This document shows, one piece after another, positions 1 through 46,788 of a stretch of 46,788 bases of DNA. The notes under the pieces are model-generated. The model made no database searches. It was not told the origin of the DNA and was given only the letters and a program-made list of their open reading frames with translations. This DNA is from a virus. Lineage: Duplodnaviria; Heunggongvirae; Uroviricota; Caudoviricetes. Made by a program: the position numbers and the translations under genes. How positions within the stretch are numbered: position 1 is the stretch's first letter; the number at the start of each line of letters is the position of its first letter. The stretch lies in the IMG/VR virus record IMGVR_UViG_2896607866_000013; one strand, 5' to 3'.

Positions 1-585
1 TTACTCCCTGACAGGGTTCGTAGGCCACTCAATATCAGGTGCAGTTGATGTATCAACACGGTTCAGCAACACCCGATACTTTTTCCAGGCTTCCAGCAAT
101 GAGGTTTCTTCCTCCGTTGCAATTTCCAGATCTGCAGCATCCTGAAGCGGCGCAATATGCTCACTGGCTACCTGCATCAGGTTGTTTTTTGTTTCTTCCG
201 CCTCCCGGATCCGGAACAGTTTTTCTGCTTCCGTATCCTTCACCCAGGCTGTGCCGTTCCACTTCTGAAACTCCCCTTCCGGCGATAACCAGGTAACATT
301 TTCCGGTAACGGACCGAGTTCAGAAATAAATAACGCGTCGCCGGAAGCCACGTCATAAACCGTTTTACCCCGATGGTCTTCAAAGAGATGCCACGATGAC
401 TCATCACTGTTGAAAACAGCCACGAAGCCTGCCGGAATATCTAACGGTGCAATATCGGTACTGTTTGCAGGCAGACCTGTATGAGGCGGAATATATGCGT
501 CACCTTCACCAATAAATTCATTAGTTCCGGCCAGCAGATTATAAATTTTTATGGTCCGTGGTTGTTCACTCATTCTGAATGCCAT
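1..585 (-). CDS. tfa: Tail fiber assembly protein (lambda Tfa-like)
   Basis: 194-aa [23 protein letters not shown]...; closely matches recalled lambda Tfa; ATG at 585 overlaps stf stop (ATGA). Confidence 0.85.
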
Positions 586-3377
586 TATGCAAGCCTCACA
601 ATATAGTTAAATGCGATGTTTTTGACGGTGTTTTCCGCGTTACCAGCAGCGTTAACGGTGATGGTGTGTCCATGTGAACCAATCGCAACGGAGTGCGCAT
701 GAGCACCAATTGGAACAGAGTGCGCATGGTTACCTGTAGTGCTTGTGGCACCAGACCAGGTTCTGGAAGCGTTAAAGTTTACAGGAACACCATAAGTAAA
801 TTGAGAGCCCGTAAATCCATGGGCTGGCGCAGAGCCACCCAGTGTAAATGCTCCACTTGCTGTATAGAAATTACCGCTATCACTTCTGAAGTAACCGAGA
901 GTACCAGTAATTTCCATAGTGCCTCGGCTGTGGTTATGGTCACCAGTGGCATTTGAAGACTTAGTACCATAATCAAACGACGACGTGGTTTTCGTCCCCA
1001 AATCCGTACTGGATGCACTGGCGCTGTGGGTGTGCGATTTAATGCCGTCCTGTTCCTGAGATAATACGGCTCGACCACTGGCAGGTTTGCCCTTAATCGT
1101 CCAGCCACGCATATCAGGGATCACGCCTGACGGATAAGCAGCTGCAAGTTTCGGGTAAGCAGATTTGTCAAAAGTCTGCCCCTGCATCAGGGCATAACCA
1201 GACGGAACGGTATCTGATGGCCACGGGATTGGTGCGCCGACTGGGTAGCTTTCTGGTGGAAGATTTTTCGAGGTATAAACTTCTGCCCAGTCTTCCTCAA
1301 AACCATAACCGTCTCTTGAAGAACGGTAGAACAGACCACCATTTCTGTAATGCGCCTTCATCTGCAAGGTCCGGCAACTTCCGACTCCGGTATAGAAGTT
1401 AACCAGAATATAGCTGTCGCCAGAGCGGGTGACATTGTAAGCGCCTGATTCGGCATTCCAGGGAACGGCTCCATCCGAATCCGCATAAGCCCCCGTCGAA
1501 CGTCGGGCAAATGCACCAATATTTTCCGGCGTGAGGTTAATATCCGCCGAGCCATCAAACTTAACACCGTTAATTTTTGGGTCTGCCGCAAGTTTCGTCG
1601 CGGTATCGGCGTTCCCCTTCAGTGCCCCGGTGATCCCATCAGTAACAGACAACGGACCTGAAATAGTCCCTCCAGTTGTTGGCAGCGCTCCAATATCTGA
1701 TGGTGTAGGTTTCTGATGTGAGCTATACATCGTATAAACAACACCATCGGTAACGCTGGAAGGCTTACTCGCTGAATATGTTAGCGAGGTATAAATAGAA
1801 ACTGACGCATTTGTAGTACAATCCCAATGGATATTTACACTCGTCGCATAATTGCCAATCTCAACGTAAATATCATATATATCGCCGGATGTGTTGATCC
1901 AGGCGAAATTCGTTAATCCGACGGCTGTACGCTTCCACAAAGCTCCGGTAATCCCTTTGGAGTTTCCATTGCCTGCTCGTAGAACCAGTTCAGATATACC
2001 TGCCTGTTGAGGTGCCCCCACGTTAAATCCAGCGCCACCAATCAATGCGATGTAAACGATGGAACTCGCTTGTGGCATGGTAACCGTTGCCAGTTTGAAC
2101 CACCCTGCCCCGCCAGAGAAAGAGATCGTTACTGAATTTAAAGTGCCAATATCTTTCGGTGTTAATGTTATATCCGCAGTCAGTGCTTTCCCGTTAACTT
2201 TTCGGTTAGATGGTACCCTGCCATTCGCATTGTCATTCGCTGCTTTAACTGCCTTCGGTGTCGCGGCAAGCGTTTCAGATGTGCTGTTGGTTGCACTGCT
2301 GAGCTGTACTATCCCCTTTTTCGTCGTGCTCGCATCCTCAAGCGCCACGGCGGATGCAATATCCTCTGCCCGTTTTGCCGCTGTCTCGGCGCGCGTTGCC
2401 GCGGATTCCGCCGTACTTTTGCTCTGAGCTGCCGCCGTCGCACTGCCAGCTGCCTCTGTCGCCTTCGTGGATGCCGTCGTGGCGCTGCCCTTTGCTGCTG
2501 ACGCCTGTCTGGTCGCCTCATCTTTTGAAGCAGACGCAGATGATGCCGATGACGCCGCCGAACTGGCGGACGATGCGGCAGCCGTTTTTGAGGATTCTGC
2601 GCTGGTTTCCGAGGCTTTCGCGTTCGTTTCGGATGTCTTCGCTGCCTCTTTTGAGGCCGCCGCATCCCGTGCTGAAGTGGCTGCTTCTGACGCTTTCGTG
2701 GTCGCGGTGGATGCAGAAGTGGCTGCTGATTGTTGTGACGCTGCCGCATTCGTTTCTGACGTTTTCGCCGCACCGGCACTGGTAGCCGCCGCGCTTTTTG
2801 AGGACTCTGCAGCGGCAGCACTTTTTGATGCTTCAGTAGCCTTTGTTGATGCCGTTCCTGCGCTGGAAGACGCTGACTGAGCCGACGTCGCGGCCTGCCC
2901 GGCTGATGTGCTGGCTGCACGTGCTGAGCCTGCAGCATCAGTCGCATGGGTTGCCGCCTCACTGGCAGATATGCTGGCATCGCTGGCTGACTTCTTCGCG
3001 GCTGCCGTGTTCTGTGCCACCGCGGACGCGTTACGCGCCACCTCTTCCACCATCAGTTCAAAACGGCGCAGTGCCTCAGGACGGGCATCATCCTCCGTCA
3101 TGGCACCGAGAAAATCATTCAGCGTACCGGGTCGGGAATCTTCATACACGGTGATGGTCCCGGCATGTGAAGGCGGAAAACCTTCAACCAGCAGGGTGAC
3201 GCTGTACTGACCATGCTCAACATCCATGCTGTAACGTCCGGCTTCATCCGGATTTTCAGAGGCCACCGTGTTCACCACCACCGTGCTGCTGGTCCGTCTG
3301 GCTTTCAGTTGAATGGTGCAGTTCTCTACCGGTTTTCCTGTGCCGTCTTTCAGCACACCTGAAATCTTTACTGCCAT
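585..3377 (-). CDS. stf: Side tail fiber protein (lambda Stf-like)
   Basis: ORF 585-3383; ATG at 3377 gives [17 protein letters not shown]... like lambda Stf, preceded by GGGGTG SD; long Ala/Ser/Thr-rich low-complexity shaft; C-terminal HxH repeats. Confidence 0.85.
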
Positions 3378-3388
3378 ATTCACCCCAC

Positions 3389-3414
3389 AAAAAAGCCCGC
3401 CTGAACCGGCGGGC
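3389..3414 (-). terminator. Intrinsic terminator downstream of lom
   Basis: GC hairpin AGCCCGCC/GGCGGGCT followed by U-run on - strand transcript. Confidence 0.5.
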
Positions 3415-3441
3415 TGTCATAACACTGTGTTACCTGGCTAA

Positions 3442-4065
3442 TCAGAATTTATAGCCGACACCCACGATGAAACCGTCAGTGCGCCAGTCGCCACTGCCGG
3501 AACCTTCATAAGCAAGGTCAATAACCACCGTCTCTACGGGACTGAACTGAATCCCGGCATTCCAGGCCGGCGACAGATGACGCGCAGTATGACCATCACT
3601 GGCGGTGGTGGTCTCCTTCACATACCCCGGTTTCACTTCATCACGCCGGTAATCCTGAACACTGTCAGACCAGCGGGTGTACGCCATCCCGGCCATGCCA
3701 TAGAGACTGACCCGCTCACTGAGCTGCCAGACAGGGCCGGCCATCAGACTGACATAACGACCGCGCAGGCTTTCATAATGGAAGGTATTTTCACCCGTCT
3801 TCATCGTGTCACTTTTCTTCACCGATGCATAACTCAGCGCGACAATGCCGCCCAGGTGATCCGTGAACTCATAACGGTATTTCACATTAATCCCTTTTAA
3901 ATCACCTGCACGCGCACCGGTACCGGACAATGCCGGTACGCCGCCCGGGTGAACCTGAGCATATCCCACGGAAAATGCACCGTGTCCGCTTTCAGCCTGT
4001 GCAGGAAAGGCAATTCCTGCCAGCAGGGTAGTAAACAATAATATCGTTGCGTATAAATGCCGCAT
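3442..4065 (-). CDS. lom: Lom/Ail-family outer membrane beta-barrel protein
   Basis: ATG at 4065 (MRHLYATILLF..., signal peptide ending AQA); C-terminal ...GVGYKF; same position as lambda lom between J and stf. Confidence 0.85.
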   Translation of the reverse strand: MRHLYATILLFTTLLAGIAFPAQAESGHGAFSVGYAQVHPGGVPALSGTGARAGDLKGINVKYRYEFTDHLGGIVALSYASVKKSDTMKTGENTFHYESLRGRYVSLMAGPVWQLSERVSLYGMAGMAYTRWSDSVQDYRRDEVKPGYVKETTTASDGHTARHLSPAWNAGIQFSPVETVVIDLAYEGSGSGDWRTDGFIVGVGYKF

Positions 4066-4090
4066 GATTACCTCTTTGTTTTCAGTCAAT

Positions 4091-4114
4091 AAAAAAGGCA
4101 CCTCCTGAGGTGCC
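4091..4114 (-). terminator. Intrinsic terminator between J and lom
   Basis: Hairpin GGCACCTC..GAGGUGCC followed by UUUUUUAUUG on - strand. Confidence 0.5.
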
Positions 4115-4133
4115 CGTCCGGGTTAATAAACCG

Positions 4134-7100
4134 TCAGCTGATACTGATCCCTGCTGTGGATTTTTTCATGACCACAACCAGTAAATCACTGATGTACGTT
4201 GTCGGCGTCCAGTTGTTCGCACCGGCCGACGACACATTAAACGTCAGGGTGACATGACCCCGCCCTGCCGGCATATCTATCACCGATGAGAACACCCGGC
4301 TGACATCCGTTGCCGGTTCATGGAAAATCTCAACCCCGTTCTTCAGCACCTGCAGCTTACAGGTGGAATACCAGTACGACTGCTGATTCGGGCTGTTGAA
4401 ATTCTGGTGTTTCGTCCCGCGAAACAGCACCGGGGGAATGATAATCTGCCGGTCGAAGCCCTGGTCATCGTAAACTGTGACGGTTACCGTACCGCTGGCA
4501 TAACTGTTATTCCGGGGAAAGGCTTTCCCCACCGTCTTCACCAGGTCGCCTTCAATCTGGTTTGCAGACAGTTTCCCTCTGATGACACAGTTCTCGTTAA
4601 TGGTGACATTATTGAGCGTGCCGGTATTCGCGGTAATTGCTCCGCTGATATCCGCGTTCCTGGCTGTCAGCTTCCCTTCCGGCGTCAGGGAAAACGTCGG
4701 GGGGTTGCCGGATGACGTGATACTCGCCGCAAACAGACGCTTCAGGAACACGTCGTTCATGAACAGCTGATTCCCCTGCGCCACAAATAACGGAGTGCTG
4801 TTGCCGCTCTCCGGATTTATCATCGCGATACGGTCAGCCAGCAGCAGTATGTTGCTCAGTGGCTGGCCATCAGTATCCTCAATCCCTGCACCAATCCCGG
4901 CCACATAGGGAATGCCGTCTTTCGTTTTTTGAACCTTCAGCATGTACAGCGCAGTCAGGTCATCATTTGTGTCCTTCTGCACGCGCTGTATCTGCTGTAT
5001 GGTGGCGCTCTGGTCCTCCAGCGTTTTACTGACCGTCTGTGTGATTTCATTGCGGGTTTCGGTGATGGTGGTCTTCATCTCCGCCATCTCATCCGCAAGC
5101 TGGCTGTTGTCTATCAGCTCCCACAGCCCCTGAGCCAGATGCAGTTTTCCTATTTTTTCCCGGAAAAATTCCAGATACCCTTCACCATCATTGCTGGGCT
5201 GCCCGCTGACTTCCACAAACGCAGATTTCCCCACCAGGTTGACGCTGCGCACGTAAAACCAGAAATCCTTCCCGGGCTTAATGTGCGGGCCGGATACACT
5301 CCACTGACTGCCGGTCCCCAGATAACGGGCAGAGGTTTCCACCTGTGCGGCGTCTGCAATTTTTGCCTCCGAAAACCAGAACTCAAACTGCACCGTCGGG
5401 TCATAAATGGTCAGTTTCGGGACTGCCGTTATCTGAAAATACCCCGGCGTCAGTTCAACACCGGCAGGCGCTGCCGGTGCGTTAATCCGGAACGTGGTGG
5501 TGGCGGGTTCGCCCTGCTGGCCATAGCTGTTAATCGCCCTGACCGTCAGGGTGTATTCCCCGAGAGGCAGGCCACTGAAACGGTGCTCCGTATCGGCAGT
5601 GATGGCGGTGGTCAGCAGGCGGCTGTTCTCACCGCTTCCACTGGTCAGGCGCAGACTGAAGCGCACGCCCTTCACCACCCTCGGCGTGTCCCATTTCGCC
5701 TGTGCCAGATACTGACCGTCAGCCGCGCTCACCTCCACCGTCAGGTGCTGCACTGCCGGTGGAATAACGCTGTTCAGGGTGCCTGACTGCGGCTCAAAGC
5801 TGGCCCCGTTATCCACGATGGCTTCTTTTTCCGGTACGTGCTGCACCGCCGTGATGGCAAAGGTGCCGTCCGTGTTTTCCCGGATGGAGACACAGCGGAA
5901 CAGGCGACGACGCAGTGACGGCAGGGAGAGTCCCCATACACCGTATGTCTCCACACCATCAGGCAGGGTGCTGACCTGTATCCGGTCCGGCGCGGGGTGT
6001 GCAGTGATGTCCACACTCACCGGCTTACCGCTGCCGTTAATCAGGTTCACCGTGGCGGCACCTGTCTCCGGCAGGGTCACCTCACGGTCCAGTGTCAGGG
6101 TGCGGCTGGCGGCATCGATGTACAGGACACGTCCGCCGGTCATGGTCCCGGCATAGTCATTATCACAGATTTCAATAATGTCACCGGGTGTGTGACGCAG
6201 CCCCTGTGACCCGAGCGTGAAATCCACCGTCTGCGTTTCCAGCAGTCCGGTCTTTATCACCCACAGCCCGGCACGGTGGGCCTGACCGCGACTGGTGCAG
6301 CCGAACGCATCCATCTTCAGCAGGTTGCGCCCGTAGCGCAGTATGGCTTCCGGGTCTTCCACCAGTTCCGTGGAGGTCTGCCAGCCGTTCTGCGGGTCGG
6401 TGTAATTCACCTCCACCGCCGTGTGCCGGTCCTTCAGGGCACTGAAGCTGTAGCGGAACCCCACGCCGTTATCATCCACCACCACATCGCTGCTGGTGTA
6501 CGGCCACACCACATCCGACGGGCGGTCCTGAACAAACGTCAGCGTCTGACCGTTCCATACCGGCATACAGCGCATCGCAGAGCAGAAATCACTGAGAACG
6601 TCCCACGCCTTACGCTGTTGTGACAGGTACGCATTAAAGGTCATCCGCGGCTCTGTGCCCCCGAAACCATCCGGGACCGTCTGGTCGCAGTACTGCCCGA
6701 TGGCATACAGCGCCCACTTGTCAACATCCGCCGCCCCCAGACGTTTTCCCATGCCGTAGCGCGGGTGAGTCAGCATGTCCCACAGGCACCAGGCCGGGTT
6801 GTTGCTGTATGCCGGCTTCAGGCTGCCGTCCCAGATACCGCTGTAAGTGCGTTTTTCCGGGTCATAGTTTGACGGTACCTGAATGATGCGACCTCGGATA
6901 TGGTAGTTCACCGTCATCTGCTGACCGCCAAACTGCTCCGCATCCACCTGCAGCCCCACAATCGCCTTGTTCGGGTAGCACTGTTTCACATCGATGATTT
7001 CGGTGTATGACGACCACAGCGTTCTGTTCTGCAGCTGGTCCGTGGTGCTGTCCGCCGTCTCCCGGACCATCCGGATGTTAAAAGGACGGGGAGGCAGATT

Positions 7101-7610
7101 ATCCAGAATCACCGACGCCAGGTACTGTGAGGTGGTCTTGCCGTTAATGGTGACATCCTTTTCCGTCACCCAGTTACCGTTACGCTGCAACTGAATCAGC
7201 AGCCGGACAGAAGAGGGATTACGGTCGCCCTTTGAGGTGGTCTCCAACAGTGACTGCACCCCGAAGGTGACCCGCAGGCGGTCAATGTTCGCGGATGTAA
7301 TGGTGCGCGTTACCGGCTTTGCCTTCGTCACTTCCACGCCCAGTCCGGTTTCAGCTCCGGAGGACTCAAAGCCTTCCGGTGGTGTCTGCTCCTGCTCCCC
7401 GGCACGCCAGACCGCGGTCACACCGTGTATCACGGGATTACCGTCCGTGTCCGTCAGCGGGGTTTTGTTCACCAGGATACTCTGCAGTCCCTTCACCGGG
7501 CCTTCTATCGGTCCCTCACCAATCGCATCAATCACACTCATCATCTGCGTGGATTTGAGATTGTCCTTCGCCTCGCGCGGTGTGTGCGCCTTGCCGCCAC
7601 CTTTGCCCAT
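4134..7610 (-). CDS. J: Tail tip / host specificity protein J
   Basis: ATG at 7610 ([21 protein letters not shown]...), ~1158 aa, collinear with recalled lambda J over whole length. Confidence 0.9.
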
Positions 7611-7640
7611 TGTCTCACCCTTTACTGTGATAACTGTTAC

Positions 7641-7675
7641 GCACAAAAACAACAGGCATCCCTGAGGATGCCTGT
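7641..7675 (-). terminator. Terminator-like hairpin just upstream of J
   Basis: Perfect 10-bp stem ACAGGCATCC/GGATGCCTGT, 4-nt loop, then UGUUUUUGUG on - strand; J SD follows. Confidence 0.45.
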
Positions 7676-7806
7676 ATCATCACTGAATAAAACTTCTGAA
7701 TATCTTCACATTTTCACAAACTGACTGTGGTGCTAATAATTTCTCTGCGTTAATGTTTTTTGTCGTGACATAAGAATAATTCCTTACACTTAATCTTCGT
7801 AACGCT

Positions 7807-7848
7807 CCCGCAGTTCCGCAACTCTGCGGGATTTTTTTATTCTTTTTA
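7807..7848 (+). terminator. + strand intrinsic terminator abutting the I stop codon
   Basis: CCCGCAG-loop-CTGCGGG followed by ATTTTTTTATTCTTTTT on + strand. Confidence 0.5.
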
Positions 7849-8526
7849 CCCCTGCCGCCCGATAACCACGACCTTTCCGCCCCCGCCTTCATCACGGGTG
7901 CTGATGTCCTGGGATATCCGTCGTGAACCAACCAGCATTTCCCCGTAAGGCACCGGCATCGGGTTACCCTGGGCAATCATATTGTCCAGTGACGAAAAAT
8001 ACGTGTTCTGTTTACCGTTATCCGTTGCGCGGTAATCCGGTGTTTTTGCCTTCGGTGCCAGCATCTGGGCCACACCGCCCAGAATCATACTGGCACCCAG
8101 TGAAAACAGCATCGTGGTGGCAGAAAAACCACCGGCACTCAGGGCTGTACCCCATAACGCCATCGAGCCTCCGGCAGTGAAGAAAGAGCCCACGATGGCT
8201 GCCGCCCCCAGCACAATCTGCAGTCCGCCCTTTCCGGCTCCGGCCAGTCGCGGCACAATGTGGATGACCGCCCCCTCACCCAGAGGTTCGTGAAGACGGG
8301 CGTACACCGCCTCCGGTGCCGTGTCCTCACCGCGAATACGTATCTGGTACCAGCCTTCGTTCATCTGACGGCGGAATCCCGGCACCTGTAACGACAGCGC
8401 CCGGATGGCTTCCGCTGCCGTGTTCACGTACAGGCTGAGGCGGCGGCCAAATCGTTGTAAATCCCCGTGAAGGCAGATGCGTGCCAGTGGCGGTGACGCC
8501 AGACAGAATGCGTTCGTCGTTGCCAT
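7846..8526 (-). CDS. I: Tail assembly protein I
   Basis: 226 aa; ...ARICLHGDLQRFGRR...GKQNTYFSSLDNM... matches lambda I; overlaps K end as in lambda. Confidence 0.85.
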   Translation of the reverse strand: MATTNAFCLASPPLARICLHGDLQRFGRRLSLYVNTAAEAIRALSLQVPGFRRQMNEGWYQIRIRGEDTAPEAVYARLHEPLGEGAVIHIVPRLAGAGKGGLQIVLGAAAIVGSFFTAGGSMALWGTALSAGGFSATTMLFSLGASMILGGVAQMLAPKAKTPDYRATDNGKQNTYFSSLDNMIAQGNPMPVPYGEMLVGSRRISQDISTRDEGGGGKVVVIGRQG

Positions 8527-9167
8527 TTTTCGGAATACCTCTCCCGTTTACTCAGTTGTTCAGGCAGATGGTGAAGCAGTTCACCGTTGCCGCAGTAAAT
8601 GGCGGCATGATTGGCCACCGATGCGCCAAAGCAGCACAGCAGGATATCGCCCGCCTGTGCAGAGGACAGGGGCACCCGGTAAAAGCCGGTGACCGCCATA
8701 TTGTCCAGGTAAAGGTTCTGACCGTTGCGCCACCAGTCATCCTCACGCTCAAAATCCGGCATATCAATTCCCGCCAGATGGTAGGCATCCCGGAACAGCG
8801 TGTAACAGTCCGTCACCCCGTGCTCAAAGCGCCGTCCTGTCAGATGTGGCACACAGCGGAATTTATGAATTTCCCCCCGGCAGACCAGCCACCAGGACAG
8901 TGCACTTTTTATCTGCAGCCGCCGGTCGGCCTCGCTCAGCCAGGGCAGACCACCGGGATGACTGTGGACCAGTGCCACAATCTCCCCCTGCATCTCTGCC
9001 CACAGCCAGTCTTCCGGTGCAATACGAAAATACGCCTCCGGCTCTGCAGAGATATTCACACAAGGGATATACCGCTCCCCCTCCGGCGTTCTCACCACGA
9101 AGCCGCACGACTCCGCAGGCACACACCGCCGGGTGTGTGCCAGAATCGCTGATTCTGTCTGTGTCAT
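8424..9167 (-). CDS. K: Tail assembly protein K (JAB/MPN + NlpC/P60-like)
   Basis: Start at MTQTESAILAHTRRC...; HSHPGG metalloprotease-like motif; matches lambda K. Confidence 0.85.
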   Translation of the reverse strand: MTQTESAILAHTRRCVPAESCGFVVRTPEGERYIPCVNISAEPEAYFRIAPEDWLWAEMQGEIVALVHSHPGGLPWLSEADRRLQIKSALSWWLVCRGEIHKFRCVPHLTGRRFEHGVTDCYTLFRDAYHLAGIDMPDFEREDDWWRNGQNLYLDNMAVTGFYRVPLSSAQAGDILLCCFGASVANHAAIYCGNGELLHHLPEQLSKRERYSEKWQRRTHSVWRHRHWHASAFTGIYNDLAAASACT

Positions 9168-9177
9168 AAACCGGGAT

Positions 9178-9876
9178 TTACTGCGAAAGTTTATTAATGG
9201 AAAGGAAACCGCCAAAATTAGCCACCATGCCGCGCATCTCACACCCGCGCATGCACTTGCTGCATCTGTCCTTACGGATATCGGTGGTGGGTTTATCGAA
9301 CTCATCCGCCACAGCCCCGCCCGTGTAACCACACTCATCAGAGCGGTAGGTCCACATACAGGTGTTCGCCAGCATGATACGACCGGGAAACAGCGCCCCG
9401 TCCGTCTCGGTCGGTGTGGCCAGCACAAACGAGGCCGTCATGGCTGTCAGCTGCGACATCTGCTCCACCACCCAGCGGTCACTCAGCTCCTGCTCCGGGT
9501 CCGCCGCCGGATTGCCCGCACCGAAATTCACCGCATCCAGAAAACGGGCATACACCCGGCGGCGGACCACCGTGGCCCCCACCAGACTCTGCAGGTCTTC
9601 CGCCATCCCGGTGACCAGACCGAACAGATTGGACACCGTCAGCGACGGTCTGGCACTGCTGCCCTTCCCGCTCATCTCAAAACCGCTGCCGTCAATCGGG
9701 TATGCCTGATATTGCCGCCCCTGCCAGGTGACCGGCTCCCCTTTTTCATTCAGCTCATTACAGAAAAAATACCGCTCACCGCCCTGTACCGTCAGGTCGA
9801 TTTCCCAGAGTACCACCCGCGGTGACTGCTCTGATTTAACCGACTCGCTCAGACTTTCTTCGTGAATATCCTGCAT
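9178..9876 (-). CDS. L: Minor tail protein L
   Basis: 232 aa, lambda L-like, conserved C-terminal Cys cluster. Confidence 0.85.
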   Translation of the reverse strand: MQDIHEESLSESVKSEQSPRVVLWEIDLTVQGGERYFFCNELNEKGEPVTWQGRQYQAYPIDGSGFEMSGKGSSARPSLTVSNLFGLVTGMAEDLQSLVGATVVRRRVYARFLDAVNFGAGNPAADPEQELSDRWVVEQMSQLTAMTASFVLATPTETDGALFPGRIMLANTCMWTYRSDECGYTGGAVADEFDKPTTDIRKDRCSKCMRGCEMRGMVANFGGFLSINKLSQ

Positions 9877-10205
9877 CAGTTCACCACCTGCTTAAACTCC
9901 GCGCTGAACTCAACGCGCAACATCCCGACCCGCGCAGACCACCCGGCACAGGTCACCTTTATCTGCCGGTATGCATAGGGTGGCTTCCACAAAAATGCCT
10001 TCCAGCCACCGTGCTCTGCCAGGAACGCTTCCAGATGCCGGGCCTCCTCCCGGGTCACGGAAAGCGTCACCCTGTATGTTTTCAGGTCAGCATTCAGCCC
10101 TGCCGCCATACGCTGTGAGTACCCGTCACCAAAACGCACTTCACGCACCGATGGCTGCGAGTTCACCTCCATATCCGGCTTCACTTTCCAGCGAAAGGTT
10201 TTCAT
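9876..10205 (-). CDS. M: Minor tail protein M
   Basis: 109 aa, lambda M-like; coupled to L and H. Confidence 0.85.
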   Translation of the reverse strand: MKTFRWKVKPDMEVNSQPSVREVRFGDGYSQRMAAGLNADLKTYRVTLSVTREEARHLEAFLAEHGGWKAFLWKPPYAYRQIKVTCAGWSARVGMLRVEFSAEFKQVVN

Positions 10206-20253: not shown

Positions 20254-22165
20254 TCACTCCTCCGGACAGCTTCGCTGCCAGTTCTTTAAGGGTTGGCCGG
20301 GTCGTCTCTTCTTCCCGGGATTTTGCCAGTACAGCCAGATCAAGCTGCCAGCGTTGCACGGACACACGTAGTGCCGCGTAGGCATACACCAGGCAGTCCA
20401 GCGCTTCGTTACGCCGCTTTTTGTTATCCCACAGCAGACGCATCTTTCCTTTTTCCCACTTCTCCACAAGCTCTTCCGCGACCAGTTGCTGCGCCTCTGT
20501 CTGCGAAAAAATCTCCGGATCATCAGGAAAACGGATGGCATACGACGTGGCTTCATCCACAGGCGTGGGATCGGCTTTCATACGGGCATAGAGAATTTCT
20601 TTTGCGGTGTCCGTCCCCACTTCACACAGATACACGCCCCGCTGATTGCGGGTTTTTGGCATGGTGATCACCGGCTTGCCATAGACAGATGCGCCTTTTA
20701 CCGGCAGCACCCGGAAAACACCGTGTTTTTTTGACCTCTGATAAACGATTTCGCCATCGATCCCCCCGGTGTCCCAGCAGACACGGGAAATAGTCATTTC
20801 GGTTCCGTCTGCATGGCGGTATTTTTTGTTGATCGCCGCATCCACACGTAACAGCGTCTCTTCCTCATCGGGACGCCCCATAATGATGATTTTATCCACC
20901 AGAAAGGCTTCCTCTCCCGGAGCCCATCCCCAGACATACATCTCAAAACGGTTTCGCTGCGAGTCAATGCCCGCCGTCAGATAAACCACCCGGGCAGGCA
21001 CCGCCGCCGTGTAACGCACAACCTTATCCATCAGTACCTGGTGATCGAGTTTTTCGCCCACAGCCTCTTCCCAGGTCTCGCCCAGCGTGGTGTTCACAAA
21101 GGTTTTCAGGCCGTTGGGATCTTTCAGTGCATCCAGCCAGTCATAGACAATCTGTACCCAGGTGGTGAACGGACTGTACGCCGTCCAGATATGGAAAGTG
21201 ATGGAGCGCGGCGGCGGAATTTCATTACCCGCAGCGCTGAAAAACGTCAGACCGTCACGGGTCCACATGCCCGTGTTTTCACAGATCCACCGCCCGTTAC
21301 TCTGGTCCAGTTCAGACTGATGGATCACGCAGCCATGATGCTCACAGAGGTAGAAAACGCTTTCGGGGCTGTCCTTCTCCCATTTAAGCCCAAAAGGCGT
21401 GGACTCATCGCCAAATTTCAGATACTGCTCCTCCCCACAGTGCGGACAGGGCACATAAAAACGCATGAAGTGTGCCGACTCGTTAGCGGCTTTTTCGATC
21501 TGGCAGGAGCCTTTGATTTTAGGCGTCGAGCCGCGAATGGATTTGGGCCATACAGAGCCCTCAATACGTTTATCCCCCAGCAGGGTTGGCGAACCCTCTT
21601 TTTCAACATCCGGTTCGAACGAGGAAAGCTCGTCATAACAGACCACATCCACGGATTTTTCACGGTAGTTTTTTGCTGCCGCTCCCCCCAGACACCAGAA
21701 ACCCACACCGGAGGAAAAACGCTTCAGGGTGAGGGTATTATCACGATGTTTACGCCCAAACCACGGTGCAAGATCGAGTAAAACCGGCACATCCCTGATC
21801 GTGGGTTCCACATGAGATTTCATAAAATCTTCAGCAGCAGAATCCGTGGGCTGGAAAAGAAGGCTGTTGCGTGATTTATGCTCAATAAAATAAGCCTCCA
21901 CTCCCAGCAACATCTTTGTATAACCAACACGGGCAGATTTAATCAGATTAACAGTGCGGATCCGGTCATTCCCCATGCTGTTCATGATGGCAACCTGAAA
22001 CGGCAGTGTTTCCCACCGCCCCGGGGTGTAAGATGACTCTTTCGGAAGGTAATAATGTCGATCTGCCCACTGAACTGTCGTCAGAGGGACAGGAATTTTT
22101 AGCGCAAGGAGGCCGGTTGCTATCGCTCCTGCAGAATTAGCCGCCCTCAGTTCGTCTGAAATCAT
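20237..22165 (-). CDS. A: Terminase large subunit A
   Basis: Start at [13 protein letters not shown]... aligns with lambda A N-terminus (32 residues before conserved WAD..YYLPKES); overlaps Nu1 end as in lambda. Confidence 0.9.
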
Positions 22166-22685
22166 CAATCCACCTGCGCACATTCTCACCGGCTTCAGAA
22201 GCCACATCGGATGCTTTCGCGATTTCAGTTTTCACAGCATCAAGATGTACGGGTGATATATCAGGGTATTTACGCTGCAGTGTCTGAGGGACACGGACAA
22301 GGATCCCTGATATATTCTGTGCCACTCGCTGAAAGATGTAGGTAAATAACTCCGTCTCGAGGACAAGGCCTTCCTCACGAGCATTTTTCAGCTCCTGTGC
22401 ATCGGCCTGTGCCTTCGTCAGTCGGTAACGTTCGTAATCAATGGTGCCGGGCTGAAGGTCTGATTCGCTGGCAGCCCTCAAATCCTCGATCTCTTTACGG
22501 AGTTTTTCGTTTTCAATATCAGCTTCCCTCTGCGCATACCACTGAATGGCAGCAGTTGTATCAAAAACTGATTCAGTCCCTTTCCCTCCACCAGAAACTA
22601 GTGGTAACCCCTGACTCTGCCAGGCGGTGATGGTCCTGACATCAACGCCAAAAATATCGGCCAGTTTTTTCTTATTGACGTTCAT
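22137..22685 (-). CDS. nu1: Terminase small subunit Nu1
   Basis: 182 aa [28 protein letters not shown]... lambda Nu1-like winged HTH. Confidence 0.9.
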
Positions 22686-22832
22686 ACACTCCCCCGGGAA
22701 CCAGAAAGGATCTGAAAATGGCGTTTTCTAACAAAAACAGCCTTTGTCAGATCCTTTTATATTTTTAAAATTCTATTGATAATCAATCAGTTAAAAAGAA
22801 GAAGAACGGATCTGATTTTTCCCTAAAAATTT

Positions 22833-22925
22833 TCATAAATAGCGAAAACCCGCGAGGTCGCCGCCCCGTAACGGCCCGGATCGCCGGAAAGGACCCGCAA
22901 AAATGATAATGGTTATCATTTTCAA
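22833..22925 (-). other. cos: cos site (cosQ-cosN-cosB); cosN cohesive end at 22855-22866
   Basis: Reverse complement reads GGGCGGCGACCTCGCGGGTTTTCGCTATTTATGAAAATTTT (lambda left end) joined to a lambda right-end-like sequence; 10-bp perfect inverted repeat at 22900-22922 on the cosQ side. Confidence 0.85.
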
Positions 22926-23119
22926 TGTAGTCCGGTTTCTTCCACCATCGCACCGGACAGGCGACTATGAGGGGACAACGCCGCGCTCCGTTAACGCGGT
23001 AAACCCCGGTGTGTATCGTTTTTGATTATCCCCGCACACTCGCGCAGAGGAGTCTCCCGGTCGGGCTGCGGTCTCTGTTAATGCGGGGATACGGCGACAA
23101 TACCGCGCATCAGCAAAAC

Positions 23120-23587
23120 TTATTTCAGGCACTGAGTGCGGATATATTCCTGCGCCACTTCCAGCTGCTTCTGCATCAGCATCAACCGCTCTCTGAGAGT
23201 GAAATAATCCCGTTCAGCGGTGTCTGCCAGTCGGGGGCCGGTTGCATTATCCACGCCGGAGGTGGTGGGGGCTTCACGCACGGTACCGGGGCAGGTGGCG
23301 TTGATCCGCAGGCGCTTACGACCAGCGGCAACGTCAGCGCGCAGAGTTTCATTTTCAGCTCTCGCATCGGCTAATTCCCTCGAGTATCTGGCATCAAGTG
23401 CAGCAACATCACGCTGGCGCTGCTGCATATCAGTAATGGTTGCATTTGCCTGCTCCAGCTCACTGACTTTTTTATCGCGCTGCTCTTTGTAGGTTATGGC
23501 GTTATCACGGTAATGATTCAGCCCCAGACTAAGCGCACCACAGGCCACCAGCAGGGCAATGATGACCACGCACAGTACGCGGTTCAT
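23120..23587 (-). CDS. Rz: Rz i-spanin
   Basis: 155 aa, N-terminal TM segment, coiled-coil periplasmic domain; lambda Rz-like. Confidence 0.85.
   Translation of the reverse strand: MNRVLCVVIIALLVACGALSLGLNHYRDNAITYKEQRDKKVSELEQANATITDMQQRQRDVAALDARYSRELADARAENETLRADVAAGRKRLRINATCPGTVREAPTTSGVDNATGPRLADTAERDYFTLRERLMLMQKQLEVAQEYIRTQCLK
23182..23367 (-). CDS. Rz1: Rz1 o-spanin lipoprotein (embedded in Rz, +1 frame)
   Basis: 61 aa with lipobox ...LVVSAC and proline-rich CVKPPPPPAWIMQP motif as in lambda Rz1. Confidence 0.8.
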   Translation of the reverse strand: MRELKMKLCALTLPLVVSACGSTPPAPVPCVKPPPPPAWIMQPAPDWQTPLNGIISLSESG

Positions 23588-23588
23588 T

Positions 23589-23687
23589 TCACCACCAGCG
23601 TATCTGACCGATGAAATAACCGGAGGCCATAATCACAAACACCAGCCAGATAAGAATGAACTTCCAGGTGGATAATTTTTCAGCCAT
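23589..23687 (-). CDS. Candidate small membrane peptide (32 aa) between endolysin and Rz
   Basis: ATG at 23687 with GGGAGA SD; MAEKLSTWKFILIWLVFVIMASGYFIGQIRWW; its TGA stop lies 1 nt before the Rz ATG. Confidence 0.35.
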   Translation of the reverse strand: MAEKLSTWKFILIWLVFVIMASGYFIGQIRWW

Positions 23688-23762
23688 CACTCGAATCTCC
23701 CGAATCAGTTTGCTAAAATCAAACACACTTTCTCCTTTGACTTTTCCAGAGTCAGGAAACAC

Positions 23763-23800
23763 AAAACCCCGCTTGCAGCCAACAAACGGGGTTTTTACTT
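23763..23800. terminator. Bidirectional terminator-like hairpin between endolysin and the small ORF
   Basis: AAAACCCCG...CGGGGTTTTT; T-runs on both strands. Confidence 0.35.
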
Positions 23801-23885
23801 TTATTCACTTAGTTTTTGTCAGTTCGCAGGATTTCGTGTTATCCGTCCGTGTGAGCAAACCGCATTTTTCAGCAAAATATTCTGC

Positions 23886-24419
23886 TTATCTGTCGATACC
23901 CCAGCACGCCAGCGCACTTTCCTGGTCTCGCCGGGATACCTGACCGTAGCAATTATTTGAGCGGATACGGCAGTCTCTGCCACCGTCCTTAATCCACCAG
24001 CGAATCGCTTCGCATGCTCCCCTGCGGTCACCAGCATTAATCCGTCTGTAAAACGTCGACGGGAAACACTTACCGGGGCCAATGTTATAGGGACAAAATG
24101 ACGCGATACCCGCTTTCTGGGGTTCGGTCAGCGGCACTTTAATATTGCGCTCCACCCATGCCAGCGCCTTATCACGCTCAATGGCGTTGACCTGGTCGCA
24201 TTTTTCCTTCGACAACTTCATGCCCGGGACGACAGGTTTACTATCCACCAGGATGGCACCGCGGCAGATGGTCCAGATACCCGCGCCATCACGGTATGCC
24301 GTGGTGTGGTTACCTTCCTTTTCATCCAGAAACTGGTCGAGGATTTCAGGCGCAGGCGCACCTGCGGCAATCAGCGCCAGAACGGCAGCCGACAGGCCGT
24401 ATTTGATTTTGGTGTTCAT
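23886..24419 (-). CDS. R: SAR endolysin (phage lysozyme, R21/RrrQ-like)
   Basis: 177 aa; N-terminal SAR-like hydrophobic segment GLSAAVLALIAAGA; lysozyme-like core. Confidence 0.8.
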   Translation of the reverse strand: MNTKIKYGLSAAVLALIAAGAPAPEILDQFLDEKEGNHTTAYRDGAGIWTICRGAILVDSKPVVPGMKLSKEKCDQVNAIERDKALAWVERNIKVPLTEPQKAGIASFCPYNIGPGKCFPSTFYRRINAGDRRGACEAIRWWIKDGGRDCRIRSNNCYGQVSRRDQESALACWGIDR

Positions 24420-24469
24420 GGATATTTATCAGGGTTTATCGATTTCAAATCCCTGGATATGTTAAGTCT

Positions 24470-24814
24470 TCAGGCCAGCGGTGGAGTCTTCAGAGAACCA
24501 GTAATTATTCCCGGTAGTTTTCCTCTGTAGGTTATCAACACATCCTGCGCCTCTAAAATTACGGGGCGCTTTTCCGGCAACGGACCATCCCCTTCACATA
24601 ACCCGGCAGCAACATCCATGAAAAACTGCTTCGCCTGCTTTTTCGCCTCAGCTTCGTAAAACTCCAGCGTGGCATCTTCAGTACGGTCAAGACTAATCGC
24701 CACATCTGGCAACAACAGTGACGGATACCCACCAATTTCCAGTGCCACAGTAACAGTAATCTTATTCGGGTAATTATTTATCCCTTTAACAACCAGTTCG
24801 TATTTTTTCTTCAT
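24470..24814 (-). CDS. Hypothetical protein between holin and endolysin (YdfR/DUF1327-like by position)
   Basis: 114-aa ORF, no TM segment; same position as ydfR between essQ and rrrQ in the K-12 Qin prophage (recalled). Confidence 0.45.
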   Translation of the reverse strand: MKKKYELVVKGINNYPNKITVTVALEIGGYPSLLLPDVAISLDRTEDATLEFYEAEAKKQAKQFFMDVAAGLCEGDGPLPEKRPVILEAQDVLITYRGKLPGIITGSLKTPPLA

Positions 24815-24818
24815 CGCT

Positions 24819-25034
24819 TTACTCTCCCCGCGCCGCCTTACGACGGTCCTCTCTGATTTTGAAATACAGGTTAGTCAGATATGTCAGCAGCCCAAACAGC
24901 AGACTCCCCAGCACGCCTATTGCCGCCCACTGAGACGGGGAAACCCTGTCCAGCAACTGCAGGAACCAGTAGCCCGTTCCCACCGCTGACGTGGTGTATG
25001 ACACACCTGTTGTGATTTTTTCCATCTGGTACAT
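24819..25034 (-). CDS. S: Class II holin (S21-like pinholin)
   Basis: 71 aa from ATG 25034 (GGGAGA SD); ...[52 protein letters not shown] matches phage 21 S; second in-frame ATG at 25025. Confidence 0.85.
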
Positions 25035-25066
25035 ACCCCGTCTCCCGTTATCCGGAAGCTGACAAC

Positions 25067-25100
25067 AATAAAAAAAGCCACCAGTTAAGTACTGATGGCT
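25067..25100 (-). terminator. Intrinsic terminator between nanS-p-like gene and holin
   Basis: AGCCACCAG-loop-CTGATGGCT followed by U-run on - strand. Confidence 0.45.
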
Positions 25101-25184
25101 CTGATAACTCATGCAGGCGTCTCAGACGACCCACTGACACTACCGGTGAGTTTAACGATACCTTCCATTTGACTGGCTCACTTT

Positions 25185-27038
25185 TTATGATGATGCCGGT
25201 GCATTTATCTCCAGCACCAGACTTTCTATCTCAACGCCATACGCTGCATTTTTTGTAACATCCGTCAGCGTCAACGCATTCAGTCCCAGTGTCAGACTGT
25301 CTTTTATGACCTGGAATGCCGGGCCAGCCACTCCATTCAGTTTCGGAGTAACCGTGGCACTGCCGGCGGTGAACACCAGCTCCAGCGTCTGCCAGTCGTT
25401 ACTGTAATTCCCGAACTCGCCCAACTTTGTGTTTCCGGCTTTCTTGTGATGCATCAGATTCAGTTTGCCGTCTGTGGTCTGGGTGAAGAACGACATCAGG
25501 AACGGGTTACCAGTCCCGGTCATCGCCACGACGTCAGGTAACGCTACATCGGTATACAGATAAATTCCCAGACCGAACTGGTTGTTGGTCAGTGCGCCTG
25601 ACAGTCGAAACTTACAGCTCAGTCTGCCACCCCGTGTCAGCAGGGAGACTGCGTCATCCACCGGATGCATCAGGGACCAGGTTTTATTGCTCTGCTTGGC
25701 GATCTTAAATACACCACCCGACAACTGAATTCCGCCGTCCTTAATGGTCCAGCCCTGCGCAGCAGCCTCTCCGGCTGTCGGCAGCAGGGAGATTGTGCGT
25801 ACGGATGCATCTTCAGGCGGCCCCGATGGCGTGTCGCCGCCGGGCGAGGGTTTGATTTCCGGTGCCTTACCACTGATGAAGGCTGAGGTGCGCCCGGCTG
25901 CGTTCAGAATAGCGGTTGCCATACGATCCGGAATAATGCTCCTGCGCGCCCATGAACTGAAATGTGTCGGGCGGTTTGATGATACCTGGTTTCCATTCGT
26001 TCTCGATGCCGCACCGTAATATCCTGATGCCGGAATATCCGGATCTTCTGCCGGCGCGTTAGTGGCGGTATTGACGCCGTTACCGTCTGTCATGAAGGGC
26101 ACAAAATAAACGCCCTCACTCTCCCTGTTTTTGTACGCCCCGTAAATGGTGTTGTACTGCGTGCCGTAGGTGTTTTTCCAGTAATACGTCGTGTCACCAC
26201 AAATCCACGGCACATTTACAGCACTGCCACCATGACACTGCGCGTTAAACACAGTGAGGTCAGCACGAAACTGCTTCAGCATGGCTGTAAACAGCGCAGG
26301 TTGCTGTGCGTAGGTGGCGGCGCTCATGTCAAACTCTCCCTGCATCCAGCACACCGCCAGCAACACATTTTTCGGGTTCTTCTGTAATGCAGCTTTAGTG
26401 CGCGCAATCAGGTCCTGATATAACGGTTTACCCACACCCCAGCGCGCCGAATCCTGGCTGGCCCCCGCGTCCGCACTGAATGTCCCCTCCGCGCCCTGGG
26501 TGAATGCCGAACCACCACGACAGCATGGTACCAGCAGGATCCCCGCGTTATTCGGGATATACGGGAGCAGTTTTTTGGCAATATGTAAGCCCTGGCCGAC
26601 ACAGCCGTACTGCCCTTTGCTCAGGTCTGCCTTCGGATGATTCAGCGTACTCATATCCTGCACATCATGCAGACAGTGGTCAGCCGGGATGATGTCGTTA
26701 TACGTACAACTCTCTCCACCCGGAGTTACCGTGCTGCGGCGCGCCAGCTGTTTAATGCGCGGATCCGGAGCATCGTAAGAATCCGGTAACGGAAGCCCTT
26801 CACCGTAGGCCATGCCGTTGGACTGTCCGGCAAGCACAACCACGTAGAACCAGTCCGGCTCAGATGAAGGGCCGACCTGTGGATCTCCTTCAATAGCCAC
26901 CGCCTGCATCAGTGTGTACGGCGTAATGGCAACCGGTCCGCCATATGGCTGCCAGCCCTCTTTCAGTTTGTGTGTCAGCTTTTCCGCAAGGTCTGACGGC
27001 GACGCCGCCCTGACAACATCATAGTGTTTAAATGCCAT
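25185..27038 (-). CDS. Prophage sialate O-acetylesterase (NanS-p-like, SGNH/DUF303 hydrolase)
   Basis: 617 aa; GQSNG catalytic-Ser motif near N-terminus; same position (downstream of Q-tRNA region, upstream of lysis genes) as the large esterase ORF of Stx phages. Confidence 0.7.
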   Translation of the reverse strand: MAFKHYDVVRAASPSDLAEKLTHKLKEGWQPYGGPVAITPYTLMQAVAIEGDPQVGPSSEPDWFYVVVLAGQSNGMAYGEGLPLPDSYDAPDPRIKQLARRSTVTPGGESCTYNDIIPADHCLHDVQDMSTLNHPKADLSKGQYGCVGQGLHIAKKLLPYIPNNAGILLVPCCRGGSAFTQGAEGTFSADAGASQDSARWGVGKPLYQDLIARTKAALQKNPKNVLLAVCWMQGEFDMSAATYAQQPALFTAMLKQFRADLTVFNAQCHGGSAVNVPWICGDTTYYWKNTYGTQYNTIYGAYKNRESEGVYFVPFMTDGNGVNTATNAPAEDPDIPASGYYGAASRTNGNQVSSNRPTHFSSWARRSIIPDRMATAILNAAGRTSAFISGKAPEIKPSPGGDTPSGPPEDASVRTISLLPTAGEAAAQGWTIKDGGIQLSGGVFKIAKQSNKTWSLMHPVDDAVSLLTRGGRLSCKFRLSGALTNNQFGLGIYLYTDVALPDVVAMTGTGNPFLMSFFTQTTDGKLNLMHHKKAGNTKLGEFGNYSNDWQTLELVFTAGSATVTPKLNGVAGPAFQVIKDSLTLGLNALTLTDVTKNAAYGVEIESLVLEINAPASS

Positions 27039-27232
27039 GAATCCTCCCGGCCGGGATAATATTGTGAGTAAAATGAGGAGCGGGCTGAAGTCCGGAAGTT
27101 ACAGGACAATGGCAGAAGAGAGACAACAGCCCGCAATACGAAAAAGGCCGCGCTATTGCGCAGAGTGATTACTGTCGGATATTATTCGCCAGCTGAAATA
27201 TTACTTCACGTTTTGTTGTTTATTCCTTGCCG

Positions 27233-27260
27233 CCCGCGTCTCCCAGCGCGGGCTTTTTTT
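27233..27260 (+). terminator. + strand terminator-like hairpin in the tRNA/nanS-p spacer
   Basis: CCCGCG-loop-CGCGGG followed by CTTTTTTT on + strand. Confidence 0.4.
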
Positions 27261-27487
27261 GTCCATAAGAAAGCCCCTCCGGAGAGGGGCTGGAGAGTGG
27301 CGCTATGTGCCATTGCATGGTGCCGGGTGCCTCCCGGTGAATTCAGTACCAGCACCTGAATCCGCGATTATCCCATATACCTACTCGCTGATTGCCCCTC
27401 CGCACAGGGGGATTCACCATGCCAGTTTCTTTTAACAAACTCCCCGCAAAACAGACAACTGTCAACCGTCTGAATTGTGAGACATTT

Positions 27488-27512
27488 AAAAAAAGGCCCG
27501 CAAAAGCGAGCC
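27488..27512 (-). terminator. Intrinsic terminator downstream of tRNA cluster
   Basis: GGCUCGC-UUUU-GCGGGCC hairpin followed by UUUUUUU on - strand. Confidence 0.5.
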
Positions 27513-27526
27513 GGGAAAAATAAGTC

Positions 27527-27603
27527 TGGCGCGTTGTACTGGATTCGAACCAGTGACCGATTGCTTAGAAGGCAATTGCTCTGTCCGGCTGAGCTAACAA
27601 CGC
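27527..27603 (-). tRNA. argO: tRNA-Arg (anticodon UCU)
   Basis: 77 nt; 7-bp acceptor stem GCGTTGT/ACAACGC, anticodon loop CTTCTAA, TTCGAAT T-loop, CCA end. Confidence 0.85.
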
Positions 27604-27616
27604 AGGGTACAGATAA

Positions 27617-27693
27617 TGGACCGCCATCGAGGACTCGAACCCCGCGCAACCAGCTTCGAAGGCTGGCGCTCTATCCCGATGAGCTAATGGCGG
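27617..27693 (-). tRNA. argN: tRNA-Arg (anticodon UCG)
   Basis: 77 nt; acceptor CCGCCAT/ATGGCGG, anticodon loop CTTCGAA, TTCGAGT T-loop, CCA end. Confidence 0.75.
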
Positions 27694-27702
27694 TATGTGA
27701 TA

Positions 27703-27778
27703 TGGTGGCCCTTGCTGGATTTGAACCAGCGACCTGGCGATTATGAGTCGCTCGCTCTCACCACTGAGCTAAAGGGCC
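27703..27778 (-). tRNA. ileZ: tRNA with CAU anticodon (Ile2/ileX-like, or Met)
   Basis: 76 nt GGCCCTTTAGCTCAGTGG...ACTCATAATCG...GGGCCACCA; close to recalled E. coli ileX; ileZ-argN-argO order as in Stx-type phages. Confidence 0.8.
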
Positions 27779-27827
27779 GCGCGCAGAATAATAACGTTAC
27801 GGAATTAATACTGCAATCTCATCCGTT

Positions 27828-28877
27828 TCAAACGATTAAATCCTGAACTTCCCTGACTGTCTGCTCAAAACGTCCGGTCTCCAGCTCAACACCAATCGCA
27901 CGACGCCCCAGTGCCATCGCCGCTTTTACCGTTGAACCCGACCCCATGAAAAAATCCGCAACCAGATCACCAGGACGACTACTTGCGCTGATTATCTGCT
28001 GCAGCATTTCTGCCGGTTTTTCGCACGGATGTTTCCCTGGATAGTACTGCACCGGTTTATACGTCCACACATCGGTGTACGGCACCTGCACCGTCACACC
28101 GAAATACCGCCGCAAATTTTTATATTCACTCAGCAGTTCCATATACTGCCGGTTCAGCTCACTGTATGTGCTGACCAGCTGGTGGTGTGGCTTTTCCAGT
28201 TCCCCGCGCTGATGTTTCTCTTCTGCCACCCGGGCAAACAGCGACTGTAATTTCAGATAATCGCTTTCGTTCGGTAGCTGCCACTGACTGGCACTGAACC
28301 AGTGCGGCACCATGTTTTTCTTTCCTGTGGCATCTGCAATCTGTTTTGCCGTTATCCCCAGGGCAGCGCGCGCATCACGAAAGTAAGCAATCAGCGGGGC
28401 CATCACATGCTGTTTCAGTGCCCTGCCCTTCGCCTCATACCCGGCATCTTTCGGACGATACGGCCCCTGATAATGTTCCGCGAACAGAATGCGCTCTGTG
28501 GCGGGGAAATACGCCCGCAGGCTTTCCTTGTTGCATCCGTTCCAGCGTCCGGACGGCTTCGCCCAGATAATATGGTTCAGCACACTGAAGCGTTCACGCA
28601 TCATGATTTCGATATCAGATGCCAGGCGATGACCACAGAACAGGTAAAGACTTCCGGCAGGTTTCAGCACCCGCCAGAACTGCGCCAGACACTGGTCCAG
28701 CCACTTCAGGTAATCATCGTCGCCCTTCCACTGGTTATCCCAGCCCTCAGGCTTCACTTTAAAGTACGGCGGGTCCGTGACTATCAGGTCAACAGAATTT
28801 TCGGGTAACGACCGGATAAATTCCAGGCAGTCGGCGTTGATTAACTCACAACTGGATATTTTTACAGTATTAGCCAT
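27828..28877 (-). CDS. Orphan DNA methyltransferase (N6-adenine/N4-cytosine, beta class)
   Basis: 349 aa; motif IV TDPPYF precedes motif I FFMGSGST; no adjacent restriction gene. Confidence 0.75.
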   Translation of the reverse strand: MANTVKISSCELINADCLEFIRSLPENSVDLIVTDPPYFKVKPEGWDNQWKGDDDYLKWLDQCLAQFWRVLKPAGSLYLFCGHRLASDIEIMMRERFSVLNHIIWAKPSGRWNGCNKESLRAYFPATERILFAEHYQGPYRPKDAGYEAKGRALKQHVMAPLIAYFRDARAALGITAKQIADATGKKNMVPHWFSASQWQLPNESDYLKLQSLFARVAEEKHQRGELEKPHHQLVSTYSELNRQYMELLSEYKNLRRYFGVTVQVPYTDVWTYKPVQYYPGKHPCEKPAEMLQQIISASSRPGDLVADFFMGSGSTVKAAMALGRRAIGVELETGRFEQTVREVQDLIV

Positions 28878-28971
28878 AGATCAATAAGCACTTCTCTGAT
28901 AGGCTCATACCGCTTTTGCGCAAAGCAGATGGGCCTGAGGTTTGCTTGTGACCCCAACGCATGAGCAGATG

Positions 28972-29000
28972 GCTGGTGGGTGCCCCTAACACCCACCAGC
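28972..29000. repeat. Perfect 11-bp inverted repeat (7-nt loop) upstream of the methylase gene
   Basis: GCTGGTGGGTG-CCCCTAA-CACCCACCAGC; no U-tract on either strand. Confidence 0.6.
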
Positions 29001-29011
29001 CGCCCATTTAC

Positions 29012-29042
29012 CACAAATAAAAAAGCCTTCACTGCGGAAGGC
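29012..29042 (-). terminator. Intrinsic terminator at the stop of the small post-Q ORF
   Basis: GCCUUC-CGCAGU-GAAGGC followed by UUUUUUAUUUG on - strand. Confidence 0.55.
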
Positions 29043-29226
29043 GTCTGTAACAACCGAACTGATAGTCTGCCAGACCCGCCATAACCAGCTGGGTCAGTAT
29101 TAACTGGCAGCGTTCGCGTGAAAGGTAAGTATTCTGCGCAATCTCCCCGACTGTCGCCGGTTCGGTGACGCTTAATTCATTAAACACCACTCTGGCGGTT
29201 TCTGTCATATCCTGCTGTTTCAGCAT
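29029..29226 (-). CDS. Hypothetical small protein (about 65 aa), first ORF after tR'
   Basis: ATG at 29226 with AAGGGA SD (MLKQQDMTETARVVFNELSVTEPATVGEIAQNTYLSRERCQLILTQL...); HTH-like by composition only. Confidence 0.45.
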   Translation of the reverse strand: MLKQQDMTETARVVFNELSVTEPATVGEIAQNTYLSRERCQLILTQLVMAGLADYQFGCYRRLPQ

Positions 29227-29348
29227 GTCTTTTTCCCTTTTTCGGTTAACGTGACACACCAATAACTCTTGTCGAAAAAGCCAGCAAGCTGAAAGACAGG
29301 TATTCACCGCCACCAGCACGTTTACTGTACTGGACCGATTTCAGCCAT

Positions 29349-29373
29349 AAAAAAACCCGCTCGCGGCGGGTTT
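29349..29373 (-). terminator. tR'-like intrinsic terminator about 70 nt downstream of Q
   Basis: AAACCCGC-CGCGA-GCGGGUUU followed by UUUUUUU; position matches pR'-qut-tR' of lambdoid late control. Confidence 0.6.
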
Positions 29374-29441
29374 AAGCTGTGTGGCGAAGTAACCACTCTT
29401 AACATACTGACATACTTTTTGCGGACCGCACTAATCATTTT

Positions 29442-29822
29442 TTACTTTTTTAGCAGCCAGTCGTCCATCTCCAGTCTTACCCCCAGCACAGACAAACATC
29501 CGTCAATAAACCCTTCGGCTATCTGCATCTCAATTCGTATTGCTTTTTCGCTTTTCTTTCTCGTCCTGGCTATCTGTCTTTTTGATATTCGCAACAAATA
29601 ATGAGCAATGAGAAGCGAATACTCCTCAGGTTTTTTCTGCTTCAGACGAGCAAGACAGTTTTCAATGATAAGTCCGTCATCATCGCAGCAGGCCGGACGT
29701 GGTTTAGTGGCAGATGGTAAAAGTCCTTTGAATCCGGCAGCGATCGGAGAATAGTCCACCCCGGTGTTACCACTTGCAGCCCATGCCCCCCAGCGTTCAA
29801 GAACCATCTGAATATCACGCAT
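29442..29822 (-). CDS. Q: Late antiterminator Q (QuuD/phage 21-type short Q)
   Basis: ATG at 29822: MRDIQMVLERWGAWAA...PACCDDD... matches recalled DLP12 QuuD N-terminus. Confidence 0.75.
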   Translation of the reverse strand: MRDIQMVLERWGAWAASGNTGVDYSPIAAGFKGLLPSATKPRPACCDDDGLIIENCLARLKQKKPEEYSLLIAHYLLRISKRQIARTRKKSEKAIRIEMQIAEGFIDGCLSVLGVRLEMDDWLLKK

Positions 29823-29839
29823 CAACTTTCTCCACAAAA

Positions 29840-30835
29840 TCAGGACAGCACACCAATCGCCAGCGCGCGATCGATAAAACGAAATATCAGCTCCAGTTGG
29901 GAACCATACTTCTCTTCAAATGCCACGGTATCCGCATGCAGTTCGTCATGGTGTTTTCTGCACAAAGGCAACACAAAAAGGTCATGCGCTTTTGTACCCA
30001 TTCCACCCTGACCATGACCAATCAGGTGATGAGGATCGTCGGCTGGCTTACCACAACATGCACACGGCTGCGTCTTAACCCAGCGCGTGTACTTTTCATT
30101 AACCCAGCGGCGACGTTTTGGGCGTAACATAAAAGACTCCGGCGACTCCGGATCCACTTTCAGCGCCAGCACCTTTTTCGCCTTATCCTGGATGATGCTG
30201 GTGGCAGGAACCGAAGGCACAAGGTCACTTTCCCGGGTGACAGACGGCACAACAGGCTTCGGTAATCTCAGTGCCTTACGGGCTGCACTTTCCGGTAAGG
30301 CATCCGCCAGGTCATTACGAATCAGCCACCAGCACAGTTCCGGCATTGTCACAACGTGACTGTCATCAAAACCAAGATCACGGCGCACAACAGACAACAC
30401 CCAGCGGGCACAGTTATCCGTTGCCATTGCTTCCAGCCGTTCCGTGAACTGGTCACGGAGAAGATTGTCACAGTGCCAGCACAGACGGATTGCGCCTGGC
30501 GCGTGCCGCATTGTGGTCATGTTCTCGCTGTGCCAGTCGGAATGAGGCCACTGACAGCCCTTTTCACGAAGTAACCAGCTCTCAAGGCATTCCACGCCAC
30601 CAGCACGACGGATCACCGCCTCATGGCGGAACACGGCCCGAACGGCAGGATCATCCGCCAGCGGTTGTGATGCTGCCGGAACGGCACCGCTGGCGAAAGA
30701 TGAATAACGTTCCGGCTCAGGCTCCAGCAGGACACGCCCCTGCATAAACAGGGGCATCAGCTCTGAACCTGGCCTGAACAATACGATCCCCATACGCGGG
30801 GCAATTTCAGGGGTCAGTAGTGCTCTCACGGTCAC
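29840..30835 (-). CDS. DUF968-like protein with HNH-like Cys/His motif (YdfU-like)
   Basis: 331 aa; C-terminal CACCGKPADDPHHLIGHG...PLCRKHHDELH; next to Q as ydfU is next to quuQ in Qin; alternative ATG at 30793. Confidence 0.55.
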   Translation of the reverse strand: MTVRALLTPEIAPRMGIVLFRPGSELMPLFMQGRVLLEPEPERYSSFASGAVPAASQPLADDPAVRAVFRHEAVIRRAGGVECLESWLLREKGCQWPHSDWHSENMTTMRHAPGAIRLCWHCDNLLRDQFTERLEAMATDNCARWVLSVVRRDLGFDDSHVVTMPELCWWLIRNDLADALPESAARKALRLPKPVVPSVTRESDLVPSVPATSIIQDKAKKVLALKVDPESPESFMLRPKRRRWVNEKYTRWVKTQPCACCGKPADDPHHLIGHGQGGMGTKAHDLFVLPLCRKHHDELHADTVAFEEKYGSQLELIFRFIDRALAIGVLS

Positions 30836-30836
30836 C

Positions 30837-31646
30837 TCAATGAACGGTATCGAGCAGCTTTAACAGCTCAGGGAATCGGGATTCGAAGAAATGCGGCTGC
30901 GTCTCGCGCGGATTTGCGGGACTGGTGATGTTCTTGCCGAACATGCAGCCTTTCGCTGTCAGCGACCAGAATTTTTTGATGTTGTTAATCGCGGTACGGC
31001 TGTATCGTTCGCGCTGCTCGACGATCCCCAGCTTCACCATCTGGTGATATGCCTGATTAGCCGTCAGGCGGATACCATACTGTTTCAGCAGTGCACTCAG
31101 TGACAGTGTCGGGCGACTTGAGCCATCGTGTGCATCAGCAGGAGCATCAATGGCATAGCGTGGTGCCAGATTCGGTAAGCCAACAGCCTCCTGGAGTTTC
31201 TGACAGGCACCAAGCACAGATGAGTTAGACAGGTTTAATTCCCGACGCATAAAGTCCAGCAGAATCACACCAGCCTGCATCTTGTCAGCAGCCTGTCCGG
31301 ATAATTTTTCCGGTGTGCTGGTTACCATGTCGAAAGTACGGATCACCTTCAGATGGAATGACGGGCTGATCCACATTGCATAGGCATACACCAGTTCCTT
31401 GCAGACATAAGTTCCCCGTTCATTTCCCCCATGAATCACACTCACCGGGTCAACACCCAAATTCTGGGTGTTGGTCAATTCATGAACAAGTTCAACAGTT
31501 TGTTGGCTGGAAAGAAACTTTCCTGGCTCCTTGGTTCTGGCATTTGCACCAGATGCTACTGCTGCGCGATGTAGATCGTTCAGGCTGTAACGCCCATAAA
31601 CATCACGACGAACTTCAATACCATCAATGACCATCAGATTATTCAT
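30837..31646 (-). CDS. KilA-N domain protein
   Basis: ATG at 31646 with GGAGAA SD; N-terminal MNNLMVIDGIEVRRDVYGRYSLNDLHRAA... typical of KilA-N. Confidence 0.55.
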   Translation of the reverse strand: MNNLMVIDGIEVRRDVYGRYSLNDLHRAAVASGANARTKEPGKFLSSQQTVELVHELTNTQNLGVDPVSVIHGGNERGTYVCKELVYAYAMWISPSFHLKVIRTFDMVTSTPEKLSGQAADKMQAGVILLDFMRRELNLSNSSVLGACQKLQEAVGLPNLAPRYAIDAPADAHDGSSRPTLSLSALLKQYGIRLTANQAYHQMVKLGIVEQRERYSRTAINNIKKFWSLTAKGCMFGKNITSPANPRETQPHFFESRFPELLKLLDTVH

Positions 31647-31665
31647 ACTTCGTTTCTCCTCTTGA

Positions 31666-32055
31666 TCAGGCGGCTGCACCCGCCGTTTTCTCGTACTTAC
31701 TGATAGTGATCTCGACCTTCCCTTTCGGGATAACCGGTCCCCACTCCACCAGCATTCTTTTCACCTGACTGTCGTCTTCCCACACACCCGCGTGGGTCAG
31801 GGCGTCAAACAGCGCCTTGTTATAGTTGTCCAGATCGCGGATCCTGTTATCCGGAGGAAACAACACGATCTCCACTGAAGCAGGTGCCGACGTTGGTTTC
31901 GGCAGACGACGTAACTGCTCAATGATGGCGGCACACGCCGCGCTCTGAAATTTTCGCCCCGCCTCGCTTATCAGGCTCTTACCAGCAAATGCCCCTTTGT
32001 TGGGGTGTCGCCAGTACGTGTTCACGCTGGGCGGAAAAGGCAGTATTAGCTTCAT
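31666..32055 (-). CDS. rusA: Holliday junction resolvase RusA
   Basis: 129 aa; PPSVNTYWRH...RDLDNYNKALFDALTHAGVWEDDSQV matches RusA catalytic Asp motifs. Confidence 0.8.
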   Translation of the reverse strand: MKLILPFPPSVNTYWRHPNKGAFAGKSLISEAGRKFQSAACAAIIEQLRRLPKPTSAPASVEIVLFPPDNRIRDLDNYNKALFDALTHAGVWEDDSQVKRMLVEWGPVIPKGKVEITISKYEKTAGAAA

Positions 32056-32705
32056 GCCACCATCTCCCTGACCAGTTTTTCCGCCTGCTGGCGAACCTGC
32101 GCCAGAAATGCCTCACCACATGCCTCAAGTTCATCGCGCCCGATGTAGCTGATTGCCGGTCCCTTCCAGGTCTTGTCGAAAACAGCAATAGCACCAGCGA
32201 AGAAAGCACCTGTTGGCACCTGCTTTTCGTCTTTCGGGATAAACCAGGCAGGCAGTTCAAAACCAATACGCCCGCGAATAAAAGCAATATGATCTGCATC
32301 TTCCGGCCACCACACTTCGCTGGTGGCAGCTTTGATCAGGAAAACATAGCGCCCGCCTTTATCACGCATGGCACTGGCATGCTTCATGATGTAACGCATG
32401 CCGGTGATGTATTGCCCCTCATGCTGACTGGCGCGGCTGTACGGGGGATTGCCAAAGGCAGCACCTTTAAGCTCCGCAAGACGTTCTGACCAGTCATGCG
32501 CCAGCGCGTTGTCTTCCGCCGTGTAATACGCGGCACATTTGGCGTTATCACCGTCAGTGAACAGATCCAGAACAAACGGACCAAACAAGGTGTTAATTCC
32601 CCAGAAAATGTTGTCCGGCGTGCGCCACTGATCGCCCACTTCCTTCAGTTCATGGGCTGGTTTGTTCCGCAGTTCTACCAGCGCCTGGCAATATTTATTA
32701 CTCAT
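32052..32705 (-). CDS. Phage Dam-type N6-adenine DNA methyltransferase
   Basis: 217 aa with FGNPPYS motif; no cognate nuclease. Confidence 0.65.
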   Translation of the reverse strand: MSNKYCQALVELRNKPAHELKEVGDQWRTPDNIFWGINTLFGPFVLDLFTDGDNAKCAAYYTAEDNALAHDWSERLAELKGAAFGNPPYSRASQHEGQYITGMRYIMKHASAMRDKGGRYVFLIKAATSEVWWPEDADHIAFIRGRIGFELPAWFIPKDEKQVPTGAFFAGAIAVFDKTWKGPAISYIGRDELEACGEAFLAQVRQQAEKLVREMVA

Positions 32706-32797
32706 TAAGCCCCCACGTAAAAAGCATCCGCAATGTCTCCGGAAGTACAGCCCGGATGGGCTTCAATGAATTTCTGAACGTCATTTAACAGACTCAT
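32705..32797 (-). CDS. Candidate 30-aa ORF coupled between O-like gene and dam
   Basis: ATG 2 nt after O-like stop, preceded by AGGGGGTGA SD; its TAA overlaps dam ATG (TAATG); MSLLNDVQKFIEAHPGCTSGDIADAFYVGA. Confidence 0.3.
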   Translation of the reverse strand: MSLLNDVQKFIEAHPGCTSGDIADAFYVGA

Positions 32798-32799
32798 GA

Positions 32800-33783
32800 T
32801 CACCCCCTGAATCCTTCCGGGATCTGGCTGTAGTCCACGTTGTCGTAACTGGCTTTGAAGTACGGGTCCTCGCGTCTGGCTGCAGATACCGCAGGAACTT
32901 CCCAGGATTCTTCGAAATGACGATCCGGACCAAAGAACGTCGACGCCTGCTTCACGAACTGGGTACCGGTATTTCCAGAGACACGCACCCAGGCGGCATA
33001 GCGTTTCACACCGTCGAGCATGGTTTCGGGTGTCACACCTTCCCTGATTCGGGCTTTCCAGGCTTTAAAAGCGGCGGATTTTGAATTACCACCAGCACGT
33101 TTGGGATATTCCTGCCAGGCCTGTTCAAATTCCGGTGAATATTCCTGTCTGGCAGAACGCGCTGGTGCAGACGCGTCAGCGGATGCGCCAATAGTGTTTT
33201 TAGTCTCCGTTGTAATCTCTGTAGTAATCTCTGTATTTGTATCAACATTCGGCGTATCCCCTGTTCCGTTATGACGTCGGGGGGTGTTCCGTTTTAACGT
33301 AATAGTTGTATCGCTGATTGCATTATTGCTGTTACTTTCTGGCGAAACAGAAGAAGGTGTGGTGATGGCCGCAATTGCCTGTGGGTTGATCCCGACAAAC
33401 AAAATATTGCTGCATTTCACCCCATCGAGCATTTCCACCGTGCGTAAATCCAGAGTAATAAACCCTGCATCGCGCAGACGCTTCAGCGCATCTGCGGTTT
33501 CCCTTTTCCCGAAACCAAACTGCTCAGCAAACGCCTGGTAGCTTCTTTGCAGTTTGTCGCCCTGAAAACGCTTGCGATATCCCAGCAACGCTCCGGTGTG
33601 CTCATCCCTGACCTCTGTCGGGCGGTACCAGTAAACGATCTCTGAAAGCAGAGCGATAGCCGTCGCATCCGGACGCCCACTGGGTAGTCGAATATATTTC
33701 CACCAGGTCGCAGGTGTAACATTGCCGGAAATATTAATTTGACCAATAGCCATAACTTCCGGTGTGGGGGCGTAACGGCTCAT
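32800..33783 (-). CDS. Replication initiation / replisome organizer protein (O-like)
   Basis: 327 aa; position of lambda O after the cro/CII region; internal EITTEITTETK repeat encoded by direct DNA repeats; no P-like gene follows. Confidence 0.5.
   Translation of the reverse strand: MSRYAPTPEVMAIGQINISGNVTPATWWKYIRLPSGRPDATAIALLSEIVYWYRPTEVRDEHTGALLGYRKRFQGDKLQRSYQAFAEQFGFGKRETADALKRLRDAGFITLDLRTVEMLDGVKCSNILFVGINPQAIAAITTPSSVSPESNSNNAISDTTITLKRNTPRRHNGTGDTPNVDTNTEITTEITTETKNTIGASADASAPARSARQEYSPEFEQAWQEYPKRAGGNSKSAAFKAWKARIREGVTPETMLDGVKRYAAWVRVSGNTGTQFVKQASTFFGPDRHFEESWEVPAVSAARREDPYFKASYDNVDYSQIPEGFRG
33203..33238. repeat. Tandem 12-bp direct repeats inside O-like gene (candidate ori iterons)
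   Basis: TCTCCGTTGTAA / TCTCTGTAGTAA / TCTCTGTATTTG in tandem; lambda ori iterons also lie inside O. Confidence 0.35.
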
Positions 33784-34019
33784 ACAACCTCCTTCCGCAG
33801 CATGAGAATTGTGTAGCCACGCGCAGGTTGTAGTCTGGCTTTTGCATCAATAGTAAGCGTTGCAATTTTTCGGATATGAAGATAACCAGCTCTTTCCAGT
33901 GCCAGGGTTTCCCTGAATATCGCTTGCTTAGAACAACAGCAGAAATCAGCAAGCACCTGATGATCAATAACTCTCTCGCCTTCACCGTCTGAAGAACCCG
34001 ACATCAAAACACGCAACAT
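33780..34019 (-). CDS. Hypothetical small protein (79 aa) upstream of O-like gene
   Basis: ATG at 34019 (alt 34004), stop overlaps O-like start (ATGA); no strong SD. Confidence 0.3.
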   Translation of the reverse strand: MLRVLMSGSSDGEGERVIDHQVLADFCCCSKQAIFRETLALERAGYLHIRKIATLTIDAKARLQPARGYTILMLRKEVV

Positions 34020-34107
34020 AATCAGGCGCTGAATCGGGTTATCGAAAGCACATCCGCACACAAACTGAAAACAGTTCACGCCACACCTCCCAGACGCTTT
34101 GAAGTGG

Positions 34108-35276
<1,169 letters not shown>

Positions 35277-35345
35277 TGGAGCACCTGTGTTGTTCTGAGG
35301 TGAGCATATCACCTCTGTTCAGGTGGCCAAATTCAGTGTGCCACT

Positions 35346-35552
35346 TCACTTAAACATTTTTCCGGAGCAAAAGGCTATAAGCGGCATACTGACGCGGTAA
35401 TTACGGCCCAGCGGTTCACAAATCACCTTCTGACATTCACGGTCAACCAGGCTAACACGTAGAACATGCCCTGCAGGTGTGGTGTACCACTGACCCGGAC
35501 GAGGACAACGGAAAGTCTGATTGGTAAACCGTTTGAAAATATTCCGGATCAT
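35346..35552 (-). pseudogene. Small gene sharing the MIRNIFK.FTN leader of the Rha array, 3' end split by IS911
   Basis: ORF stop codon TGA is the first 3 nt of the IS911 end; without the IS the frame continues 6 codons (..KMFKRLGGVA*). Confidence 0.5.
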
Positions 35553-36421
35553 TTACGCCCCCTTACCTCTGAAGGGTTCAGCGACAAATTTATGAGGCAG
35601 GCCAGTGCCGAAGCATCATTAATATAGTCATACAAGCTAACAGCCAGCGGAGATTCGGCTTTTGCCAACATAGGATAAAGCTGCTGCAGCCAGACCTGAT
35701 GAATTGATGAAATGTAGGAATAGAGAACGCTGGCGTTATGTGCAACATCGCTCAGTACAGAGGGATTTGAAAGCTGTTTCTCCATCTGGTTAAAGGCATT
35801 GATGTATGCCTCTTTGAACTGGGCAGCACGTTTACCCGTGAAGCCCATGGCAAGAAACGCAAAACCGTCGCGGGTGATTTGGTAACAAGGGAGTTTGCGG
35901 CCTGATGCGTCGGTGTATTCACTTAACACAAAATTGTGTTCAGTAAATTCAGCGGAACATTCGAGGTTTCTAATTCTATCTAAAACCCGCTCATGCCGTT
36001 TAGTAAAGTAATTAGCTACTGCAAGAGATGTGGTGACAACGCGACCATTGATAATCGTGATTTCAGGGTGAGATTGGGTTGGGAGAGTAGTCATGGTGAC
36101 AGCCCCTATGTTGAATTCAATGAACTCACCACCAAGGCTTTCCACGACCATATAGGTGGTGAGACGTACAGGGGTGGAAATACCGGTCAACATAGAACCC
36201 GGCCCAACCGAAGTTGGCCCTGCACGCCCCACCATAATTTGGGCGTAACGATGCTCATGACACGAAAAAACCGCATGAGCGCGGTTGTGCTCTATATTGA
36301 ATTTCGGGTTTCCACGCCCGGCACCCGCTTTATAAGGTGCCTGAACAGTGTAACGTCCCGGAATGGCAGAATCAATGTGCTGGTGGCGATTGGTAAACAG
36401 TTTGAAAATATTCCGGATCAT
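35549..36421 (-). CDS. Rha-family phage regulatory protein (copy 1 of tandem pair)
   Basis: 290 aa; C-terminal half has Rha signature VTTSLAVANYF.KRH..VL..IR.LE...GRKLPCYQITRDGFAFLAMGFTGKRAA.FKEAYINAFNQMEK. Confidence 0.65.
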   Translation of the reverse strand: MIRNIFKLFTNRHQHIDSAIPGRYTVQAPYKAGAGRGNPKFNIEHNRAHAVFSCHEHRYAQIMVGRAGPTSVGPGSMLTGISTPVRLTTYMVVESLGGEFIEFNIGAVTMTTLPTQSHPEITIINGRVVTTSLAVANYFTKRHERVLDRIRNLECSAEFTEHNFVLSEYTDASGRKLPCYQITRDGFAFLAMGFTGKRAAQFKEAYINAFNQMEKQLSNPSVLSDVAHNASVLYSYISSIHQVWLQQLYPMLAKAESPLAVSLYDYINDASALACLINLSLNPSEVRGRK

Positions 36422-37569
36422 TTACGCCCCCTTACCTCTGAAGGATTCAGCGACAAATTTATGAGGCAGGCCAGCGCCGAAGCATCATTAATATAGTCAT
36501 ACAAGCTAACAGCCAGCGGAGATTCGGCTTTTGCCAACATGGGATAAAGCTGCTGCAGCCAGACCTTGTGGATTACCGACAGGTGGGAGTAAAGCACGCT
36601 GGCGTTATCTGCGGCATCGCTCAGCGTGGATGGCTTTGAAAGCAGTTTTTCCATCTGGTTAAAGGCATTTATGTATGCCTCTTTGAACCGGGCAGCACGT
36701 TTACCAGTGAAGCCCATAGCAAGGAACGCGAAGCCATCGCGGGTGATTTGATAGCAAGGTAGTTTGCGGCCTGTGCAATCGGTGTAATCACTCACCGAAA
36801 AATTGCGGGCAGTGAATGATGCGGAGCATTCAAGCGTGCGGATCTTTTTCAGTACATCGTCATGACGTTTGGAGAAGAAGTTGGCAACAGCTAGGGATGA
36901 AGTAACAGCCTGACCATCAACGATGGCAATTTCAGGTTGAGTGAGGGTTGGGAGAGTAGTCATAGTGACAGCCCCGGTAGTCAGTTTTTTAGAAAACTCA
37001 CCACATGGGACGCCAATCACAGAGGTGGTGAGACGTACAGGGTTGGCGTTACCGGAGACTACCGAACCCGGCCCGACCGAAGTCGGCCCTGTACGCCCCA
37101 CCATAATTTGGGCGTAGCAATGCTCATGACACGAAAAAACCGCATGAGCGCGGTTATGCTCAGTAATCAATTTCAGGACGCCAATCCCGGCACCCGCTTT
37201 ATAAGGTGCCTGAACAGTGTAACGTCCCGGAATGGCAGAATCAATGTGCTGGTGGTCCTTCACACTCAACAAAATCACGCCTGAATTTCCACAAAGGACT
37301 AAAGCACTCATGCTGGTAGTCTTTGCGAAGATAGATAACGCGCTGTGTTTCTGGCTCCCAACGAATAACATGGACATAAAGCCCTCTTCCGTCACGAAAC
37401 CAGCGGTTAAGTTCCTGCACAACTCGCCCCCCACAGTCAGGTAAAGTTCTCTGTGGTTACTTACAGCCAGGTGATCTGGTAATCTGCATTCATGCCGTAA
37501 CAACAGGTGTTCAGCGACACTGACCACCAGCTGTTGCGACAAACGGTTATTTGCCGTTAAACTGTTCAT
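36418..37569 (-). CDS. Rha-family phage regulatory protein (copy 2, with unique ~93-aa N-terminal extension)
   Basis: 383 aa; C-terminal 290 aa paralogous to copy 1 (~870-bp tandem DNA repeat); ATG immediately after the CII-like stop. Confidence 0.6.
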   Translation of the reverse strand: MNSLTANNRLSQQLVVSVAEHLLLRHECRLPDHLAVSNHRELYLTVGGELCRNLTAGFVTEEGFMSMLFVGSQKHSALSIFAKTTSMSALVLCGNSGVILLSVKDHQHIDSAIPGRYTVQAPYKAGAGIGVLKLITEHNRAHAVFSCHEHCYAQIMVGRTGPTSVGPGSVVSGNANPVRLTTSVIGVPCGEFSKKLTTGAVTMTTLPTLTQPEIAIVDGQAVTSSLAVANFFSKRHDDVLKKIRTLECSASFTARNFSVSDYTDCTGRKLPCYQITRDGFAFLAMGFTGKRAARFKEAYINAFNQMEKLLSKPSTLSDAADNASVLYSHLSVIHKVWLQQLYPMLAKAESPLAVSLYDYINDASALACLINLSLNPSEVRGRK

Positions 37570-38117
37570 GCGTTAGTTTCTCCACAGACACAAAACGCCA
37601 CGACGCCCGGAGCTGCACACTCGCGGGCGTCACTCTTTTCTGGAGCGCAGAAGATTTTGTAGACCAGTGCTGCATGCTCCTGGAGCTTCGAAATTGACAG
37701 ATACAACTCATCATTAATTGCTGTCTGCTCGTGTGGCTCCACGACCCCATCTTCGATTGCCGAACGAATCTGCTTTGAGTAATTCCCGATCTGTTCGATG
37801 ACTTCCAGCAGGCGCTGGTTTATATCGGCGTTCTCTACTTCCTCAATTTCAGGAAGCGATACGAACACCCCACCAGCAGACTGTGCGACAGCATCCGCAA
37901 TGTAGTGAGTGCCAGCAGCACGCTGTAAAATCATTGCCCATCCCAGCGGGAAAATCTGATCGCCATCTGCACGAAGGCGGTTGAATAAAGCGTTCTCTGT
38001 TACATCCAGCCACTCAGCAGCTTCAGCGTAACCCCCCGGCAACGCCGCGATAGTTTTTCTGACAGCTTTCACGTACCACTCAGGCTGTTTTTCCACTTTC
38101 CAGTGATGATTACCCAC
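37566..38117 (-). CDS. CII-like regulatory protein (tentative)
   Basis: 183 aa directly downstream of cro; weak resemblance to recalled phage 186 CII-type proteins; family call is inference. Confidence 0.35.
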   Translation of the reverse strand: MGNHHWKVEKQPEWYVKAVRKTIAALPGGYAEAAEWLDVTENALFNRLRADGDQIFPLGWAMILQRAAGTHYIADAVAQSAGGVFVSLPEIEEVENADINQRLLEVIEQIGNYSKQIRSAIEDGVVEPHEQTAINDELYLSISKLQEHAALVYKIFCAPEKSDARECAAPGVVAFCVCGETNA

Positions 38118-38370
38118 GGCTTACCTCCTGTTCCTGTGGTTTAAACCCATTCTGGTTTTGGCTAGATTGAAAACGTGCCGGATAAAGAATCTGCATTTCG
38201 CTGATTTCACCCTTAAAAAAATTGGCCAGACGTTCTGCAAGATCGATAGATGGAATTTGTTCCAGTCTTTCAATACGACTCAGCGTCGCTGGATTGACCT
38301 GAACGCCAGCAGCAACATGCTGCAAAGTAAATCCGTGCGCCTTACGCACATTCCGTAATAGTGATTGCAT
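38110..38370 (-). CDS. cro: Cro-like HTH repressor
   Basis: 86 aa, HTH motif TLQHVAAGVQVNPATLSRIE; GGAGG SD; divergent from cI across the operator region. Confidence 0.8.
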   Translation of the reverse strand: MQSLLRNVRKAHGFTLQHVAAGVQVNPATLSRIERLEQIPSIDLAERLANFFKGEISEMQILYPARFQSSQNQNGFKPQEQEVSRG

Positions 38371-38467
38371 ATAACCTCCACATATTGCGTGATGGGCATA
38401 TTATTTCACGCAAATATTTTGCGCAAGTTGATTTGCTTAACGCGCAATAAAGAAATGTAATAAACGC
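38371..38467. promoter_or_regulatory. OR operator / pR-pRM region
   Basis: Perfect TTGC-N7-GCAA site at 38433-38447 plus TTGCG/CGCAA half-sites; pR TTGCGC-17-TAATAT on - strand; pRM TTGCTT-17-TGTAAT on + strand ending ~6 nt before cI ATG. Confidence 0.65.
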
Positions 38468-39160
38468 ATGAACATAGGAAACCGAGTCAGACAACTTCGC
38501 CAGGCGAAGAACATGAAAATCGCCGATCTCGCTGAAGCAATAGGAGTGGATGCGGCGAATATCTCACGCCTGGAAACAGGTAAGCAGAAACAATTCACTG
38601 AACAAGCCCTGAGTAATATTGCCAGGAGCTTAGGTGTTGATATTGCTGATCTCTTTACCTCAGACTTCAAAAGTAATACTGTATGTAAAAACAGTATTAG
38701 TGAGGATGTTGCGCAGGTGAAGGATGTATTCCGTATTGAAATGCTGGATGTCAGTGCCAGTGCGGGAAATGGCCTTATCCAGGGCGGTGATGTCATTGAT
38801 GTGATTCATGCCATTGAATACAGAACTGATAATGCTGTATCGATGTTTGGCGGACGGCCAGCAAATCACATTAAAGTTATCAACGTTCGTGGGGACAGTA
38901 TGTGTCCAACCATTGAGCCAGGAGATCTCATCTTCGTTGATGTCAGTATCAATCAGTTTGATGGAGATGGTATCTATGTATTTGGTTTTGATGATAAAAT
39001 TTATGTCAAACGACTGCAAATGATACCTGACAAACTACTGGTGATTTCTGATAACCAGATTTATCGTGAATGGGGAATTACCAGCGAAAATGAACACCGG
39101 TTTATGGTCTTTGGAAAGGTCTTAATCAGCCAGTCACAAACCCTTAAGCGACACAATTAA
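38468..39160 (+). CDS. cI: CI-type prophage repressor (HTH_XRE + S24 LexA-like peptidase domain)
   Basis: 230 aa; N-terminal HTH; C-terminal RGDSMCPTIEPGD (Ser) and KRL (Lys) autocleavage dyad. Confidence 0.85.
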   Translation: MNIGNRVRQLRQAKNMKIADLAEAIGVDAANISRLETGKQKQFTEQALSNIARSLGVDIADLFTSDFKSNTVCKNSISEDVAQVKDVFRIEMLDVSASAGNGLIQGGDVIDVIHAIEYRTDNAVSMFGGRPANHIKVINVRGDSMCPTIEPGDLIFVDVSINQFDGDGIYVFGFDDKIYVKRLQMIPDKLLVISDNQIYREWGITSENEHRFMVFGKVLISQSQTLKRHN

Positions 39161-39180
39161 CCCTTACCTCCTCATCAATT

Positions 39181-39205
39181 AGCCACCCGAAGGTGGCTTT
39201 TCATT
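39181..39205 (+). terminator. Intrinsic terminator after cI
   Basis: AGCCACC-CGAA-GGTGGCT followed by TTTCATT. Confidence 0.6.
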
Positions 39206-39209
39206 ACCC

Positions 39210-39270
39210 ATCAAATTGCATATCTCGCAACAAAAATACTTGCATAATGCGCAACTTCATTTTATCTTTC
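39210..39270 (+). promoter_or_regulatory. OL operators and putative pL
   Basis: Two perfect TTGC-N7-GCAA sites (39216-39230, 39240-39254), same consensus as OR; TTGCAT-17-TATCTT promoter-like elements facing right. Confidence 0.5.
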
Positions 39271-39862
39271 TTTCCAGACCAACAAACAAGGTACTAACAA
39301 AATTTGGTTGTAACACGGCGTATGGCACATGCGTCGTTAGCGGTCTGGGGACGTTAAAGGGGACAATCCACTCCTTGCTCGGGCAAACAAACCAGGTAGC
39401 CGGAATGTGCAAGTCAATGATGATGCTGATAAGACGCCTAACCAGCGTGGCGATTCGGTTTGACGCCTGGGAAGAGACCAGGGTGCAACGATGAGGGCAT
39501 TTATGGAACCGCGACAAAGTATGGTGCCGTAACTGGCTAAGTGCTCTCAGCGTTGTGGTAATCCGCGAAATGGCGCGGCGGTAAGTATGGCGGGGTTATT
39601 CCTTCCCCGTTGAGGACACCGGGTTGTCAGGTTGACCATACGCTTAAGTGACAAGCCCACCACAACAGCCACTGCTTTGGCGGTACCAGTTTGTACACTT
39701 GCTTCCGGCTGGTACCGCTCTTTTTACAAAACAGAGAAGAGCATCACCGGACGACGGGCTCATAACCCAATCCACCCGGGCGGCTGCCACCGCAGGTGTT
39801 CTTCTCTGTTTTGTGGAGAAACCAACCGACCTTGCAGGGTCGATATGATGAGGAGCAGCAAA
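39271..39862 (+). other. Long structured 5' leader of the early-left operon (no N-like ORF)
   Basis: ~590 nt, GC-rich; terminator-like hairpin 39681-39726; imperfect 16-bp stem-loop 39726-39814; GAGGAG SD at 39851. Confidence 0.4.
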
Positions 39863-40225
39863 ATGGCTAGCGAACGCAGTACTGATGTGCAGGCATTTAT
39901 CGGGGAGCTGGACGGCGGCGTATTTGAAACCAAAATCGGCGCTGTTCTCAGTGAAGTCGCTTCAGGTGTGATGAACACGAAAACCAAAGGGAAGGTCTCG
40001 CTCAACCTGGAAATCGAACCGTTTGATGAGAACCGTGTGAAAATAAAACACAAACTCTCATATGTTCGTCCGACTAACCGCGGGAAAATTTCCGAAGAAG
40101 ACACCACCGAAACGCCGATGTATGTCAATCGCGGTGGTCGCCTGACTATTCTGCAGGAAGACCAGGGACAATTACTGACTCTTGCCGGTGAACCTGACGG
40201 AAAACTCCGCGCAGCAGGTCATTAA
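39863..40225 (+). CDS. Hypothetical protein (YfdP-like by position)
   Basis: 120 aa from ATG 39863 with GAGGAG SD; immediately upstream of the YfdQ-like gene. Confidence 0.55.
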   Translation: MASERSTDVQAFIGELDGGVFETKIGAVLSEVASGVMNTKTKGKVSLNLEIEPFDENRVKIKHKLSYVRPTNRGKISEEDTTETPMYVNRGGRLTILQEDQGQLLTLAGEPDGKLRAAGH

Positions 40226-40290
40226 TATCGTTCTTAATTAACTGATTATTTATCTCATCACTGAATATCTTAATATAGTGAGGACTTATT

Positions 40291-41112
40291 ATGTCTCAGA
40301 ACTTAGACGCAACCGCAATTAATCAAATCCATGCCCTTATTTCTGCTCAGGGTGTTAATGAAATTATCAGTAAGATTGGTGCCGATGCTGTGGCATTGCC
40401 TGAGAATTTCCGCATTCATGATCTGGAAAAATTTAATTTAAATCGCTTCCGTTTCCGTGGTGCGCTTTCCACTGCCAGCATCGATGACTTTACCCGTTAT
40501 TCTAAAGATCTTGCAGATGAAGGCACCCGCTGCTTTATCGATGCTGATAATATGCGTGCCGTCAGTGTGCTTAACCTGGGTACTATTGATGAACCAGGTC
40601 ACGCAGATAACACCGCCACTCTCAAACTGAAAAAGACAGCACCGTTCTCTGCCCTGTTGTCTGTTAACGGCGAGCGTAACTCCCAGAAATCACTGGCAGA
40701 ATGGATTGAAGACTGGGCCGACTACCTTGTGGGCTTTGATGCTAATGGTGACGCCATTCAGGCAACCAAAGCGGCTGCGGCGATCCGTAAAATCACAATT
40801 GAAGCGAACCAGACCGCTGATTTTGAAGATAATGACTTCAGCGGCAAACGCTCCCTGATGGAGTCTGTCGAAGCGAAGACCAAAGACATTATGCCAGTGG
40901 CATTTGAATTTAAATGCGTTCCGTTTGAAGGTCTGAAAGAACGTCCGTTTAAATTACGCCTCAGCATTATCACTGGCGATCGTCCTGTACTGGTTCTGCG
41001 CATTATTCAGCTGGAAGCGGTGCAGGAAGAAATGGCTAACGAATTTCGTGATCTGCTTGTTGAGAAATTCAAAGACAGCAAAGTAGAAACCTTTATTGGT
41101 ACTTTGAGGTAG
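40291..41112 (+). CDS. DUF2303/YfdQ-like protein, C-terminus altered by IS600-like insertion
   Basis: 273 aa; stop codon TAG lies inside the IS left end; without the IS the ORF would continue ~19 codons to a hairpin terminator. Confidence 0.6.
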
Positions 41113-41168
41113 CCTGAGTTTAACGGACACTCCTTCCTGAAATAGAATGGCATCAGAAGGAGCTAATA

Positions 41169-41471
41169 ATGAGCAGAAAAACCCAACGTTACTCTAAAGA
41201 GTTCAAAGCCGAAGCTGTCAGAACGGTTCTTGAAAATCAACTTTCGATCAGTGAAGGCGCTTCCCGATTATCTCTTCCTGAAGGCACTTTAGGACAATGG
41301 GTTACCGCCGCCAGAAAAGGGCTCGGTACTCCTGGTTCCCGCACGGTGGCTGAACTGGAATCTGAAATTCTGCAACTGCGTAAGGCGTTAAATGAAGCTC
41401 GCCTTGAGCGAGATATATTAAAAAAAGCAACAGCGTATTTTGCACAGGAGTCGCTGAAAAATACGCGTTAA
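41169..41471 (+). CDS. IS600-like transposase OrfA
   Basis: 100 aa HTH/leucine-zipper OrfA typical of IS3 family. Confidence 0.85.
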   Translation: MSRKTQRYSKEFKAEAVRTVLENQLSISEGASRLSLPEGTLGQWVTAARKGLGTPGSRTVAELESEILQLRKALNEARLERDILKKATAYFAQESLKNTR

Positions 41472-41506
41472 TCGAACAATGGCGACAACAATTTCCCATT
41501 GAAGCG

Positions 41507-42325
41507 ATGTGTCAGGTATTTGGTGTATCCAGGAGCGGTTATTACAACTGGGTACAGCATGAACCCTCAGACAGAAAACAAAGTGATGAGCGGCTAAAAC
41601 TGGAGATTAAGGTGGCACATATCCGCACTCGCGAAACATATGGAACCCGGCGGCTCCAGACGGAGCTGGCAGAGAATGGCATCATCGTTGGTCGTGACCG
41701 ACTGGCACGTCTTCGTAAGGAGCTAAGGCTACGCTGTAAGCAGAAACGCAAGTTCAGAGCGACTACGAACCCGAACCACAATCTGCCAGTTGCGCCAAAT
41801 CTGCTGAACCAGACGTTCGCTCCTACAGCACCAAATCAGGTCTGGGTGGCGGACCTGACGTATGTTGCCACACAGGAGGGATGGTTGTACCTCGCTGGCA
41901 TCAAAGATGTTTATACGTGCGAAATTGTCGGCTACGCCATGGGAGAGCGCATGACAAAAGAGCTGACAGGTAAAGCCCTGTTTATGGCGCTCAGGAGCCA
42001 GCGCCCACCTGCCGGGCTAATCCACCACTCTGATCGAGGTTCACAGTACTGCGCATACGATTACCGGGTCATACAGGAGCAGTTTGGTCTGAAAACATCA
42101 ATGTCGCGTAAAGGTAACTGTTACGACAACGCTCCGATGGAAAGCTTCTGGGGAACGCTGAAAAATGAGAGCCTGAGCCACTATCGTTTTAATAACCGGG
42201 ATGAAGCCATCTCAGTAATACGGGAATACATTGAGATTTTCTACAATCGTCAGCGTCGTCACTCTCGTCTGGGGAATATCTCCCCGGCAGCCTTCAGGGA
42301 AAAATATCATCAGATGGCTGCTTAA
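41507..42325 (+). CDS. IS600-like transposase OrfB (DDE)
   Basis: 272 aa with integrase-core motifs (HSDRGSQY...). Confidence 0.85.
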   Translation: MCQVFGVSRSGYYNWVQHEPSDRKQSDERLKLEIKVAHIRTRETYGTRRLQTELAENGIIVGRDRLARLRKELRLRCKQKRKFRATTNPNHNLPVAPNLLNQTFAPTAPNQVWVADLTYVATQEGWLYLAGIKDVYTCEIVGYAMGERMTKELTGKALFMALRSQRPPAGLIHHSDRGSQYCAYDYRVIQEQFGLKTSMSRKGNCYDNAPMESFWGTLKNESLSHYRFNNRDEAISVIREYIEIFYNRQRRHSRLGNISPAAFREKYHQMAA

Positions 42326-42508
42326 AAAAGAACAAATGGTAGTGTCCGCTATTGCCAGTACACCTCACTTTCACCGCCTGATTTCATTACTGCAAATGCC
42401 CCTGCGGGGGCATTTATGTAAACATAATTTACCCAATAATCGCCAGATGGTGAGGGCTTCCTTTTACCAGAATTCAGCACAGTGCAACGCATATACGTGG
42501 AGAACAAA

Positions 42509-43045
42509 ATGTCATTTATTAAAACTTTTTCCGGGAAGCATTTTTATTATGACAGGATAAATAAAGACGACATCGATATTAACGATATCGCGGTTTCCCT
42601 TTCAAATATCTGTCGCTTTGCCGGTCATCTTTCACACTTCTACAGCGTCGCCCAACATGCGGTGCTTTGCAGCCAGCTGGTACCGCAGGAATTTGCTTTT
42701 GAAGCGTTAATGCATGATGCAACAGAAGCGTATTGCCAGGACATCCCCGCACCACTGAAACGCTTTCTTCCTGACTATAAACGGATGGAAGAAAAAATAG
42801 ACACAGTAATCCGTGAGAAATACGGGTTACCCCCGGTTATGAGTACACCCGTGAAATATGCCGATCTCATCATGCTGGCAACCGAACGCCGCGATCTCGG
42901 GCTTGATGATGGCTCTTTCTGGCCAGTACTGGAAGGCATCTCTGCCACAGAGATGTTCAAAGTTATTCCACTGTCGCCAGGCCATGCCTACGGGATGTTT
43001 ATGGAACGCTTTAACGAGTTATCGGAGTTACGCACATGCGCATGA
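42509..43045 (+). CDS. yfdR: HD-domain 5'-deoxynucleotidase (YfdR-like)
   Basis: ATG at 42509 with GGAGAA SD; HD motif ...MHDATEAY...; length and position match CPS-53 YfdR (recalled). Confidence 0.6.
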   Translation: MSFIKTFSGKHFYYDRINKDDIDINDIAVSLSNICRFAGHLSHFYSVAQHAVLCSQLVPQEFAFEALMHDATEAYCQDIPAPLKRFLPDYKRMEEKIDTVIREKYGLPPVMSTPVKYADLIMLATERRDLGLDDGSFWPVLEGISATEMFKVIPLSPGHAYGMFMERFNELSELRTCA

Positions 43046-43079
43046 GTCTTTCAACTGAACAACCGCTGGAGGGGTAGCA

Positions 43080-43274
43080 ATGAGCAACTTAATGACAACA
43101 AAACAAGTCGCCGAATTCTGTGGCGTTTCAATATCGACGGTGCTTCGCTGGAACAGCGTAAACAGGAGGACAGGCCAGAAATACAGGCCAGATTTTCCAG
43201 ATCCTGATATTAAATCCTGCTCAAATAAATGGGCATCACGCAAAATATACAGATTTGCTGGAGTTATTGAGTAA
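43080..43274 (+). CDS. AlpA/excisionase-like small HTH protein
   Basis: 64 aa MSNLMTTKQVAEFCGVSISTVLRWNS... ; GGAGGGG SD; near int. Confidence 0.55.
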   Translation: MSNLMTTKQVAEFCGVSISTVLRWNSVNRRTGQKYRPDFPDPDIKSCSNKWASRKIYRFAGVIE

Positions 43275-43840
43275 TGAGAGTTAGCCAAGAGGTGAGATAA
43301 TATCCATCTATGGCACAGAACTAAACATAATCTGACTATATGCTCTGTGCCAAAAACAGATGTTATATCATGTATTGTATGCTCATCCTGCAAAATATAA
43401 ATTCCGCAGATACCCCTTACCTCTGAATATTAATCCACAATGGATGCGACAAAAAAGATTTTGAGTTGGCATCAGGCGAAATATTAATAATTATAATACC
43501 CCATGCACAATGCCATCTGAGTCATCATATCCTGGTCTCTATCAATATTTATCTTGCCATCAGAAAAATCCAACACAAAGAAATGATGAAATTTCGGCGG
43601 AACAACTTTAGAGTAAAAGCAGAAATACTCATTATTCCTTTCATATTGAAAATTAACGTATATTTTTTTAATTTTTTTATTTTCCACCAGGTCCATAAAC
43701 ATTTTATTTAAATCTGACCTTTTACTTTCCTTGTCATCATCTTGAAGCTTAGGATCAAAGTAACGTATTAAGCAGTTTTCAATAATTCTCCCCTCATTAT
43801 CAACATCAATTTCATCCAGTAGAGAGGTAATGACTCCAAC

Positions 43841-44344
43841 TTACTGATAGTGTTTTATGTTCAGATAATGCCCGATGACCTTGTCATGCAGCTCCACCGA
43901 TTTTGAGAACGACAGTGACTTCCGTCCCAGCCTTGCCAGATGTTGTCTCAGATTCAGATTATGTCGCTCAATGCGCTGAGTGTAACGCTTGCTGATAACG
44001 TGCAGCTTTCCCTTCAGGCGTGATTCATACAGCGGCCAGCCATCCGTCATCCATACCACGACCTCAAAGGCCGACAGCAGGCTCAGAAGACGCTCCAGTG
44101 TGGCCAGAGTGCGTTCACCGAAGACGTGCGCCACAACCGTCCTCCGTATCCTGTCATACGCGTAAAACAGCCAGCGCTGACGTGATTTAGCACCGACGTA
44201 GCCCCAATGTTCGTCCATTTCAGCGCAGACAATCACATCACTGCCCGGTTGTATGCGCGAGGTTACCGACTGCGGCCTGAGTTTTTTAAGTGACGTAAAA
44301 CCGTGTTGAGGCCAACGCCCATAATGCGTGCACTGGCGCGACAT
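43841..44344 (-). CDS. insB: IS1 InsB frame (InsAB' transposase by frameshift)
   Basis: 167 aa IS1 InsB sequence. Confidence 0.9.
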
Positions 44345-44538
44345 CCGACGCCATTCATGGCCATATCAATGATTTTCTGGTGCGTACCGGGCTGAGAGGC
44401 GGTGTAAGTGAACTGTAGTTGCCATGTTTTACGGCAATGAGAGCAGAGATAGCGCTGATGTCCGGCAGTGCTTTTGCCGTTACGCACCACGCCTTCAGTA
44501 GCGGAGCAGGAAGGACATCTGATGGAAATGGAAGCCAC
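44263..44538 (-). CDS. insA: IS1 InsA
   Basis: 91 aa [23 protein letters not shown]... zinc-finger/HTH InsA. Confidence 0.9.
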
Positions 44539-45552
44539 GCAAGCACCTTAAAATCACCATCATACACTAAATCAGTAAGTTGGCAGCATTACCCAGTAGA
44601 GAATTTGAAATATTAAAGACCACATTACATTTATTATTCAGAGATATAATCCTTGGATTAAATATACTAAAACAAACAAAAAAATCATTATCGTCATTTG
44701 AAACGCTATACAGCATCTTTGATAAGCCACGGTGAATAAAATCAACAGGGCGCCGATGCGGATGACGTGTATATCCTACGTAATGCACTTCTGTATGAAT
44801 TCCTAAATCAATATAATGTCCGTTTACGAAATCATGAACTGACATCACACATAAATTGCCATTTTCATATTCAATGTAGAGAAACTTCTCAGTTACTCTA
44901 ACATTTGGAGTTACCTTCACTACCCCATTCTGCGTAAACGTGCAAAAGGAATATTTTATCCGAAGCTTTCGCTCTTCTTTGCCAATCAACAGAGTGAATA
45001 CTATATTTTTTGTGAATGGGTTATACCTAGGCTGTTTCTTGGTTGAAAACCTCACTTTTTTTCTTGAACCTAAGAAATAAATAAATCTCTTTTCACAGCT
45101 TTCCCTCGTATATTTTTCCATAATTCTGAGATAGTTCTTTATTATCTTATTTGTTCTTATATCATCAGGAGGATTAATTATCATATCATACCAAATACAA
45201 TCGGTGTTAATGAGATCAATCCACAATGACTTATCGGCTTCTGAGAAAACCACGTTAGAGTTTATAAAATCAAAGTTTCCGCGAGTCATAAAACACTTCA
45301 TCACATTAAAAATCACCTGCACATAATAAATTAAGTAGCAGAAGGTTCGCAAACCCTTGCTTCTGTTTGTGCTATGATATTTTTCATAATTCATCGATTG
45401 GCATCCCTACATCCTTAGTCCCACAGTAACCCAATAAACCATCAAACTCCTGCCGACACCCCAAATACTGAAGCTACCGGTTAACGTAGTCTGGCTAAAA
45501 ACCCAGTACACAAGGTATCCGCAGCGGACTGGCAGATATGATTACGCTCTGG

Positions 45553-46788
45553 CTACGCAAACTGTCCGTTGGAGATTAAGTCAGTACAAGTAACGATCGA
45601 TTCAACCCTCTCCCACCATGCCCAGTAAGCTTTACGCTGTTCTTCTAGATAATCGCTCTTATCATAAACTTGCCATACACCTGGCAGTTTATGACCAAGC
45701 ATTATTTCAGCAATATGAGGAGCAGTAAGATCAGAAAAGTTTGTTCGTGCTGTTCGTCTCAAATCATGAAGAGACCAATGAGGAAATTGATACCCCAAAC
45801 GTCGCCATGCGAACTGCATTAAATTGTAAGGCAGCGACTGCAATGATGTCCGACCAACTGGCTCCCTGCTTCCTTCCTTAGTAAAAAGCATATCGGAACC
45901 GTTGTTCATAGAGATAACGTATTTTATAAGCTCTTCAACCGGTTCAATAATGGGCCGCTTTAGCGGTTCGCCTGTTATGTCCCCAGTCTTATGTCGTTCT
46001 GGTGGTACAGTCCATACCTTATTTATGAAATCAAAATCATCCACCCTAGCAGTAATTAGCTCTGAACTACGGCAACCAAAATGCAGCAATAGTTTAATGA
46101 AGGCTCGGTATTTAGGAACCATTCGAGAACCATCGATCGCAGCATAAAGGATGTTAATTTCATCATGTGTCAGAAACCGTTTTTTCTGACCTTTACGGAT
46201 ATCCATATCTTTACCCGTGATATCCGACAGTGGGCGAGTTTCAATGAGCTTTCTCTTATACGCCCAGACATGAGCCTGCTTTGCGTTAATTAGCAATCGG
46301 TCTACTATTGCTGGAGTCTTGGTGCTAAGAGGCTCCAGGACTTCTAACCAATCATGCAATGTAGCTGCATCGTGAGGGATATTCCCGATTTTAGAGAACA
46401 GGTGCAGCTCAAACGAGCGGAGTATCTGTTCAGAACCTTTTTTATTTTTTACACAATATGCTTCATACCAGGCACGGATCACAGACTCTACCGTCATGGC
46501 TTCAGTAGCTTTTCGTTTTTCAGCCTGCTTGACTAATCGTGGATTGCGGTTTGACTCGAGTTCACCACGGAGACGGATAACTTCTTCTCTGGCCTCTTTT
46601 AATCCAGTTGCCGGGTAAGTTCCGATATCAAGGCGCTCACCTTTCCCTGCCCATTGATAACGATATTGGAACACTACGCGACCTTTCGGTGATACTCTGA
46701 CAGACAGACCATCACGATCGGATTTAACCAAAACCTTATCACGTTCCTTTCCAACGACTGAACGCAACCACGCATCAGACAGCGCCAT
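45553..46788 (-). CDS. int: Tyrosine integrase (P4-type, N-terminal arm-binding domain)
   Basis: 411 aa; C-terminal catalytic region with R...HDLRRT...Y motifs; ATG is the last 3 bases of the window, so the att site is outside the window. Confidence 0.85.
   Translation of the reverse strand: MALSDAWLRSVVGKERDKVLVKSDRDGLSVRVSPKGRVVFQYRYQWAGKGERLDIGTYPATGLKEAREEVIRLRGELESNRNPRLVKQAEKRKATEAMTVESVIRAWYEAYCVKNKKGSEQILRSFELHLFSKIGNIPHDAATLHDWLEVLEPLSTKTPAIVDRLLINAKQAHVWAYKRKLIETRPLSDITGKDMDIRKGQKKRFLTHDEINILYAAIDGSRMVPKYRAFIKLLLHFGCRSSELITARVDDFDFINKVWTVPPERHKTGDITGEPLKRPIIEPVEELIKYVISMNNGSDMLFTKEGSREPVGRTSLQSLPYNLMQFAWRRLGYQFPHWSLHDLRRTARTNFSDLTAPHIAEIMLGHKLPGVWQVYDKSDYLEEQRKAYWAWWERVESIVTCTDLISNGQFA

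Follow-up and report, generated by a model that had tools for sequence, protein, structure and literature searches.

The gap between tail genes I and J of this prophage very probably carries a self-contained small RNA (sRNA) "moron" cassette of the PasB/EcOnc22 family. We propose that its RNA is expressed in the lysogen, binds Hfq and pairs in trans. By its position, shared motifs and covariance-model score, the copy in the window (the whole 46,788-nt stretch of DNA analyzed here) is a diverged allele, so far without annotation, in a prophage sRNA family whose other members have been validated by experiment. The first-pass annotation had raised an sRNA gene as one reading of this gap. That reading is supported because the cassette appears homologous to two validated sRNAs that lie in the identical position and orientation.

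Layout of the I–J gap

Genes I and J were identified by their Pfam domains (Table 1), and a Lom homolog lies downstream of J. The J start codon occupies 7610–7608 and the I–J gap 7611–7845. Its length, 235 bp, is what had been estimated at first pass. The accompanying statement that lambda has I directly followed by J is wrong, as lambda has a 60-bp gap with its own sense-strand hairpin and T-run. The window and its relatives show directly where the element lies, which way it faces, how its promoter and terminator are built, what it is related to and how widely it occurs.

Pfam finds nothing in the gap. A search of the whole window with Rfam 15 at gathering thresholds matched no family there, and at E ≤ 10 over 7550–7900 it gave only two chance-level matches (18–19 bits, against thresholds of 53 and 105). 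Consensus scans by themselves do not beat chance: two promoter-like sites were found against 0.9 expected in shuffled sequence, and four terminator-like sites against 1.8. The feature stands above chance because it is conserved. The gap recurs, and even alleles that have diverged retain its promoter, its motifs and its terminator.

The predicted sigma-70 promoter, TTCACA-16-AATAAT, matches the consensus at 10 of 12 positions. A promoter-like site had been proposed at about 7707–7739; the site is present, but its true span lies a few bases away. The +1 is predicted to be the G at 7747, 7 nt after the −10 element, giving a 92-nt RNA where a plus-strand transcript of ~100 nt had been suggested. 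The plus-strand terminator reported to abut the I stop is also there, with its T7 ending 7 nt from that stop. Our covariance model (R1) scores the RNA at 96.9 bits (E 1.5e-17), the sole strong match in the window, with the window sequence itself included in the seed alignment. The fold energy of the RNA is −23.6 kcal/mol (z −3.6). A 5' helix (GCGUUA/UAACGC) in the window's minimum-energy fold was considered as a conserved element. Other alleles cannot form it, and it was left out of the model.

Table 1. Features of the I–J region in the window and of related loci. A2, A3 and A4 are the alignments and sample described in the text.
Feature	Position	Strand	Details
Tail tip/host-specificity gene J	4134–7610	−	Pfam FNIII-A_GpJ, Ig_J, Ig_GpJ_C, others
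Hairpin and U-run just upstream of the J Shine-Dalgarno	7642–7675	−	Stem 7675–7652; not part of the sRNA cassette
Dyad TCTGA-N6-TCACA, CRP-like	7695–7710	+	Within conserved block 7685–7713
sRNA sigma-70 promoter (predicted)	7713–7740	+	−35 TTCACA 7713–7718, 16-nt spacer, −10 AATAAT 7735–7740
Primary transcript (predicted), PasB/EcOnc22-family sRNA, 92 nt	7747–7838	+	Covariance model; alignment to PasB and EcOnc22
5' leader GCGUUAnnGUUUUUU	7747–7761	+	G1, C2, T4, T5, A6 and T-run invariant in A3 and A4
A-rich ARN-type stretch (AAG AAU AAU), then conserved UCC	7772–7783	+	From the alignments
UUAAUCUUC, single-stranded, candidate seed	7790–7798	+	AATCTTC invariant in A2 and A3
Intrinsic terminator (predicted), 3' end	7806–7838	+	Arms 7806–7813 and 7824–7831 (TCCCGCAG/CTGCGGGA), 10-nt loop, T7 7832–7838
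Tail assembly gene I	7846–8526	−	Pfam Lambda_tail_I, E 3.9e-15
Pre-J hairpin, L008 (lambda)	767–795		
Pre-J hairpin, L020	1899–1935		
Pre-J hairpin, L035	1861–1890		
Pre-J hairpin, L040	1867–1895		
EcOnc22 locus, Sakai NC_002695.2 (L014)	2902836–2902926		
EcOnc23 locus, Sakai NC_002695.2 (L015)	2676767–2676857		
EcOnc24 locus, Sakai NC_002695.2 (L016)	2166817–2166907		

The AT-rich stretch had been called non-coding, and no conserved ORF was found in the gap. It is extremely improbable that the gap is instead a mobile-element remnant or a small-protein gene, such as a protein moron or a type I toxin–antitoxin. One phage record, PhiR12_4 (L013), annotates a 32-aa hypothetical protein in its I–J gap (662–760, −), overlapping the cassette. 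This ORF is not conserved in other alleles and is probably a spurious gene call. In the window, the only ORFs of the gap are 22–23 aa long with TTG or GTG starts; none has an ATG or exceeds 23 aa, none is conserved, and they are broken by non-triplet indels between alleles. A remnant could be read from the 8-bp AT-rich inverted repeat that flanks the module (GAATAAAA/TTTTATTC, 7685–7692 and 7835–7842). This sole flanking repeat is within chance, however, and is not kept in E2348/69; no transposase, longer terminal repeats or target duplication was seen. Both candidates were rejected.

Relation to PasB and EcOnc22–24

Expression, size, Hfq dependence and many RNA partners are known from papers on the homologs. 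PasB is E2348CN_0006 of EPEC O127:H6 E2348/69 (Pearl Mizrahi et al. 2021, PMC8550237). It maps to NC_011601.1 1466343–1466261 on the minus strand, 83 nt, between E2348C_1436 and E2348C_1437 (Table S6, PMC8550237), and both RNA-seq and Northern blot give this size (PMC8550237). In an hfq deletion its level changes by log2 −6.8 and −2.4, and RIL-seq recorded 37 interactions for it, core-genome mRNAs among them (PMC8550237). Virulence-activating conditions give a lower PasB level than static LB, and its table entry notes no EHEC homolog (PMC8550237). RefSeq annotates the neighbors of PasB on the plus strand, as tail assembly protein I, ending at 1466255, and gpJ, starting at 1466496. PasB fills the I–J gap of E2348/69 PP6; it runs antisense to both tail genes, and its terminator adjoins the stop of I. 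The published Northern probe, AATCCCGCAGTGATCGCGGAGCT (PMC8550237), covers the stem-loop equivalent to the window terminator.

The window and E2348/69 gaps give an 89% overall alignment and share the −35, the −10 position and the terminator stem. Both place the RNA on the antisense strand of the same gap, behind the same upstream block. The 5' leader, A-rich stretch, AUCUUC region, CCCGCAG/CUGCGGG stem and U7 are also common to the two RNAs. They differ in the 5' body, the pre-terminator segment and the loop, and the −10 is TATAAT in PasB versus AATAAT in the window. Identity between the RNAs is ~60–64% in the alignment. BLAST with PasB aligns the terminator only (33 nt, 39 bits), so homology to PasB rests on synteny, shared motifs and the model. 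For the same reason, the PasB census made by BLAST (Zhu, Shabalina & Storz 2026, bioRxiv 10.64898/2026.05.13.724894), like others of its kind, probably misses the window allele.

The second validated relative is EcOnc22, on the plus strand of Sakai Sp15. It gives a Northern band of ~85 nt and is destabilized without Hfq (Table S2, PMC4104026). Its homologs are EcOnc23 (Sp14) and EcOnc24 (Sp11) (Tree et al. 2014, PMC4104026), and its target is given as unknown (PMC7873438). The published EcOnc coordinates refer to an older genome version, from which we infer a shift of ~+128 to +143. The shift was calibrated on AgvB, whose terminator lies ~128–143 nt above the published peak. EcOnc22, EcOnc23 and EcOnc24 fall in I–J gaps of NC_002695.2, where the tail genes are on the minus strand, and after the shift all three Hfq peaks lie inside ~90-nt covariance-model matches. 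Placed in this way, by an inferred shift between genome versions, EcOnc22–24 appear to sit on the cassette.

Like the window RNA, EcOnc22–24 are antisense to the tail genes in an I–J gap and have an AATAAT −10. Their 5' body is different and shorter. BLAST aligns the window RNA to EcOnc22 at 80% over 70 nt (E 2e-11 within the window), and the two are ~64% identical in the alignment. Compared in sequence and position, EcOnc22–24 and PasB appear to be alleles of one locus family. A literature search found no published link between EcOnc22–24 and PasB. Apart from the papers on PasB and the EcOnc RNAs, it turned up no account of an sRNA located between a tail assembly gene and a host-specificity gene.

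An IS009 RNA element lies at 44–242 (−) in the window (225 bits), ~7.5 kb from the sRNA, which fits its reported commonness in PasB flanks.

Conserved scaffold, variable body and distribution

We aligned twelve gaps from diverse phages (A2) and, separately, the RNA parts alone (A3). A further sample from IMG/VR (A4) was selected on UUAAUCUUC and is not independent evidence for UUAAUCUUC. Across at least five alleles and 40 distinct sequences the same scaffold is kept: the −10, the GCGUUA..U-run leader, an A-rich run with UCC, UUAAUCUUC, the CCCGCAG/CUGCGGG stem and U7. Between these blocks the sequence varies. The −10 is invariant as nATnAT across the 12 aligned gaps, and in 31 of the 33 different upstream sequences compared, GCGTTA follows it at a constant 6 nt. 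Every allele has the A-rich run (AACAAAAACAAC, AAUAAAAACAAAAC or GAAAAAUAAC), followed by (U)CC. In the window, as in PasB, the terminator stem with its U-run adjoins the I stop. Alleles differ in the terminator loop, not in the stem or the U-run. Because the stem never varies, it offers no covariation support.

The predicted start of the RNA is tentative. For the 83-nt PasB, the −10 predicts a +1 that is ~15 nt upstream of the 5' end reported. Its equivalent in the window is ~7761, which gives an RNA of ~78 nt. The RNA may be processed downstream of the U-run, the PasB end may have been mapped only approximately, or the predicted +1 may be off.

Upstream of the promoter is a dyad, TCTGA-N6-TCACA(TTT), at a fixed distance of 24 nt from the −10. 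Its half-sites are invariant and its spacer variable in all promoter-bearing cassettes, including every array unit. The dyad matches 9 of 10 core positions of a CRP site (TGTGA-N6-TCACA). Taken alone it is weak, as the window has four CRP-like sites against 1.6 expected by chance. Canonical activating sites for CRP are centered at −41.5 or −61.5, plus or minus helical turns. Measured from the predicted +1, the dyad is centered at ~−44.5, which is not a canonical activating position. Measured from the reported PasB 5' end, the center is at ~−59.5 to −61.5. The higher level of PasB in LB is compatible with control by CRP and does not discriminate. We regard the dyad as a putative site for a shared regulator.

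The cassette is common in E. coli. The gap matches 1,378 of 5,426 complete E. coli genomes, a single genome having as many as 8 copies, and E. coli O39:NM F8704-2 gave the sole 100% match. It also matches 149 phage records, of which most are Stx1a-, Stx2a- and Stx2c-converting phages, and nowhere is it annotated. The allele body (first 71 nt) occurs in 1,259 of the 5,426 genomes, mostly at 95–99% identity, and the window allele occurs in Stx1a and Stx2c phages. IMG/VR contigs gave 88 model matches with 40 distinct sequences, and the window allele is the commonest type among them. A scan of genome contigs with protein I, made to find relatives in other genera, gave no cassette outside E. coli-type sequences. 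Most of its matches were junctions of the lambda type, and many of these come from lambda DNA contaminating assemblies of unrelated organisms. L021–L034 and others, for example, are low-coverage contigs with an identical lambda-type I gene, assigned to Neobacillus, Pseudomonas, Shewanella, Bradyrhizobium and other organisms. They are most likely lambda control-DNA contamination.

These data also bear on whether the cassette is a decaying, silent relic of PasB/EcOnc22 in this prophage, which we consider very unlikely. Such decay does occur in Pas families, as the terminator-less PasA-3 is a possible pseudogene (Zhu et al., bioRxiv 10.64898/2026.05.13.724894). Some related loci keep the RNA body without a promoter, and the window has a −10 of AATAAT rather than TATAAT. 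This same −10, however, is that of the expressed copy in Sp15, the Stx1 prophage of EHEC O157:H7 Sakai; the RNA of that copy, EcOnc22, was seen on a Northern blot. No element of the window cassette is damaged, from the dyad and promoter through the leader and motifs to the terminator stem and U7, and the allele body is held at 95–99% identity in about a thousand genomes. An active cassette remains our preferred reading.

Some junctions hold more than one unit. L087 (IMGVR_UViG_2728369607_000007, 313–1233) has an I–J gap of ~920 bp with four cassettes. L083 and L080 also have tandem arrays. In these three loci a single I–J gap holds 2–4 different cassettes, each with dyad, promoter and terminator. 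One L087 unit (~925–760, −) departs from the others in its terminator and in its body, which is unrelated. Of the 5,426 complete E. coli genomes, 67, mostly STEC, carry the four-unit array.

At L109 (742–1956) and 11 similar loci (for example L089), a sodC-like Cu,Zn superoxide dismutase gene lies between J and the sRNA body. This sodC moron is on the sRNA strand and replaces the sRNA promoter and the pre-J hairpin. Some 90 nt separate the end of sodC from the RNA body and its terminator, which follow downstream. At these loci the RNA could be a 3'-UTR product.

A broader reading of the family is possible, though we hold it only tentatively. The I–J junction of lambdoid coliphages would be a dedicated, expandable landing site for diversifying Hfq-sRNA cassettes, of which PasB and EcOnc22–24 are two named alleles. 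Their shared dyad would connect them to one host signal, and they would accumulate in arrays of 2–4. The window allele, commonest in E. coli and found in Stx1a and Stx2c phages, would be missed by BLAST censuses and have a target set distinct from that of PasB.

The pre-J hairpin and the proposed action of the RNA

The first-pass annotation described a minus-strand 10-bp hairpin with a U-tract just before the J Shine-Dalgarno. It is present: the stem, ACAGGCATCC/GGATGCCTGT, is a perfect 10 bp with a 4-nt loop and is followed by TGTTTTTGTG (UGUUUUUGUG), and its fold z-score is −3.6. That annotation took the hairpin as one boundary of an insert bounded by terminators on both sides, and proposed a comparison of the junction with lambda and other lambdoid phages. 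The cassette is indeed missing from those junctions, but the hairpin is present in them. In lambda, the 60-bp gap has an AACCGCC-TGCG-GGCGGTT hairpin and then TTTGTCATTT, which together directly precede the ribosome-binding site of J. Prophages of S. flexneri, E. ruysiae and Citrobacter werkmanii that lack the insert also have a pre-J hairpin. The covariance model has no match in the lambda, Citrobacter, S. flexneri or E. ruysiae junctions, where the gap is only ~60 bp. Four unrelated stems (window, E2348, PPompW and lambda/Citrobacter types) all have the form of a hairpin and then a U-run.

Because the hairpin is present in lambda-type junctions without the insert, and its structure is kept despite unrelated stems, comparison of these sequences marks it as an ancestral, structurally conserved feature of lambdoid I–J junctions. 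The inserted module is then only ~7695–7845, comprising the upstream block, promoter, RNA and terminator. The hairpin itself looks like an intrinsic terminator or an mRNA-stabilizing hairpin inside the late operon, as predicted from its sequence. We found no description of it in the literature. A sense-strand sRNA ending at this hairpin was also considered and rejected. A scan found no minus-strand promoter for it, and in the arrays the conserved block travels with the cassette, not with the hairpin.

In the antisense reading, a TGTCTGA heptamer occurs four times in YYZ-2008 (L006) and twice in VT1-Sakai, BP-4795 and others (A2 columns 54–83). This copy-number variation sits directly upstream of the J ribosome-binding site.

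The hairpin raises the question of action in cis. The RNA might act mainly as an antisense regulator or insulator that, with the pre-J hairpin, tunes or silences J and the downstream lom and tail-fibre genes. It is perfectly complementary to the I–J spacer of the late tail mRNA, the cassette is always at the I–J junction, and every lambdoid junction examined has a terminator-like sense hairpin before J. We nevertheless think a mainly cis role unlikely. Hairpin and cassette do not form a unit, since lambda-type phages have the first and lack the second, and the RNA overlaps neither the J ribosome-binding site nor any coding sequence. In lambda, late transcription is Q-antiterminated, and the hairpin should be read through. 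PasB, moreover, has its 37 partners on Hfq in trans, core-genome mRNAs included. Nothing specific points to the insulator that had been offered as the alternative to an sRNA gene. Cis and trans roles are mutually compatible.

The mechanism we favor is action in trans. For the window allele we predict expression, a +1, sites of contact with Hfq, a seed and targets. Since its predicted sigma-70 promoter is its own and independent of the Q-dependent late promoter, the RNA would be made in the lysogen; this extends to the window what was found for the homologs, which are detected in uninduced lysogens. Transcription from the strand opposite the tail genes would yield an RNA of ~80–92 nt, and the intrinsic terminator would stop it 7 nt before gene I. 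The U-rich 3' end and the A-rich ARN stretch would bind Hfq. ARN motifs have been described as Hfq distal-face sites (PMC4104026), and the window stretch AAGAAUAAU may be such a site, with the U7 tail a second putative contact. The single-stranded UUAAUCUUC and the allele-specific 5' body would then pair in trans with host and prophage mRNAs. In PasB, the proposed seed is directly upstream of the terminator (Zhu et al., bioRxiv 10.64898/2026.05.13.724894). As the family scaffold is kept while the variable body differs, the window allele probably has a partly different target set.

An architectural parallel is AgvB/AsxR (RF02702, RF02703), prophage-borne, Hfq-bound short anti-sRNAs (Tree et al. 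2014, PMC4104026). Both groups have a conserved 3' part, a variable 5' part with ARN motifs and multiple alleles across prophages. AgvB/AsxR, however, lie downstream of PR' near the lysis genes, whereas the window cassette is in the tail operon. Their conserved 3' region of ~42 nt (..GUAUCUCAUGC..UUGCCCGAACCCAyUCGGGC; PMC4104026) has no sequence similarity to the window RNA. Identity with AgvB/AsxR was rejected, there being no RF02702 or RF02703 match and the location being different. Anti-sRNA (sponge) activity belongs to AgvB/AsxR, and the I–J family is likened to them by architecture. The cassette also resembles the lambdoid "morons" (Juhala et al. 2000, as cited in PMC4104026). It is an autonomous promoter and terminator unit between two late-operon genes and is absent from lambda. 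Unlike protein morons, of which sodC occupies the same junction in some phages, it carries a non-coding RNA, and it is oriented opposite to the operon.

Other RNA elements were seen elsewhere in the window. Two C4 antisense RNA and isrK pairs lie 869 bp apart (36152–36340 and 37021–37209, −; Rfam 82 and 59–62 bits), which suggests a duplicated P1/P7-type immunity (ant-control) module. Three tRNA genes (27530–27778, −) adjoin STnc100, an arrangement typical of Stx-type phages in the region from Q to the lysis genes. A stretch at 27171–27260 (+), next to STnc100 (27261–27451, −), ends in a good terminator, CCCGCG..CGCGGG with T7, that converges on the STnc100 terminator. The stretch has a weak 17-bit match to the covariance model. 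It may be another convergent prophage sRNA, like those reported by Tree et al. from the region downstream of PR'.

It is established that sRNAs encoded by prophages can join the Hfq network of their host, and the cassette is no new kind of biology. What the comparison adds is that PasB in EPEC, EcOnc22–24 in EHEC and a third, commoner, unnamed allele appear to form one family at one locus. Surveys of "PasB" probably undercount the family because these three alleles belong to one locus. The window allele is carried by Stx1a- and Stx2c-converting phages and by about a quarter of complete E. coli genomes. Because it has neither an annotation nor an Rfam model, transcriptome and interactome studies will treat it as blank intergenic DNA. 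With its conserved blocks, variable body and arrays, the family offers a simple system for phage sRNA target diversification.

Follow-up and report, generated by a model that had tools for sequence, protein, structure and literature searches.

A small membrane-protein gene between endolysin and Rz in a lambdoid prophage lies in a mobile cassette with a predicted antisense RNA

Introduction

What occupies the space that separates endolysin from Rz in a lambdoid prophage? The window analysed here, a stretch of 46,788 nucleotides of tailed-phage DNA (IMG/VR record IMGVR_UViG_2896607866_000013), carries on its minus strand a phage-21-type lysis cassette that consists of pinholin, YdfR/DUF1327 protein, endolysin, a gap and Rz/Rz1. 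A sequence-only reading of this DNA had pointed to an unannotated 32-codon ORF in the gap, described its product as a membrane peptide of the lysis cassette coupled to Rz, and noted a resemblance to type I toxins or small lysis regulators. Is this ORF a gene, does it belong to lysis, and what else does the gap encode?

Several known systems offer a comparison. Classical type I toxins have their own promoter and conserve the transmembrane (TM) segment rather than a cytoplasmic helix. Classical morons, such as lambda bor/lom and HK97 gp15, are expressed in the prophage state, from a sense promoter that they bring along, and carry a terminator at their 3' side. The hokW-sokW pair is a type I toxin-antitoxin (TA) system of the Stx phage Sp5 and aids phage release (PMC8621323). 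PasA, PasB and PasC are validated Hfq-dependent sRNAs of 79-85 nt that lie antisense in gaps of lambdoid late operons (PMC8550237 Table S6). PasA and PasC occupy the esterase/holin gap and PasB the tail I/J gap, where it terminates at a hairpin directly behind the upstream gene and overlaps the first part of a small ORF (PMC8550237). The Pas RNAs have trans targets (PMC8550237, Pearl Mizrahi 2021). A further set of prophage sRNAs is that of the EcOnc kind (Tree 2014, PMC4104026).

Results

The ORF between endolysin and Rz is a gene

The gap spans 298 nt, from the end of the endolysin ORF at 23886 to the Rz ATG at 23587. The features in and around it are as follows.

23120-23587, minus strand: i-spanin Rz (Pfam PF03245, E=8e-49), immediately downstream of the cassette
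23182-23367, minus strand: o-spanin Rz1, embedded in Rz (Pfam PF06085, E=8e-21)
23585-23597, minus strand: junction TGGTGGTGA-A-ATG, that is, Trp-Trp-stop, one nucleotide and the Rz start
23589-23687, minus strand: 32-codon ORF of the sequence-only reading, ATG 23687-23685, TGA 23591-23589, product MAEKLSTWKFILIWLVFVIMASGYFIGQIRWW
23589-23726, minus strand: gene for the 45-aa protein, GTG start 23726-23724, TGA stop 23591-23589, product VFDFSKLIREIRVMAEKLSTWKFILIWLVFVIMASGYFIGQIRWW
23711-23719, plus strand: predicted antisense extended -10 TGCTAAAAT, the reverse complement of sense codons 3-6 (GAT TTT AGC A)
23725-23802, plus strand: predicted cis-antisense sRNA of about 75 nt (fold and covariance model R1)
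23732-23737, minus strand: Shine-Dalgarno (SD) sequence AAGGAG, 5 nt 5' of the GTG start
23733-23757, no strand assigned: small stem-loop SL1, between the hairpin and the SD and overlapping the SD (RNAalifold and pair counts)
23763-23795, no strand assigned: G+C-rich, bidirectional terminator-like hairpin with an A-tract and a U-tract on both sides, the 5' border of the cassette (terminator scan)
23886-24419, minus strand: SAR-type endolysin, Phage_lysozyme (Pfam PF00959, E=2.8e-24), upstream of the cassette
24470-24814, minus strand: YdfR/DUF1327 protein
24819-25034, minus strand: S21-like pinholin (PF04971)

The 32-codon ORF lies at 23589-23687, where the sequence-only reading had placed it, in a gap that it had put at about 300 bp. 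The good SD that it saw before the ATG is GGGAG at 23701-23697, 9 nt upstream of ATG 23687. The single TM helix that it predicted is reproduced by Kyte-Doolittle hydropathy, and exactly one nucleotide (23588) separates the TGA of the ORF from the Rz ATG, again as described. The junction pattern TGGTGGTGA-A-ATG occurs once in the window. An SD for Rz within TGGTGGTGA was dropped because the spacing is too short to argue for one, and coupling alone is claimed here. The reading frame of the 32-codon ORF is open upstream as far as 23762.

The small ORF between endolysin and Rz is a real gene that is coding and under selection. Its counterparts were compared in DNA from E. fergusonii, Yersinia, Brenneria, Pantoea, Symbiopectobacterium and Azoarcus and in unassigned contigs from metagenomes or sequencing runs. 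Over the 30 codons from the ATG, the Nei-Gojobori method (NG86) gives pS of 0.5-0.97, pN of 0-0.33 and dN/dS of ~0.03-0.24, as against ratios of 0.5-7 in two control frames. Loci L012 and L014 are separated by 11 synonymous and no non-synonymous changes, the frame is kept in relatives as distant as Azoarcus with synonymous change near saturation, and the frequent polymorphisms among E. coli alleles are synonymous. At the protein level, conservation amounts to 36-50% identity across beta- and gamma-proteobacterial phages. The frame is intact in 247 of the 249 fetched loci with enough flanking sequence, a fraction that is biased upwards in this tblastn-selected set. Since synonymous sites vary heavily while the amino acids stay, the ORF is conserved as a protein, the very property on which the sequence-only reading had staked its proposal.

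Could the ORF be a chance open frame in a conserved non-coding spacer of the R-Rz moron site? A length of 32 codons is easily reached by chance (4.5 kb contain 69 ORFs of at least 20 aa), and most genome records leave this one unannotated. However, the substitutions are codon-periodic, as the comparison of L012 with L014 illustrates, the protein sequence has persisted between beta- and gamma-proteobacterial phages, and the SD and the start codon are conserved. A chance frame is already contradicted by this substitution pattern and is extremely improbable.

The likely product is a tail-anchored protein of 45 residues

The 32-codon ORF, which starts at the internal Met14, is the C-terminal two thirds of a 45-aa gene. 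The conserved and most likely start is GTG 23726 behind AAGGAG, which would yield 45 rather than 32 residues. A 45-aa product is likely because distant members show the N-terminal 13 codons to be the best conserved. Among 21 diverse members, the best-conserved segment of the family is N-terminal and follows the pattern x(D/H/Y)(F/I/L)SK(L/I)(I/L)(R/K)E(L/I/V)RxM-xE(K/R)L(P/S)xW(K/R)F. Nearly all cassettes, those of Azoarcus, L267 and L269 among them, have AAGGAG at an unchanged distance from a GTG, TTG or ATG start; ATG replaces the GTG start in L267, L268, L269 and L272, and the SD is lost in phiSTEC1589 (L261). The 32-codon product proposed earlier probably falls short of the true one, as it leaves out the most conserved segment and family member P0063 has no internal Met.

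In the enteric copies, synonymous divergence over the 13 codons from GTG 23726 to the ATG is only 0-0.21, compared with 0.5-0.97 downstream. Such low divergence marks a constraint at the nucleotide level, so that dN/dS cannot decide whether these 13 codons are translated. A second, shorter product from the internal ATG 23687 is possible because this ATG is conserved with its own GGGAG in nearly all copies: GGGAG (23701-23697) and the ATG are kept in all enteric copies, and Azoarcus has AAGGA and the ATG.

The 45-residue protein is predicted to be tail-anchored, with its N-terminus in the cytoplasm and a single TM helix. The helix spans residues 24-42 of the 45-aa form (Kyte-Doolittle mean, 2.13), and the protein ends in RWW. 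The N-terminal helix is amphipathic, with a net charge of +2 and a hydrophobic moment greater than that of 98% of shuffles. The N-in topology is predicted from the positive-inside rule.

The gene travels in a cassette

In the alignment, similarity among unrelated loci starts about 10 nt before the hairpin and stops at the stop codon. The cassette measures about 215 bp (window ~23589-23812, minus strand) and consists of the hairpin, about 25 nt with SL1 abutting the SD, AAGGAG, the start codon and the ORF. It is hosted by Escherichia, Salmonella phages, Yersinia, Pantoea, Brenneria and Azoarcus, a distribution that indicates a small-protein cassette travelling between unrelated phages. In K-12 Qin, rrrQ overlaps rzpQ, no gap exists and the cassette is absent; the gap content is therefore an insertion.

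The insertion sites are diverse. In the window, the cassette follows an R21-type endolysin and precedes Rz. It follows a GH19 endolysin in E. fergusonii (L004), where it lies 1 nt before a DUF2514-type spanin, and a PG_binding_1 endolysin in a myovirus contig (L008), and it lies between endolysin and Rz in Salmonella phage SPN3UB. In L013, SEN34 and Rac-SA53 the cassette adjoins the gpV baseplate spike. In the latter two, as in a Pantoea prophage, it is placed between this spike and the next baseplate gene, and a Yersinia prophage holds it in a similar-looking baseplate cluster whose flanking genes have no Pfam match. The cassette also occurs after a lambda-K-like tail gene (L272), among ParE/RelB/HicB genes (L269) and, in Azoarcus (L015), between a T7 gp14-like protein, a likeness below the Pfam threshold, and an SLT-domain protein.

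The stop codon of the small ORF lies 1-16 nt from the next start in almost every cassette. Likewise, different small ORFs of L004, L008, L013, L253, L254, L255, L262, L267 and L268 finish with (I/V)(R/K)WW-stop, at a distance of 1-16 nt from the following gene. Because the cassette is also found in baseplate, tail, internal-virion and TA contexts, this tight coupling to the next gene is generic and not specific to Rz. The description of the product as a lysis-cassette peptide coupled to Rz thus appears too narrow: the stop/start juxtaposition stands, and the confinement to lysis does not. On this distribution, the cassette is no lysis-cassette component as such: it lies outside lysis cassettes just as often as within them.

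Cassettes also occur in tandem, with two copies in L004, three in L268 and two in L272. Furthermore, the same leader precedes different small TM proteins in PhiR5_2, GER2, L269 and L272. Several of these proteins close with (I/V)(R/K)WW-stop, and PhiR5_2 and GER2 use this leader together with its SD for ORFs of other kinds. At the R-Rz site of Sakai Sp6, Sp9 and Sp15, an antirepressor and a different 48-aa TM peptide (ECs_5713/5722/5741) are found.

A promoter scan of the sense strand between R and the ORF detected no sigma-70-like site. A sense promoter with the conserved CCTTGA as its -35 was rejected, as no -10 lies at the right distance. An integron attC-like reading of the hairpin was likewise set aside, with no R'/R'' core sites visible.

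Covariation supports the hairpin and SL1

The sequence-only reading had placed a bidirectional terminator-like hairpin between the ORF and the endolysin. The hairpin is indeed there, at 23763-23795, and its stem shows compensatory changes in 5 of 11 pairs. When the hairpin and SL1 are taken together, 6 of 16 pairs are compensatory and 90.6% of cells are paired, values that 0-1 of 500 shuffles reach. Covariation thus argues for both structures. All phage-borne cassettes have the hairpin; it is missing, together with the -10, from L264, a member of the family that lies outside a phage context. SL1 keeps its position with a different sequence in L269, L271 and L272.

Which strand does the hairpin serve? 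The U-tract on its antisense side is conserved. The sense-strand fold is more stable than the antisense fold in 34 of 41 variants. Folding energies and G-U pairs were tried as indicators of the functional strand; they settle on neither strand, and the energies do not favour the antisense one.

A conserved antisense promoter motif and a predicted RNA

All 300-nt modules have a single extended -10 motif in common, which occupies a fixed position on the antisense strand inside codons 3-7. TGnTAnnnT is found in 18 of 21 family loci; two more have TAAAAT without TG, and one (L264) has neither. The variants across the family loci are TGCTAAAAT, TGCTAATAT, TGCTAATGT, TGCTAAGAT, TGCTAGAAT and TGATAAAAT. 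Ser5 is encoded by AGC in all 17 loci that have Ser at this position, while other codons have drifted to saturation. In Azoarcus, Ser5 is replaced by Ile (ATC, giving TGATAAAAT), yet neither TG nor the hexamer is lost. TATACT or TATCAT, five of six matches to a -10 hexamer, occurs at the same distance from the start codon of unrelated ORFs that follow this leader. The suppressed synonymous rate is limited to the 13 N-terminal codons that hold this antisense -10. The antisense -35 is poor (TCGAAT or TCGCAA, three of six matches), which is why a generic promoter scan missed the site. The same scan reported a promoter-like site on the plus strand at 23604-23633, which was rejected because its -10 is not conserved in the other copies of the alignment.

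An RNA started from the antisense motif would have a single-stranded 5' end, ACACUUUCUCC, complementary to the start codon and the SD, followed by SL1, an A-rich linker, the terminator hairpin and a U tail. The predicted fold has an energy of -21.9 kcal/mol (z = -4.1). Covariance model R1 scores 85 bits at this place in the window, and the next-best hit, at 31 bits, is the same hairpin read in reverse; R1 also matches the same position in divergent cassettes outside its training set. From these features, an antisense RNA across the cassette's own ribosome-binding site is a probable second product.

Published RNA catalogues were compared with this prediction. Rfam gave nothing for the gap at gathering or permissive thresholds, and the best E-value belonged to a rimP-leader-like terminator below threshold. 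The EPEC RIL-seq list has no RNA in the R-Rz gap (PMC8550237). The EHEC Hfq-CRAC list shows no peak in the R-Rz gap, and the three Sakai prophages checked carry a different insert; the Sakai data cannot bear on the RNA, since Sp6, Sp9 and Sp15 have the antirepressor and the 48-aa peptide instead of the cassette. The AsxR, AgvB and EcOnc sRNAs were dismissed as candidates because they lie elsewhere than the R-Rz gap: EcOnc10-12 are located just downstream of Rz, and EcOnc33 is inside the 3' end of the esterase gene. PasA-D of EPEC were dismissed as well, with other loci and other sequences, and the PasA and PasC probe sequences are absent from the window.

Annotation and prevalence

The sequence-only reading had called the ORF unannotated. 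This is true of most records, which leave the R-Rz gap empty, and not of all. In L001, PGAP calls the same 45-codon ORF, 1 nt before Rz, as WP_000459345.1, a 'hypothetical protein'; some E. coli genomes carry this call, and a few records call a longer ORF instead. The 45-aa form also matches PHROG 6632, a family of unknown function, over its full length (E=1.4e-29), with residues 13-57 of the extended ORF aligned to profile positions 1-45 of 45. The small protein has no family match in Pfam, NCBIfam or PADLOC. The entries for PHROG 6632 and WP_000459345.1 note no function, no cassette structure and no antisense element. A survey of Stx phage lysis cassettes (PMC8136144) makes no mention of the ORF, and the literature found does not mention the cassette architecture, its mobility, the arrays or an embedded antisense promoter. 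The protein is thus already in databases as hypothetical, and the cassette architecture, mobility and arrays seen in our comparisons and the predicted antisense promoter are, to our knowledge, undescribed.

How widespread is the cassette? A protein search with the small protein found 37 clusters at 90% identity among 5.8 billion proteins, and a profile search found 41 representatives among 1.84 billion proteins. Of 5426 complete E. coli genomes, 2189 contain a match to a 551-nt probe across the gap, and 869, about one in six of the total, have at least 80% of the probe covered by a single place. The same probe also matches 232 phage records. The 224-bp cassette alone matches 58 phage records, among them Stx1a-, Stx2a- and Stx2c-converting phages, H-19B and several Salmonella phages.

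Discussion

How could a hairpin, a small membrane protein and an antisense promoter motif work together? Taken jointly, the observations are best explained by a mobile cassette that encodes a late-expressed, tail-anchored membrane peptide and a cis-antisense RNA in an arrangement like that of a type I TA system, an explanation that we advance tentatively and rate at slightly below an even chance. On this view, a cassette of about 215 bp would have entered a lambdoid prophage at the junction of its endolysin and Rz genes. It would encode a 45-residue inner-membrane protein, with the amphipathic N-terminal helix in the cytoplasm, one TM segment and RWW in the periplasm. The host operon would continue uninterrupted because the stop codon of the small gene abuts the start of the next. 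With no sense promoter in sight, the peptide has to be expressed from the late transcript, and the cassette would thus depend on phage late transcription that passes through the 5' hairpin. Such read-through suits the Q-antiterminated lambdoid operons and is less obvious for the baseplate contexts. From the antisense extended -10 in codons 3-7, an RNA of about 75 nt would be transcribed back across the start codon, the SD and SL1 as far as the same hairpin, where it would end. In the lysogen, the hairpin and the antisense RNA would keep the peptide untranslated. Once late transcription floods the cell, the peptide would be made, following the logic of a type I toxin-antitoxin pair. The comparisons show that the gene is coding and under selection, with the 45-aa form as the conserved one, how the cassette is built, that it is mobile and forms tandem arrays, and that the antisense -10 and both stems are conserved. 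What we infer is production of the antisense RNA, repression of translation by it, membrane activity or toxicity of the peptide and a restriction of its expression to the late phase. The type I toxin-like reading is the best-supported mechanism, although it is still inferential. Several observations weigh against it, namely the poor -35, the greater stability of the sense-strand fold in 34 of 41 variants, the absence of a matching RNA from the EHEC and EPEC lists, and L264 as a family member with neither hairpin nor -10. The conserved N-terminal helix points to a specific partner and not to generic pore formation, and its persistence across beta- and gamma-proteobacteria predicts that this partner is a conserved one of the host. 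In addition, the AU-rich 5' codons could stem in part from selection for an open mRNA at the start, which leaves AGC unexplained.

These objections lead to a simpler account, in which the gene encodes a plain accessory small membrane protein of the late operon and no antisense RNA is made. The hairpin would then be only an intra-operon attenuator or an mRNA-stabilizing stem, the constraint on the first codons would come from translation initiation (an open AU-rich start and a switch between SL1 and the SD), and the cytoplasmic helix of the protein would act on a host or phage partner, for example in lysis, envelope processes or superinfection exclusion. The strong coding signal, the N-terminal helix as the most conserved part of the protein, a hairpin that folds at least as well on the sense strand, the weak -35 and the lack of an sRNA at the R-Rz gap in the published EHEC and EPEC lists all agree with this account. 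However, it does not readily explain why Ser5 is AGC in all 17 loci although AGT, TCA and TCT are equally or more AU-rich, or why the TG of TGn survives an amino-acid change in Azoarcus (ATC, TGATAAAAT). Unrelated ORFs behind the same leader with a five-of-six -10 hexamer at the same distance from the start, and a conserved U-tract on the antisense side of the hairpin, also stand against it. We consider a protein gene without antisense RNA somewhat unlikely.

Might the non-coding part act in trans? It could be an Hfq-type prophage sRNA of the PasA/PasB/PasC or EcOnc kind that is expressed in the lysogen and regulates host or phage mRNAs via its CU-rich 5' end, with the protein as separate cargo. 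The predicted RNA has the architecture of an Hfq sRNA, namely a single-stranded 5' end, a stem, an A-rich (ARN-like) linker, a Rho-independent terminator and a U tail. Validated Pas sRNAs occupy analogous antisense positions in late-operon gaps, and PhiR5_2 and GER2 share the leader and differ in the ORF. Nevertheless, the 5' region is the exact complement of its own SD and start codon and changes with them between cassettes. No seed is conserved beyond the anti-SD, there is no similarity to the PasA and PasC probes and no Rfam family, and the RNA is always tied physically to a small TM ORF. A trans-acting role is therefore improbable, appreciably more so than a protein gene that works alone.

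How does the type I TA-like cassette compare with the systems introduced above? The hok/sok, ldr/rdl, zor/orz and ibs/sib systems share with it a hydrophobic peptide of less than 60 aa with a single TM segment and a short cis-antisense RNA, predicted in our case, that starts from a promoter within the 5' portion of the peptide gene and spans the translation-initiation region. Cassette units are also tandemly duplicated and located on prophages, as in type I systems, and L269 adjoins other TA genes. Unlike type I systems, the cassette brings no sense promoter and sits inside an operon to which it is coupled; its protein conserves the cytoplasmic amphipathic helix and not the TM segment. Searches of Pfam, NCBIfam and PADLOC assigned the small protein to none of the Hok, Ldr, Ibs, TisB, ShoB, Zor or other described toxin families. 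The type I toxin likeness in the sequence-only reading thus gains from the conserved antisense extended -10 and terminator and loses from the absence of an own toxin promoter and of a described toxin family. The predicted RNA resembles the Pas and EcOnc RNAs in its length of about 80 nt, its antisense orientation to a late operon, its short gap in a lambdoid prophage and its termination at a bidirectional hairpin close behind the preceding gene. In contrast to the Pas RNAs, it is known from prediction only, has another sequence and gap and is linked to a conserved protein gene; in sequence, PasB is unrelated to it.

As in morons, the cassette is extra DNA between genes that are adjacent in related phages, is flanked by a terminator-like element and encodes a small membrane protein. 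Other inserts occupy the same lambdoid R-Rz site, such as those of Sakai Sp6/Sp9/Sp15 and the other small ORFs of PhiR5_2 and GER2. Unlike in morons, the hairpin lies 5' of the ORF, a sense promoter is absent and the ORF is coupled to the downstream gene. The cassette would therefore be a moron by its insertion pattern and not by its expression architecture. Small lysis proteins provide another comparison. Like the S21 pinholin/antiholin, the Mu releasin and the phiKT disruptin, the window protein is a small membrane protein encoded in a lysis cassette, here with a pinholin and a SAR endolysin, and, like dual-start holins, it has two possible in-frame starts (GTG 23726 and ATG 23687). It differs from these proteins in its single TM segment, its N-in tail-anchored topology and its lack of holin homology, with no match to a holin family in Pfam or PHROG. 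Judged by homology and by linkage, the small protein does not appear to be a holin, since cassettes at baseplate, tail and internal-virion sites have no adjacent endolysin.

A broader proposal goes beyond the single locus. The leader, the antisense promoter and a variable tail-anchored peptide could form an undescribed class of promoterless, translationally coupled mini-cassettes, inserted singly or in tandem into the late operons of unrelated sipho-, myo- and podoviruses of beta- and gamma-proteobacteria. Each would amount to a type I TA-like element that is portable, embedded in an operon and able to carry interchangeable peptides (family A, 'SDKLITL', 'KYKR' and others). We regard such a class as rather unlikely, a little below the account without antisense RNA.

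What would the cassette mean for the phages that carry it? Many Stx1a, Stx2a and Stx2c phages and about one-sixth of complete E. coli genomes carry it, mostly unannotated. If the type I TA-like model is right, Stx phages and many other temperate phages harbor a silent membrane peptide that is guarded by a cis-antisense RNA, and one short DNA stretch would be under three overlapping constraints, those of a protein, an antisense promoter and an RNA structure. The cassette would thus provide a natural case of overlapping constraints and a set of interchangeable small membrane proteins. Under the same model, the peptide could have consequences for the timing of lysis, the release of toxin, the fitness of lysogens or abortive outcomes.

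Cassette variants and related small ORFs

The cassette is found in multiplied and repeat-embedded forms at two comparison loci, and its hairpin-SL1-SD leader also serves other small tail-anchored ORFs at L252, L262, L269 and L272.

L268 1930-2600: tandem array of three cassettes, in a GC-rich phage contig, with an SU10-type adaptor gene nearby
L269 1400-2700: cassette inside a roughly 400-bp direct repeat
L252 1584-1766: other tail-anchored ORF, common leader
L262 1008-1160: other tail-anchored ORF, common leader
L269 2703-2879: other tail-anchored ORF, common leader
L272 988-1170: other tail-anchored ORF, common leader
L264 2501-2650: distant family member P0063, without internal Met

Each L268 cassette consists of the hairpin, SL1, the SD and a 45-49-aa TM ORF with an (A/V)IRWW-stop end. 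In L269, each repeat copy carries a near-consensus sigma-70 promoter (TTTACA-N17-TATCAT) and, 5' of the hairpin, a terminator-containing leader, and ParE/RelB-type TA genes flank the repeat region. L269 may represent a self-contained form of the cassette element with its own sense promoter. The peptides encoded behind the common leader include MEKYKRILL..., VRKYKRFF...AIRWW, LFKYTPKY...AIRWW and MNDRRFTF..., and near the start codon of every such ORF at the four loci the antisense strand carries TATACT or TATCAT, each a 5/6 -10 hexamer. P0063 lies near SIR2 and WYL genes with no obvious phage operon, and this locus has neither the hairpin nor the antisense -10.

In other lambdoids, small TM peptides of a second family (MSDKLITLAKILCVIVGISF...) are encoded directly upstream of Rz, often behind an antirepressor gene.

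L256 1327-1473: second-family peptide, Sakai Sp9
L258 987-1133: second-family peptide, Sakai Sp6
L259 2749-2895: second-family peptide, Sakai Sp15
L252 1781-1912: second-family peptide
L261 1119-1250: second-family peptide

These peptides are annotated in Sakai as ECs_5722/5713/5741, and their N-terminus, M-S-D-K-L-I-T-L, loosely resembles the MAEKLSTW of the window peptide.

Small RNAs around the cassette

The window contains further RNA genes and RNA-like features.

44-242 (-): IS009 RNA match, at the window start
about 22970-23070 (+): stretch homologous to the EcOnc12 region of Sakai Sp9, immediately 3' of Rz
25074-25102 (-): terminator-like hairpin between a 617-aa ORF (25185-27038) and the pinholin start
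27261-27778 (-): STnc100 sRNA plus three tRNA genes, located 5' of the 617-aa ORF
36152-36340 (-): C4 antisense RNA/isrK pair, copy 1 (Rfam RF01695 and RF01394)
37021-37209 (-): C4 antisense RNA/isrK pair, copy 2 (RF01695 and RF01394)

The two C4/isrK pairs stand in tandem, about 870 bp apart. STnc100 and the three tRNA genes before the 617-aa ORF reproduce the layout of Stx-type phages, despite which no stx genes were seen in the window. The gap holding the 25074-25102 hairpin is equivalent to the esterase-holin gap, which in other prophages houses PasA/PasC-type sRNAs. Neither the PasA nor the PasC probe sequence has a match in the window.

The validated sRNA PasB (PMC8550237) offers a parallel to the cassette layout. 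In E2348/69 (L263 1462-1544), PasB occupies the gap from tail gene I to tail gene J in antisense orientation. It ends at the hairpin that directly follows gene I, and it overlaps a 22-codon ORF (MKINVKELFLLLGQKNTNAAKL) at that ORF's start.

EcOnc12, of the EcOnc10/11/12 family, is an abundant Hfq-bound peak in Sakai Sp9 (Tree 2014 Table S2, PMC4104026), where it is located some 75 nt past Rz, in antisense orientation relative to the late operon. The homology of the window stretch to this Sp9 region suggests that a prophage sRNA likely adjoins the small-ORF cassette on the downstream side of Rz.

Follow-up and report, generated by a model that had tools for sequence, protein, structure and literature searches.

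Small RNA dyads located between PR'-proximal morons and a conserved ORF have been described in at least eight Sakai prophages (literature including Tree et al. 2014). The closest of these systems is found in Sakai prophage Sp4, where ileZ1-argN1-argO1, 489 bp and the esterase ECs_1088 follow one another without stx, and where Hfq-CRAC peaks and northern bands were reported for EcOnc05 in the sense orientation and for EcOnc08 and EcOnc21 in the antisense orientation (Tree et al. 2014, PMC4104026). Table S2 of that study gives EcOnc42 of Sp15 as homologous to EcOnc08 and EcOnc21 (PMC4104026). AsxR and AgvB, which occupy the antisense position, are sponges of the core sRNAs FnrS and GcvB, and overexpression of EcOnc27/sRNA103 raises the transcript levels of fimZ and espA. 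In a recent preprint, the PasD sRNA of EPEC E2348/69 (PasD1/PasD2) is stated to be related to STnc100 (Zhu, Shabalina and Storz 2026, bioRxiv 10.64898/2026.05.13.724894), and by that description it may resemble the RNA described below.

The locus compared here with these systems lies in a window of 46,788 nucleotides (the whole stretch of viral DNA that was analysed; IMG/VR record IMGVR_UViG_2896607866_000013, Caudoviricetes), in which 27039-27526 form the exact 488-bp gap between tRNA-Arg(TCT) and the ATG of an esterase gene. ARAGORN and Pfam place Q, a DNA methylase, three tRNAs, the gap, the esterase, a holin and a lysozyme in this order on the minus strand, with the following neighbourhood:

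32055 to 31666, minus strand: RusA, followed by a KilA-N protein and a DUF968 protein, upstream of Q (Pfam)
29837 to 29442, minus strand: antiterminator Q (PF06530)
28877 to 27828, minus strand: N6_N4 DNA methylase, between Q and the tRNAs (Pfam)
27703-27778, minus strand: tRNA-Met/Ile2(CAT) (ARAGORN and Rfam tRNA match)
27617-27693, minus strand: tRNA-Arg(TCG) (ARAGORN and Rfam tRNA match)
27527-27603, minus strand: tRNA-Arg(TCT) (ARAGORN and Rfam tRNA match)
27038 to 25185, minus strand: NanS-p-like esterase of 617 aa (DUF1737, SASA and DUF6645, Pfam)
downstream of the esterase, minus strand: P21-type holin, DUF1327 protein and lysozyme (Pfam)

The tRNA cluster as a whole (27527 to 27778, minus strand) is of the ileZ-argN-argO type, and its CAT member at 27703-27778 is a tRNA-Ile according to the PGAP annotation of near-identical genomes; the tRNAs are transcribed from a promoter of their own (Sy et al. 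2020). Q is 49% identical to the Q of 933W and the esterase 53% identical to 933W L0105/NanS-p, and the NanS-p-type domain architecture of the product of 25185-27038 marks it as a putative sialate O-acetylesterase. The holin ORF as listed comprises 97 aa, the Pfam match beginning at residue 31, and is probably over-extended at its N-terminus; with a shorter start, about 150 bp would lie between the esterase stop and the holin start (25035-25184), a position at which the PasA/PasC sRNAs have been reported in related prophages.

Several observations were also made elsewhere in the window. An 869-bp tandem duplication, whose copies are 75-91% identical, occupies 35519-37255, and each copy harbors C4 antisense RNA and isrK matches (36152-36340 and 37021-37209, minus strand) inside the Ash/Rha-domain ORFs 35549 to 36421 and 36418 to 37569. 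The duplicated Ash/Rha region is followed by a CII (CP76) gene at 37566 to 38117 and adjoined by an IS3-family transposase ORF (rve, HTH_21) within the prophage (34108-34947, minus strand), while a full-length Rfam IS009 RNA match of 225 bits is situated at 44-242 on the minus strand.

The window and Sp4 are 98.6% identical over 563 aligned columns, the corresponding gap of Sp4 lying at NC_002695.2 1179669-1180157. Like the window, Sp4 combines ileZ-argN-argO tRNAs, a gap of 488/489 bp and an esterase with the EcOnc05/EcOnc08-EcOnc21 dyad, and their differences amount to a few SNPs, one T-run indel and the gene upstream of the tRNAs, which encodes an AraC-family regulator in Sp4 and a DNA methylase here. 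The late region of 933W (Q-tRNAs-stx2AB-L0105-S-R) shares Q, the tRNAs, the STnc100 block, the esterase and the lysis order with the window, whereas the latter lacks stx2AB, carries the methylase between Q and the tRNAs, and has a converging sRNA of EcOnc08 type instead of AsxR. Homology to 933W (L004, the 933W record, 2970-3075) continues over the 3'-terminal ~100 bp of the methylase gene (27828-27929), which suggests that 933W keeps a remnant of such a gene between tR' and the tRNA promoter.

The initial annotation had recognized the architecture of Stx-converting phages in this order of Q, ileZ-argN-argO tRNAs, nanS-p esterase and lysis genes, which ARAGORN and Pfam bear out, with the addition of the methylase that it did not mention. 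It had further described the prophage as toxin-negative with retained tRNA and esterase cargo, and the tRNA and domain matches agree with this, as do the toxin searches that it proposed. Stx1A and Stx1B translated from VT1-Sakai, Stx2A and Stx2B from 933W, and both stx operons served as queries. Very permissive tblastn with the four proteins against the whole window and the interval returned only noise, and blastn searches with the two operons (word size 7) did no better, so that neither stx protein similarity nor stx DNA was found, and no stxA or stxB lies between Q/tRNAs and the esterase by either search. The best stx match in the whole window has E = 0.07 and falls outside the interval.

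Alignment with 933W, likewise suggested at the outset, resolves where the toxin genes would sit. The segment 2970-3409 of L004 holds the tRNA promoter, the three tRNAs and a terminator annotated "upstream of the stx genes", and is 91.6% identical to window 27929-27489. The segment 4745-5287 begins 42 bp past the stx2B stop, extends into L0105, and is 74% identical to window 27484-26941. Between these two blocks 933W carries a 1335-bp stx2 cassette with the stx2 promoter and stx2AB (L004 3410-4744). In the window the blocks abut within about 5 nt, with an ambiguous overlap over about 5 nt at 27480-27489, and the stx2 cassette thus equals a point rather than an interval; no deletion scar is seen. 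The view of the whole gap as an stx-equivalent slot is accordingly not sustained, since the cassette maps to the point 27484-27489, although the gap is, as had been noted, about 490 bp long (488 bp) without a toxin-sized ORF (none exceeds 93 aa). As judged from these alignments, the unoccupied moron (stx) insertion point is at about 27480-27489, just after the tRNA terminator.

A six-way alignment of the window, Sp4, VT1-Sakai, a Stx2a phage, the stx-free phage PhiR5_1 and 933W revealed a conserved block that starts at TCACAATTCAG (about 27479), and the sequence 5' of this block varies with the occupant among the six loci, being a tRNA terminator, an stx2B flank, an stx1B flank or another small ORF. 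The remaining ~440 bp of the interval have homologous counterparts that lie 3' of stx2B in 933W and 3' of stx1B in VT1-Sakai. When a 131-bp query across the junction was searched against 5426 complete E. coli genomes, the stx-free junction was contiguous in 980 of them, among which strain ZH063 matches at 100% identity and an APEC strain is included; a 1-kb query had a similar outcome (988 genomes). Strains of pathotypes with which stx is not associated are among its carriers, and it is the usual stx-free junction in E. coli prophages. Partial matches, among the matches listed, end at 27489/27490, in keeping with the insertion point placed by the 933W alignment. A 5-bp direct repeat, ATCTG, flanks the 1335-bp 933W cassette (L004 about 3410-3416 and 4741-4747); it is too short to be told from chance.

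The gap is very probably a conserved regulatory-RNA module that lies upstream of nanS-p in lambdoid late regions with or without a toxin cassette. Its features, together with the positions to which the published Sp4 peaks map, are these:

27512 to 27488, minus strand: intrinsic terminator of the tRNA operon, stem 27512-27495 and T7 run 27494-27488 (terminator scan)
27451 to 27261, minus strand, sense to the late operon: STnc100-family sRNA of EcOnc05 type (Rfam RF02076)
about 27366-27394, minus strand: hypervariable segment of the STnc100 RNA, between the 5' hairpin and helix 3
27390 to 27282, minus strand, sense: EcOnc05 peak (northern ~222 nt; Table S2, PMC4104026)
27291-27272, minus strand: STnc100 terminator hairpin (terminator scan)
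27095 to 27260, plus strand: converging antisense RNA of EcOnc08/21/42 type (terminator scan, Sp4 identity and probe match)
27186-27258, plus strand, antisense: EcOnc08 peak (northern ~271 nt; Table S2, PMC4104026)
27095-27180, plus strand, antisense: EcOnc21 peak (northern ~271 nt; Table S2, PMC4104026)
stem 27232-27253 and T7 run 27254-27260, plus strand: terminator of the plus-strand RNA (terminator scan)
27156-27161 (TTGCGC), 18-nt spacer and 27180-27185 (TATTAT), plus strand: putative internal promoter (sequence reading)
27191-27260, plus strand: candidate short RNA of ~70 nt, predicted from the internal promoter to the terminator
27148 to 27163, minus (sense) strand: terminator-like hairpin, then CCTTTTTCG (terminator scan; kept in six of six aligned loci including 933W)
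27039 to 27147, minus strand: esterase 5' UTR, containing a strong ribosome-binding site (GGGAGGA, 27048-27042) and a long hairpin (sequence)

The minus-strand RNA at 27451 to 27261 is a member of STnc100 (RF02076), as is evident from its full-length score and from covariation. It matches model positions 1-206 of 206 with 139.2 bits, against a gathering score of 47. STnc100 RNAs are found at the equivalent place in 933W, where the RNA follows stx2B and scores 208 bits, and in VT1-Sakai, where it follows stx1B and scores 177 bits; a Stx2a phage, a stx-free phage and Shigella, E. albertii, E. ruysiae, Enterobacter and Leclercia prophages have the family there as well. The consensus derived from 15 homologs consists of five helices, whose 31 pairs are formed in 96.1% of cells, compared with 41-49% when the partners are slid. 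Compensatory changes occur in 13 pairs, as opposed to 5-9 in the slid controls and 6.5 +/- 1.5 in shuffles, a level reached by none of 500 shuffles, and helix 3 (GGAUUCAG/CUGAAUUC) contributes seven covarying pairs on its own. The hypervariable segment (27394-27366) of this variant is the shortest of the STnc100 set, which accounts for the 139 bits here relative to 208 for 933W. The counterpart in 933W/Sp5 (EcOnc27 or sRNA103, downstream of stx2B) has equal helices, strand and place upstream of nanS-p, the difference being that a tRNA terminator precedes the RNA here instead of stx2B.

No convincing sigma-70 promoter for STnc100 was detected 5' of the core, the scan giving none on the minus strand in the interval, and the conserved TTGACA at 27466-27461 was rejected as a -35 element since no acceptable -10 element lies at 16-18 nt. 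The northern size of EcOnc05, ~222 nt, exceeds the Rfam core of 191 nt. Among the homologs, two STnc100 copies at a short distance from each other were observed in prophages of E. albertii, Enterobacter quasiroggenkampii and E. sichuanensis (L010 4825-5482, L008 3418-3847 and L014 6775-7212). An 888-bp contig of Xanthomonas pisi DSM 18956 (L016) carries STnc100 at 207.7 bits and AsxR at 88.1 bits, the same scores as 933W, and is probably E. coli Stx2-phage contamination of that assembly.

The published northern probes connect the locus with the Sp4 experiments. The EcOnc05 probe is an exact copy of window plus-strand 27359-27393 and therefore detects a minus-strand RNA, while the EcOnc08/21/42 probe exactly equals window minus-strand 27186 to 27152 and therefore detects a plus-strand RNA. 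The published EcOnc coordinates refer to NC_002695.1, and calibration with AsxR against NC_002695.2 gave an offset of ~135 bp at Sp5 and Sp15 and none at Sp4. Placement of the peaks depends on this record-version calibration, whereas the two exact probe matches do not rely on it; once calibrated, EcOnc42 and EcOnc21 share a start at window 27095, in support of the mapping. Any reuse of the EcOnc tables on the current RefSeq record needs the ~135-bp correction at Sp5 and Sp15 (L007, L017 and L006). By analogy with the 98.6% identical Sp4 locus, both RNAs would be made and bound by Hfq in this prophage as well. Their genes lie on opposite strands and end at back-to-back terminators (27232-27260 for the plus-strand RNA, 27291-27272 for STnc100), downstream of Q and between PR'-proximal cargo and the downstream esterase ORF, which is the arrangement that defines a dyad in Tree et al. 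(2014).

The region of the plus-strand RNA is 94-100% conserved in Sp4, Sp15/VT1, O104:H4, PhiR5_1 and a Stx2a phage. A northern size of ~271 nt would put its 5' end near 26990, inside the esterase gene, where no candidate promoter for an RNA of this length was found. The sole plus-strand match of the promoter scan, ATGCCA-N17-GATAAT at 27032-27060, would yield about 194 nt, and the published size is larger than that of either promoter-predicted antisense RNA (~70 or ~194 nt). Position, orientation and convergence on STnc100 are shared with AsxR, AgvB and EcOnc03 (RF02703, RF02702), the terminator counterpart in 933W being the AsxR terminator (RF02703, 88 bits). The AsxR promoter of 933W, TTGCGC-N18-TAAAAT, also has its layout repeated here (TTGCGC-N18-TAnnAT), overlapping a conserved hairpin in the six-locus alignment. 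In contrast, the conserved ~42-nt 3' region of those anti-sRNAs is missing, and the published band of the EcOnc08 type, ~271 nt, differs from their 51-60 nt. Within 26900-27900, Rfam returned no match to AsxR, AgvB or Esr41 even at E <= 1, and the covariance models RF02703/RF02702 did not recognize the RNA, with 933W as the positive control yielding 88 bits for AsxR.

We regard it as unlikely, though conceivable, that the plus strand also makes a discrete ~70-nt Hfq-type sRNA at 27191-27260 from the AsxR-like promoter, and/or that the long form acts in cis on the esterase ribosome-binding site. The candidate coincides with the EcOnc08 Hfq peak and with the position of AsxR in 933W, and it is predicted to fold into an A/U-rich single-stranded 5' part and a strong terminator (z = -2.6). 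The published probe sits upstream of the 27191 start, so that only the long form has been seen. The single-stranded 5' part, ACGUUUUGUUGUUUAUUCC, shows no relation to AsxR, AgvB or EcOnc03, and this U/G-rich stretch resembles, as we presume, a GcvB-R1-type seed rather than a sponge for one. If real, the ~70-nt RNA would represent a further class at the anti-sRNA position, carried by stx-free and by some Stx1 and Stx2a phages.

The scan of 26800-29200 detected six terminator-like hairpins, four of them inside the gap, against a shuffled expectation of 2.7 +/- 1.7 over the whole 2.4 kb. With three on the minus and one on the plus strand, the hairpins earlier noticed on both strands are indeed present, whereas the statement that the gap holds only hairpins fails on account of the STnc100 sRNA and the converging RNA; they are the terminators of these two RNAs and of the tRNA operon. 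The tRNA-operon terminator (27488 to 27512; -14 kcal/mol, z = -2.25) has as its 933W homologue the feature labelled 'terminator upstream of the stx genes'. The sense-strand hairpin at 27148 to 27163 overlaps the -35 element of the putative antisense promoter, and the esterase 5' UTR beyond it (fold z = -2.7) is near-invariant among the six aligned loci.

The gap could be taken for an inert, empty stx slot that holds transcription terminators only, given its several terminator-like hairpins and the lack of any toxin-sized or Pfam-supported ORF. This reading is extremely unlikely, because the stx cassette corresponds to a point at the edge next to the tRNAs, Stx1 and Stx2 phages keep the interval 3' of stx, it contains a full-length Rfam sRNA supported by covariation, and a 98.6% identical locus yields two experimentally detected Hfq-bound RNAs. 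That the interval encodes small proteins, such as ORF 27392-27523 or ORF 27156-27359 (both plus strand), is almost certainly wrong. The longest ORFs that touch the gap (93, 67 and 58 aa) each begin with TTG. Hypothetical proteins have been annotated in the interval by PGAP and in some phage records. ORF 27392-27523 (43 aa, TTG start) runs antisense to the 5' end of STnc100 and matches phrog_27294, a family of unknown function, with E = 6e-17, yet the match spans profile positions 1-31 of 59 only and a 1-nt T-run indel breaks the ORF in Sp4 despite 98.6% overall identity. Nor does any of the six small gap ORFs have a Pfam match, a 1-nt indel in an A run falls inside the 67-aa ORF in Stx2a_KH16, PGAP's own call here is flagged as an incomplete pseudogene, and the covariation pattern fits an RNA on the strand opposite to the small ORFs. 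The phrog_27294 profile probably goes back to ORFs called across the sRNA gene.

How the junction came to be free of stx is a separate matter. Lambdoid late regions are mosaic, and the identities around the junction, 91.6% to 933W on the tRNA side, 74% on the esterase side and 98.4% to the Stx1 phage VT1-Sakai over 27039-27344, indicate exchange with Stx phages in the vicinity; no scar would be expected after replacement by homologous recombination. A former stx-carrying state with the interval as a deletion scar is nevertheless very unlikely, in view of the close abutment of the two 933W blocks, the failure of tblastn and blastn to detect stx-derived similarity in the window, and the identical junction in 980 of 5426 complete E. 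coli genomes, the APEC strain included. To an analysis of sequence, a clean swap by recombination in flanking conserved DNA looks the same as never having carried stx.

Read along the minus strand, the two-RNA module and its surroundings have the following order. The tRNA operon stops at its own intrinsic terminator (27512-27488), beyond which lies the moron insertion point (~27480-27489), vacant here and filled by the 1335-bp stx2AB cassette in 933W. A structured STnc100-family sRNA of EcOnc05 type, roughly 190-220 nt, would then be produced from 27451 to 27261, with the EcOnc08/21/42-type plus-strand RNA converging on it and ending at the terminator 27232-27260, back to back with that of STnc100; the sense-strand hairpin 27163-27148 and the esterase 5' UTR follow. 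In the lysogen, both sRNAs may serve as Hfq-dependent trans regulators, as their relatives AsxR, AgvB and EcOnc27/sRNA103 do, and the hypervariable STnc100 segment and the 5' part of the plus-strand RNA are candidate specificity regions. An antisense RNA of ~271 nt, reaching to about 26990, would cover the start codon and the ribosome-binding site of the esterase gene, and cis effects are possible. Upon induction, Q-modified polymerase would pass all sense-strand terminators, leading to expression of the esterase and lysis genes.

A publication of 2014 already described the dyad, where it lies and that it binds Hfq, work of 2021-2026 returned to the subject, and nothing here is biologically new. 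The comparison places the toxin cassette of Stx-type late regions as a point insertion beside the tRNA terminator, and identifies the "spacer" before nanS-p as a conserved two-sRNA module common to toxin-positive and toxin-negative prophages. In annotation, such gaps should be labelled as STnc100/EcOnc05 together with an EcOnc08/21/42 antisense RNA, instead of as empty or as a hypothetical protein.

What the first reader, a model, noticed from the sequence alone, without database searches (positions are those of the whole stretch)
33203..33238. Tandem 12-bp repeats inside the O-like gene: candidate replication origin
Three tandem imperfect 12-mers encode an EITTEITTE linker in the O-like protein. 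Lambda ori lies inside O as iterons bound by O itself; a similar arrangement here would place ori within this gene. No P-like helicase loader follows, so replication may rely on host factors.
Basis: inference. Interest (0 to 1): 0.4.

Follow-up and report, generated by a model that had tools for sequence, protein, structure and literature searches.

The report
Conserved origin repeats inside phage initiator gene
The small 12-base repeats sit in the flexible middle of a prophage replication-initiator gene and are a DNA signal, not just protein code, kept letter for letter in phages of very distant bacteria, most likely as part of a replication origin buried in the gene.

Summary
On the minus (coding) strand, ACAGAGATTACT, ACAGAGATTACA and a degenerate ACGGAGACTAAA (33223-33234, 33211-33222, 33199-33210) encode TEIT-TEIT-TETK in the disordered linker of a 327-aa replication initiator (32800-33783).

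Copy number varies from 1 to 5 among 84 near-identical prophages. The unit ACAGAGAnTAC is nevertheless conserved at nucleotide level in homologues from Enterobacteria, Acinetobacter, Bacillus, Geobacillus and others:
- Synonymous positions are invariant.
- The only free base changes the amino acid.
- Two loci read a unit in another frame.
- It occurs only on the coding strand, just after the N-terminal domain (60 hits where 0.02 were expected).

It also accompanies a second initiator N-domain family that BLAST does not link to the first, and many unrelated C-terminal domains.

Directly upstream, in fixed register, lie lineage-specific dyad-symmetric units with a 22-23 bp period, which resemble lambda iterons. 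The window has three. The repeats coincide with the least stable duplex in the region.

Best reading: an origin inside the gene, as in lambda and SPP1, with the dyad units as specificity iterons and the 12-mers as an invariant core, either an opening/loading tract or a second binding site. Nothing was tested experimentally.

The parts
32800..33783 (-).
   Evidence: ORF. phrog_270 'replication initiation protein', E 1.7e-77, with weak O-like PHROG hits. No Pfam or NCBIfam model matches. RefSeq names close homologues 'replication protein'.
33355..33783 (-). Coding for the N-terminal winged-helix-like domain (aa 1-143)
   Evidence: AlphaFold2 model has pLDDT 78-94 for residues 1-143. Only weak winged-helix fold hits: TFIIE, MarR-like, DnaD-N. 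Invariant motif ..EIVYWYRP..DKLQRSYQ.. across the family.
33148..33354 (-). Coding for the disordered interdomain linker (aa 144-212). All origin-like DNA elements lie within it.
   Evidence: pLDDT <50 for residues 144-212. The elements at 33199-33300 correspond to codons 162-195.
33281..33300 (-). Iteron-like unit U1 (ACGTTAAAACGGAACACCCC)
   Evidence: Direct repeat D2, 23-bp spacing. Coordinates. Read as TLKRNT, in a different frame from U2 (sequence). Family-wide 22-23 bp periodicity and dyad symmetry.
33258..33277 (-). Iteron-like unit U2 (ACGTCATAACGGAACAGGGG)
   Evidence: Direct repeat D2. Coordinates. Read as RRHNGT, a different frame from U1.
33235..33255 (-). Degenerate iteron-like unit U3 (ACGCCGAATGTTGATACAAAT), including the conserved 5' flank GATACAAAT of the 12-mers
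   Evidence: Coordinates. The flank consensus gagAc..aT is conserved in 62 non-redundant loci. The last dyad centre lies at -15.5 from the first 12-mer.
33223..33234 (-). 12-mer 1, ACAGAGATTACT (TEIT)
   Evidence: This is the unit that expands to give up to 5 copies in relatives.
33211..33222 (-). 12-mer 2, ACAGAGATTACA (TEIT)
   Evidence: In the family's second unit the codons are T=ACA in 48 of 49 sequences and E=GAG in 44 of 44.
33199..33210 (-). Degenerate 12-mer 3, ACGGAGACTAAA (TETK)
33213..33248 (.). Least stable 36-bp duplex stretch of the replication region. It covers 12-mers 1-2 and the flank.
   Evidence: Nearest-neighbour profile: z = +3.05 within 32700-34100, and in the top 0.7% of the whole window. 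GC 0.38-0.40.
32893..33147 (-). Coding for the C-terminal domain (aa 213-297), shared with many lambdoid and Stx phage 'O' or 'primosomal' proteins
   Evidence: 84-95% nucleotide identity to cdtI, SfV and Stx2 phages, with homology ending at the repeats. phrog_1701 'DnaD-like helicase loader'. pLDDT 85-95.
32803..32892 (-). C-terminal tail (aa 298-327, ...IPEGFRG), the type found when no phage helicase or loader genes follow
   Evidence: Tail ..EGFRG is followed by Dam in 22 of 22 relatives. Tails ..KLTF and ..NFNW are followed by DnaC-like plus DnaB-like genes in 53 of 53 (alignment).

Best explanation
The 12-bp repeats are a DNA-level element of a replication origin that lies inside the initiator's own gene, in the part that encodes the disordered linker between its two domains.

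The origin-like region is composite:
1. An array of lineage-specific, more or less dyad-symmetric units with a 22-23 bp (two helical turns) period. The window has three, at 33235-33300. These are the counterparts of the lambda iterons and are most likely bound by the winged-helix N-domain. This is inferred.
2. Directly next to them, in fixed register, one to five tandem copies of the near-universal unit ACAGAGAnTACt (window 33199-33234).

My preferred reading is that this invariant, easily melted tract is the core where the initiator-bound array opens the duplex and the replicative helicase is loaded. It would be a sequence-specific unwinding/loading tract comparable to the 13-mers of oriC or RK2, recognised by a conserved surface of the initiator or by a conserved host replication protein. 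This is also inferred.

In this prophage no helicase or loader gene follows. The initiator's C-terminal tail is the type that always goes with that absence, so the host DnaB/DnaC system is presumably recruited (inferred).

Nested confidence:
- DNA-level functional element: about 0.93.
- Part of a replication origin: about 0.75.
- Opening/loading tract rather than primary iterons: about 0.45-0.5 of that.
For: Shown:
- The units are invariant at synonymous positions in homologues of 30-75% protein identity from Enterobacteria, Xenorhabdus, Acinetobacter, Bacillus, Geobacillus and others. The only variable base (position 8) changes the amino acid between I, T, N and S.
- In the family's second unit, T=ACA in 48/49 and E=GAG in 44/44 sequences. 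Conserved N-domain columns use their top codon only 22-85% of the time and prefer GAA for E.
- In L014 and L023 a unit is read in another frame inside an intact ORF.
- There are 60 exact hits in 40 of 76 distant loci. All are on the coding strand at +450..+750, with 0 elsewhere in 424 kb.
- An IMG/VR scan for the tandem pair found more than 120 contigs. In 74 of 80 fetched, an initiator N-domain lies directly upstream. These fall into two families that BLAST does not link, plus a singleton, all in 'replication initiation' PHROGs.
- The motif goes with many unrelated C-terminal domains. It is absent from the cdtI-type protein, which shares the window's C-domain but has a PF13730 N-domain.
- The upstream 140 nt shows a self-identity peak at shifts of 22-23 (0.39/0.37 against 0.26 +/- 0.005 when shuffled). 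Dyad-symmetry peaks lie at -15.5, -26.5, -37.5, -48.5, -59.5 and -81.5 (z up to 5.0).
- The dyad arm sequence changes with the recognition-helix subfamily, while the 12-mers do not.
- The repeats are the local minimum of duplex stability.
- The region encodes a disordered linker.
- Isolated phages show the same layout: Geobacillus PT9.1, Acinetobacter IME-AB2, Bacillus PM1 and 0105phi7-2.

Precedents:
- Lambda ori is annotated inside gene O, with four dyad iterons and then an AT-rich tract.
- SPP1 oriL is embedded in gene 38, with direct repeats bound by G38P and an adjacent AT-rich unwinding element (PMC5737612, PMC6316719).
Against: - There is no experimental evidence of binding, melting or origin activity for any member.
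- The window's own dyad units are weakly symmetric and are better described as direct repeats.
- The strict conservation of the G and C positions in the 12-mer implies sequence-specific recognition rather than mere instability. In low-GC hosts the tract is no more AT-rich than the genome, and an extra AT-rich run often follows it. That fits the alternative that the 12-mers are binding sites, as in SPP1, and the real unwinding element lies beyond them.
- In the window the sequence just past the repeats is GC-rich.
- Copy number varies from 1 to 5, so the spacing to downstream sequence is not fixed.
- Strand specificity is equally compatible with an RNA-level role.
- The protein family shows no significant similarity to lambda O or SPP1 G38P, so the analogy is architectural, not homology-based.
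Confidence: 0.55

Rival explanations
1. One reading: the 12-mers themselves are the iterons. They would be double-stranded binding sites of the initiator's N-terminal domain, arranged head to tail as in SPP1 oriL. The upstream 22-23 bp units would then be auxiliary (bending, a second binding mode or regulation), and the unwinding element would lie beyond the repeats.
For: - SPP1 G38P binds short tandem direct repeats inside its own gene, followed by an AT-rich unwinding element. Gene 38 DNA shows about 11-bp tandem units followed by an AT-rich run.
- In many Firmicutes-type members the 12-mers are followed at once by AT-rich codons (NNNNDDD...).
- The unit has fixed G and C positions and one free central base, as protein-binding sites do.
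- The motif is absent from the most distant (Rickettsiales) homologues of the N-domain.
Against: - The same 12-mer accompanies N-domains whose recognition helices differ completely, including a second family that BLAST does not link. The dyad units, in contrast, co-vary with the helix subfamily.
- One copy is enough in some relatives.
- In the window the sequence after the repeats is GC-rich, so no separate unwinding element is evident.
Confidence: 0.3
2. A conserved 'linker' sequence kept because it serves as a homologous-recombination joint for swapping initiator N- and C-terminal modules between phages, with no direct role in initiation.
For: - Nucleotide homology between the window and Stx2 or ASU11 phage genes ends exactly at the repeats (query 103-435).
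- The motif sits at the boundary between one N-domain and at least six different C-terminal modules.
- Slippage-type copy variation shows that the tract is recombinogenic.
Against: - A 24-36 bp joint would not need every base fixed across phyla or a fixed register to an upstream periodic dyad array.
- Exchange between phages of Firmicutes and Proteobacteria is too rare to maintain it.
- Module shuffling is more simply a by-product of a sequence conserved for another reason.
Confidence: 0.08
3. An RNA-level or translation-level signal in the initiator mRNA, such as a pause site, a regulator or sRNA target, or an autoregulatory binding site on RNA.
For: The motif is strictly strand-specific and always lies inside or next to the coding sequence. 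Nucleotide-level conservation is equally expected for an RNA element.
Against: - No Rfam match.
- No significant folding of the region (z = -0.77).
- Frame shifts of the unit in L014 and L023 exclude a codon-level signal.
- The adjoining array has a 22-23 bp (two-turn) periodicity and dyad symmetry typical of double-stranded DNA sites.
Confidence: 0.05
4. Nothing but a low-complexity coding linker with slippage-prone repeats (a VNTR). The resemblance to an origin would be coincidental.
For: Copy number is 1, 2, 3, 4 or 5 among 84 near-identical prophages, always by gain or loss of the exact unit. The region encodes a disordered linker.
Against: - Synonymous-site invariance across phyla.
- Alternative reading frames.
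- 60 observed hits against 0.02 expected, with absolute strand and position specificity.
- Association with two unlinked N-domain families.
Confidence: 0.02

Closest known systems
Bacteriophage lambda ori within gene O (four dyad-symmetric iterons, then an AT-rich region, then a palindrome), with initiator O and loader P
   Same: - The origin-like DNA lies in the middle of the initiator gene and encodes the interdomain linker.
- There is an array of dyad-symmetric repeats at a spacing of about two helical turns, followed by an easily melted tract.
- Some family members have iteron arms of the lambda type, TCCC...GGGA.
- The gene sits in the early-right operon of a lambdoid prophage.
   Different: - The protein has no Pfam Phage_rep_O match, and hhalign gives probability 0.1 against lambda O.
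- The tract next to the iterons is a sequence-conserved tandem 12-mer, not a generic AT-rich run.
- No P-like loader gene follows in this window.
[quoted passage not shown]
   Same: - The origin is embedded in the initiator's own gene.
- There are short head-to-tail direct repeats (about 11 bp in gene 38) in the linker-coding part, followed by AT-rich DNA.
- Relatives of the window protein in Geobacillus and Bacillus phages are followed by G39P-like loaders and DnaB-type helicases.
- The annotators of phage 0105phi7-2 report an HHpred link of the N-domain to the replisome-organizer N-terminal family.
   Different: - No significant sequence similarity to G38P here, and no PF09681 or TIGR01714 hit.
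- The repeat sequence is different.
- This family has an additional upstream periodic dyad array that gene 38 does not obviously have.
13-mer repeats of DNA unwinding elements (E. coli oriC L/M/R 13-mers; RK2 oriV 13-mers). From general knowledge.
   Same: Tandem 12-13 bp, moderately AT-rich, sequence-conserved repeats placed directly beside the initiator-binding array, in a fixed orientation, coinciding with the local stability minimum.
   Different: The sequence is unrelated, the repeats lie inside a coding region, and melting or single-strand binding has not been shown. Copy number varies from 1 to 5.

Membership tests
Lambda-type origin (ori-lambda / O protein) | The initiator belongs to the lambda O family (Pfam PF04492 Phage_rep_O) | tested here: not met
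   No Pfam hit at E<0.01. hhalign of the family N-domain against lambda O gives probability 0.1. Only weak PHROG 'O-like' hits: phrog_391 at 5.9e-8 and phrog_678 at 6e-5.
Lambda-type origin (ori-lambda / O protein) | The origin is located inside the initiator gene, in the interdomain-linker coding part | tested here: met
   Met for position only. The conserved DNA elements at 33199-33300 correspond to codons 162-195, within the disordered linker 144-212. Origin activity itself was not tested.
Lambda-type origin (ori-lambda / O protein) | Three or more dyad-symmetric iterons spaced about two helical turns apart | tested here: inconclusive
   Clear in the family: a 22-23 bp periodicity peak and an 11-bp lattice of dyad centres, with four perfect units in Geobacillus PT9.1. 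In the window there are three units at 23-bp spacing, but with weak dyad symmetry.
Lambda-type origin (ori-lambda / O protein) | An easily melted (AT-rich) region adjacent to the last iteron | tested here: met
   33213-33248 is the least stable 36-bp stretch of 32700-34100 (z = +3.05) and directly abuts unit U3.
Lambda-type origin (ori-lambda / O protein) | A P-like helicase-loader gene immediately downstream of the initiator | tested here: not met
   Downstream come a 30-aa ORF and then Dam, RusA, KilA-N and DUF968. Relatives with another C-terminal tail have DnaC-like plus DnaB-like genes instead.
Lambda-type origin (ori-lambda / O protein) | The initiator binds the repeats, and the fragment supports replication | not testable with these tools
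   Needs EMSA or footprinting and a mini-replicon assay.
SPP1-type replisome organizer / oriL | N-terminal replisome-organizer domain (PF09681 / TIGR01714) | tested here: not met
   No Pfam or NCBIfam hit. hhalign against G38P gives probability 0.1. The only link is an HHpred note written by the annotators of phage 0105phi7-2.
SPP1-type replisome organizer / oriL | Short tandem direct repeats inside the initiator gene, followed by an AT-rich unwinding element | tested here: inconclusive
   Tandem 12-mers are present. An AT-rich run follows in many Firmicutes-type members. In the window the DNA after the repeats is GC-rich.
Plain coding VNTR / low-complexity linker | Copy number changes by slippage of the unit | tested here: met
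   1 to 5 full copies among 84 close relatives. Extra units are always the exact ACAGAGATTACT.
Plain coding VNTR / low-complexity linker | No constraint on the DNA beyond the encoded peptide (synonymous sites free, no conservation in distant relatives) | tested here: not met
   Synonymous sites are invariant, units are read in other frames, and position and strand specificity hold across phyla.
DUE-type 13-mer repeats (oriC, RK2) | Tandem 12-13 bp repeats beside the initiator-site array, at the local minimum of helix stability | tested here: met
   Fixed register to the last dyad unit, whose centre lies at -15.5. Stability minimum.
DUE-type 13-mer repeats (oriC, RK2) | The tract melts on initiator binding, with single-strand recognition | not testable with these tools
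   Needs KMnO4 or P1 probing and ssDNA-binding assays.

The most novel reading that the evidence does not exclude
ACAGAGAnTAC is a cross-phylum 'origin core'. On this reading it is a sequence-specific opening or helicase-loading signal shared by thousands of phage and prophage origins whose initiators otherwise have different DNA specificities. It would be read in single-stranded or distorted form by a conserved surface of this initiator superfamily, or by a universally conserved bacterial replication protein (DnaB-type helicase, primase or SSB complex). That would make it a phage counterpart of DnaA-trios. It would allow origin prediction from sequence alone and would explain how initiator C-terminal modules and hosts can be swapped so freely.
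Probability: 0.25. Interest if true: 0.8.

Novelty: new variant of a known kind. Interest (0 to 1): 0.6.

Why it matters
Origins inside initiator genes are textbook for lambda and SPP1, but their repeats are thought to be phage-specific. Here an 11-nt DNA word is fixed, down to synonymous codon positions, in the linker of replication-initiator genes across many hosts: E. coli (including Stx2-phage 'O' genes), Salmonella, Yersinia, Acinetobacter, Bacillus, Geobacillus and many uncultured hosts. It spans two initiator N-domain families that BLAST does not link.

If it is an origin core, three things follow:
- It gives a simple sequence marker for locating origins in a large class of temperate phages that have no Pfam-described initiator.
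- It separates a variable 'specificity' part of the origin from an invariant 'mechanical' part.
- It is directly testable by synonymous recoding in easily handled phages or prophages.

I found no mention of the motif in the searchable literature.

Tried and rejected
- **'Just a VNTR linker'.** This was my first impression after finding 5 copies in a 99.5%-identical prophage and homology to Stx phages ending at the repeat. I rejected it after the codon and frame analyses.
- **'The motif travels with the C-terminal module'.** Rejected. The cdtI-type protein has the same C-domain but no motif, and the motif follows the N-domain across many C-domains.
- **Homology to lambda O or SPP1 G38P by hhalign.** Nothing significant.
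- **PDB sequence search.** No hit. The Foldseek PDB search gave only generic winged-helix matches with E >= 8e-3.
- **Rfam.** No family.
- **Single-strand folding of 33190-33320.** Not different from shuffles.
- **Promoter and terminator scan.** Nothing at the repeats.
- **Plasmid search for a natural mini-replicon that relies on this gene alone.** Homologues exist in phage-plasmid-like Bacillus and Acinetobacter plasmids. The small Vagococcus plasmid I inspected carries another rep gene, so the search was not decisive.
- **Literature search for the motif strings and the peptide.** Only unrelated primer sequences.
- **Failed scripts.** One script looped and timed out (rerun). A regex classification of N-domain types failed and was replaced by BLAST clustering.
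Full report
**1. The observation**

The array is real. TRF reports 33204-33235, period 12, 2.7 copies. The coding strand is the minus strand. In register the units are ACAGAGATTACT (33223-33234), ACAGAGATTACA (33211-33222) and a degenerate ACGGAGACTAAA (33199-33210). They encode TEIT-TEIT-TETK in ORF 32800-33783(-), 327 aa.

The gene matches phrog_270 'replication initiation protein' (E 1.7e-77). Its C-terminal part matches 'DnaD-like helicase loader' and 'primosomal' PHROGs, and it has weak O-like hits. It has no Pfam or NCBIfam model.

Neighbours on the same strand:
- Upstream: a 99-aa gene, then an IS911-like insertion (34100-35348, with a 3-bp CTT duplication, absent from a 99.5%-identical prophage), then two Rha/Ash-type genes.
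- Downstream: a 30-aa ORF, Dam methylase, RusA, KilA-N and DUF968.

This is the early-right region of a lambdoid E. coli prophage. 195 of 5426 complete E. coli genomes carry at least 80% of the 1.4-kb segment.

**2. First impression, and why it was wrong**

A near-identical prophage (E. coli OkiPb01675) has three extra perfect units. Among 84 close relatives the number of full units is 1 (one locus), 2 (70), 3 (11), 4 (one) and 5 (one), always by gain or loss of the exact unit. Nucleotide homology to Stx2 and ASU11 phage genes ends exactly at the repeats.

But protein homologues from other genera keep 'TEITTEITTE', so I examined the DNA.

**3. The unit is conserved as DNA, not as protein**

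- In homologues of 30-75% identity (Salmonella, Citrobacter, Yersinia, Xenorhabdus, Rosenbergiella and Firmicutes-type phages) the codons are always ACA GAG AnT ACT. Every synonymous position is fixed. The only variable base is the middle of the third codon, which changes the residue (I/T/N/S).
- In a 54-sequence codon alignment, the second unit (not used for anchoring) has T=ACA in 48/49 and E=GAG in 44/44. The best-conserved columns of the N-domain use their commonest codon only 22-85% of the time and prefer GAA for Glu.
- In L014 and L023 a unit is read in a different frame within an intact ORF (as YRDY and IQRI).
- In 76 distant genome loci fetched through the N-domain alone, exact ACAGAGAnTAC occurs 60 times in 40 loci. 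All are on the coding strand at +450..+750 nt from the gene start, and none elsewhere on either strand of 424 kb (0.02 expected in those intervals).
- The window has only the two hits in this array.
- An anchored consensus of 62 non-redundant loci reads gagAc..aT-ACAGAGA.TACt-ACAgAGA.TACt-aca.
- Unit spacing is mostly 12 bp, sometimes 13, 15 or 23-25 bp.

**4. What the motif travels with**

It follows the N-terminal domain across at least six unrelated C-terminal domains. These include the window's YfdO-like domain, Phg_2220_C, a DnaD/DnaB_2 domain and several unnamed ones. It is absent from the cdtI-type protein, which shares the window's C-domain but has a PF13730 N-domain and a different repeat-rich linker.

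In 74 of 80 fetched, an initiator N-domain lies within 900 nt upstream. By BLAST clustering these N-domains form one large family (65), the window's family (10) and a singleton. All fall in cross-matching 'replication initiation' PHROGs, and none is in Pfam. The large family includes the 'replication protein O' of Stx2a-converting phages.

Isolated phages carry the whole arrangement: Geobacillus PT9.1, Acinetobacter IME-AB2, Bacillus PM1 and 0105phi7-2.

**5. The neighbourhood: a periodic dyad array**

Immediately 5' of the 12-mers (in the gene's sense) every lineage has two to six units with a 22-23 bp period. Mean self-identity of the upstream 140 nt peaks at shifts of 22 and 23 (0.39 and 0.37, against 0.26 +/- 0.005 in shuffles). 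Averaged dyad symmetry peaks at -15.5 (z = 5.0), -26.5, -37.5, -48.5, -59.5 and -81.5 relative to the first 12-mer. That is the 11-bp lattice expected for 22-bp palindromic units in fixed register.

Examples:
- CCTCCCACATTCTAATGTGGGAGG (L016)
- CCTACGTTTGAACGTAGG (L036)
- CTCCCGAAAAAACGGGAG (L026)
- Four perfect GGGGTGTGACGTTAGAACGTCA units in Geobacillus PT9.1

These look like lambda's iterons (TCCCTCAAAACGAGGGA). The arm sequences change with the subfamily of the putative recognition helix, and change completely in the second N-domain family, while the 12-mers stay the same.

In the window the corresponding units are ACGTTAAAACGGAACACCCC (33281-33300), ACGTCATAACGGAACAGGGG (33258-33277) and a degenerate ACGCCGAATGTTGATACAAAT (33235-33255). 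The first two are 23 bp apart and are read in different frames (TLKRNT and RRHNGT). Their dyad symmetry is weak.

**6. Physical and structural context**

- The least stable 36-bp duplex stretch of 32700-34100 is 33213-33248 (z = +3.05, top 0.7% of the whole window). It covers 12-mers 1-2 and their flank (GC 0.38-0.40).
- AlphaFold2 gives a confident N-domain (1-143, winged-helix-like), a disordered linker (144-212) and a confident C-domain (213-297). All the DNA elements (codons 162-195) lie in the linker, as lambda ori does in O.
- Fold search gives only generic winged-helix matches, including the DnaD N-domain, at weak E-values.
- No RNA family, no significant single-strand fold and no promoter-like site lie at the repeats.

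**7. Interpretation**

Shown:
- A strand-specific, position-specific DNA element is under strong purifying selection.
- It is embedded in the linker-coding part of replication-initiator genes.
- It lies next to a periodic dyad array.

Established knowledge:
- Lambda ori lies in O, with dyad iterons followed by an AT-rich opening region (annotation).
- SPP1 oriL lies in gene 38, with direct repeats bound by G38P followed by an AT-rich unwinding element (PMC5737612, PMC6316719). Gene 38 shows about 11-bp tandem units and then an AT-rich run.

Inference: this is an origin inside the gene. I assign the lineage-specific dyad units the role of specificity iterons. I assign the invariant 12-mers the role of a conserved core, most likely the tract that is opened or used for helicase loading. 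The reasons are that it stays constant when the recognition helix and even the domain family change, it occupies the position of lambda's AT-rich region, and it is the stability minimum.

The main rival is that the 12-mers are double-stranded initiator sites in the SPP1 manner, with the unwinding element beyond them. It is supported by the fixed G and C positions and by the AT-rich runs that follow in low-GC members. I cannot exclude it.

The remaining alternatives fit poorly (see the rival explanations). A recombination-joint role is more simply a by-product of conservation for another reason, an RNA-level role has little support, and the pure-VNTR reading is contradicted.

**8. The 'no loader' remark**

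In 80 close relatives the last ~25 residues of the initiator predict the downstream genes perfectly.
- Tails ..KLTF or ..NFNW are followed by DnaC-like plus DnaB-like genes (53/53).
- The window's ..EGFRG tail is followed by Dam, with no helicase or loader (22/22).

This fits recruitment of the host helicase system through the tail, which is an inference.

**9. Comparison and membership**

The locus works like lambda ori/O and SPP1 oriL/G38P in architecture, but it is not a detectable member of either protein family. The near-universal 12-mer has no described counterpart that I could find. I file it as a new variant of a known kind, the intragenic phage origin.

**10. Verdict**

- The origin interpretation is supported by strong comparative evidence but untested experimentally.
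- The identification of the 12-mers as the iterons is doubtful.
- Interest is moderate to high, because an invariant cross-phylum DNA word inside a coding linker is unexpected and easy to test by synonymous recoding.

Noticed in passing
window 34100-35348: An IS911-like (IS3-family) element of about 1.25 kb, with orfA (34974-35312) and orfB (34108-34947) on the minus strand. It is flanked by a 3-bp CTT duplication and inserted near the 3' end of a 74-aa gene two genes upstream of the initiator. It is absent from the 99.5%-identical prophage of E. coli OkiPb01675 (L001). It separates the replication genes from their upstream operon and may make this prophage replication-defective.
   Followed up: partly
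window 32803-32892, and loci L083-L162: The last ~25 residues of the initiator predict the neighbouring genes. Tails ..KLTF and ..NFNW always precede DnaC-like plus DnaB-like genes (53/53). Tail ..EGFRG always precedes Dam with no helicase or loader (22/22). This suggests that the tail is the partner-recruitment module.
   Followed up: partly
L294 (lambda) 553-590 = lambda 39152-39189: To the right of lambda's AT-rich region lies the inverted repeat TCAGAGAATTC..GAATCCTCTGA. Its half-sites match ACAGAGAnTAC at 8 and 7 of the 10 specified positions. Lambda's linker peptide DYSSENS resembles the EITSENT of the Stx-phage type. Alone this could be chance (roughly p = 0.1), but it hints that the 12-mer may be an old component of lambda-type origins.
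   Followed up: no
L419 (SPP1) about 4939-5035, inside gene 38: SPP1 gene 38 contains about 11-bp tandem units (AGAAACGACAG AGAAACGACAC GAAAAAGACAC GAAAAAGACAC) followed by an AT-rich run. The first junction contains ACAGAGA, the first 7 bases of the window's unit.
   Followed up: no
L006 (phage cdtI) 3001-3885; proteins P0076-P0120: Initiators with a PF13730 N-domain and the same C-domain as the window carry a different repeat-rich linker (GDSLGGSANNSLSGAANSPGSAG, about 63-bp units, variable in number). This may be their own intragenic origin repeats.
   Followed up: no
window 35549-36421 and 36418-37569: Two adjacent, overlapping Rha/Ash-family genes (290 and 383 aa) have nearly identical C-terminal halves, so they form a tandem duplication upstream of the IS. 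The related prophage L001 has a single Rha gene there.
   Followed up: no
window 32705-32797 (-): A 30-aa ORF (MSLLNDVQKFIEAHPGCTSGDIADAFYVGA) lies between the initiator and Dam. In other E. coli genomes the homologous DNA is annotated as yfdN (PerC-family regulator) or as an incomplete CDS. The segment matches the K-12 CPS-53 yfdO-yfdN region at 96%.
   Followed up: no
loci L061, L064, L065, L069-L079 (Rickettsiales, Candidatus Megaera): Distant homologues of the N-domain (30-38% identity), in larger proteins of 400-550 aa, lack the 12-mer motif altogether. Some are annotated as DnaA-like on plasmids. They may mark the boundary of the motif-bearing clade.
   Followed up: no
window 671-728: The highest-scoring tandem repeat of the window (27-bp unit, 2.1 copies, TRF score 81) was not examined.
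   Followed up: no

What the first reader, a model, noticed from the sequence alone, without database searches (positions are those of the whole stretch)
35346..37569. Tandem ~870-bp duplication producing two Rha-family genes plus a third truncated repeat unit
The two Rha-family ORFs share a near-identical C-terminal ~290 aa, and the DNA repeats in tandem with mosaic divergence. Each unit starts with the same MIRNIFK.FTN junction, which also begins the small gene later hit by IS911, so three repeat boundaries sit about 869 bp apart. Copy 2 has a unique ~93-aa N-terminal extension. In both copies the Rha signature lies in the C-terminal half, which I recall as atypical.
Basis: seen in the sequence. 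Interest (0 to 1): 0.5.

Follow-up and report, generated by a model that had tools for sequence, protein, structure and literature searches.

The report
Tandem antisense-RNA-controlled Rha antirepressor cassettes
The repeat is real, but each 869-bp copy is a complete phage switch of a known kind (promoter, two small regulatory RNAs and a 181-aa Rha gene), and the two copies carry different RNA recognition sequences, so they should be controlled independently.

Summary
The 869-bp tandem repeat is confirmed: two full units at 36388-37256 and 35519-36387, about 82% identical and mosaic. The gene model is not supported. Each unit is a complete IsrK/C4 antisense-RNA cassette on the minus strand: promoter, IsrK sRNA with terminator, C4 antisense RNA, C4 target sites over the ribosome-binding site, and a 181-aa Rha gene whose Rha domain is N-terminal. 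The "383-aa" and "290-aa" ORFs run through these RNA genes. The "unique 93-aa N-terminus" is an alternative frame over a DUF4222 gene.

The two cassettes have different C4 loops, each matched by its own IsrK and leader sites. Predicted cognate duplexes are -9 to -15 kcal/mol, against -2.5 to -6.4 for cross pairs. Across 28 leader variants these sites co-vary three ways. The same illegitimate junction joins four different cassette combinations, so the duplication happened once and cassettes were later exchanged. It is rare: 13 of 5426 complete E. coli genomes.

The module type is known from P1/P7 immI, P4 and Gifsy-1 isrK. The tandem pairing of different specificities appears undescribed.

One puzzle remains: the rha frame is kept free of stop codons through the RNA genes.

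The parts
37566..38117 (-). Context: ymfL / CII-like (Phage_CP76) gene. Its stop overlaps the ATG of the 383-aa ORF (ATGA).
   Evidence: Pfam PF06892 55.5 bits. Third-position-biased variation [11,9,44]. ATGA overlap.
37241..37420 (-). DUF4222 gene (59 aa). This is the real coding frame under the 'unique N-terminal extension'. Its last 4 codons and stop lie inside repeat unit 2.
   Evidence: PF13973 51 bits (cut-off 27) and phrog_1343 E=4e-36. Variable columns [12,9,38] in this frame against [9,38,12] in the long-ORF frame.
36388..37256 (-). Repeat unit 2: the upstream cassette, specificity type T1.
37216..37244 (-). Inferred IsrK promoter of cassette 2: -35 TTGATT (37239-37244), 17-nt spacer, -10 TACACT (37216-37221). 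The IsrK 5' end lies 7 nt downstream.
   Evidence: Sequence. Nearly invariant in 28 leader variants. 8 of 12 consensus matches, so below the scanner's threshold. The homologous PisrK is shown experimentally in Gifsy-1 (PMC4825925).
37133..37209 (-). IsrK-2 sRNA. It carries a1 (TTGGCGT, 37178-37184), b1 (GATTACTGAG, 37159-37168) and an intrinsic terminator (37138-37155).
   Evidence: RF01394 59.3 bits (gathering score 50). Terminator. Fold. Coordinates.
37021..37108 (-). C4-2 antisense RNA. The b' loop is UUCGGUAGUC (37057-37066) and the a' single strand is ACGCCAA (37043-37049).
   Evidence: RF01695 82.3 bits (gathering score 45). MFE -47.7 kcal/mol, z=-6.0, canonical fold.
36972..37016 (-). 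C4-2 target sites in the rha-2 leader: a2 (TTGGCGT, 37010-37016, in a hairpin loop) and b2 (GACTACCGGGG, 36972-36982, which includes the Shine-Dalgarno).
36418..36963 (-). rha-2: 181-aa Rha-family protein, a putative antirepressor or pro-lytic regulator.
   Evidence: PF09669 107 bits at aa 21-106. TIGR02681 103 bits. Variation [37,27,83].
36378..36421 (-). Duplication junction. The first 11 codons of the downstream small gene (MIRNIFKLFTN, ATGA-coupled to the rha-2 stop) are joined in frame to the last codons of DUF4222 and the cassette promoter (…ACCAATCG|CCACCAGCA…).
35519..36387 (-). Repeat unit 1: the downstream cassette, specificity type T2.
36347..36375 (-). Inferred IsrK promoter of cassette 1 (-35 at 36370-36375, -10 at 36347-36352).
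36264..36340 (-). IsrK-1 sRNA. It carries a1 (GTGGAAA, 36309-36315), b1 (TCAATATAGAG, 36290-36300) and a terminator (36269-36286).
   Evidence: RF01394 61.6 bits. Terminator. Fold.
36152..36239 (-). C4-1 antisense RNA. The b' loop is UUCUAUGUUGA (36187-36197) and a' is UUUCCAC (36174-36180).
   Evidence: RF01695 82.4 bits. MFE -44.5 kcal/mol, z=-5.2.
36103..36145 (-). C4-1 target sites: a2 (GTGGAAA, 36139-36145) and b2 (TCAACATAGGGG, 36103-36114, over the Shine-Dalgarno).
35549..36094 (-). rha-1: 181-aa Rha-family protein.
   Evidence: PF09669 109 bits at aa 21-106. TIGR02681 103 bits. Variation [18,15,49].
35346..35552 (-). Small gene (phrog_1153), ATGA-coupled to the rha-1 stop. It is truncated after codon 68 by IS911, and the stop codon comes from the IS end.
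34097..35351 (.). IS911 insertion of ~1249 bp (34100-35348), flanked by a 3-bp AAG target duplication (34097-34099 and 35349-35351).
   Evidence: Comparison with the IS-free locus L003. orfA and orfB ORFs.

Best explanation
What was duplicated is a self-contained RNA-controlled switch, not just a gene. Read on the minus strand, each 869-bp unit contains:
- a sigma-70-type promoter;
- a 77-nt IsrK sRNA that carries sites a1 and b1 and ends in an intrinsic terminator;
- an 88-nt C4-type antisense RNA that exposes b' in a hairpin loop and a' in a single-stranded stretch;
- leader sites a2 and b2, with b2 covering the Shine-Dalgarno;
- a 181-aa Rha-family gene.

The mechanism is inferred by homology with P1/P7 immI, P4 and Gifsy-1 isrK. 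Transcripts that read through the IsrK terminator are processed to C4. C4 pairs with a2/b2 and blocks rha translation. Short IsrK carries the same target sequences (a1/b1), pairs with the a'/b' region and relieves the block. The Rha protein then acts as an antirepressor or pro-lytic regulator.

The two cassettes in this window have different a and b sequences. IsrK-2/C4-2/leader-2 and IsrK-1/C4-1/leader-1 should therefore form two orthogonal switches that control two diverged Rha proteins (81% identical; 72% over the N-terminal Rha-domain part).

The array arose once, by an illegitimate join between codon 11 of the downstream small gene and the end of the DUF4222 gene. Cassettes were later swapped by homologous recombination with other phages.

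Shown here: the RNA genes, their folds, the three-way complementarity and covariation, the coding frames, the single junction and the rarity. Inferred: RNA processing, repression and activation in vivo, Rha acting as an antirepressor, and any selective benefit of two specificities.
For: RNA genes. Rfam finds C4 (82.4 and 82.3 bits, gathering score 45) and isrK (61.6 and 59.3 bits, gathering score 50) once in each unit, on the gene strand. Both C4 copies fold into the family structure (z = -5.2 and -6.0). Terminators lie at 36269-36286 and 37138-37155.

Recognition sites. Differences between the copies concentrate in a1, b1, b', a', a2 and b2, and are complementary within each cassette.
- b'×b2 duplex energy: cognate -15.3 and -12.1 kcal/mol, cross -4.7 and -4.2.
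- a'×a2 duplex energy: cognate -10.5 and -9.1 kcal/mol, cross -6.4 and -2.5.

Covariation over 28 distinct leaders from 80 IMG/VR loci and other loci:
- a1:a' has compensatory changes at 5 of 7 pairs, with 99% of cells paired.
- b1:b' has them at 7 of 11 pairs, with 90% paired.
- b':b2 has them at 7 of 11 pairs, with 96% paired.
- Slid controls give ~40% paired, and 0 of 500 shuffles reach the observed covariation score.

Same layout in studied phages. The order promoter-a1-b1-c4-a2-b2-gene matches the annotated P1 immI region. Gifsy-1 shows isrK then C4 directly upstream of anrP. There, PisrK, terminator read-through, a processed ~80-nt RNA (STnc1160) and IsrK-dependent translation were shown experimentally (PMC4825925).

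Coding frames. Third-position bias appears only in the 181-aa rha ORFs and the DUF4222 ORF. The Rha domain sits at aa 21-106 of the short ORFs.

Evolution. An identical 75-nt junction precedes all 18 downstream cassettes, although they form four different type combinations (T1+T2, T9+T4, T4+T6, T9+T6). The two members of each array always differ in b specificity. A single cassette is the norm. The junction is present in 13 of 5426 complete E. coli genomes and 8 IMG/VR contigs.
Against: There are no expression data for this locus. The promoter matches only 8 of 12 consensus positions and was not called by the scanner.

The cargo differs from that of every studied system. P1 Ant1 has an ANT/KilAC domain and needs icd. 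Gifsy-1 AnrP has an ORF6N domain and shows no BLASTP similarity to this Rha (E=3.3). The antirepressor role of Rha is therefore an analogy, and no solved structure exists.

Duplex energies ignore intramolecular structure, Hfq and kinetics. Some non-cognate types are predicted to cross-react (T1 b' with T0 b2, -13.0 kcal/mol).

The rha frame is kept open through the RNA genes. A purely non-coding leader does not explain this.

IS911 lies just downstream, so the prophage may be defective and the cassettes relics in this particular genome.
Confidence: 0.8

Rival explanations
1. Two paralogous long Rha-family proteins (383 and 290 aa) were created by tandem gene duplication. Each has an N-terminal domain of unknown function ('Ash') and an unusually C-terminal Rha domain.
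For: Both ORFs are open and start at ATGA overlaps with the preceding gene. Pfam Phage_ASH scores above threshold (44.9 and 37.7 bits, cut-off 26). PGAP and phage annotators call the 383-aa form. The frame is free of stops in all 28 leader variants, with 0 polymorphic stop sites against 13 and 14 in the other frames. All indels are multiples of 3.
Against: The 'Ash' stretch coincides with the IsrK and C4 RNA genes and contains an intrinsic terminator. Phage_ASH also matches the old P4 'cI' ORF exactly over the P4 C4-type RNA, and the P4 immunity factor is an RNA (PMC4825925 discussion; PMC3632133). Substitutions in the leader lack third-position bias and follow RNA pairing instead. The first 93 aa overlap DUF4222, and variation follows that frame. 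A frameshifted variant (L073) and a deletion variant (L021) lose the extension but keep the cassette. A conserved Shine-Dalgarno/ATG precedes the Rha domain.
Confidence: 0.1
2. A neutral or decaying duplication. The second cassette is a redundant copy on its way to becoming a pseudogene, as PGAP labels it in E. coli S88. The sequence differences are drift with no functional meaning.
For: The array is rare (13 of 5426 genomes). PGAP marks the downstream copy in S88 as 'incomplete, missing N-terminus'. An IS element sits next to the array here.
Against: Both 181-aa rha ORFs are intact, and their variation is third-position biased. In each cassette all six recognition elements changed together and stay complementary; drift would break this. 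Four different cassette combinations share the junction, and all keep two intact members of different specificity. The S88 'pseudogene' label arises because PGAP expects the long ORF.
Confidence: 0.12
3. Independent acquisition. The two cassettes came from two different phages and were joined by recombination in this lineage, rather than arising by duplication.
For: Identity is mosaic (91%, 75% and 88% blocks). Type T2 occurs as a single cassette in other contigs, and types are reshuffled among arrays.
Against: The junction is a non-homologous join (codon 11 of the small gene to the DUF4222 3' end) and is identical in all 18 arrays, whatever the cassette type. It therefore formed once. The present pair is best explained by an old duplication followed by allele replacement through flanking homology. 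This rival describes the second step, not the origin.
Confidence: 0.15

Closest known systems
Bacteriophage P1/P7 immI region (c4 antisense RNA - icd - ant1/ant2)
   Same: The order of elements is the same: promoter, a1, b1, C4 RNA, a2, b2 over the ribosome-binding site, then the regulated gene (P1 annotation). It belongs to the same Rfam C4 family. Specificity lies in the a and b sequences. From prior knowledge of Citron & Schuster 1990, cited in PMC2864571 and PMC3632133, these sequences differ between heteroimmune P1 and P7.
   Different: There is no icd-like coupling ORF; rha follows b2 directly. The cargo is a Rha-domain protein, not an ANT/KilAC protein. An IsrK-type terminator separates a1/b1 from C4. 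The cassette sits in the early-right operon of a lambdoid prophage. There are two heterospecific cassettes in tandem. The cargo frame is open through the RNA genes, which is not so in P1.
Gifsy-1 isrK - orf45 (STnc1160) - anrP locus of Salmonella (Hershko-Shalev et al. 2016, PMC4825925)
   Same: The RNA leader is homologous: isrK followed by C4 immediately upstream of a ~180-aa regulator. It has its own promoter, and terminator read-through gives the mRNA. This is the only experimentally dissected lambdoid example. The authors noted a Shigella dysenteriae version in which orf45 is fused to the downstream gene.
   Different: AnrP is an ORF6N protein with no detectable similarity to this Rha. 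The Gifsy-1 cassette lies after Q, not between cII and the replication genes. orf45 is out of frame and ends at an AUGA overlap. There is a single cassette, and the b specificity is different.
Satellite phage P4 immunity (seqA - CI RNA - seqC) and N15 anti-immunity (CA RNA - antC)
   Same: P4 has isrK-like (seqA) and C4-like (CI) RNAs in the same order. They are described as structural homologues in PMC3632133 and PMC4825925. As here, an ORF lies open across the RNA gene (the old 'cI' ORF, which hits Phage_ASH).
   Different: P4 CI acts mainly by causing premature transcription termination of the replication operon. The cargo genes are different, and there is a single copy. N15 was not examined here.
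Single-copy isrK-C4-rha cassettes of mEp460, SfV-like, cdtI, ST64B and Stx phages
   Same: These have the same cassette in the same position (after ymfL/cII, before the small gene and the replication genes) at 81-91% nucleotide identity. Their authors annotate it as one ~340-385-aa 'Rha/antirepressor' gene.
   Different: They carry one cassette. The window and 13 of 5426 E. coli genomes carry two, of different specificity.

Membership tests
C4 antisense RNA (Rfam RF01695) | Covariance-model score at or above the gathering score | tested here: met
   82.4 and 82.3 bits against 45; full-length matches 1-87
C4 antisense RNA (Rfam RF01695) | Long closing stem enclosing two hairpins, with b' in the second loop and a' single-stranded | tested here: met
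   The MFE folds reproduce the family structure (z = -5.2 and -6.0). The stems show compensatory changes across 28 variants and are 100% paired.
C4 antisense RNA (Rfam RF01695) | a' and b' are complementary to a2/b2 downstream (b2 over the ribosome-binding site) and to a1/b1 upstream | tested here: met
   Perfect 7-nt (a) and 9-11-nt (b) complementarity in both cassettes. Three-way covariation. a':a2 was checked by duplex energy only, because the alignment is out of register there.
C4 antisense RNA (Rfam RF01695) | Excised from a longer transcript (by RNase P in P1) and represses translation in trans | not testable with these tools
   Needs RNA mapping and reporter assays
IsrK sRNA (Rfam RF01394) | Covariance-model score at or above the gathering score | tested here: met
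   61.6 and 59.3 bits against 50
IsrK sRNA (Rfam RF01394) | Ends in a Rho-independent terminator | tested here: met
   7-bp stem followed by a T run at 36269-36286 and 37138-37155
IsrK sRNA (Rfam RF01394) | Has its own promoter | tested here: inconclusive
   TTGATT-17-TACACT lies 7 nt upstream of the model start and is almost invariant. It matches only 8 of 12 positions and was not reported by the scan.
Rha family (Pfam PF09669 / TIGR02681) | HMM score above the curated cut-off | tested here: met
   107 and 109 bits against 29.9; 103 bits against 45.95
   aa 21-106 of the 181-aa ORFs. It appears C-terminal only in the composite 383-aa and 290-aa ORFs.
P1-type immI module | A small icd-like ORF, translationally coupled, lies between b2 and the antirepressor | tested here: not met
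   The rha ATG follows b2/Shine-Dalgarno directly. P1 has icd.
P1-type immI module | Antirepressor with an ANT/KilAC domain | tested here: not met
   P1 Ant1 hits PF03374. The window proteins hit only Phage_pRha.
Gifsy-1 isrK-orf45-anrP locus | Cargo homologous to AnrP | tested here: not met
   BLASTP E=3.3. AnrP has an ORF6N domain.
Gifsy-1 isrK-orf45-anrP locus | orf45 is a separate frame ending in an AUGA overlap with the cargo start | tested here: not met
   Here the frame across C4 is continuous with rha. In Gifsy-1 the cargo frame closes 27 nt upstream, and a 135-nt frame corresponds to orf45.
Pfam Phage_ASH (PF10554) | HMM score above the cut-off | tested here: met
   44.9 and 37.7 bits against 26. 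However, the matched stretch is the IsrK/C4 RNA region, and the family also matches the P4 'cI' ORF over the CI RNA. Membership therefore says little about a protein.
Antirepressor (functional class) | Binds and inactivates a phage repressor, or induces the prophage | not testable with these tools
   Inferred only from the kind of gene that C4-type RNAs control in P1, N15 and Gifsy-1

The most novel reading that the evidence does not exclude
The IsrK/C4 leader may be both a pair of regulatory RNAs and an obligatorily translatable stretch. Selection keeps the rha frame open through it, and every upstream context supplies an in-frame ATG; in the two contexts found in this window that ATG is coupled to the preceding gene. 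Under this reading, ribosomes arriving on early-operon transcripts read straight through the terminator and the C4 structure. This would do one of two things: make a C4-independent long Rha isoform, or protect the operon from termination so that the downstream replication genes are expressed. In the lysogen only the cassette promoter would fire, and the short Rha would be held off by C4. The in-frame MIRNIFK junction would be what allowed a second cassette to be tolerated. Two heterospecific cassettes would then let a phage escape, and a lysogen resist, two antisense-immunity types at once.
Probability: 0.3. Interest if true: 0.65.

Novelty: new variant of a known kind. Interest (0 to 1): 0.45.

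Why it matters
Three points matter.

1. Annotation. A gene annotated in thousands of E. coli, Shigella and Salmonella prophages as a 340-385-aa 'Rha/antirepressor' is really a DUF4222 gene, two small-RNA genes and a 181-aa Rha gene. The Pfam 'Ash' domain found in it appears to be a translated RNA.

2. A family of specificities. Lambdoid prophages carry at least nine interchangeable antisense specificities of one switch, against the two known from P1 and P7. This window has two of them side by side. That gives a natural set of predicted orthogonal RNA repressor, anti-repressor and target triples. They can be tested directly for cross-immunity between prophages and reused as orthogonal translational switches.

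3. An unexplained constraint. The stop-free frame through functional RNA genes is a concrete, testable case of overlapping RNA and translation constraints.

None of this changes the known mechanism class, so the importance is moderate.

Tried and rejected
- Tandem Repeats Finder found nothing relevant, because its longest period is 500.
- The promoter scan did not report the IsrK promoter, which matches 8 of 12 positions. The promoter is therefore inferred from position, conservation and the Gifsy-1 experiments.
- I first assumed the Rha proteins were AnrP homologues. BLASTP (E=3.3) and Pfam (ORF6N) rejected this.
- I asked whether the open frame across C4 is general to the family. It is absent in P1 and Gifsy-1.
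- Scanning one genome per species for the 20-nt junction gave only 6 hits, all in unrelated MAGs (Bacteroidia, Saprospirales, Bifidobacterium), which I take to be chance matches. This says nothing about distribution outside E. coli and Shigella.
- No solved structure resembles the Rha protein by sequence.
- a':a2 pairing could not be counted with the count of structure pairs, because a 3-nt indel puts the a2 columns out of register. Duplex energies were used instead.
- Structure prediction of the long ORF was considered and dropped. RNA-driven covariation would contaminate any alignment, and only window or database-returned sequences may be submitted.
- An assembly artefact was rejected. The exact 290-aa ORF occurs in 43 blocks of the public-assembly index, including several independent NCBI assemblies.
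Full report
1. The observation

All genes of interest are on the minus strand. The repeat finder reports three co-linear direct-repeat blocks with an exact 869-bp register: 35519-35818/36388-36687 at 91%, 36149-36386/37018-37255 at 88%, and 35991-36106/36860-36975 at 75%. A gap-free alignment shows homology starting at CCACCAGCACATTGATT (37256/36387) and ending at TTTACCAATC (36388/35519). Outside these limits it falls to chance level.

There are therefore exactly two units, 36388-37256 and 35519-36387, and no third partial unit. The motif MIRNIFK.FTN occurs twice (ATG at 36421 and 35552). It is the start of the small gene downstream of the array, and its first ~33 nt were part of the duplicated segment.

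The two long ORFs (383 and 290 aa) are 76% identical over 286 aa. Both contain a Phage_pRha domain.

IS911 (~1249 bp, with a 3-bp AAG target duplication) truncates the small gene after codon 68. An otherwise identical prophage without the IS has the 74-aa gene.

2. What each unit really contains

Rfam places two RNA genes inside the N-terminal ~100 codons of each long ORF, on the same strand:
- an isrK sRNA at 36264-36340 and 37133-37209 (61.6 and 59.3 bits; gathering score 50);
- a C4 antisense RNA at 36152-36239 and 37021-37108 (82.4 and 82.3 bits; gathering score 45).

Each IsrK ends in an intrinsic terminator. Each C4 folds into the family structure with z = -5.2 and -6.0.

A TTGATT-17-TACACT promoter-like element lies 7 nt upstream of each IsrK 5' end and is nearly invariant among relatives. 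It is weak by consensus (8 of 12) and the scanner did not call it.

Downstream of C4, a conserved Shine-Dalgarno (GGAGG or GGGG) and ATG open a 181-aa ORF (36963..36418 and 36094..35549). In this ORF the Rha domain is at aa 21-106 (TIGR02681).

3. Which frames are coding

Differences between the two copies fall [21,17,62] on codon positions 1, 2 and 3 in the 181-aa ORF, but [15,19,23] in the leader.

The 'unique 93-aa N-terminal extension' of the 383-aa ORF overlaps a 59-aa DUF4222 gene (37420..37241; 51 bits against 27; phrog_1343) in another frame. Across related loci, variable columns fall [12,9,38] in the DUF4222 frame and [9,38,12] in the long-ORF frame (p = 2e-6). A frameshifted relative (L073) and a 291-nt deletion relative (L021) lose the extension but keep the cassette.

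The Pfam 'Phage_ASH' hit over the leader is uninformative about a protein. The same family matches the old P4 'cI' ORF exactly where the P4 C4-type RNA maps, and the P4 immunity factor is an RNA.

So the composite ORFs are not two-domain Rha proteins, and the Rha domain is not unusually placed.

4. The regulatory logic and the difference between the copies

The order promoter-a1-b1-(terminator)-C4-a2-b2/SD-gene equals the annotated P1 immI region (a1, b1, c4, a2, b2, icd). It also equals the Gifsy-1 isrK locus, where Rfam likewise finds isrK followed by C4 just upstream of anrP.

In Gifsy-1 the following were shown experimentally (PMC4825925):
- the isrK promoter drives the operon;
- some transcripts read through the terminator;
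- an ~80-nt RNA (STnc1160) is processed from them;
- the mRNA is translationally silent until short IsrK pairs with the orf45/STnc1160 region.

In the window, almost all differences between the two leaders lie in six short elements and are matched within each cassette:
- Cassette 2: a1 and a2 are UUGGCGU against a' ACGCCAA. b1 is GAUUACUGAG and b2 is GACUACCGGGG, against b' UUCGGUAGUC.
- Cassette 1: a1 and a2 are GUGGAAA against a' UUUCCAC. b1 is UCAAUAUAGAG and b2 is UCAACAUAGGGG, against b' UUCUAUGUUGA.

b2 includes the Shine-Dalgarno. Predicted duplex energies for b'×b2 are -15.3 and -12.1 kcal/mol for cognate pairs, against -4.7 and -4.2 for cross pairs. For a'×a2 they are -10.5 and -9.1 for cognate pairs, against -6.4 and -2.5. 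The two cassettes are therefore predicted to be orthogonal.

5. Comparative support

A protein-guided scan of IMG/VR gave 80 loci. Together with E. coli and phage records they yield 28 distinct leaders that fall into 13 distinct element sets, of which at least 9 are distinct specificity types.

On the alignment, the inter-element pairings co-vary:
- a1:a' has 5 of 7 pairs changed on both sides, with 99% of cells paired.
- b1:b' has 7 of 11, with 90% paired.
- b':b2 has 7 of 11, with 96% paired.

Slid controls give about 40% paired, and no shuffle reaches the observed covariation score. The internal C4 stems also show compensatory changes and are 100% paired.

6. Origin and distribution

The single cassette is the norm. 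2440 of 5426 complete E. coli genomes have a match, and the best hits span 1375 bp, which is one copy. The same holds for mEp460, cdtI, ST64B and Stx phages.

The junction sequence is complete in only 13 E. coli genomes (for example S88) and 8 IMG/VR contigs.

All 18 downstream cassettes are preceded by the identical 75-nt junction …GGGGGCGTAAATGATCCGGAATATTTTCAAACTGTTTACCAATCG|CCACCAGCA…. Yet the arrays combine four different type pairs (T1+T2 here, T9+T4 in S88, T4+T6, T9+T6), and the two members always differ in b specificity.

A non-homologous join of this kind is unlikely to recur. I conclude that there was one ancestral duplication, followed by cassette replacement through the highly conserved flanks. 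This also explains the mosaic identity.

Both rha ORFs are intact and under purifying selection. This argues against a decaying copy, despite PGAP's 'pseudogene' label in S88.

7. What the Rha proteins do

This is the weakest link. C4-type RNAs control antirepressors or lytic-switch genes in P1 (Ant), N15 (cited) and Gifsy-1 (AnrP induces the prophage). However, P1 Ant1 carries ANT/KilAC. AnrP carries ORF6N and is not detectably similar to this Rha.

The RNA leader is thus a portable control module attached to different cargo. I infer that the cargo here is an antirepressor or pro-lytic regulator, with moderate confidence.

The two proteins differ most in the Rha domain (72% aa identity, against 90% in the C-terminal part). 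They may therefore have different targets; this was not tested.

8. An unexplained feature

Although the leader does not evolve like a protein, the rha frame is free of stop codons through the whole 287-293-nt leader in all 28 variants. It has 0 polymorphic stop sites, against 13 and 14 in the other two frames.

Three further observations point the same way:
- All three indels are multiples of three.
- Five different upstream contexts each provide an in-frame ATG. These include the duplication junction and the L021 deletion.
- The frame is also open in ST64B, cdtI, Stx1a phages and P4, but not in P1 or Gifsy-1.

In the window, cro-like, ymfL, the 383-aa ORF, the 290-aa ORF and the small gene are linked by short coding overlaps (the last three joins are ATGA).

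My working idea is that ribosomes on early-operon transcripts must be able to read through the cassette. This would serve to override the IsrK terminator and Rho polarity ahead of the replication genes, or to make a C4-independent long Rha isoform. It is not tested.

9. Verdict

What is present is a tandem pair of known-type IsrK/C4 antisense-RNA switches, each driving a 181-aa Rha gene, with different and predicted-orthogonal specificities.

The module class is already known (P1/P7, P4, N15, Gifsy-1; lambdoid occurrences are noted in PMC3632133). I did not find the following described in the searched literature:
- the tandem heterospecific arrangement;
- the breadth of specificity alleles;
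- the stop-free frame through the RNA genes.

I rate it a new variant of a known kind, of moderate interest.

Noticed in passing
window 36152-36353 and 37021-37222; L095 (phage P4) 8168-8584: Pfam family Phage_ASH (PF10554) matches conceptual translations of the IsrK/C4 RNA region here. In P4 it matches the historical 'cI' ORF exactly over the CI (C4-type) RNA. The family therefore looks like a translated RNA gene rather than a protein domain.
   Followed up: partly
window 34097-35351: IS911 (~1249 bp, 3-bp AAG target duplication) is inserted in the 3' end of the phrog_1153 small gene. It lies between the rha cassettes and the replication genes (the 99-aa and 327-aa ORFs), so it is probably polar on them and the prophage may be replication-defective.
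   Followed up: partly
window 37241-37420 (-): A 59-aa DUF4222 gene is hidden under the 5' part of the 383-aa ORF. Gene callers annotate one or the other in different assemblies of the same sequence (compare L003 with L007/L010).
   Followed up: yes
window 25185-29837: The late region resembles an Stx-phage backbone without stx. A Q-like antiterminator ORF (29442..29837) is followed by a tRNA-Met/Arg/Arg cluster (27527-27778), then an STnc100 RNA (27261-27451), then directly a 617-aa esterase-like ORF (25185..27038).
   Followed up: no
window 44-242 (-): Rfam match to IS009 RNA (225 bits) at the left edge of the window.
   Followed up: no
L025 540-844 (same contig as L100): This downstream cassette is a recombinant. 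Its IsrK b1 site is of type T2, but its C4 b' loop and b2 site are of type T3. Its IsrK should therefore pair with its own C4 only through the a site.
   Followed up: partly
L021 1182-1500: This relative has a 291-nt in-frame deletion that removes DUF4222. The deletion fuses the ymfL-coupled ATG (MNSLTANNRL) directly to the cassette promoter and leader, and the long frame is preserved.
   Followed up: partly
L111 (Gifsy-1) 34131-34214: The Rfam C4 model matches the region that the Gifsy-1 literature calls orf45/STnc1160. The processed ~80-nt RNA there is therefore a C4-family antisense RNA. The searched text of the paper compares it to P4 CI and does not mention P1.
   Followed up: partly
window 30837-31679 (-): A further antirepressor-like ORF (280 aa; KilA-N according to the gene table of the identical locus L003) lies downstream in the same prophage. 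The element may thus carry three antirepressor-type genes.
   Followed up: no

Follow-up and report, generated by a model that had tools for sequence, protein, structure and literature searches.

In the N leader of phage lambda, nutL lies between pL and N, and the leader carries an RNase III-sensitive hairpin. The put RNA of HK022, which is about 70 nt long and forms two stem-loops after both pL and pR, acts in cis on the zinc-binding domain of the RNA polymerase (RNAP) β′ subunit and suppresses terminators without protein factors. The thrS operator of E. coli is a mimic of a tRNA anticodon arm in an mRNA leader, and T4 tRNA-cluster species 1 and 2, GOLLD and ROOL are stable RNAs co-encoded with phage tRNAs. 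Lambdoid prophages with yfdP/Q/R as early-left genes are very common and are without an N gene. The passage of early terminators in this N-less class is a question raised by phage specialists, and Casjens and colleagues have speculated on put-like RNA antitermination for it (PMC12315714).

We analysed a leader of this class in a 46,788-nt stretch of viral DNA from IMG/VR, here called the window. The best reading of the ~650-base stretch that follows the repressor gene is that it is the untranslated leader with which the early-left (pL) transcription unit begins (Table 1). Every feature named in an earlier sequence-only reading of this DNA was found again, at most 2 nt from where that reading had placed it. 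The two operators do share the consensus of OR as it had claimed, because TTGC-N7-GCAA is also present at OR (38433-38447), and a pattern search of the window returned six matches against 1.35 expected (six or more in 0/100 shuffles). The rightward promoter-like element is readable as pL, but its -35 and -10 hexamers agree with the consensus at only 7 of 12 positions, a weak match, and a consensus promoter scan did not call it, which is why we refer to it as an inferred pL. The same arrangement is found in an SfII-like locus (L008), and transcription would be expected to start near 39276. The terminator of the cI-like repressor gene may be leaky, in which case pRM transcripts would enter the leader in lysogens.

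Table 1. Features of the early-left leader and of its pR-side counterpart (window coordinates).
Feature	Position	Strand	Basis or description
cI-like repressor terminator	39181-39198	+	terminator scan: 7-bp stem, 5 GC pairs, tail TTTTCATT
Two OL operators, TTGC-N7-GCAA	39216-39230 and 39240-39254	.	pattern search
Inferred pL	39241-39269	+	direct reading: -35 TTGCAT 39241-39246, 17-nt spacer, -10 TATCTT 39264-39269
Module A, ~170-nt pseudoknotted RNA	39315-39486	+	covariation and covariance model R1
Module D2, long hairpin CAACGAUGAGGGCAUU...AAGUGCUCUCAGCGUUG	39486-39555	+	predicted fold -24.6 kcal/mol, z = -1.9
Module B, multi-branched hairpin closed by GUUGUGGU/ACCACAAC	39552-39666	+	predicted fold -44.4 kcal/mol, z = -1.4
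sRNA-17 equivalent (B + T)	39551-39724	+	primers of PMC7719688 mapped on the window
Intrinsic terminator T	39679-39725	+	stem GGCGGUACCAG/CUGGUACCGC(U), 19-nt loop, then CUCUUUUU
Module C, three-way junction	39726-39814	+	20-bp basal stem; arm 1 39747-39779; variable arm 2 39780-39793
Conserved linear motif UGUGGAGAAACCAAC, then hairpin CGACCUUGCAGGGUCG	39812-39826, then 39827-39842	+	
SD GAGGAG 39850-39855 and yfdP ATG 39863	39850-39865	+	sequence
pR-side counterpart	37572-37631	-	hairpin GACGCCCG-CGAGUGUGCAGCUC-CGGGCGUC 37631-37602, then UUUUGUGUCUGUGGAGAAACUAAC, ATG 37569

The interval between the repressor gene and yfdP (39161-39862) holds mechanical open reading frames (ORFs) of 92, 86, 66, 48 and 41 aa, and small protein genes, either an N analogue or YmfH-like proteins, have been annotated or could be proposed here. 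ORFs are annotated in the region as YmfH in the e14 element of K-12 and as hypothetical proteins in PhiR47_1 and STEC1575, two of the interval ORFs match PHROG families, and the frame 5′ of yfdP is open back to 39632. However, the two PHROG matches lie on opposite strands of one conserved stretch, none of the ORFs has a Pfam match, and a terminator and covarying helices lie inside them. The length of the element modulo 3 differs among homologues, no frame is open in all 21 of them, and a ymfH-like ORF over B′-T-C is annotated as frameshifted in the genome of another strain. We consider protein genes in the interval extremely improbable, and these results suggest that the K-12 y-gene ymfH is non-coding. 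The ORF list likewise contains no Arg-rich N-like peptide, and a small Arg-rich N gene as the first gene after pL was not found in the ORF list or by Pfam and PHROG searches. The earlier statements that the interval has no plausible ORF and no N-like gene both hold.

Folds, covariation and the ORF tests agree with the description of the interval as a long structured non-coding leader. The sequence-only reading, however, had seen a single leader with two hairpins; both hairpins are there, but the leader is a mosaic of at least five RNA modules that are conserved separately from each other across loci. The Rfam scan and the covariation analysis with homologues that it proposed were run: Rfam 15, searched both with gathering thresholds and with E ≤ 1, gave no match within 39161-39862, and modules A and C covary. 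A literature search with exact RNA sequences of the leader also returned no matches. ORF-free leaders with D2-type and B-type hairpins, T and C are found in prophages of Enterobacter, Leclercia, Atlantibacter, Scandinavium and Pseudocitrobacter, and Stx2a phages have the same long ORF-free layout. Of 5426 complete E. coli genomes, 4861 have matches to pieces of the leader, and carriers of the yfdP/Q/R-class leader include Stx2a- and Stx2c-converting phages.

The terminator-like hairpin that had been placed at 39681-39726 is real. It consists of a 13-bp hairpin (39679-39718) and a U-tract (39721-39725), and its predicted free energy is -20.8 kcal/mol (z = -4.8 against shuffles). The stem covaries across genera (GGCGGCGUC/GACGCCGC, GGCGGCAUC/GAUGCCGC, GGUGGCGACCUGAA/UUCAGUAGCCACC) and the U-tract is retained. 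In a close relative, a 3′ RACE end falls at the T U-tract when the published primers are mapped on the window (PMC7719688), and T thus combines a G+C-rich stem, a U-tract and an RNA 3′ end in a relative, as expected of a Rho-independent terminator. A terminator scan missed T because of its unusually long loop, which is 19 nt in the window and 12-40 nt in homologues; such an atypically large loop may make T weak or regulated. The T hairpin and the long stem-loop after it are conserved upstream of yfdP homologues in many genera at 70-90% nucleotide identity, as compared with 57-76% identity between the YfdP proteins.

Part of the leader that the sequence-only reading described is already in print as a small RNA. 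Sun et al. (2020) reported sRNA-17 of E. coli K1 RS218 as a 193-nt RNA by RACE and Northern blotting (PMC7719688). We placed it on the window through the published primers rather than the RS218 genome record, and by this mapping its 5′ end lies at CGTTGTGG, the D2/B junction, its 3′ end primer lies at 39693-39724, and the RNA spans CGUUGUGG to the T U-tract. The reverse transcription primers and the Northern oligonucleotide are antisense to the pL-sense strand, and sRNA-17 is therefore pL-sense. Exact matches in the window cover the terminator half and the flanking primers, whereas the primers inside B and the Northern oligonucleotide are unmatched. The reason is that the B variant of the window differs, and exact identity is thus limited to T and its flanks. 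Two other loci (L046 and L059) match sRNA-17 over its full length.

Modules D2 and B connect the leader to tRNA genes. Many loci have the D2 stem, variable in its interior, after module A, and compensatory changes in it were judged by eye alone. In at least 25 loci the 3′ end of D2 adjoins the 5′ end of tRNA-Arg(UCU), and these tail-to-head junctions between A-D2 and a tRNA suggest maturation by tRNA-processing enzymes. Module B occurs in several sequence variants, including B′ and B″, and the window copy shares 93% identity with the spacer between ydfC and dicB in Qin-like prophages. In two Phytobacter loci (L021 and L026) a real tRNA occupies the B slot, directly before T. ARAGORN found only three tRNAs in the window (27527-27778), and neither it nor the Rfam tRNA model found a cloverleaf in the leader. 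A D2 segment, UGGUGCCGU, was considered as an anti-terminator for T, and the idea was dropped on inspection because the segment is conserved in tRNA-linked copies that are without T.

We propose that pL first yields a processed non-coding RNA cassette closed by T, and that T, by closing the cassette, gates the yfdPQR-int operon; we hold the chances for and against this model to be about equal. Transcription would enter from pL and, in lysogens, probably also by read-through of a cI terminator that may be leaky, producing three independently folding domains, A, D2 and B. The polymerase would then reach T, where the majority of transcripts would end. The terminated RNA would be cut at the D2/B junction, the position of a tRNA 5′ end (RNase P site) in related phages. 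This cut would leave an A-D2 fragment and a stable RNA made of B+T, which would be the published sRNA-17. Since most transcripts would end at T, T would insulate yfdP-yfdQ-yfdR...int against basal transcription. Polymerases that pass T, presumably after induction, would alone reach module C, the UGUGGAGAAAC motif with its hairpin, and the ribosome-binding site (RBS). There, by our guess, C would probably set the stability or translation of the first gene. The modules would probably decide whether the early-left genes are expressed.

Several observations are consistent with this gating model. Modules A, T and C are conserved and covary, the folds of T and C are far more stable than those of shuffles, and the leader is linked to tRNAs in three ways, with A co-oriented with tRNAs, D2 abutting the tRNA-Arg 5′ end and a tRNA in the B slot. 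In the close relative, which carries another B variant than the window and is the source of the transcript data, there is pL-sense transcription with a 5′ end at D2/B and a 3′ end at T, and yfdP and yfdR are derepressed when B is disrupted (PMC7719688). We infer that the D2/B junction is a cut rather than a promoter and that T acts as an insulator.

The published view of sRNA-17 is different: stand-alone trans-acting small RNAs would be made from their own promoter, would target host genes and would be unrelated to the pL operon. The Northern band is discrete at 193 nt and the RNA level is higher in stationary phase, ArcA-P shifts a fragment upstream of sRNA-17 in an EMSA, and 48 genes are changed in the mutant, which has virulence phenotypes (PMC7719688). 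The resemblance of module A to portable cargo beside tRNAs would also suit this view. Yet by far the largest changes in RNA-seq of the mutant are in the cis-adjacent genes, with yfdP up 2^6.6 (~95-fold) and yfdR up 2^4.1 (PMC7719688), although the rise of yfdP may be an artefact, caused by polarity of the chloramphenicol cassette. The ArcA-regulated promoter that the authors propose falls inside A-D2 (PMC7719688), and the promoter fragment is exactly A plus D2, of which A is a covarying RNA structure. A scan called no sigma-70-like promoter in A-D2, and the 5′ end of the RNA sits at the tRNA +1 position of related loci. We regard stand-alone trans-acting RNAs as unlikely.

Module A is a conserved and covarying RNA structure. 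It is built from a hairpin (P1), a helix (P2) around a variable hairpin, a junction, UAGCCGGAAUGUGCAAG, that is invariant, a helix of 4 bp (P4) whose 7-nt loop reads YUCACCA, and a hairpin (P5) with the loop GAAGAG; the P4 loop pairs with a downstream GGUG to form a pseudoknot (AACC:GGUU in the window). Across the alignment 95.1% of cells are paired and 12 pairs have changed on both sides, and the covariation score is 0.295 compared with 0.130 in shuffles (0/500) and at most 0.08 in slid controls. Covariance model R1, built for module A, gave a single match in the window (39315-39486; 138 bits, E = 1e-41), with no copy on the pR side. Module A has no Rfam match, and an exact 19-mer of it is present in more than 120 IMG/VR contigs. 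Phage P1 carries module A downstream of a tRNA inside the ban operon, in the trnI-ban gap, and the module is also found in tRNA-Arg islands between head genes; in every case it is co-oriented with the adjacent tRNA. Most leaders with T-C are without it.

The sequence-only reading had raised RNA-based antitermination in the leader, with HK022 as the parallel, and such a mechanism is possible. Nascent module A would bind RNAP so that neither T nor later terminators would stop it, processively and without protein factors. The premise of an N-less lambdoid phage with terminators stands, because N is absent and intrinsic termination sites occur in the left operon (T) as well as in the right one (the isrK terminators, 37155-37138 and 36286-36269). 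Of the structured elements, module A comes first behind pL, and specialists have independently suggested a put-type mechanism for this phage class (PMC12315714). In SfII-like phages with the same operators, a conserved element E holds the slot of A, and E lies at +8 to +15 of at least eight different pL promoter types, as does HK022 putL.

A kinship with put itself was not supported by covariance models. Models R1 (module A) and R2 (element E), run with filters off on HK022 putL and putR, gave no match, and module A is not a put homologue by this search, which consisted of the A and E models on the two put sequences (sequences from NC_002166; numbering checked against PMC9378689). HK639, HK75 and HK022 are not among the phage matches of element E. 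A resemblance to put noticed by eye, ACGGCG..CAUGCGUCG..AGCGG, was unsupported by the covariance models. Module A, which has a pseudoknot and five helices in ~170 nt, is also unlike a two-stem V of 70 nt, and neither A nor E has a pR-side copy; in each of 46 loci R2 found a single copy of E, always on the pL side. Two loci (L021 and L023) carry both E and A. The places of A beside tRNAs, in the P1 ban operon and between head genes do not call for antitermination, and its absence from most T-C leaders also counts against such a role. Finally, pRM read-through transcripts would be antiterminated as well, and T would then be defeated as an insulator. For these reasons we consider put-like antitermination by module A rather unlikely.

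Directly after T lies module C, the long stem-loop that had been proposed at 39726-39814 and is confirmed there. Its 89 nt fold at -43.5 kcal/mol (z = -7.1), and an equal fold was reached in 0/200 shuffles. Over 30 pairs, 89.7% of cells are paired and 12 pairs have changed on both sides (0/500 shuffles). Arm 1 ends in CGGGCUCAUAACCC (39755-39768), and this tip is identical to the anticodon stem-loop of the E. coli initiator tRNA at 14 of 14 positions, comprising three G-C pairs and the loop CUCAUAA; the likeness is confined to the anticodon arm. The mimic lies ~95 nt 5′ of the start codon and is missing in some homologues (e14, L032 and Providencia). The CUCAU loop could pair with the yfdP start (AUGAG) in some homologues but not in the window or in others, and such pairing was dropped as an explanation. 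The gene that follows encodes a YfdP protein matching phrog_204 (E = 1.2e-49), a PHROG of unknown function.

Between module C and yfdP, the 15-nt motif UGUGGAGAAACYAAC is followed by a hairpin whose loop has UGCA(G) and whose stem varies among homologues. The motif occurs once on each side of the window's immunity region, the pR-side copy (37586-37572) lying in the 3′ end of a cII-like (Phage_CP76) ORF. It is also present in many viral contigs, and at many IMG/VR loci two divergent copies lie 2.2-2.9 kb apart. Of 85 unique motif contexts, 68 have a GCAG-loop hairpin between -60 and +45 nt (background 6.4%); these contexts are related sequences and not independent events.

This layout is reminiscent of nutL and nutR, and a protein-dependent system could be imagined in which UUUUGUGU.UGUGGAGAAACUAAC together with the GCAG-loop hairpin recruits an unrecognised phage or host factor for RNAP or translation. 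The presence of the motif on both sides of the immunity region and in many viral contigs, and of a covarying-stem hairpin in 80% of unique contexts, would fit such a system. On the other hand, the pL-side signal lies downstream of T, which makes a rescue of T impossible, and the order of motif and hairpin is opposite on the two sides. The pR copy lies inside coding sequence and overlaps an RBS, with the next ATG 10 nt further on, and the motif may therefore be a mere shared SD cassette. The relatedness of the counted contexts weakens the enrichment, an N-like ORF is absent, and a search for the boxA consensus UGCUCUUUAACAA with up to three mismatches found none in 39161-39862; its seven matches in the window all lie outside the leader and are below the chance expectation. 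Two candidates for boxA/boxC that had looked suggestive were set aside after this negative search: UGCUCUUU...UGUGUGG in the 3′ strand of module C of most homologues, which is base-paired, and CGCUCUUUUUACAA at T in the window. We judge a nut-like system to be very unlikely.

We also suggest a broader reading, tentative and on balance doubtful, in which the leader of N-less enterobacterial prophages, including those of Stx2a phages, is an operon of undescribed functional RNAs. If this is true, module A, shared with P1 and matured with phage tRNAs, would reprogram RNAP as a put analogue with a new fold, or would alternatively be a stable trans-acting phage RNA. Module C would show an exact initiator-tRNA anticodon arm beside the first RBS and engage the 30S P site, IF3 or MetRS, or would alternatively be a decoy for a tRNA-fMet-cleaving toxin; either way it would control early gene expression. 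A and C are apparently two undescribed covarying RNA families, with E a third in relatives. The system is partly new and is testable, and its sRNA-17 part is already in print. Our analysis turns the leader into defined parts, with a proposed gate terminator that has in vivo support in a relative, RNA families and a link to phage tRNAs. It also draws a link to the unannotated trnI-ban gap of phage P1 and reinterprets the virulence-associated sRNA-17 as a putative processed piece of a pL leader.

Compared with known systems, the leader shares with HK022 put a cis-encoded structured RNA just after an early promoter of an N-less lambdoid phage, with terminators further downstream. It differs in that covariance models detect no match in sequence or structure, the size and architecture are other, and A is on the left operon only. 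Its likeness to the lambda nutL-N leader lies in a long untranslated pL leader with a large hairpin beside the RBS, module C having the position of the RNase III hairpin, and, less clearly, in a linear motif with a hairpin repeated on both early operons, although this motif is another one than that of lambda and stands in opposite order to the hairpin on the two sides. Unlike lambda, the window is without an N gene, boxA or a boxB-type GNRA-like loop, it has an intrinsic terminator before the first gene, and its hairpin is a three-way junction with a tRNA-like arm. A-D2 resembles the T4 tRNA-cluster species 1 and 2, GOLLD and ROOL in being co-oriented with and directly beside phage tRNA genes, whereas there is no sequence relation (no Rfam match) and A is much smaller than GOLLD or ROOL. 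With sRNA-17 the window shares the same locus in an mEp460-like prophage, a B-type hairpin plus T, identity of T and its flanks, and absence from Rfam, but it carries another B variant. The sRNA-17 paper describes a free-standing, ArcA-controlled, trans-acting RNA, with no pL/OL context, T gate, module C or tRNA linkage, and it used module A as a promoter fragment, unrecognised as an RNA module. The mimic in module C stands on a three-way junction ~95 nt before the start codon, is not in all homologues and is known from sequence, and in these respects it differs from the thrS operator of E. coli; the two are alike in placing near an RBS a leader hairpin that copies a tRNA anticodon stem-loop, here that of the initiator tRNA.

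The window prophage is lambdoid, of the CPS-53/mEp460/SfII type. Its nearest phage records, PhiR47_1 (97% across the entire leader), mEp460, cdtI, 2H10, Ayreon and the Stx2a- and Stx2c-converting phages, share a layout in which the repressor gene is followed by a gap of ~700 nt and then yfdP, and none of them carries an annotated N. The sequence-only reading had described this gap as holding TTGC-N7-GCAA operators, a cI terminator and a terminator hairpin followed by a long stem-loop, with no plausible open reading frame. We found the operators at 39216 and 39240, with one more at OR (6 matches vs 1.35 expected), and both folded structures, the terminator hairpin at −20.8 kcal/mol (z = −4.8) and the stem-loop at −43.5 kcal/mol (z = −7.1). 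No Pfam family matched any ORF of the gap. Across 21 diverse homologs the length of the element takes all three values mod 3 (0, 1 and 2), and none of the reading frames is open in every one. Two gap ORFs match PHROGs, but from opposite strands of one stretch, and an equivalent ORF in another genome (strain 2000-3039) is annotated as frameshifted. From the operator, terminator, ORF and fold checks we conclude that the earlier description was correct.

Features of the leader, its surroundings and selected comparison loci
Feature	Sequence	Coordinates	Strand	Remark
IS009 RNA	window	44-242		225 bits; left end
STnc100 sRNA with tRNA cluster	window	27261-27778		adjoins phage tRNA-Ile2(CAU)/Arg/Arg
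isrK + C4 pairs	window	36152-36340; 37021-37209	-	pR operon
24-nt element and GCAG-loop hairpin	window	37572-37631	-	pR side
cII-like Phage_CP76 gene	window	37566-38117	-	beyond cro-like gene
Rha/antirepressor gene	window			beyond cro-like gene, with cII-like gene
cro-like gene	window	38110-38370	-	
cI-like repressor gene	window	38468-39160	+	faces cro-like gene
cI terminator	window	39181-39198		
Module A	window	39315-39486		covarying pseudoknotted RNA
Module D2	window	39486-39555		long hairpin
Module B	window	39552-39666		branched hairpin
T	window	39679-39725		intrinsic terminator
Module C	window	39726-39814		three-way junction, 20-bp basal stem
yfdP	window	39863		right of cI
yfdQ (DUF2303)	window			after yfdP
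IS600-like IS3-family element	window	41169-42325		splits pL operon between yfdQ and yfdR
yfdR	window			after insertion
Element E	L005 (K-12 e14)	2060-2143		
Element E	L008 (SfII-like)	1761-1843		

BLAST searches of phages and 5,426 E. coli genomes showed that the 702-nt query is a mosaic rather than a single unit, with pieces that occur separately. Module A contains an invariant 19-mer present in >120 IMG/VR contigs, and when 34 non-redundant copies were aligned, support emerged for two hairpins (P1 and P5) and two helices (P2 and P4, the latter of 4 bp and bearing a conserved 7-nt loop), with a pseudoknot between the P4 loop and a downstream GGUG that in the window is AACC:GGUU, a compensatory double change. 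In this alignment 95.1% of cells were paired and 12 pairs had changed on both sides, giving a covariation score of 0.295 vs 0.130 when shuffled (0/500) and <=0.08 with the partners slid; module A had no match in Rfam. Module A and the neighbouring tRNA are always co-oriented (128 loci), and A either precedes tRNA-Arg(UCU) or immediately follows tRNA-Ile2(CAU). The latter arrangement is the 286-nt unannotated trnI-ban gap of phage P1 itself (L248 800-978, equivalent to AF234172 71023-71201; 133.8 bits), where a detailed P1 record annotates no feature at the position of A, and the module also occurs in P7, D6, RCS47 and SJ46.

Elements of the D2, B, T and C types lie upstream of yfdP homologs in Mangrovibacter, Enterobacter, Leclercia, Kosakonia, Phytobacter and others, and leaders beyond E. 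coli are 70-90% identical in nucleotides while the proteins are just 57-76% identical. The promoter-proximal element in most of these leaders is E instead of A. E is a ~65-nt covarying three-way junction (ACAGGCAGGACGCCCACGAAGUAGCC, a hairpin, GGAUGAUUCG) with 96% of cells paired and a covariation score of 0.346 vs 0.101 (0/500), and it begins at +8 to +15 of at least 8 different promoter/operator types. It is present in SfII, SfIV, SfV, ST64B, phiNP, mEp237, ZF40 and also e14, as a single copy per locus (~45 loci beyond those tabulated). E was not found in the window; SfII-like phages that share the window operators carry it in A's place.

In tRNA-linked copies the 3′ end of D2 abuts the tRNA +1 position. 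Module B, closed by GUUGUGGU/ACCACAAC, exists in several sequence variants, and that of the window is 93% identical to positions 3001-3124 of comparison locus L004, in the ydfC-dicB interval of Qin-like prophages, which is the DicF sRNA precursor region. A real tRNA fills the B slot in Phytobacter prophages, immediately before T. T itself sits after B, and its stem covaries between genera with the U-tract retained. D2, B and C (39486-39814) share at their bases a common set of complementary words (CAAC / GUUGUGG / CCACAAC / ACA(A/C)AAC / GUUUUGUGG), and therefore alternative long-range pairings between modules are possible; D2 also looks like a paralog of C's basal stem (..AGAGCAUY / RGUGCUCU..GUUGUGG). 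The T loop of several comparison loci (L009, L019, L024, L028, L031-L033) holds a conserved insert, GAGGAUGAAGAUAAUGUUCUG, in which AUG UUC UG comes after an SD-like sequence. In Mangrovibacter the insert reads as a tiny ORF with its stop at the terminator stem's 3′ strand, and it may allow ribosome-dependent control of termination. Annotated ymfH (K-12 e14, L005 2863-3174; comparison locus L247 3361-3672) exactly overlies a hairpin of the B variant B′ together with T and C; strain 2000-3039 has this ORF annotated with a frameshift, PHROG families fall on both strands of the stretch, and ymfH is probably a mis-annotated non-coding region.

A 193-nt RNA, sRNA-17, has been reported from an mEp460-like prophage of E. 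coli K1 by RACE and Northern blots (Sun et al. 2020, PMC7719688). Mapping the primers of that study onto oriented loci placed the 5′ end of sRNA-17 at CGUUGUGG, where D2 meets B and 4 nt from the tRNA +1 position of tRNA-linked copies, and its other end at T's U-tract. sRNA-17 is pL-sense, since the oligonucleotides used for RT and for Northern detection are complementary to the pL-sense strand. The promoter fragment used is exactly A plus D2, and the deletion takes out the interior of B only. By far the largest changes in the deletion mutant were increases in yfdP (2^6.6-fold) and yfdR (2^4.1-fold) (PMC7719688), a rise that could be a cassette artefact. We read sRNA-17 as a processed leader fragment ending at T, and these data indicate that T functions in vivo and that the downstream operon is under the leader's control.

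Over 30 pairs, module C had 89.7% of cells paired and 12 pairs changed on both sides, with 0/500 shuffles matching. The tip of its arm 1, CGGGCUCAUAACCC, is identical at 14/14 positions to the initiator tRNA anticodon stem-loop from E. coli; most homologs retain it, the exceptions being e14, one Scandinavium locus and Providencia. Downstream of C come a conserved UGUGGAGAAACYAAC, a small UGCAG-loop hairpin with covarying stems and the yfdP RBS. On the pR side, the 3′ end of the cII-like ORF holds a GCAG-loop hairpin and a 24-nt element that also occurs on the pL side (UUUUGUGUCUGUGGAGAAACUAAC), 10 nt ahead of the following ATG, and at comparison locus L120 this hairpin has one compensatory change despite its coding position. 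The presence of motif and hairpin on both the left and right early operons raises a nut-like function as an alternative; however, the left copy is downstream of T, the right copy overlaps a coding region and RBS, and boxA is absent. The pR operon also contains two tandem pairs of isrK and C4 antisense RNA (Rfam, 59-82 bits), each with its own terminator. One pair lies within an ORF that elsewhere carries the annotation of one 383-aa Rha/antirepressor, which suggests that a P1-immI-like ant control module has been duplicated.

In the best-supported model, to which we give about an even chance, transcription from pL would first yield a non-coding RNA cassette of A, D2 and B, ended by T. T would shield yfdP...int against basal transcription and against read-through from pRM, processing would turn the terminated RNA into stable pieces, and C, borne on read-through transcripts, would probably adjust how stable the first gene's message is or how well it is translated. 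The sequence-only reading had raised the possibility of antitermination by RNA like the cis-acting put sites of HK022, a guess shared by Casjens and colleagues for this phage class (PMC12315714) and consistent with the absence of N and the terminators on both arms. We consider this unlikely, as A and E are not put homologs (a covariance model detected no put homology for E), both lack a pR-side copy, A also occurs where antitermination is not needed, and many T-C leaders are without A.

Lambdoid early operons are already known to contain terminators and structured leaders, and B with T has been published as sRNA-17, under a different interpretation. A, C and E appear to be undescribed as covarying RNA families; none is in Rfam, and a literature search for their sequences gave no matches. 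Two unusual features are the association of A with tRNAs and the arm of C that resembles initiator tRNA, and the leader finding has real follow-up value.

Follow-up and report, generated by a model that had tools for sequence, protein, structure and literature searches.

The region at positions 39863-43274 of the 46,788-nucleotide stretch of DNA analyzed herein (the window) lies within the repressor-controlled early-left (pL) operon of a lambdoid Shigella flexneri prophage and carries yfdP, yfdQ, yfdR, and the gene of a small excisionase (Table 1). An initial annotation had placed these four genes correctly to the base, and there is hardly any doubt that the module is, in identity and architecture, a yfdP/yfdQ/yfdR early-left operon. 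Specifically, the gene of a cI-type repressor marks the immunity region upstream of the cluster, which follows it behind repressor operators, and the operon then runs from the operators and pL through a structured leader RNA, a long hairpin, yfdP, yfdQ, an inserted IS600, and yfdR to xis. The operator 16-mer family recurs between cro and cI (38433-38448), and the putative pL, predicted from its sequence, overlaps the OL-type operators. The boxA-like sequence runs into the long hairpin, which stands just 5' of the yfdP ribosome-binding site; the fold of 39700-39862 reaches -65.8 kcal/mol (z -4.5), a stability that none of 200 shuffles attained. No N gene was recognizable in the prophage. The sequenced phage PhiR63_1 (ECOR13) and a UPEC prophage share the same layout (cI, a gap, yfdP, yfdQ, yfdR, an unknown gene, and int), and in relatives the prophage adjoins yjjG.

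Table 1. Features of the early-left region and its surroundings, in window coordinates.
Feature	Position	Strand	Description
Chi sites (17), GCTGGTGG	23545-37877	11 on -	between cos/lysis end and immunity region
cI-type repressor	38468-39160	+	HTH + S24 peptidase; Pfam Peptidase_S24 6.5e-19, HTH_3/HTH_26
Intrinsic terminator after cI	39181-39198	+	7-bp stem, 5 GC pairs, then T-run (terminator scan)
OL-type operators	39216-39231, 39240-39255	+	motif TTGCnnnnnnGCGCAA, 24-bp spacing
Putative pL	39240-39245, 39263-39268	+	-35 TTGCAT, -10 TATCTT
Structured leader RNA	39316-39482	+	167 nt; four nested helices P1, P2, P4, P6 and two pseudoknots
boxA-like CGCTCTTTTTACAA	39716-39729	+	single pattern match in window
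Long hairpin	~39721-39820	+	~25 bp stem
yfdP	39863-40225	+	120 aa; 119/120 identical to K-12 YfdP (99%); PHROG 204
yfdQ	40291-41112	+	273 aa, DUF2303; 270/272 identical to K-12 YfdQ (99%)
IS600 (IS3 family)	41105-42367	+	operon-oriented; mapped against empty site in E. coli UPEC-245U
IS600 orfA	41169-41471	+	
IS600 orfB	41507-42325	+	
yfdR	42509-43045	+	178 aa, HD-domain 5'-deoxynucleotidase family; 169/178 identical to K-12 YfdR (95%)
xis, small HTH excisionase (recombination directionality factor)	43080-43274	+	64 aa; PHROG 1553 'excisionase' 1.2e-33
IS1	43826-44592	-	InsA/InsB ORFs 43841-44538; in low-GC gene between xis and int
PHROG 7779 gene, 5' part	44593-45394	-	cut by IS1; intact 342-377 aa, ~32% GC
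Tyrosine integrase	45553-46788	-	P4-type arm-binding domain; Pfam Phage_integrase, Arm-DNA-bind_3, Phage_int_M

Proteins of the module

The BLAST comparison on which the proposed likeness to YfdQ and YfdR had been staked came out in its favor, with 95-99% identity to the K-12 proteins. The DUF2303/YfdQ-like protein is indeed YfdQ, matching Pfam DUF2303 (PF10065) over residues 7-271 with 309.9 bits (cut-off 26.6), and its 90% cluster holds 10,812 member sequences. YfdP homologues carry PF27127 (YfdP), to which the protein belongs, and its gene stands directly 5' of the DUF2303 gene; searches of our Pfam and NCBIfam copies gave no match to YfdP. An in-frame extension of yfdP upstream to 39632 is not conserved in K-12, where homology begins at 39844. 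A yfdP-like gene directly precedes the DUF2303 gene in all three distant contexts examined (the window and the phages L004 and L007), and yfdP-yfdQ is thus a conserved adjacent two-gene unit that extends from enterobacterial phages to a high-GC phage, while yfdR is unlinked to it in the L004 and L007 contexts. Neither YfdP nor YfdQ has recognizable fold relatives. An unpublished PDB entry, 9o7m, contains 36 chains of a YfdQ homologue, which points to a large assembly; a search of the PDB for a partner to assign to chains A and B of this entry gave no match to the profile of E. coli YfdP or to the YfdP-like neighbor of the 9o7m-type YfdQ, and a literature search on DUF2303, PF10065, 9O7M, and recent yfdQ work found no functional or structural paper.

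The assignment of the third gene to the YfdR-like HD-domain nucleotidase family holds, with the residues of the H...HD...D motif unchanged relative to K-12 among nine substitutions overall; phosphohydrolase activity and DnaA domain I binding are known for the K-12 protein (PMC4776307) and predicted for this one. The open reading frame 42482-43045 contains yfdR, whose real start was placed by alignment with K-12. The protein matches PHROG 318 (1.7e-108) and PDB 2gz4 (E 2e-13), and it barely passes the Pfam YfbR-like cut-off (26.1 against 25.9 bits). The 'AlpA-like Xis' of the initial annotation is an excisionase by its PHROG match, but the AlpA likeness did not hold, as Pfam Phage_AlpA (PF05930) was unmatched at E <= 0.01; the protein has weak Xis_Gifsy_1 and HTH_17 matches and sub-threshold ones to HTH_23, HTH_17, and MerR. 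The int-proximal PHROG 7779 gene, intact versions included, had no match in Pfam or PADLOC.

Insertion sequences

The element within the operon is identified as IS600 by its TG..CA ends with imperfect terminal inverted repeats, a 3-bp CTT target duplication (41102-41104 and 42368-42370), an A6G frameshift motif (AAAAAAG at 41421), and 99.8% identity to a RefSeq-annotated IS600 (NCBIfam transpos_IS3, 334.6 bits). The empty site in UPEC-245U is 100% identical on both flanks, and the boundaries are ambiguous by 1-2 nt. Mapped in this way, IS600 does alter the YfdQ C-terminus, as had been claimed: it sits nine bases before the yfdQ stop, so that the last three codons give way to two codons and a stop, partly within the left end of the element, and the protein ends in ...GTLR rather than ...GTFTA. 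The change replaces F272 and the terminal Ala, each of which is conserved in at least 90% of 36 homologues. An exact protein look-up of the 273-aa allele returned Shigella flexneri records only, and a search for the exact yfdQ::IS600 junction among contigs of one genome per species returned none.

The two flanks of IS1 are contiguous in the intact UPEC locus and overlap there by 9-10 bp, which is the target duplication; S. flexneri relatives occur both with and without this insertion. The prophage bears three insertions, namely IS600, the IS1 in the int-proximal gene, and one in the replication region, and this copy is hence likely to be decaying or defective. In O145:H28, yfdR itself is interrupted by an IS600 that inserted independently.

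Recombination genes and Chi sites

No exo/bet/gam/kil/cIII-type gene lies between cI and int, where every sizeable open reading frame is accounted for, which agrees with the reported absence of lambda recombination and kil genes from this interval. In the nin region, the only genes of recombination type seen were those of RusA and an HNH/DUF968 protein; the check covered the early-left operon and the nin region. The 17 Chi sites compare with about 2.25 expected and a maximum of 7 in 100 shuffles, and they are mostly on the minus strand, which is the phage top strand because the terminase and structural genes are encoded on it. As in the functional type represented by phage LLS, the early-left operon has no annealing protein, nuclease, or RecBCD inhibitor, and Chi is enriched and clustered. 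The description of the yfd genes as standing 'in place of exo/bet/gam' is apt as to map position and fails as to replacement, since the cluster co-occurs with full recombination modules elsewhere.

Comparison with related prophages

The yfdPQR genes are orthologous to those of the K-12 prophage CPS-53 (KplE1; yfdP-yfdQ-yfdR-yfdS-yfdT-torI), with order and spacing unchanged, and DNA homology covers 39844-41105 and 42367-43045. CPS-53 differs in having yfdS, yfdT, ypdJ, and torI, all four lacking here; tblastn matched YfdS, YfdT, and YpdJ nowhere in the window, and TorI, the CPS-53 recombination directionality factor, was rejected as the counterpart of the excisionase, to which it has no similarity. 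The integrase is only 23% identical to IntS, and IS600 splits the operon here, unlike in CPS-53. Conversely, cI/cro, the operators, and the leader RNA are all present in the S. flexneri prophage and were lost from CPS-53 by deletion; all that survives in K-12 is a deletion remnant of this type of phage.

Phage LLS carries yfdP/Q/R; it lacks a Rec module and an N homologue, and its sole replication gene is of the O type (PMC12315714). With LLS, ST64B, and phiNP (PMC12315714), the prophage shares the early-left trio of yfdP, yfdQ, and an HD phosphatase, the lack of exo/bet/gam and of an apparent N, and a strong enrichment of Chi, mostly in top-strand orientation and concentrated near the cos-right end, whereas the S. 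flexneri copy is riddled with IS elements. To the exo-bet-gam-kil-cIII genes of lambda, the module corresponds in its position between pL and xis/int and, presumably, in repressor control; there is no sequence or fold relation, and the gene content is wholly different.

A structured RNA in the pL leader

Upstream of, and outside, 39863-43274, the untranslated leader of the yfd operon contains a structured RNA. In its first pseudoknot, the loop of helix P1 (GCACAU) pairs with AUGUGC at 39405-39410, and in the second, the P4 loop (39440-39443) pairs with 39457-39460. RNAalifold, applied to a MAFFT alignment, chose the long-range pairing of GCACAU with AUGUGC at the expense of the local P1 stem, which covaries; the long-range pairing was treated as a pseudoknot. 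Covariation is strong: in an alignment of 34 diverse copies (A5), 98.1% of the cells were paired, as against 25-49% with slid partners, and 12 pairs change on both sides, a number reached by none of 500 shuffles. A covariance model (R1) scored 167 bits on the leader RNA and found one copy in the window. Folded as a single sequence, 39275-39520 is unremarkable (z +0.39), and it was cross-phage BLAST that exposed the RNA.

About one in four complete E. coli genomes carries the leader RNA, and so do P1-like and epsilon15-like phages, in which it is placed before the P1 gene ban (a DnaB-type helicase) and by tRNA genes, respectively. It is unannotated in all 12 of the RefSeq matches listed. Searches against Rfam 15 gave no match over the leader RNA at E <= 10 in the window and none at E <= 0.1 for the copies in P1, D6, phiV10, and SPN1S. 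A tRNA or tmRNA was rejected, as was a coding function of the region (ORFs 39216-39494 on the plus strand and 39257-39517 on the minus strand), the latter because of the compensatory pair changes, the strand-specific G-U pairs, and the indels in variable hairpins. The evidence is evenly balanced between this being a functional RNA class not yet described and its being something else.

The closest known parallels are the put RNAs of HK022 and the putL-like RNA of HK639, likewise structured RNAs close to the promoter in the early-left leaders of N-less lambdoid phages. The leader covariance model matched in neither phage, and an identity with either RNA was rejected. HK022 put comprises about 70 nt in two stem-loops and follows both pL and pR, whereas the leader RNA is a 167-nt single copy, and it does not belong to the HK022 type. 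The HK639 record annotates one putL-like RNA after pL, and the leader RNA also occurs once, on the left only; compared by eye, the two have in common a CGGCG...CGUCG first stem and a GGAAGAG motif.

Discussion

The yfdPQR cluster itself is already known, yfdP/Q/R having been described as common in the early-left operons of lambdoid phages (Zheng et al. 2025, PMC12315714), and a near-identical, IS-damaged copy adds nothing new to it. The effect of K-12 yfdQRST on DnaA, which the initial annotation had mentioned, is indeed published (Noguchi & Katayama 2016, PMC4776307). In that study, multicopy yfdQRST inhibits initiation at oriC, and YfdR binds DnaA domain I via a Phe46 patch, competing with DiaA and DnaB. 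The minimal active set on multicopy is yfdQ and yfdR with either yfdS or yfdT, a plasmid with yfdQR only being inactive, deletion of yfdQRST has no replication phenotype, and the DnaA effect is seen on multicopy supply only (PMC4776307). The window does not hold this minimal set, and the published phenotype is not simply transferable, because the required yfdS or yfdT is absent.

The intact operon would be silent in the lysogen and, after induction, would serve as a host-takeover and DNA-metabolism cassette. Specifically, YfdR, helped by YfdQ (probably as a YfdP-YfdQ complex), would damp host initiation or free DnaB-DnaC for the phage origin, and Xis would then direct excision with the P4-type Int. 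Drawn from the K-12 work, a DnaA-directed takeover role of the intact module is offered tentatively, as a possibility that falls somewhat short of an even chance. In the S. flexneri copy, function is probably impaired, given that yfdS/yfdT are missing and two conserved C-terminal residues of YfdQ are replaced, that 1.26 kb of IS600 parts yfdR and xis from pL (polarity being assumed), and that the replication region and the int-proximal gene each carry one further IS element. Taken as a whole, the combination of a pL operon, a host-takeover role, and an impaired copy is the best explanation we can offer, and its chances of being right in full are about equal to those of its being wrong.

Other roles can be envisioned. 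The yfd genes sit where the Rec module would map in a phage lacking one, L004 has DUF1351-ERF-YqaJ directly downstream of yfdP-yfdQ, RdgC stands beside the cluster in one E. coli relative, and deletion of yfdQ renders K-12 weakly sensitive to MMS (as cited in PMC4776307), all of which would fit an unrecognized recombination or anti-RecBCD system that functionally replaces exo/bet/gam. Such a system is nevertheless very improbable: a complete Rec module co-occurs with the cluster in L004 and in ArgO145, which argues against substitution, as the authors who described the latter also concluded (PMC12315714), the proteins have no fold similarity to Rad52/RecT/Erf, an exonuclease, or Gam, and the abundance of Chi (17 sites) points to dependence on active host RecBCD and thus away from an inhibitor of it. 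A role in manipulating nucleotide pools or in countering host defense, in which YfdR would be a phosphohydrolase of dNMPs or signal nucleotides and oligomeric YfdQ would serve as a sponge or scaffold, would be in keeping with the intact HD motif, the family annotation as a deoxyribonucleoside 5'-monophosphate phosphatase, the 36-chain deposition, and the early-operon position. [quoted passage not shown]

Alternatively, the yfd genes could be cargo that benefits the lysogen, with low-level expression slowing initiation and aiding tolerance of oxidative, alkylation, or hydroxyurea stress. K-12 retains yfdPQRST despite its lost immunity region, yfdQ and yfdS deletions are reportedly H2O2- or MMS-sensitive and multicopy yfdQRST raises hydroxyurea resistance (PMC4776307), and the cluster is extremely common: of 5426 complete E. 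coli genomes, a megablast of 39500-43400 matched 5010, a count that is too high because the query included IS600. On the other hand, the stress phenotypes are weak, the yfd genes of intact phages lie behind operators and a long structured leader and should be off in the lysogen, and the IS600 insertions tolerated in the S. flexneri operon and within yfdR of O145:H28 argue against strong selection in lysogens, which makes lysogen cargo unlikely, if less so than the preceding two roles. As for the yfdP-yfdQ unit, its genes stand beside, not instead of, ERF/YqaJ recombination genes, and with a conserved pair and a solved 36-chain structure, its function should be tractable soon.

For the leader RNA, one potential role is an action on the transcribing RNA polymerase, that is, put-like processive antitermination without a protein, which we regard as conceivable and on the whole doubtful. 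Early transcription starting at pL would thereby pass the leader hairpin and the terminators beyond it and reach yfdPQR and xis, and the same device would act ahead of P1 ban and the tRNA genes of epsilon15-like phages. PMC12315714 leaves open by what means N-less lambdoid phages achieve early-left expression. If the leader RNA is a protein-free antiterminator, it would explain early-left expression in these phages.

A structured leader RNA upstream of yfdP

A 700-bp gap separates the cI-type repressor gene from yfdP; from just past the promoter onward, it is kept in another prophage whose repressor differs. This gap contains a structured leader RNA (see table). In BLAST searches against phages, the first part of the gap matched unannotated DNA at 79-82% in three kinds of setting: in D6 and SJ46, in the epsilon15-like phages phiV10, TL-2011b and SPN1S, and in phage P1, where the match lies between a tRNA and ban. 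Further, an invariant 19-mer of the RNA occurs in at least 120 IMG/VR contigs. Of 5426 complete E. coli genomes, 1374 have the core of the RNA; the 12 RefSeq matches listed carry no annotated feature there.

When 34 diverse copies were aligned, the structure they supported had four nested helices and two pseudoknots: 98.1% of the cells in this alignment were paired, against 25-49% in slid controls, and 12 pairs vary on both sides, which was matched by none of 500 shuffles. Because many of the pairs are G-U, we place the RNA on the strand co-oriented with the downstream genes. The covariance model found a single copy in the window (match 39291-39515, core 39316-39482, 167 bits), with none near pR, and also recognized related prophages, P1, D6, phiV10 and SPN1S. 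In contrast, it matched neither HK022 nor HK639, the record of the latter annotating a putL-like antiterminator RNA. A search of Rfam 15 returned no match for the leader RNA.

Features of the immunity-to-integrase region
Feature	Coordinates	Strand	Basis or remark
cI-type repressor gene	38468-39160	+	ORF map, family scans
Terminator after cI	39181-39198		
Two 16-mers, TTGCnnnnnnGCGCAA	39216-39231, 39240-39255		
Leader RNA, 167 nt, two pseudoknots	39316-39482	+	covariation, covariance model
boxA-like CGCTCTTTTTACAA running into ~25-bp hairpin (z -4.5)	39716-39820	+	just before yfdP ribosome-binding site
yfdP, 120 aa	39863-40225	+	ORF map, BLASTP vs K-12
yfdQ, 273 aa, DUF2303	40291-41112	+	ORF map, family scans
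IS600 (IS3 family)	41105-42367	+	walked in from both flanks against the empty site, ends checked
IS600 orfA	41169-41471	+	ORF map
IS600 orfB	41507-42325	+	ORF map
yfdR, HD-domain protein	ORF 42482-43045, gene start 42509	+	ORF map, family scans, BLASTP
xis, HTH protein, 64 aa	43080-43274	+	ORF map, family scans
IS1	43826-44592		minus strand; target duplication ~9 bp; interrupts PHROG 7779 gene between xis and int
PHROG 7779 gene, low GC (~32%), broken by IS1	44593-45394	-	342-377 aa when intact

The module and its surroundings

The yfdPQR module itself is already known, and the initial annotation, which described yfdP-, yfdQ- and yfdR-like genes, read it essentially correctly. Pairwise BLASTP against K-12 MG1655 found 119 of 120 residues identical in YfdP, 270 of 272 in YfdQ and 169 of 178 in YfdR. 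The span first proposed, 39863-43274, opens exactly with the start codon of yfdP and closes with the stop codon of xis. The alignment with K-12 YfdR begins at residue 10 of the ORF, hence our choice of yfdR start. The excisionase gene, xis, has no entry in the RefSeq UPEC record, and at its position the GenBank record of PhiR63_1 has an antisense ORF of 121 aa.

The phage is lambdoid, kin to Stx-type phages and to PhiR63_1 of ECOR13, whose layout is identical (cI, gap, yfdP, yfdQ, yfdR, unknown gene, int); the integrase of the window phage has a P4-type arm-binding domain. As the TTGCnnnnnnGCGCAA motif recurs between cro and cI, the paired 16-mers downstream of cI are putative OL operators, which would overlap the presumed pL. 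Intact versions of the PHROG 7779 gene had no Pfam or PADLOC match, and some S. flexneri relatives do not carry the IS1 that breaks it here. A second IS3-family element lies in the replication region (34108-35312, minus strand; orfA 34974-35312, orfB 34108-34947), adjoining a replication-initiator fragment (33780-34178) and a 327-aa initiator/DnaD-like protein (32800-33783). Two tandem Rha/Ash-domain regulator genes, both PHROG 821, are also present on the minus strand (35549-36421 and 36418-37569), where related phages have one.

The altered C-terminus of YfdQ that had been ascribed to an insertion sequence is the work of IS600, as seen by comparison with the uninterrupted prophage region of E. 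coli UPEC-245U, the empty-site reference (100% identity): the ending GTFTA (stop) has become GTLR (stop). F272 and the terminal Ala of YfdQ are at least 90% conserved across 36 homologues. The element has termini TGAGGT...ACCTCA, a 3-bp target duplication (CTT) and an AAAAAAG frameshift motif at 41421, and is 99.8% identical to a RefSeq-annotated IS600 of E. coli O145:H28. The exact 273-aa YfdQ allele was found in six contigs, every one of them under the name Shigella flexneri. As the neighboring IS1 is present in some of these and absent from others, the IS600 insertion is the older of the two. A separate IS600 copy sits inside yfdR in a related prophage of E. coli O145:H28 RM12581 (locus L008, 5182-7048); this second, independent event means that the yfdQ-yfdR segment has been struck by IS600 at least twice.

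Recombination context

The module had also been proposed to stand in place of exo, bet and gam, a claim that holds for map position only. The window fits the class of Chi-rich lambdoid phages without a Rec module described by Zheng et al. (PMC12315714), whose type phage, LLS, lacks an N homologue and has a single, O-type gene for replication. Chi sites number 17 in the window, against 2.25 expected; all fall within 23545-37877, from the cos-right/lysis end to the immunity segment, and the strand that is top in the standard phage orientation has 11 of them. The notion of substitution fares less well. In ArgO145, yfdP, yfdQ and yfdR accompany a complete Rec module (PMC12315714), so that they are unlikely to be recombinases themselves. 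Similarly, a distant locus from a high-GC phage (L004; IMG/VR UViG_2595698798_000001, 2639-7430) encodes, in order, a yfdP-like gene (hhalign probability 98.9%), DUF2303, DUF1351, a small ORF, ERF, a second small ORF and a YqaJ exonuclease, from which we place the YfdPQ pair within a larger block of early DNA-transaction genes. The small ORF between ERF and YqaJ gave a sub-threshold, zinc-ribbon-like match. In a third distant locus (L007), a yfdP-like gene abuts DUF2303. From the arrangements of L004 and L007, yfdP-yfdQ is a conserved pair found beside recombination genes and not a replacement for them; yfdR is a looser associate of this pair.

YfdQ has a solved homologue, PDB 9o7m ("YfdQ Protein"), matched at E 8e-44 by the YfdQ sequence alone and at 1e-57 by a profile, and 94% identical to the L004 protein encoded at 3068-3892. 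The entry holds 36 YfdQ chains, of which the first is chain C; two chains precede these DUF2303 copies. Literature searches found no paper describing it. AlphaFold models of YfdQ (pLDDT 77) and YfdP (pLDDT 74) had no meaningful structural neighbors in fold libraries, which exclude 9o7m, and PADLOC returned nothing for either protein.

Comparison with K-12 CPS-53

Searches of the window with the K-12 CPS-53 proteins (tblastn) matched yfdP, yfdQ and yfdR, together with fragments corresponding to yfdM, yfdN and yfdO at 32439-32895, whereas yfdS, yfdT, ypdJ and torI had no match. The K-12 genes yfdM, yfdN and yfdO are pieces of the Dam methylase and replication genes of the window phage. On these matches, CPS-53 appears to be what deletion has left of such a phage, without its immunity region: neither cro nor cI remains, the operators and leader RNA are gone too, and yfdO is joined directly to DNA about 20 bp upstream of yfdP.

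The DnaA effect to which the initial annotation refers is described by Noguchi and Katayama 2016 (PMC4776307). The paper reports that multicopy yfdQRT or yfdQRS suppresses over-initiation, that YfdR binds DnaA, with DnaA Phe46 important for binding, and that strains deleted for the cluster show no replication phenotype. There was no suppression from a plasmid that carried yfdQR without yfdST (PMC4776307). Since the window has neither yfdS nor yfdT, it lacks a required component of the sole published phenotype, for which the S. flexneri copy of the module is probably non-functional. A possible mechanism for the module draws on the place of the genes in the operon and on the findings for YfdR and DnaA.

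Possible roles of the leader RNA

Among 134 leader RNA copies, 41 lie ahead of yfdP-yfdQ and 11 ahead of a ban-type helicase. Promoter-like sites are enriched ahead of the RNA: of 87 distinct upstream regions, 40 have such a site on the strand of the RNA, compared with 2 and 1 in two controls, typically 50-90 nt before its first helix (P1). Further downstream in the window, the boxA-like sequence and the very stable hairpin are candidates for a nut-like site, an RNase III site or a structure of terminator type. We favor a cis-acting, put-like role for the leader RNA. A processed, stable RNA that acts in trans would likewise fit the linkage of copies to tRNAs: about 26 of the 134 are apparently followed by a tRNA gene within tens of bases, tRNA-Arg(UCU) was verified by ARAGORN at six of the loci checked, and the copies in phages P1 and D6 lie directly 3' of a tRNA-Met(CAU) gene. 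Upstream of tciA, the P1/D6 operon with the leader RNA also matches the Rfam sRNA family STnc100, in part and below threshold (L015, the P1 locus, 1057-1177; L018, the D6 locus, 548-668; 34-40 bits, where the gathering score is 47). Whether put-like, as we favor, or trans-acting, it is this leader RNA, just outside the interval first drawn around the yfd genes, that merits a further look.
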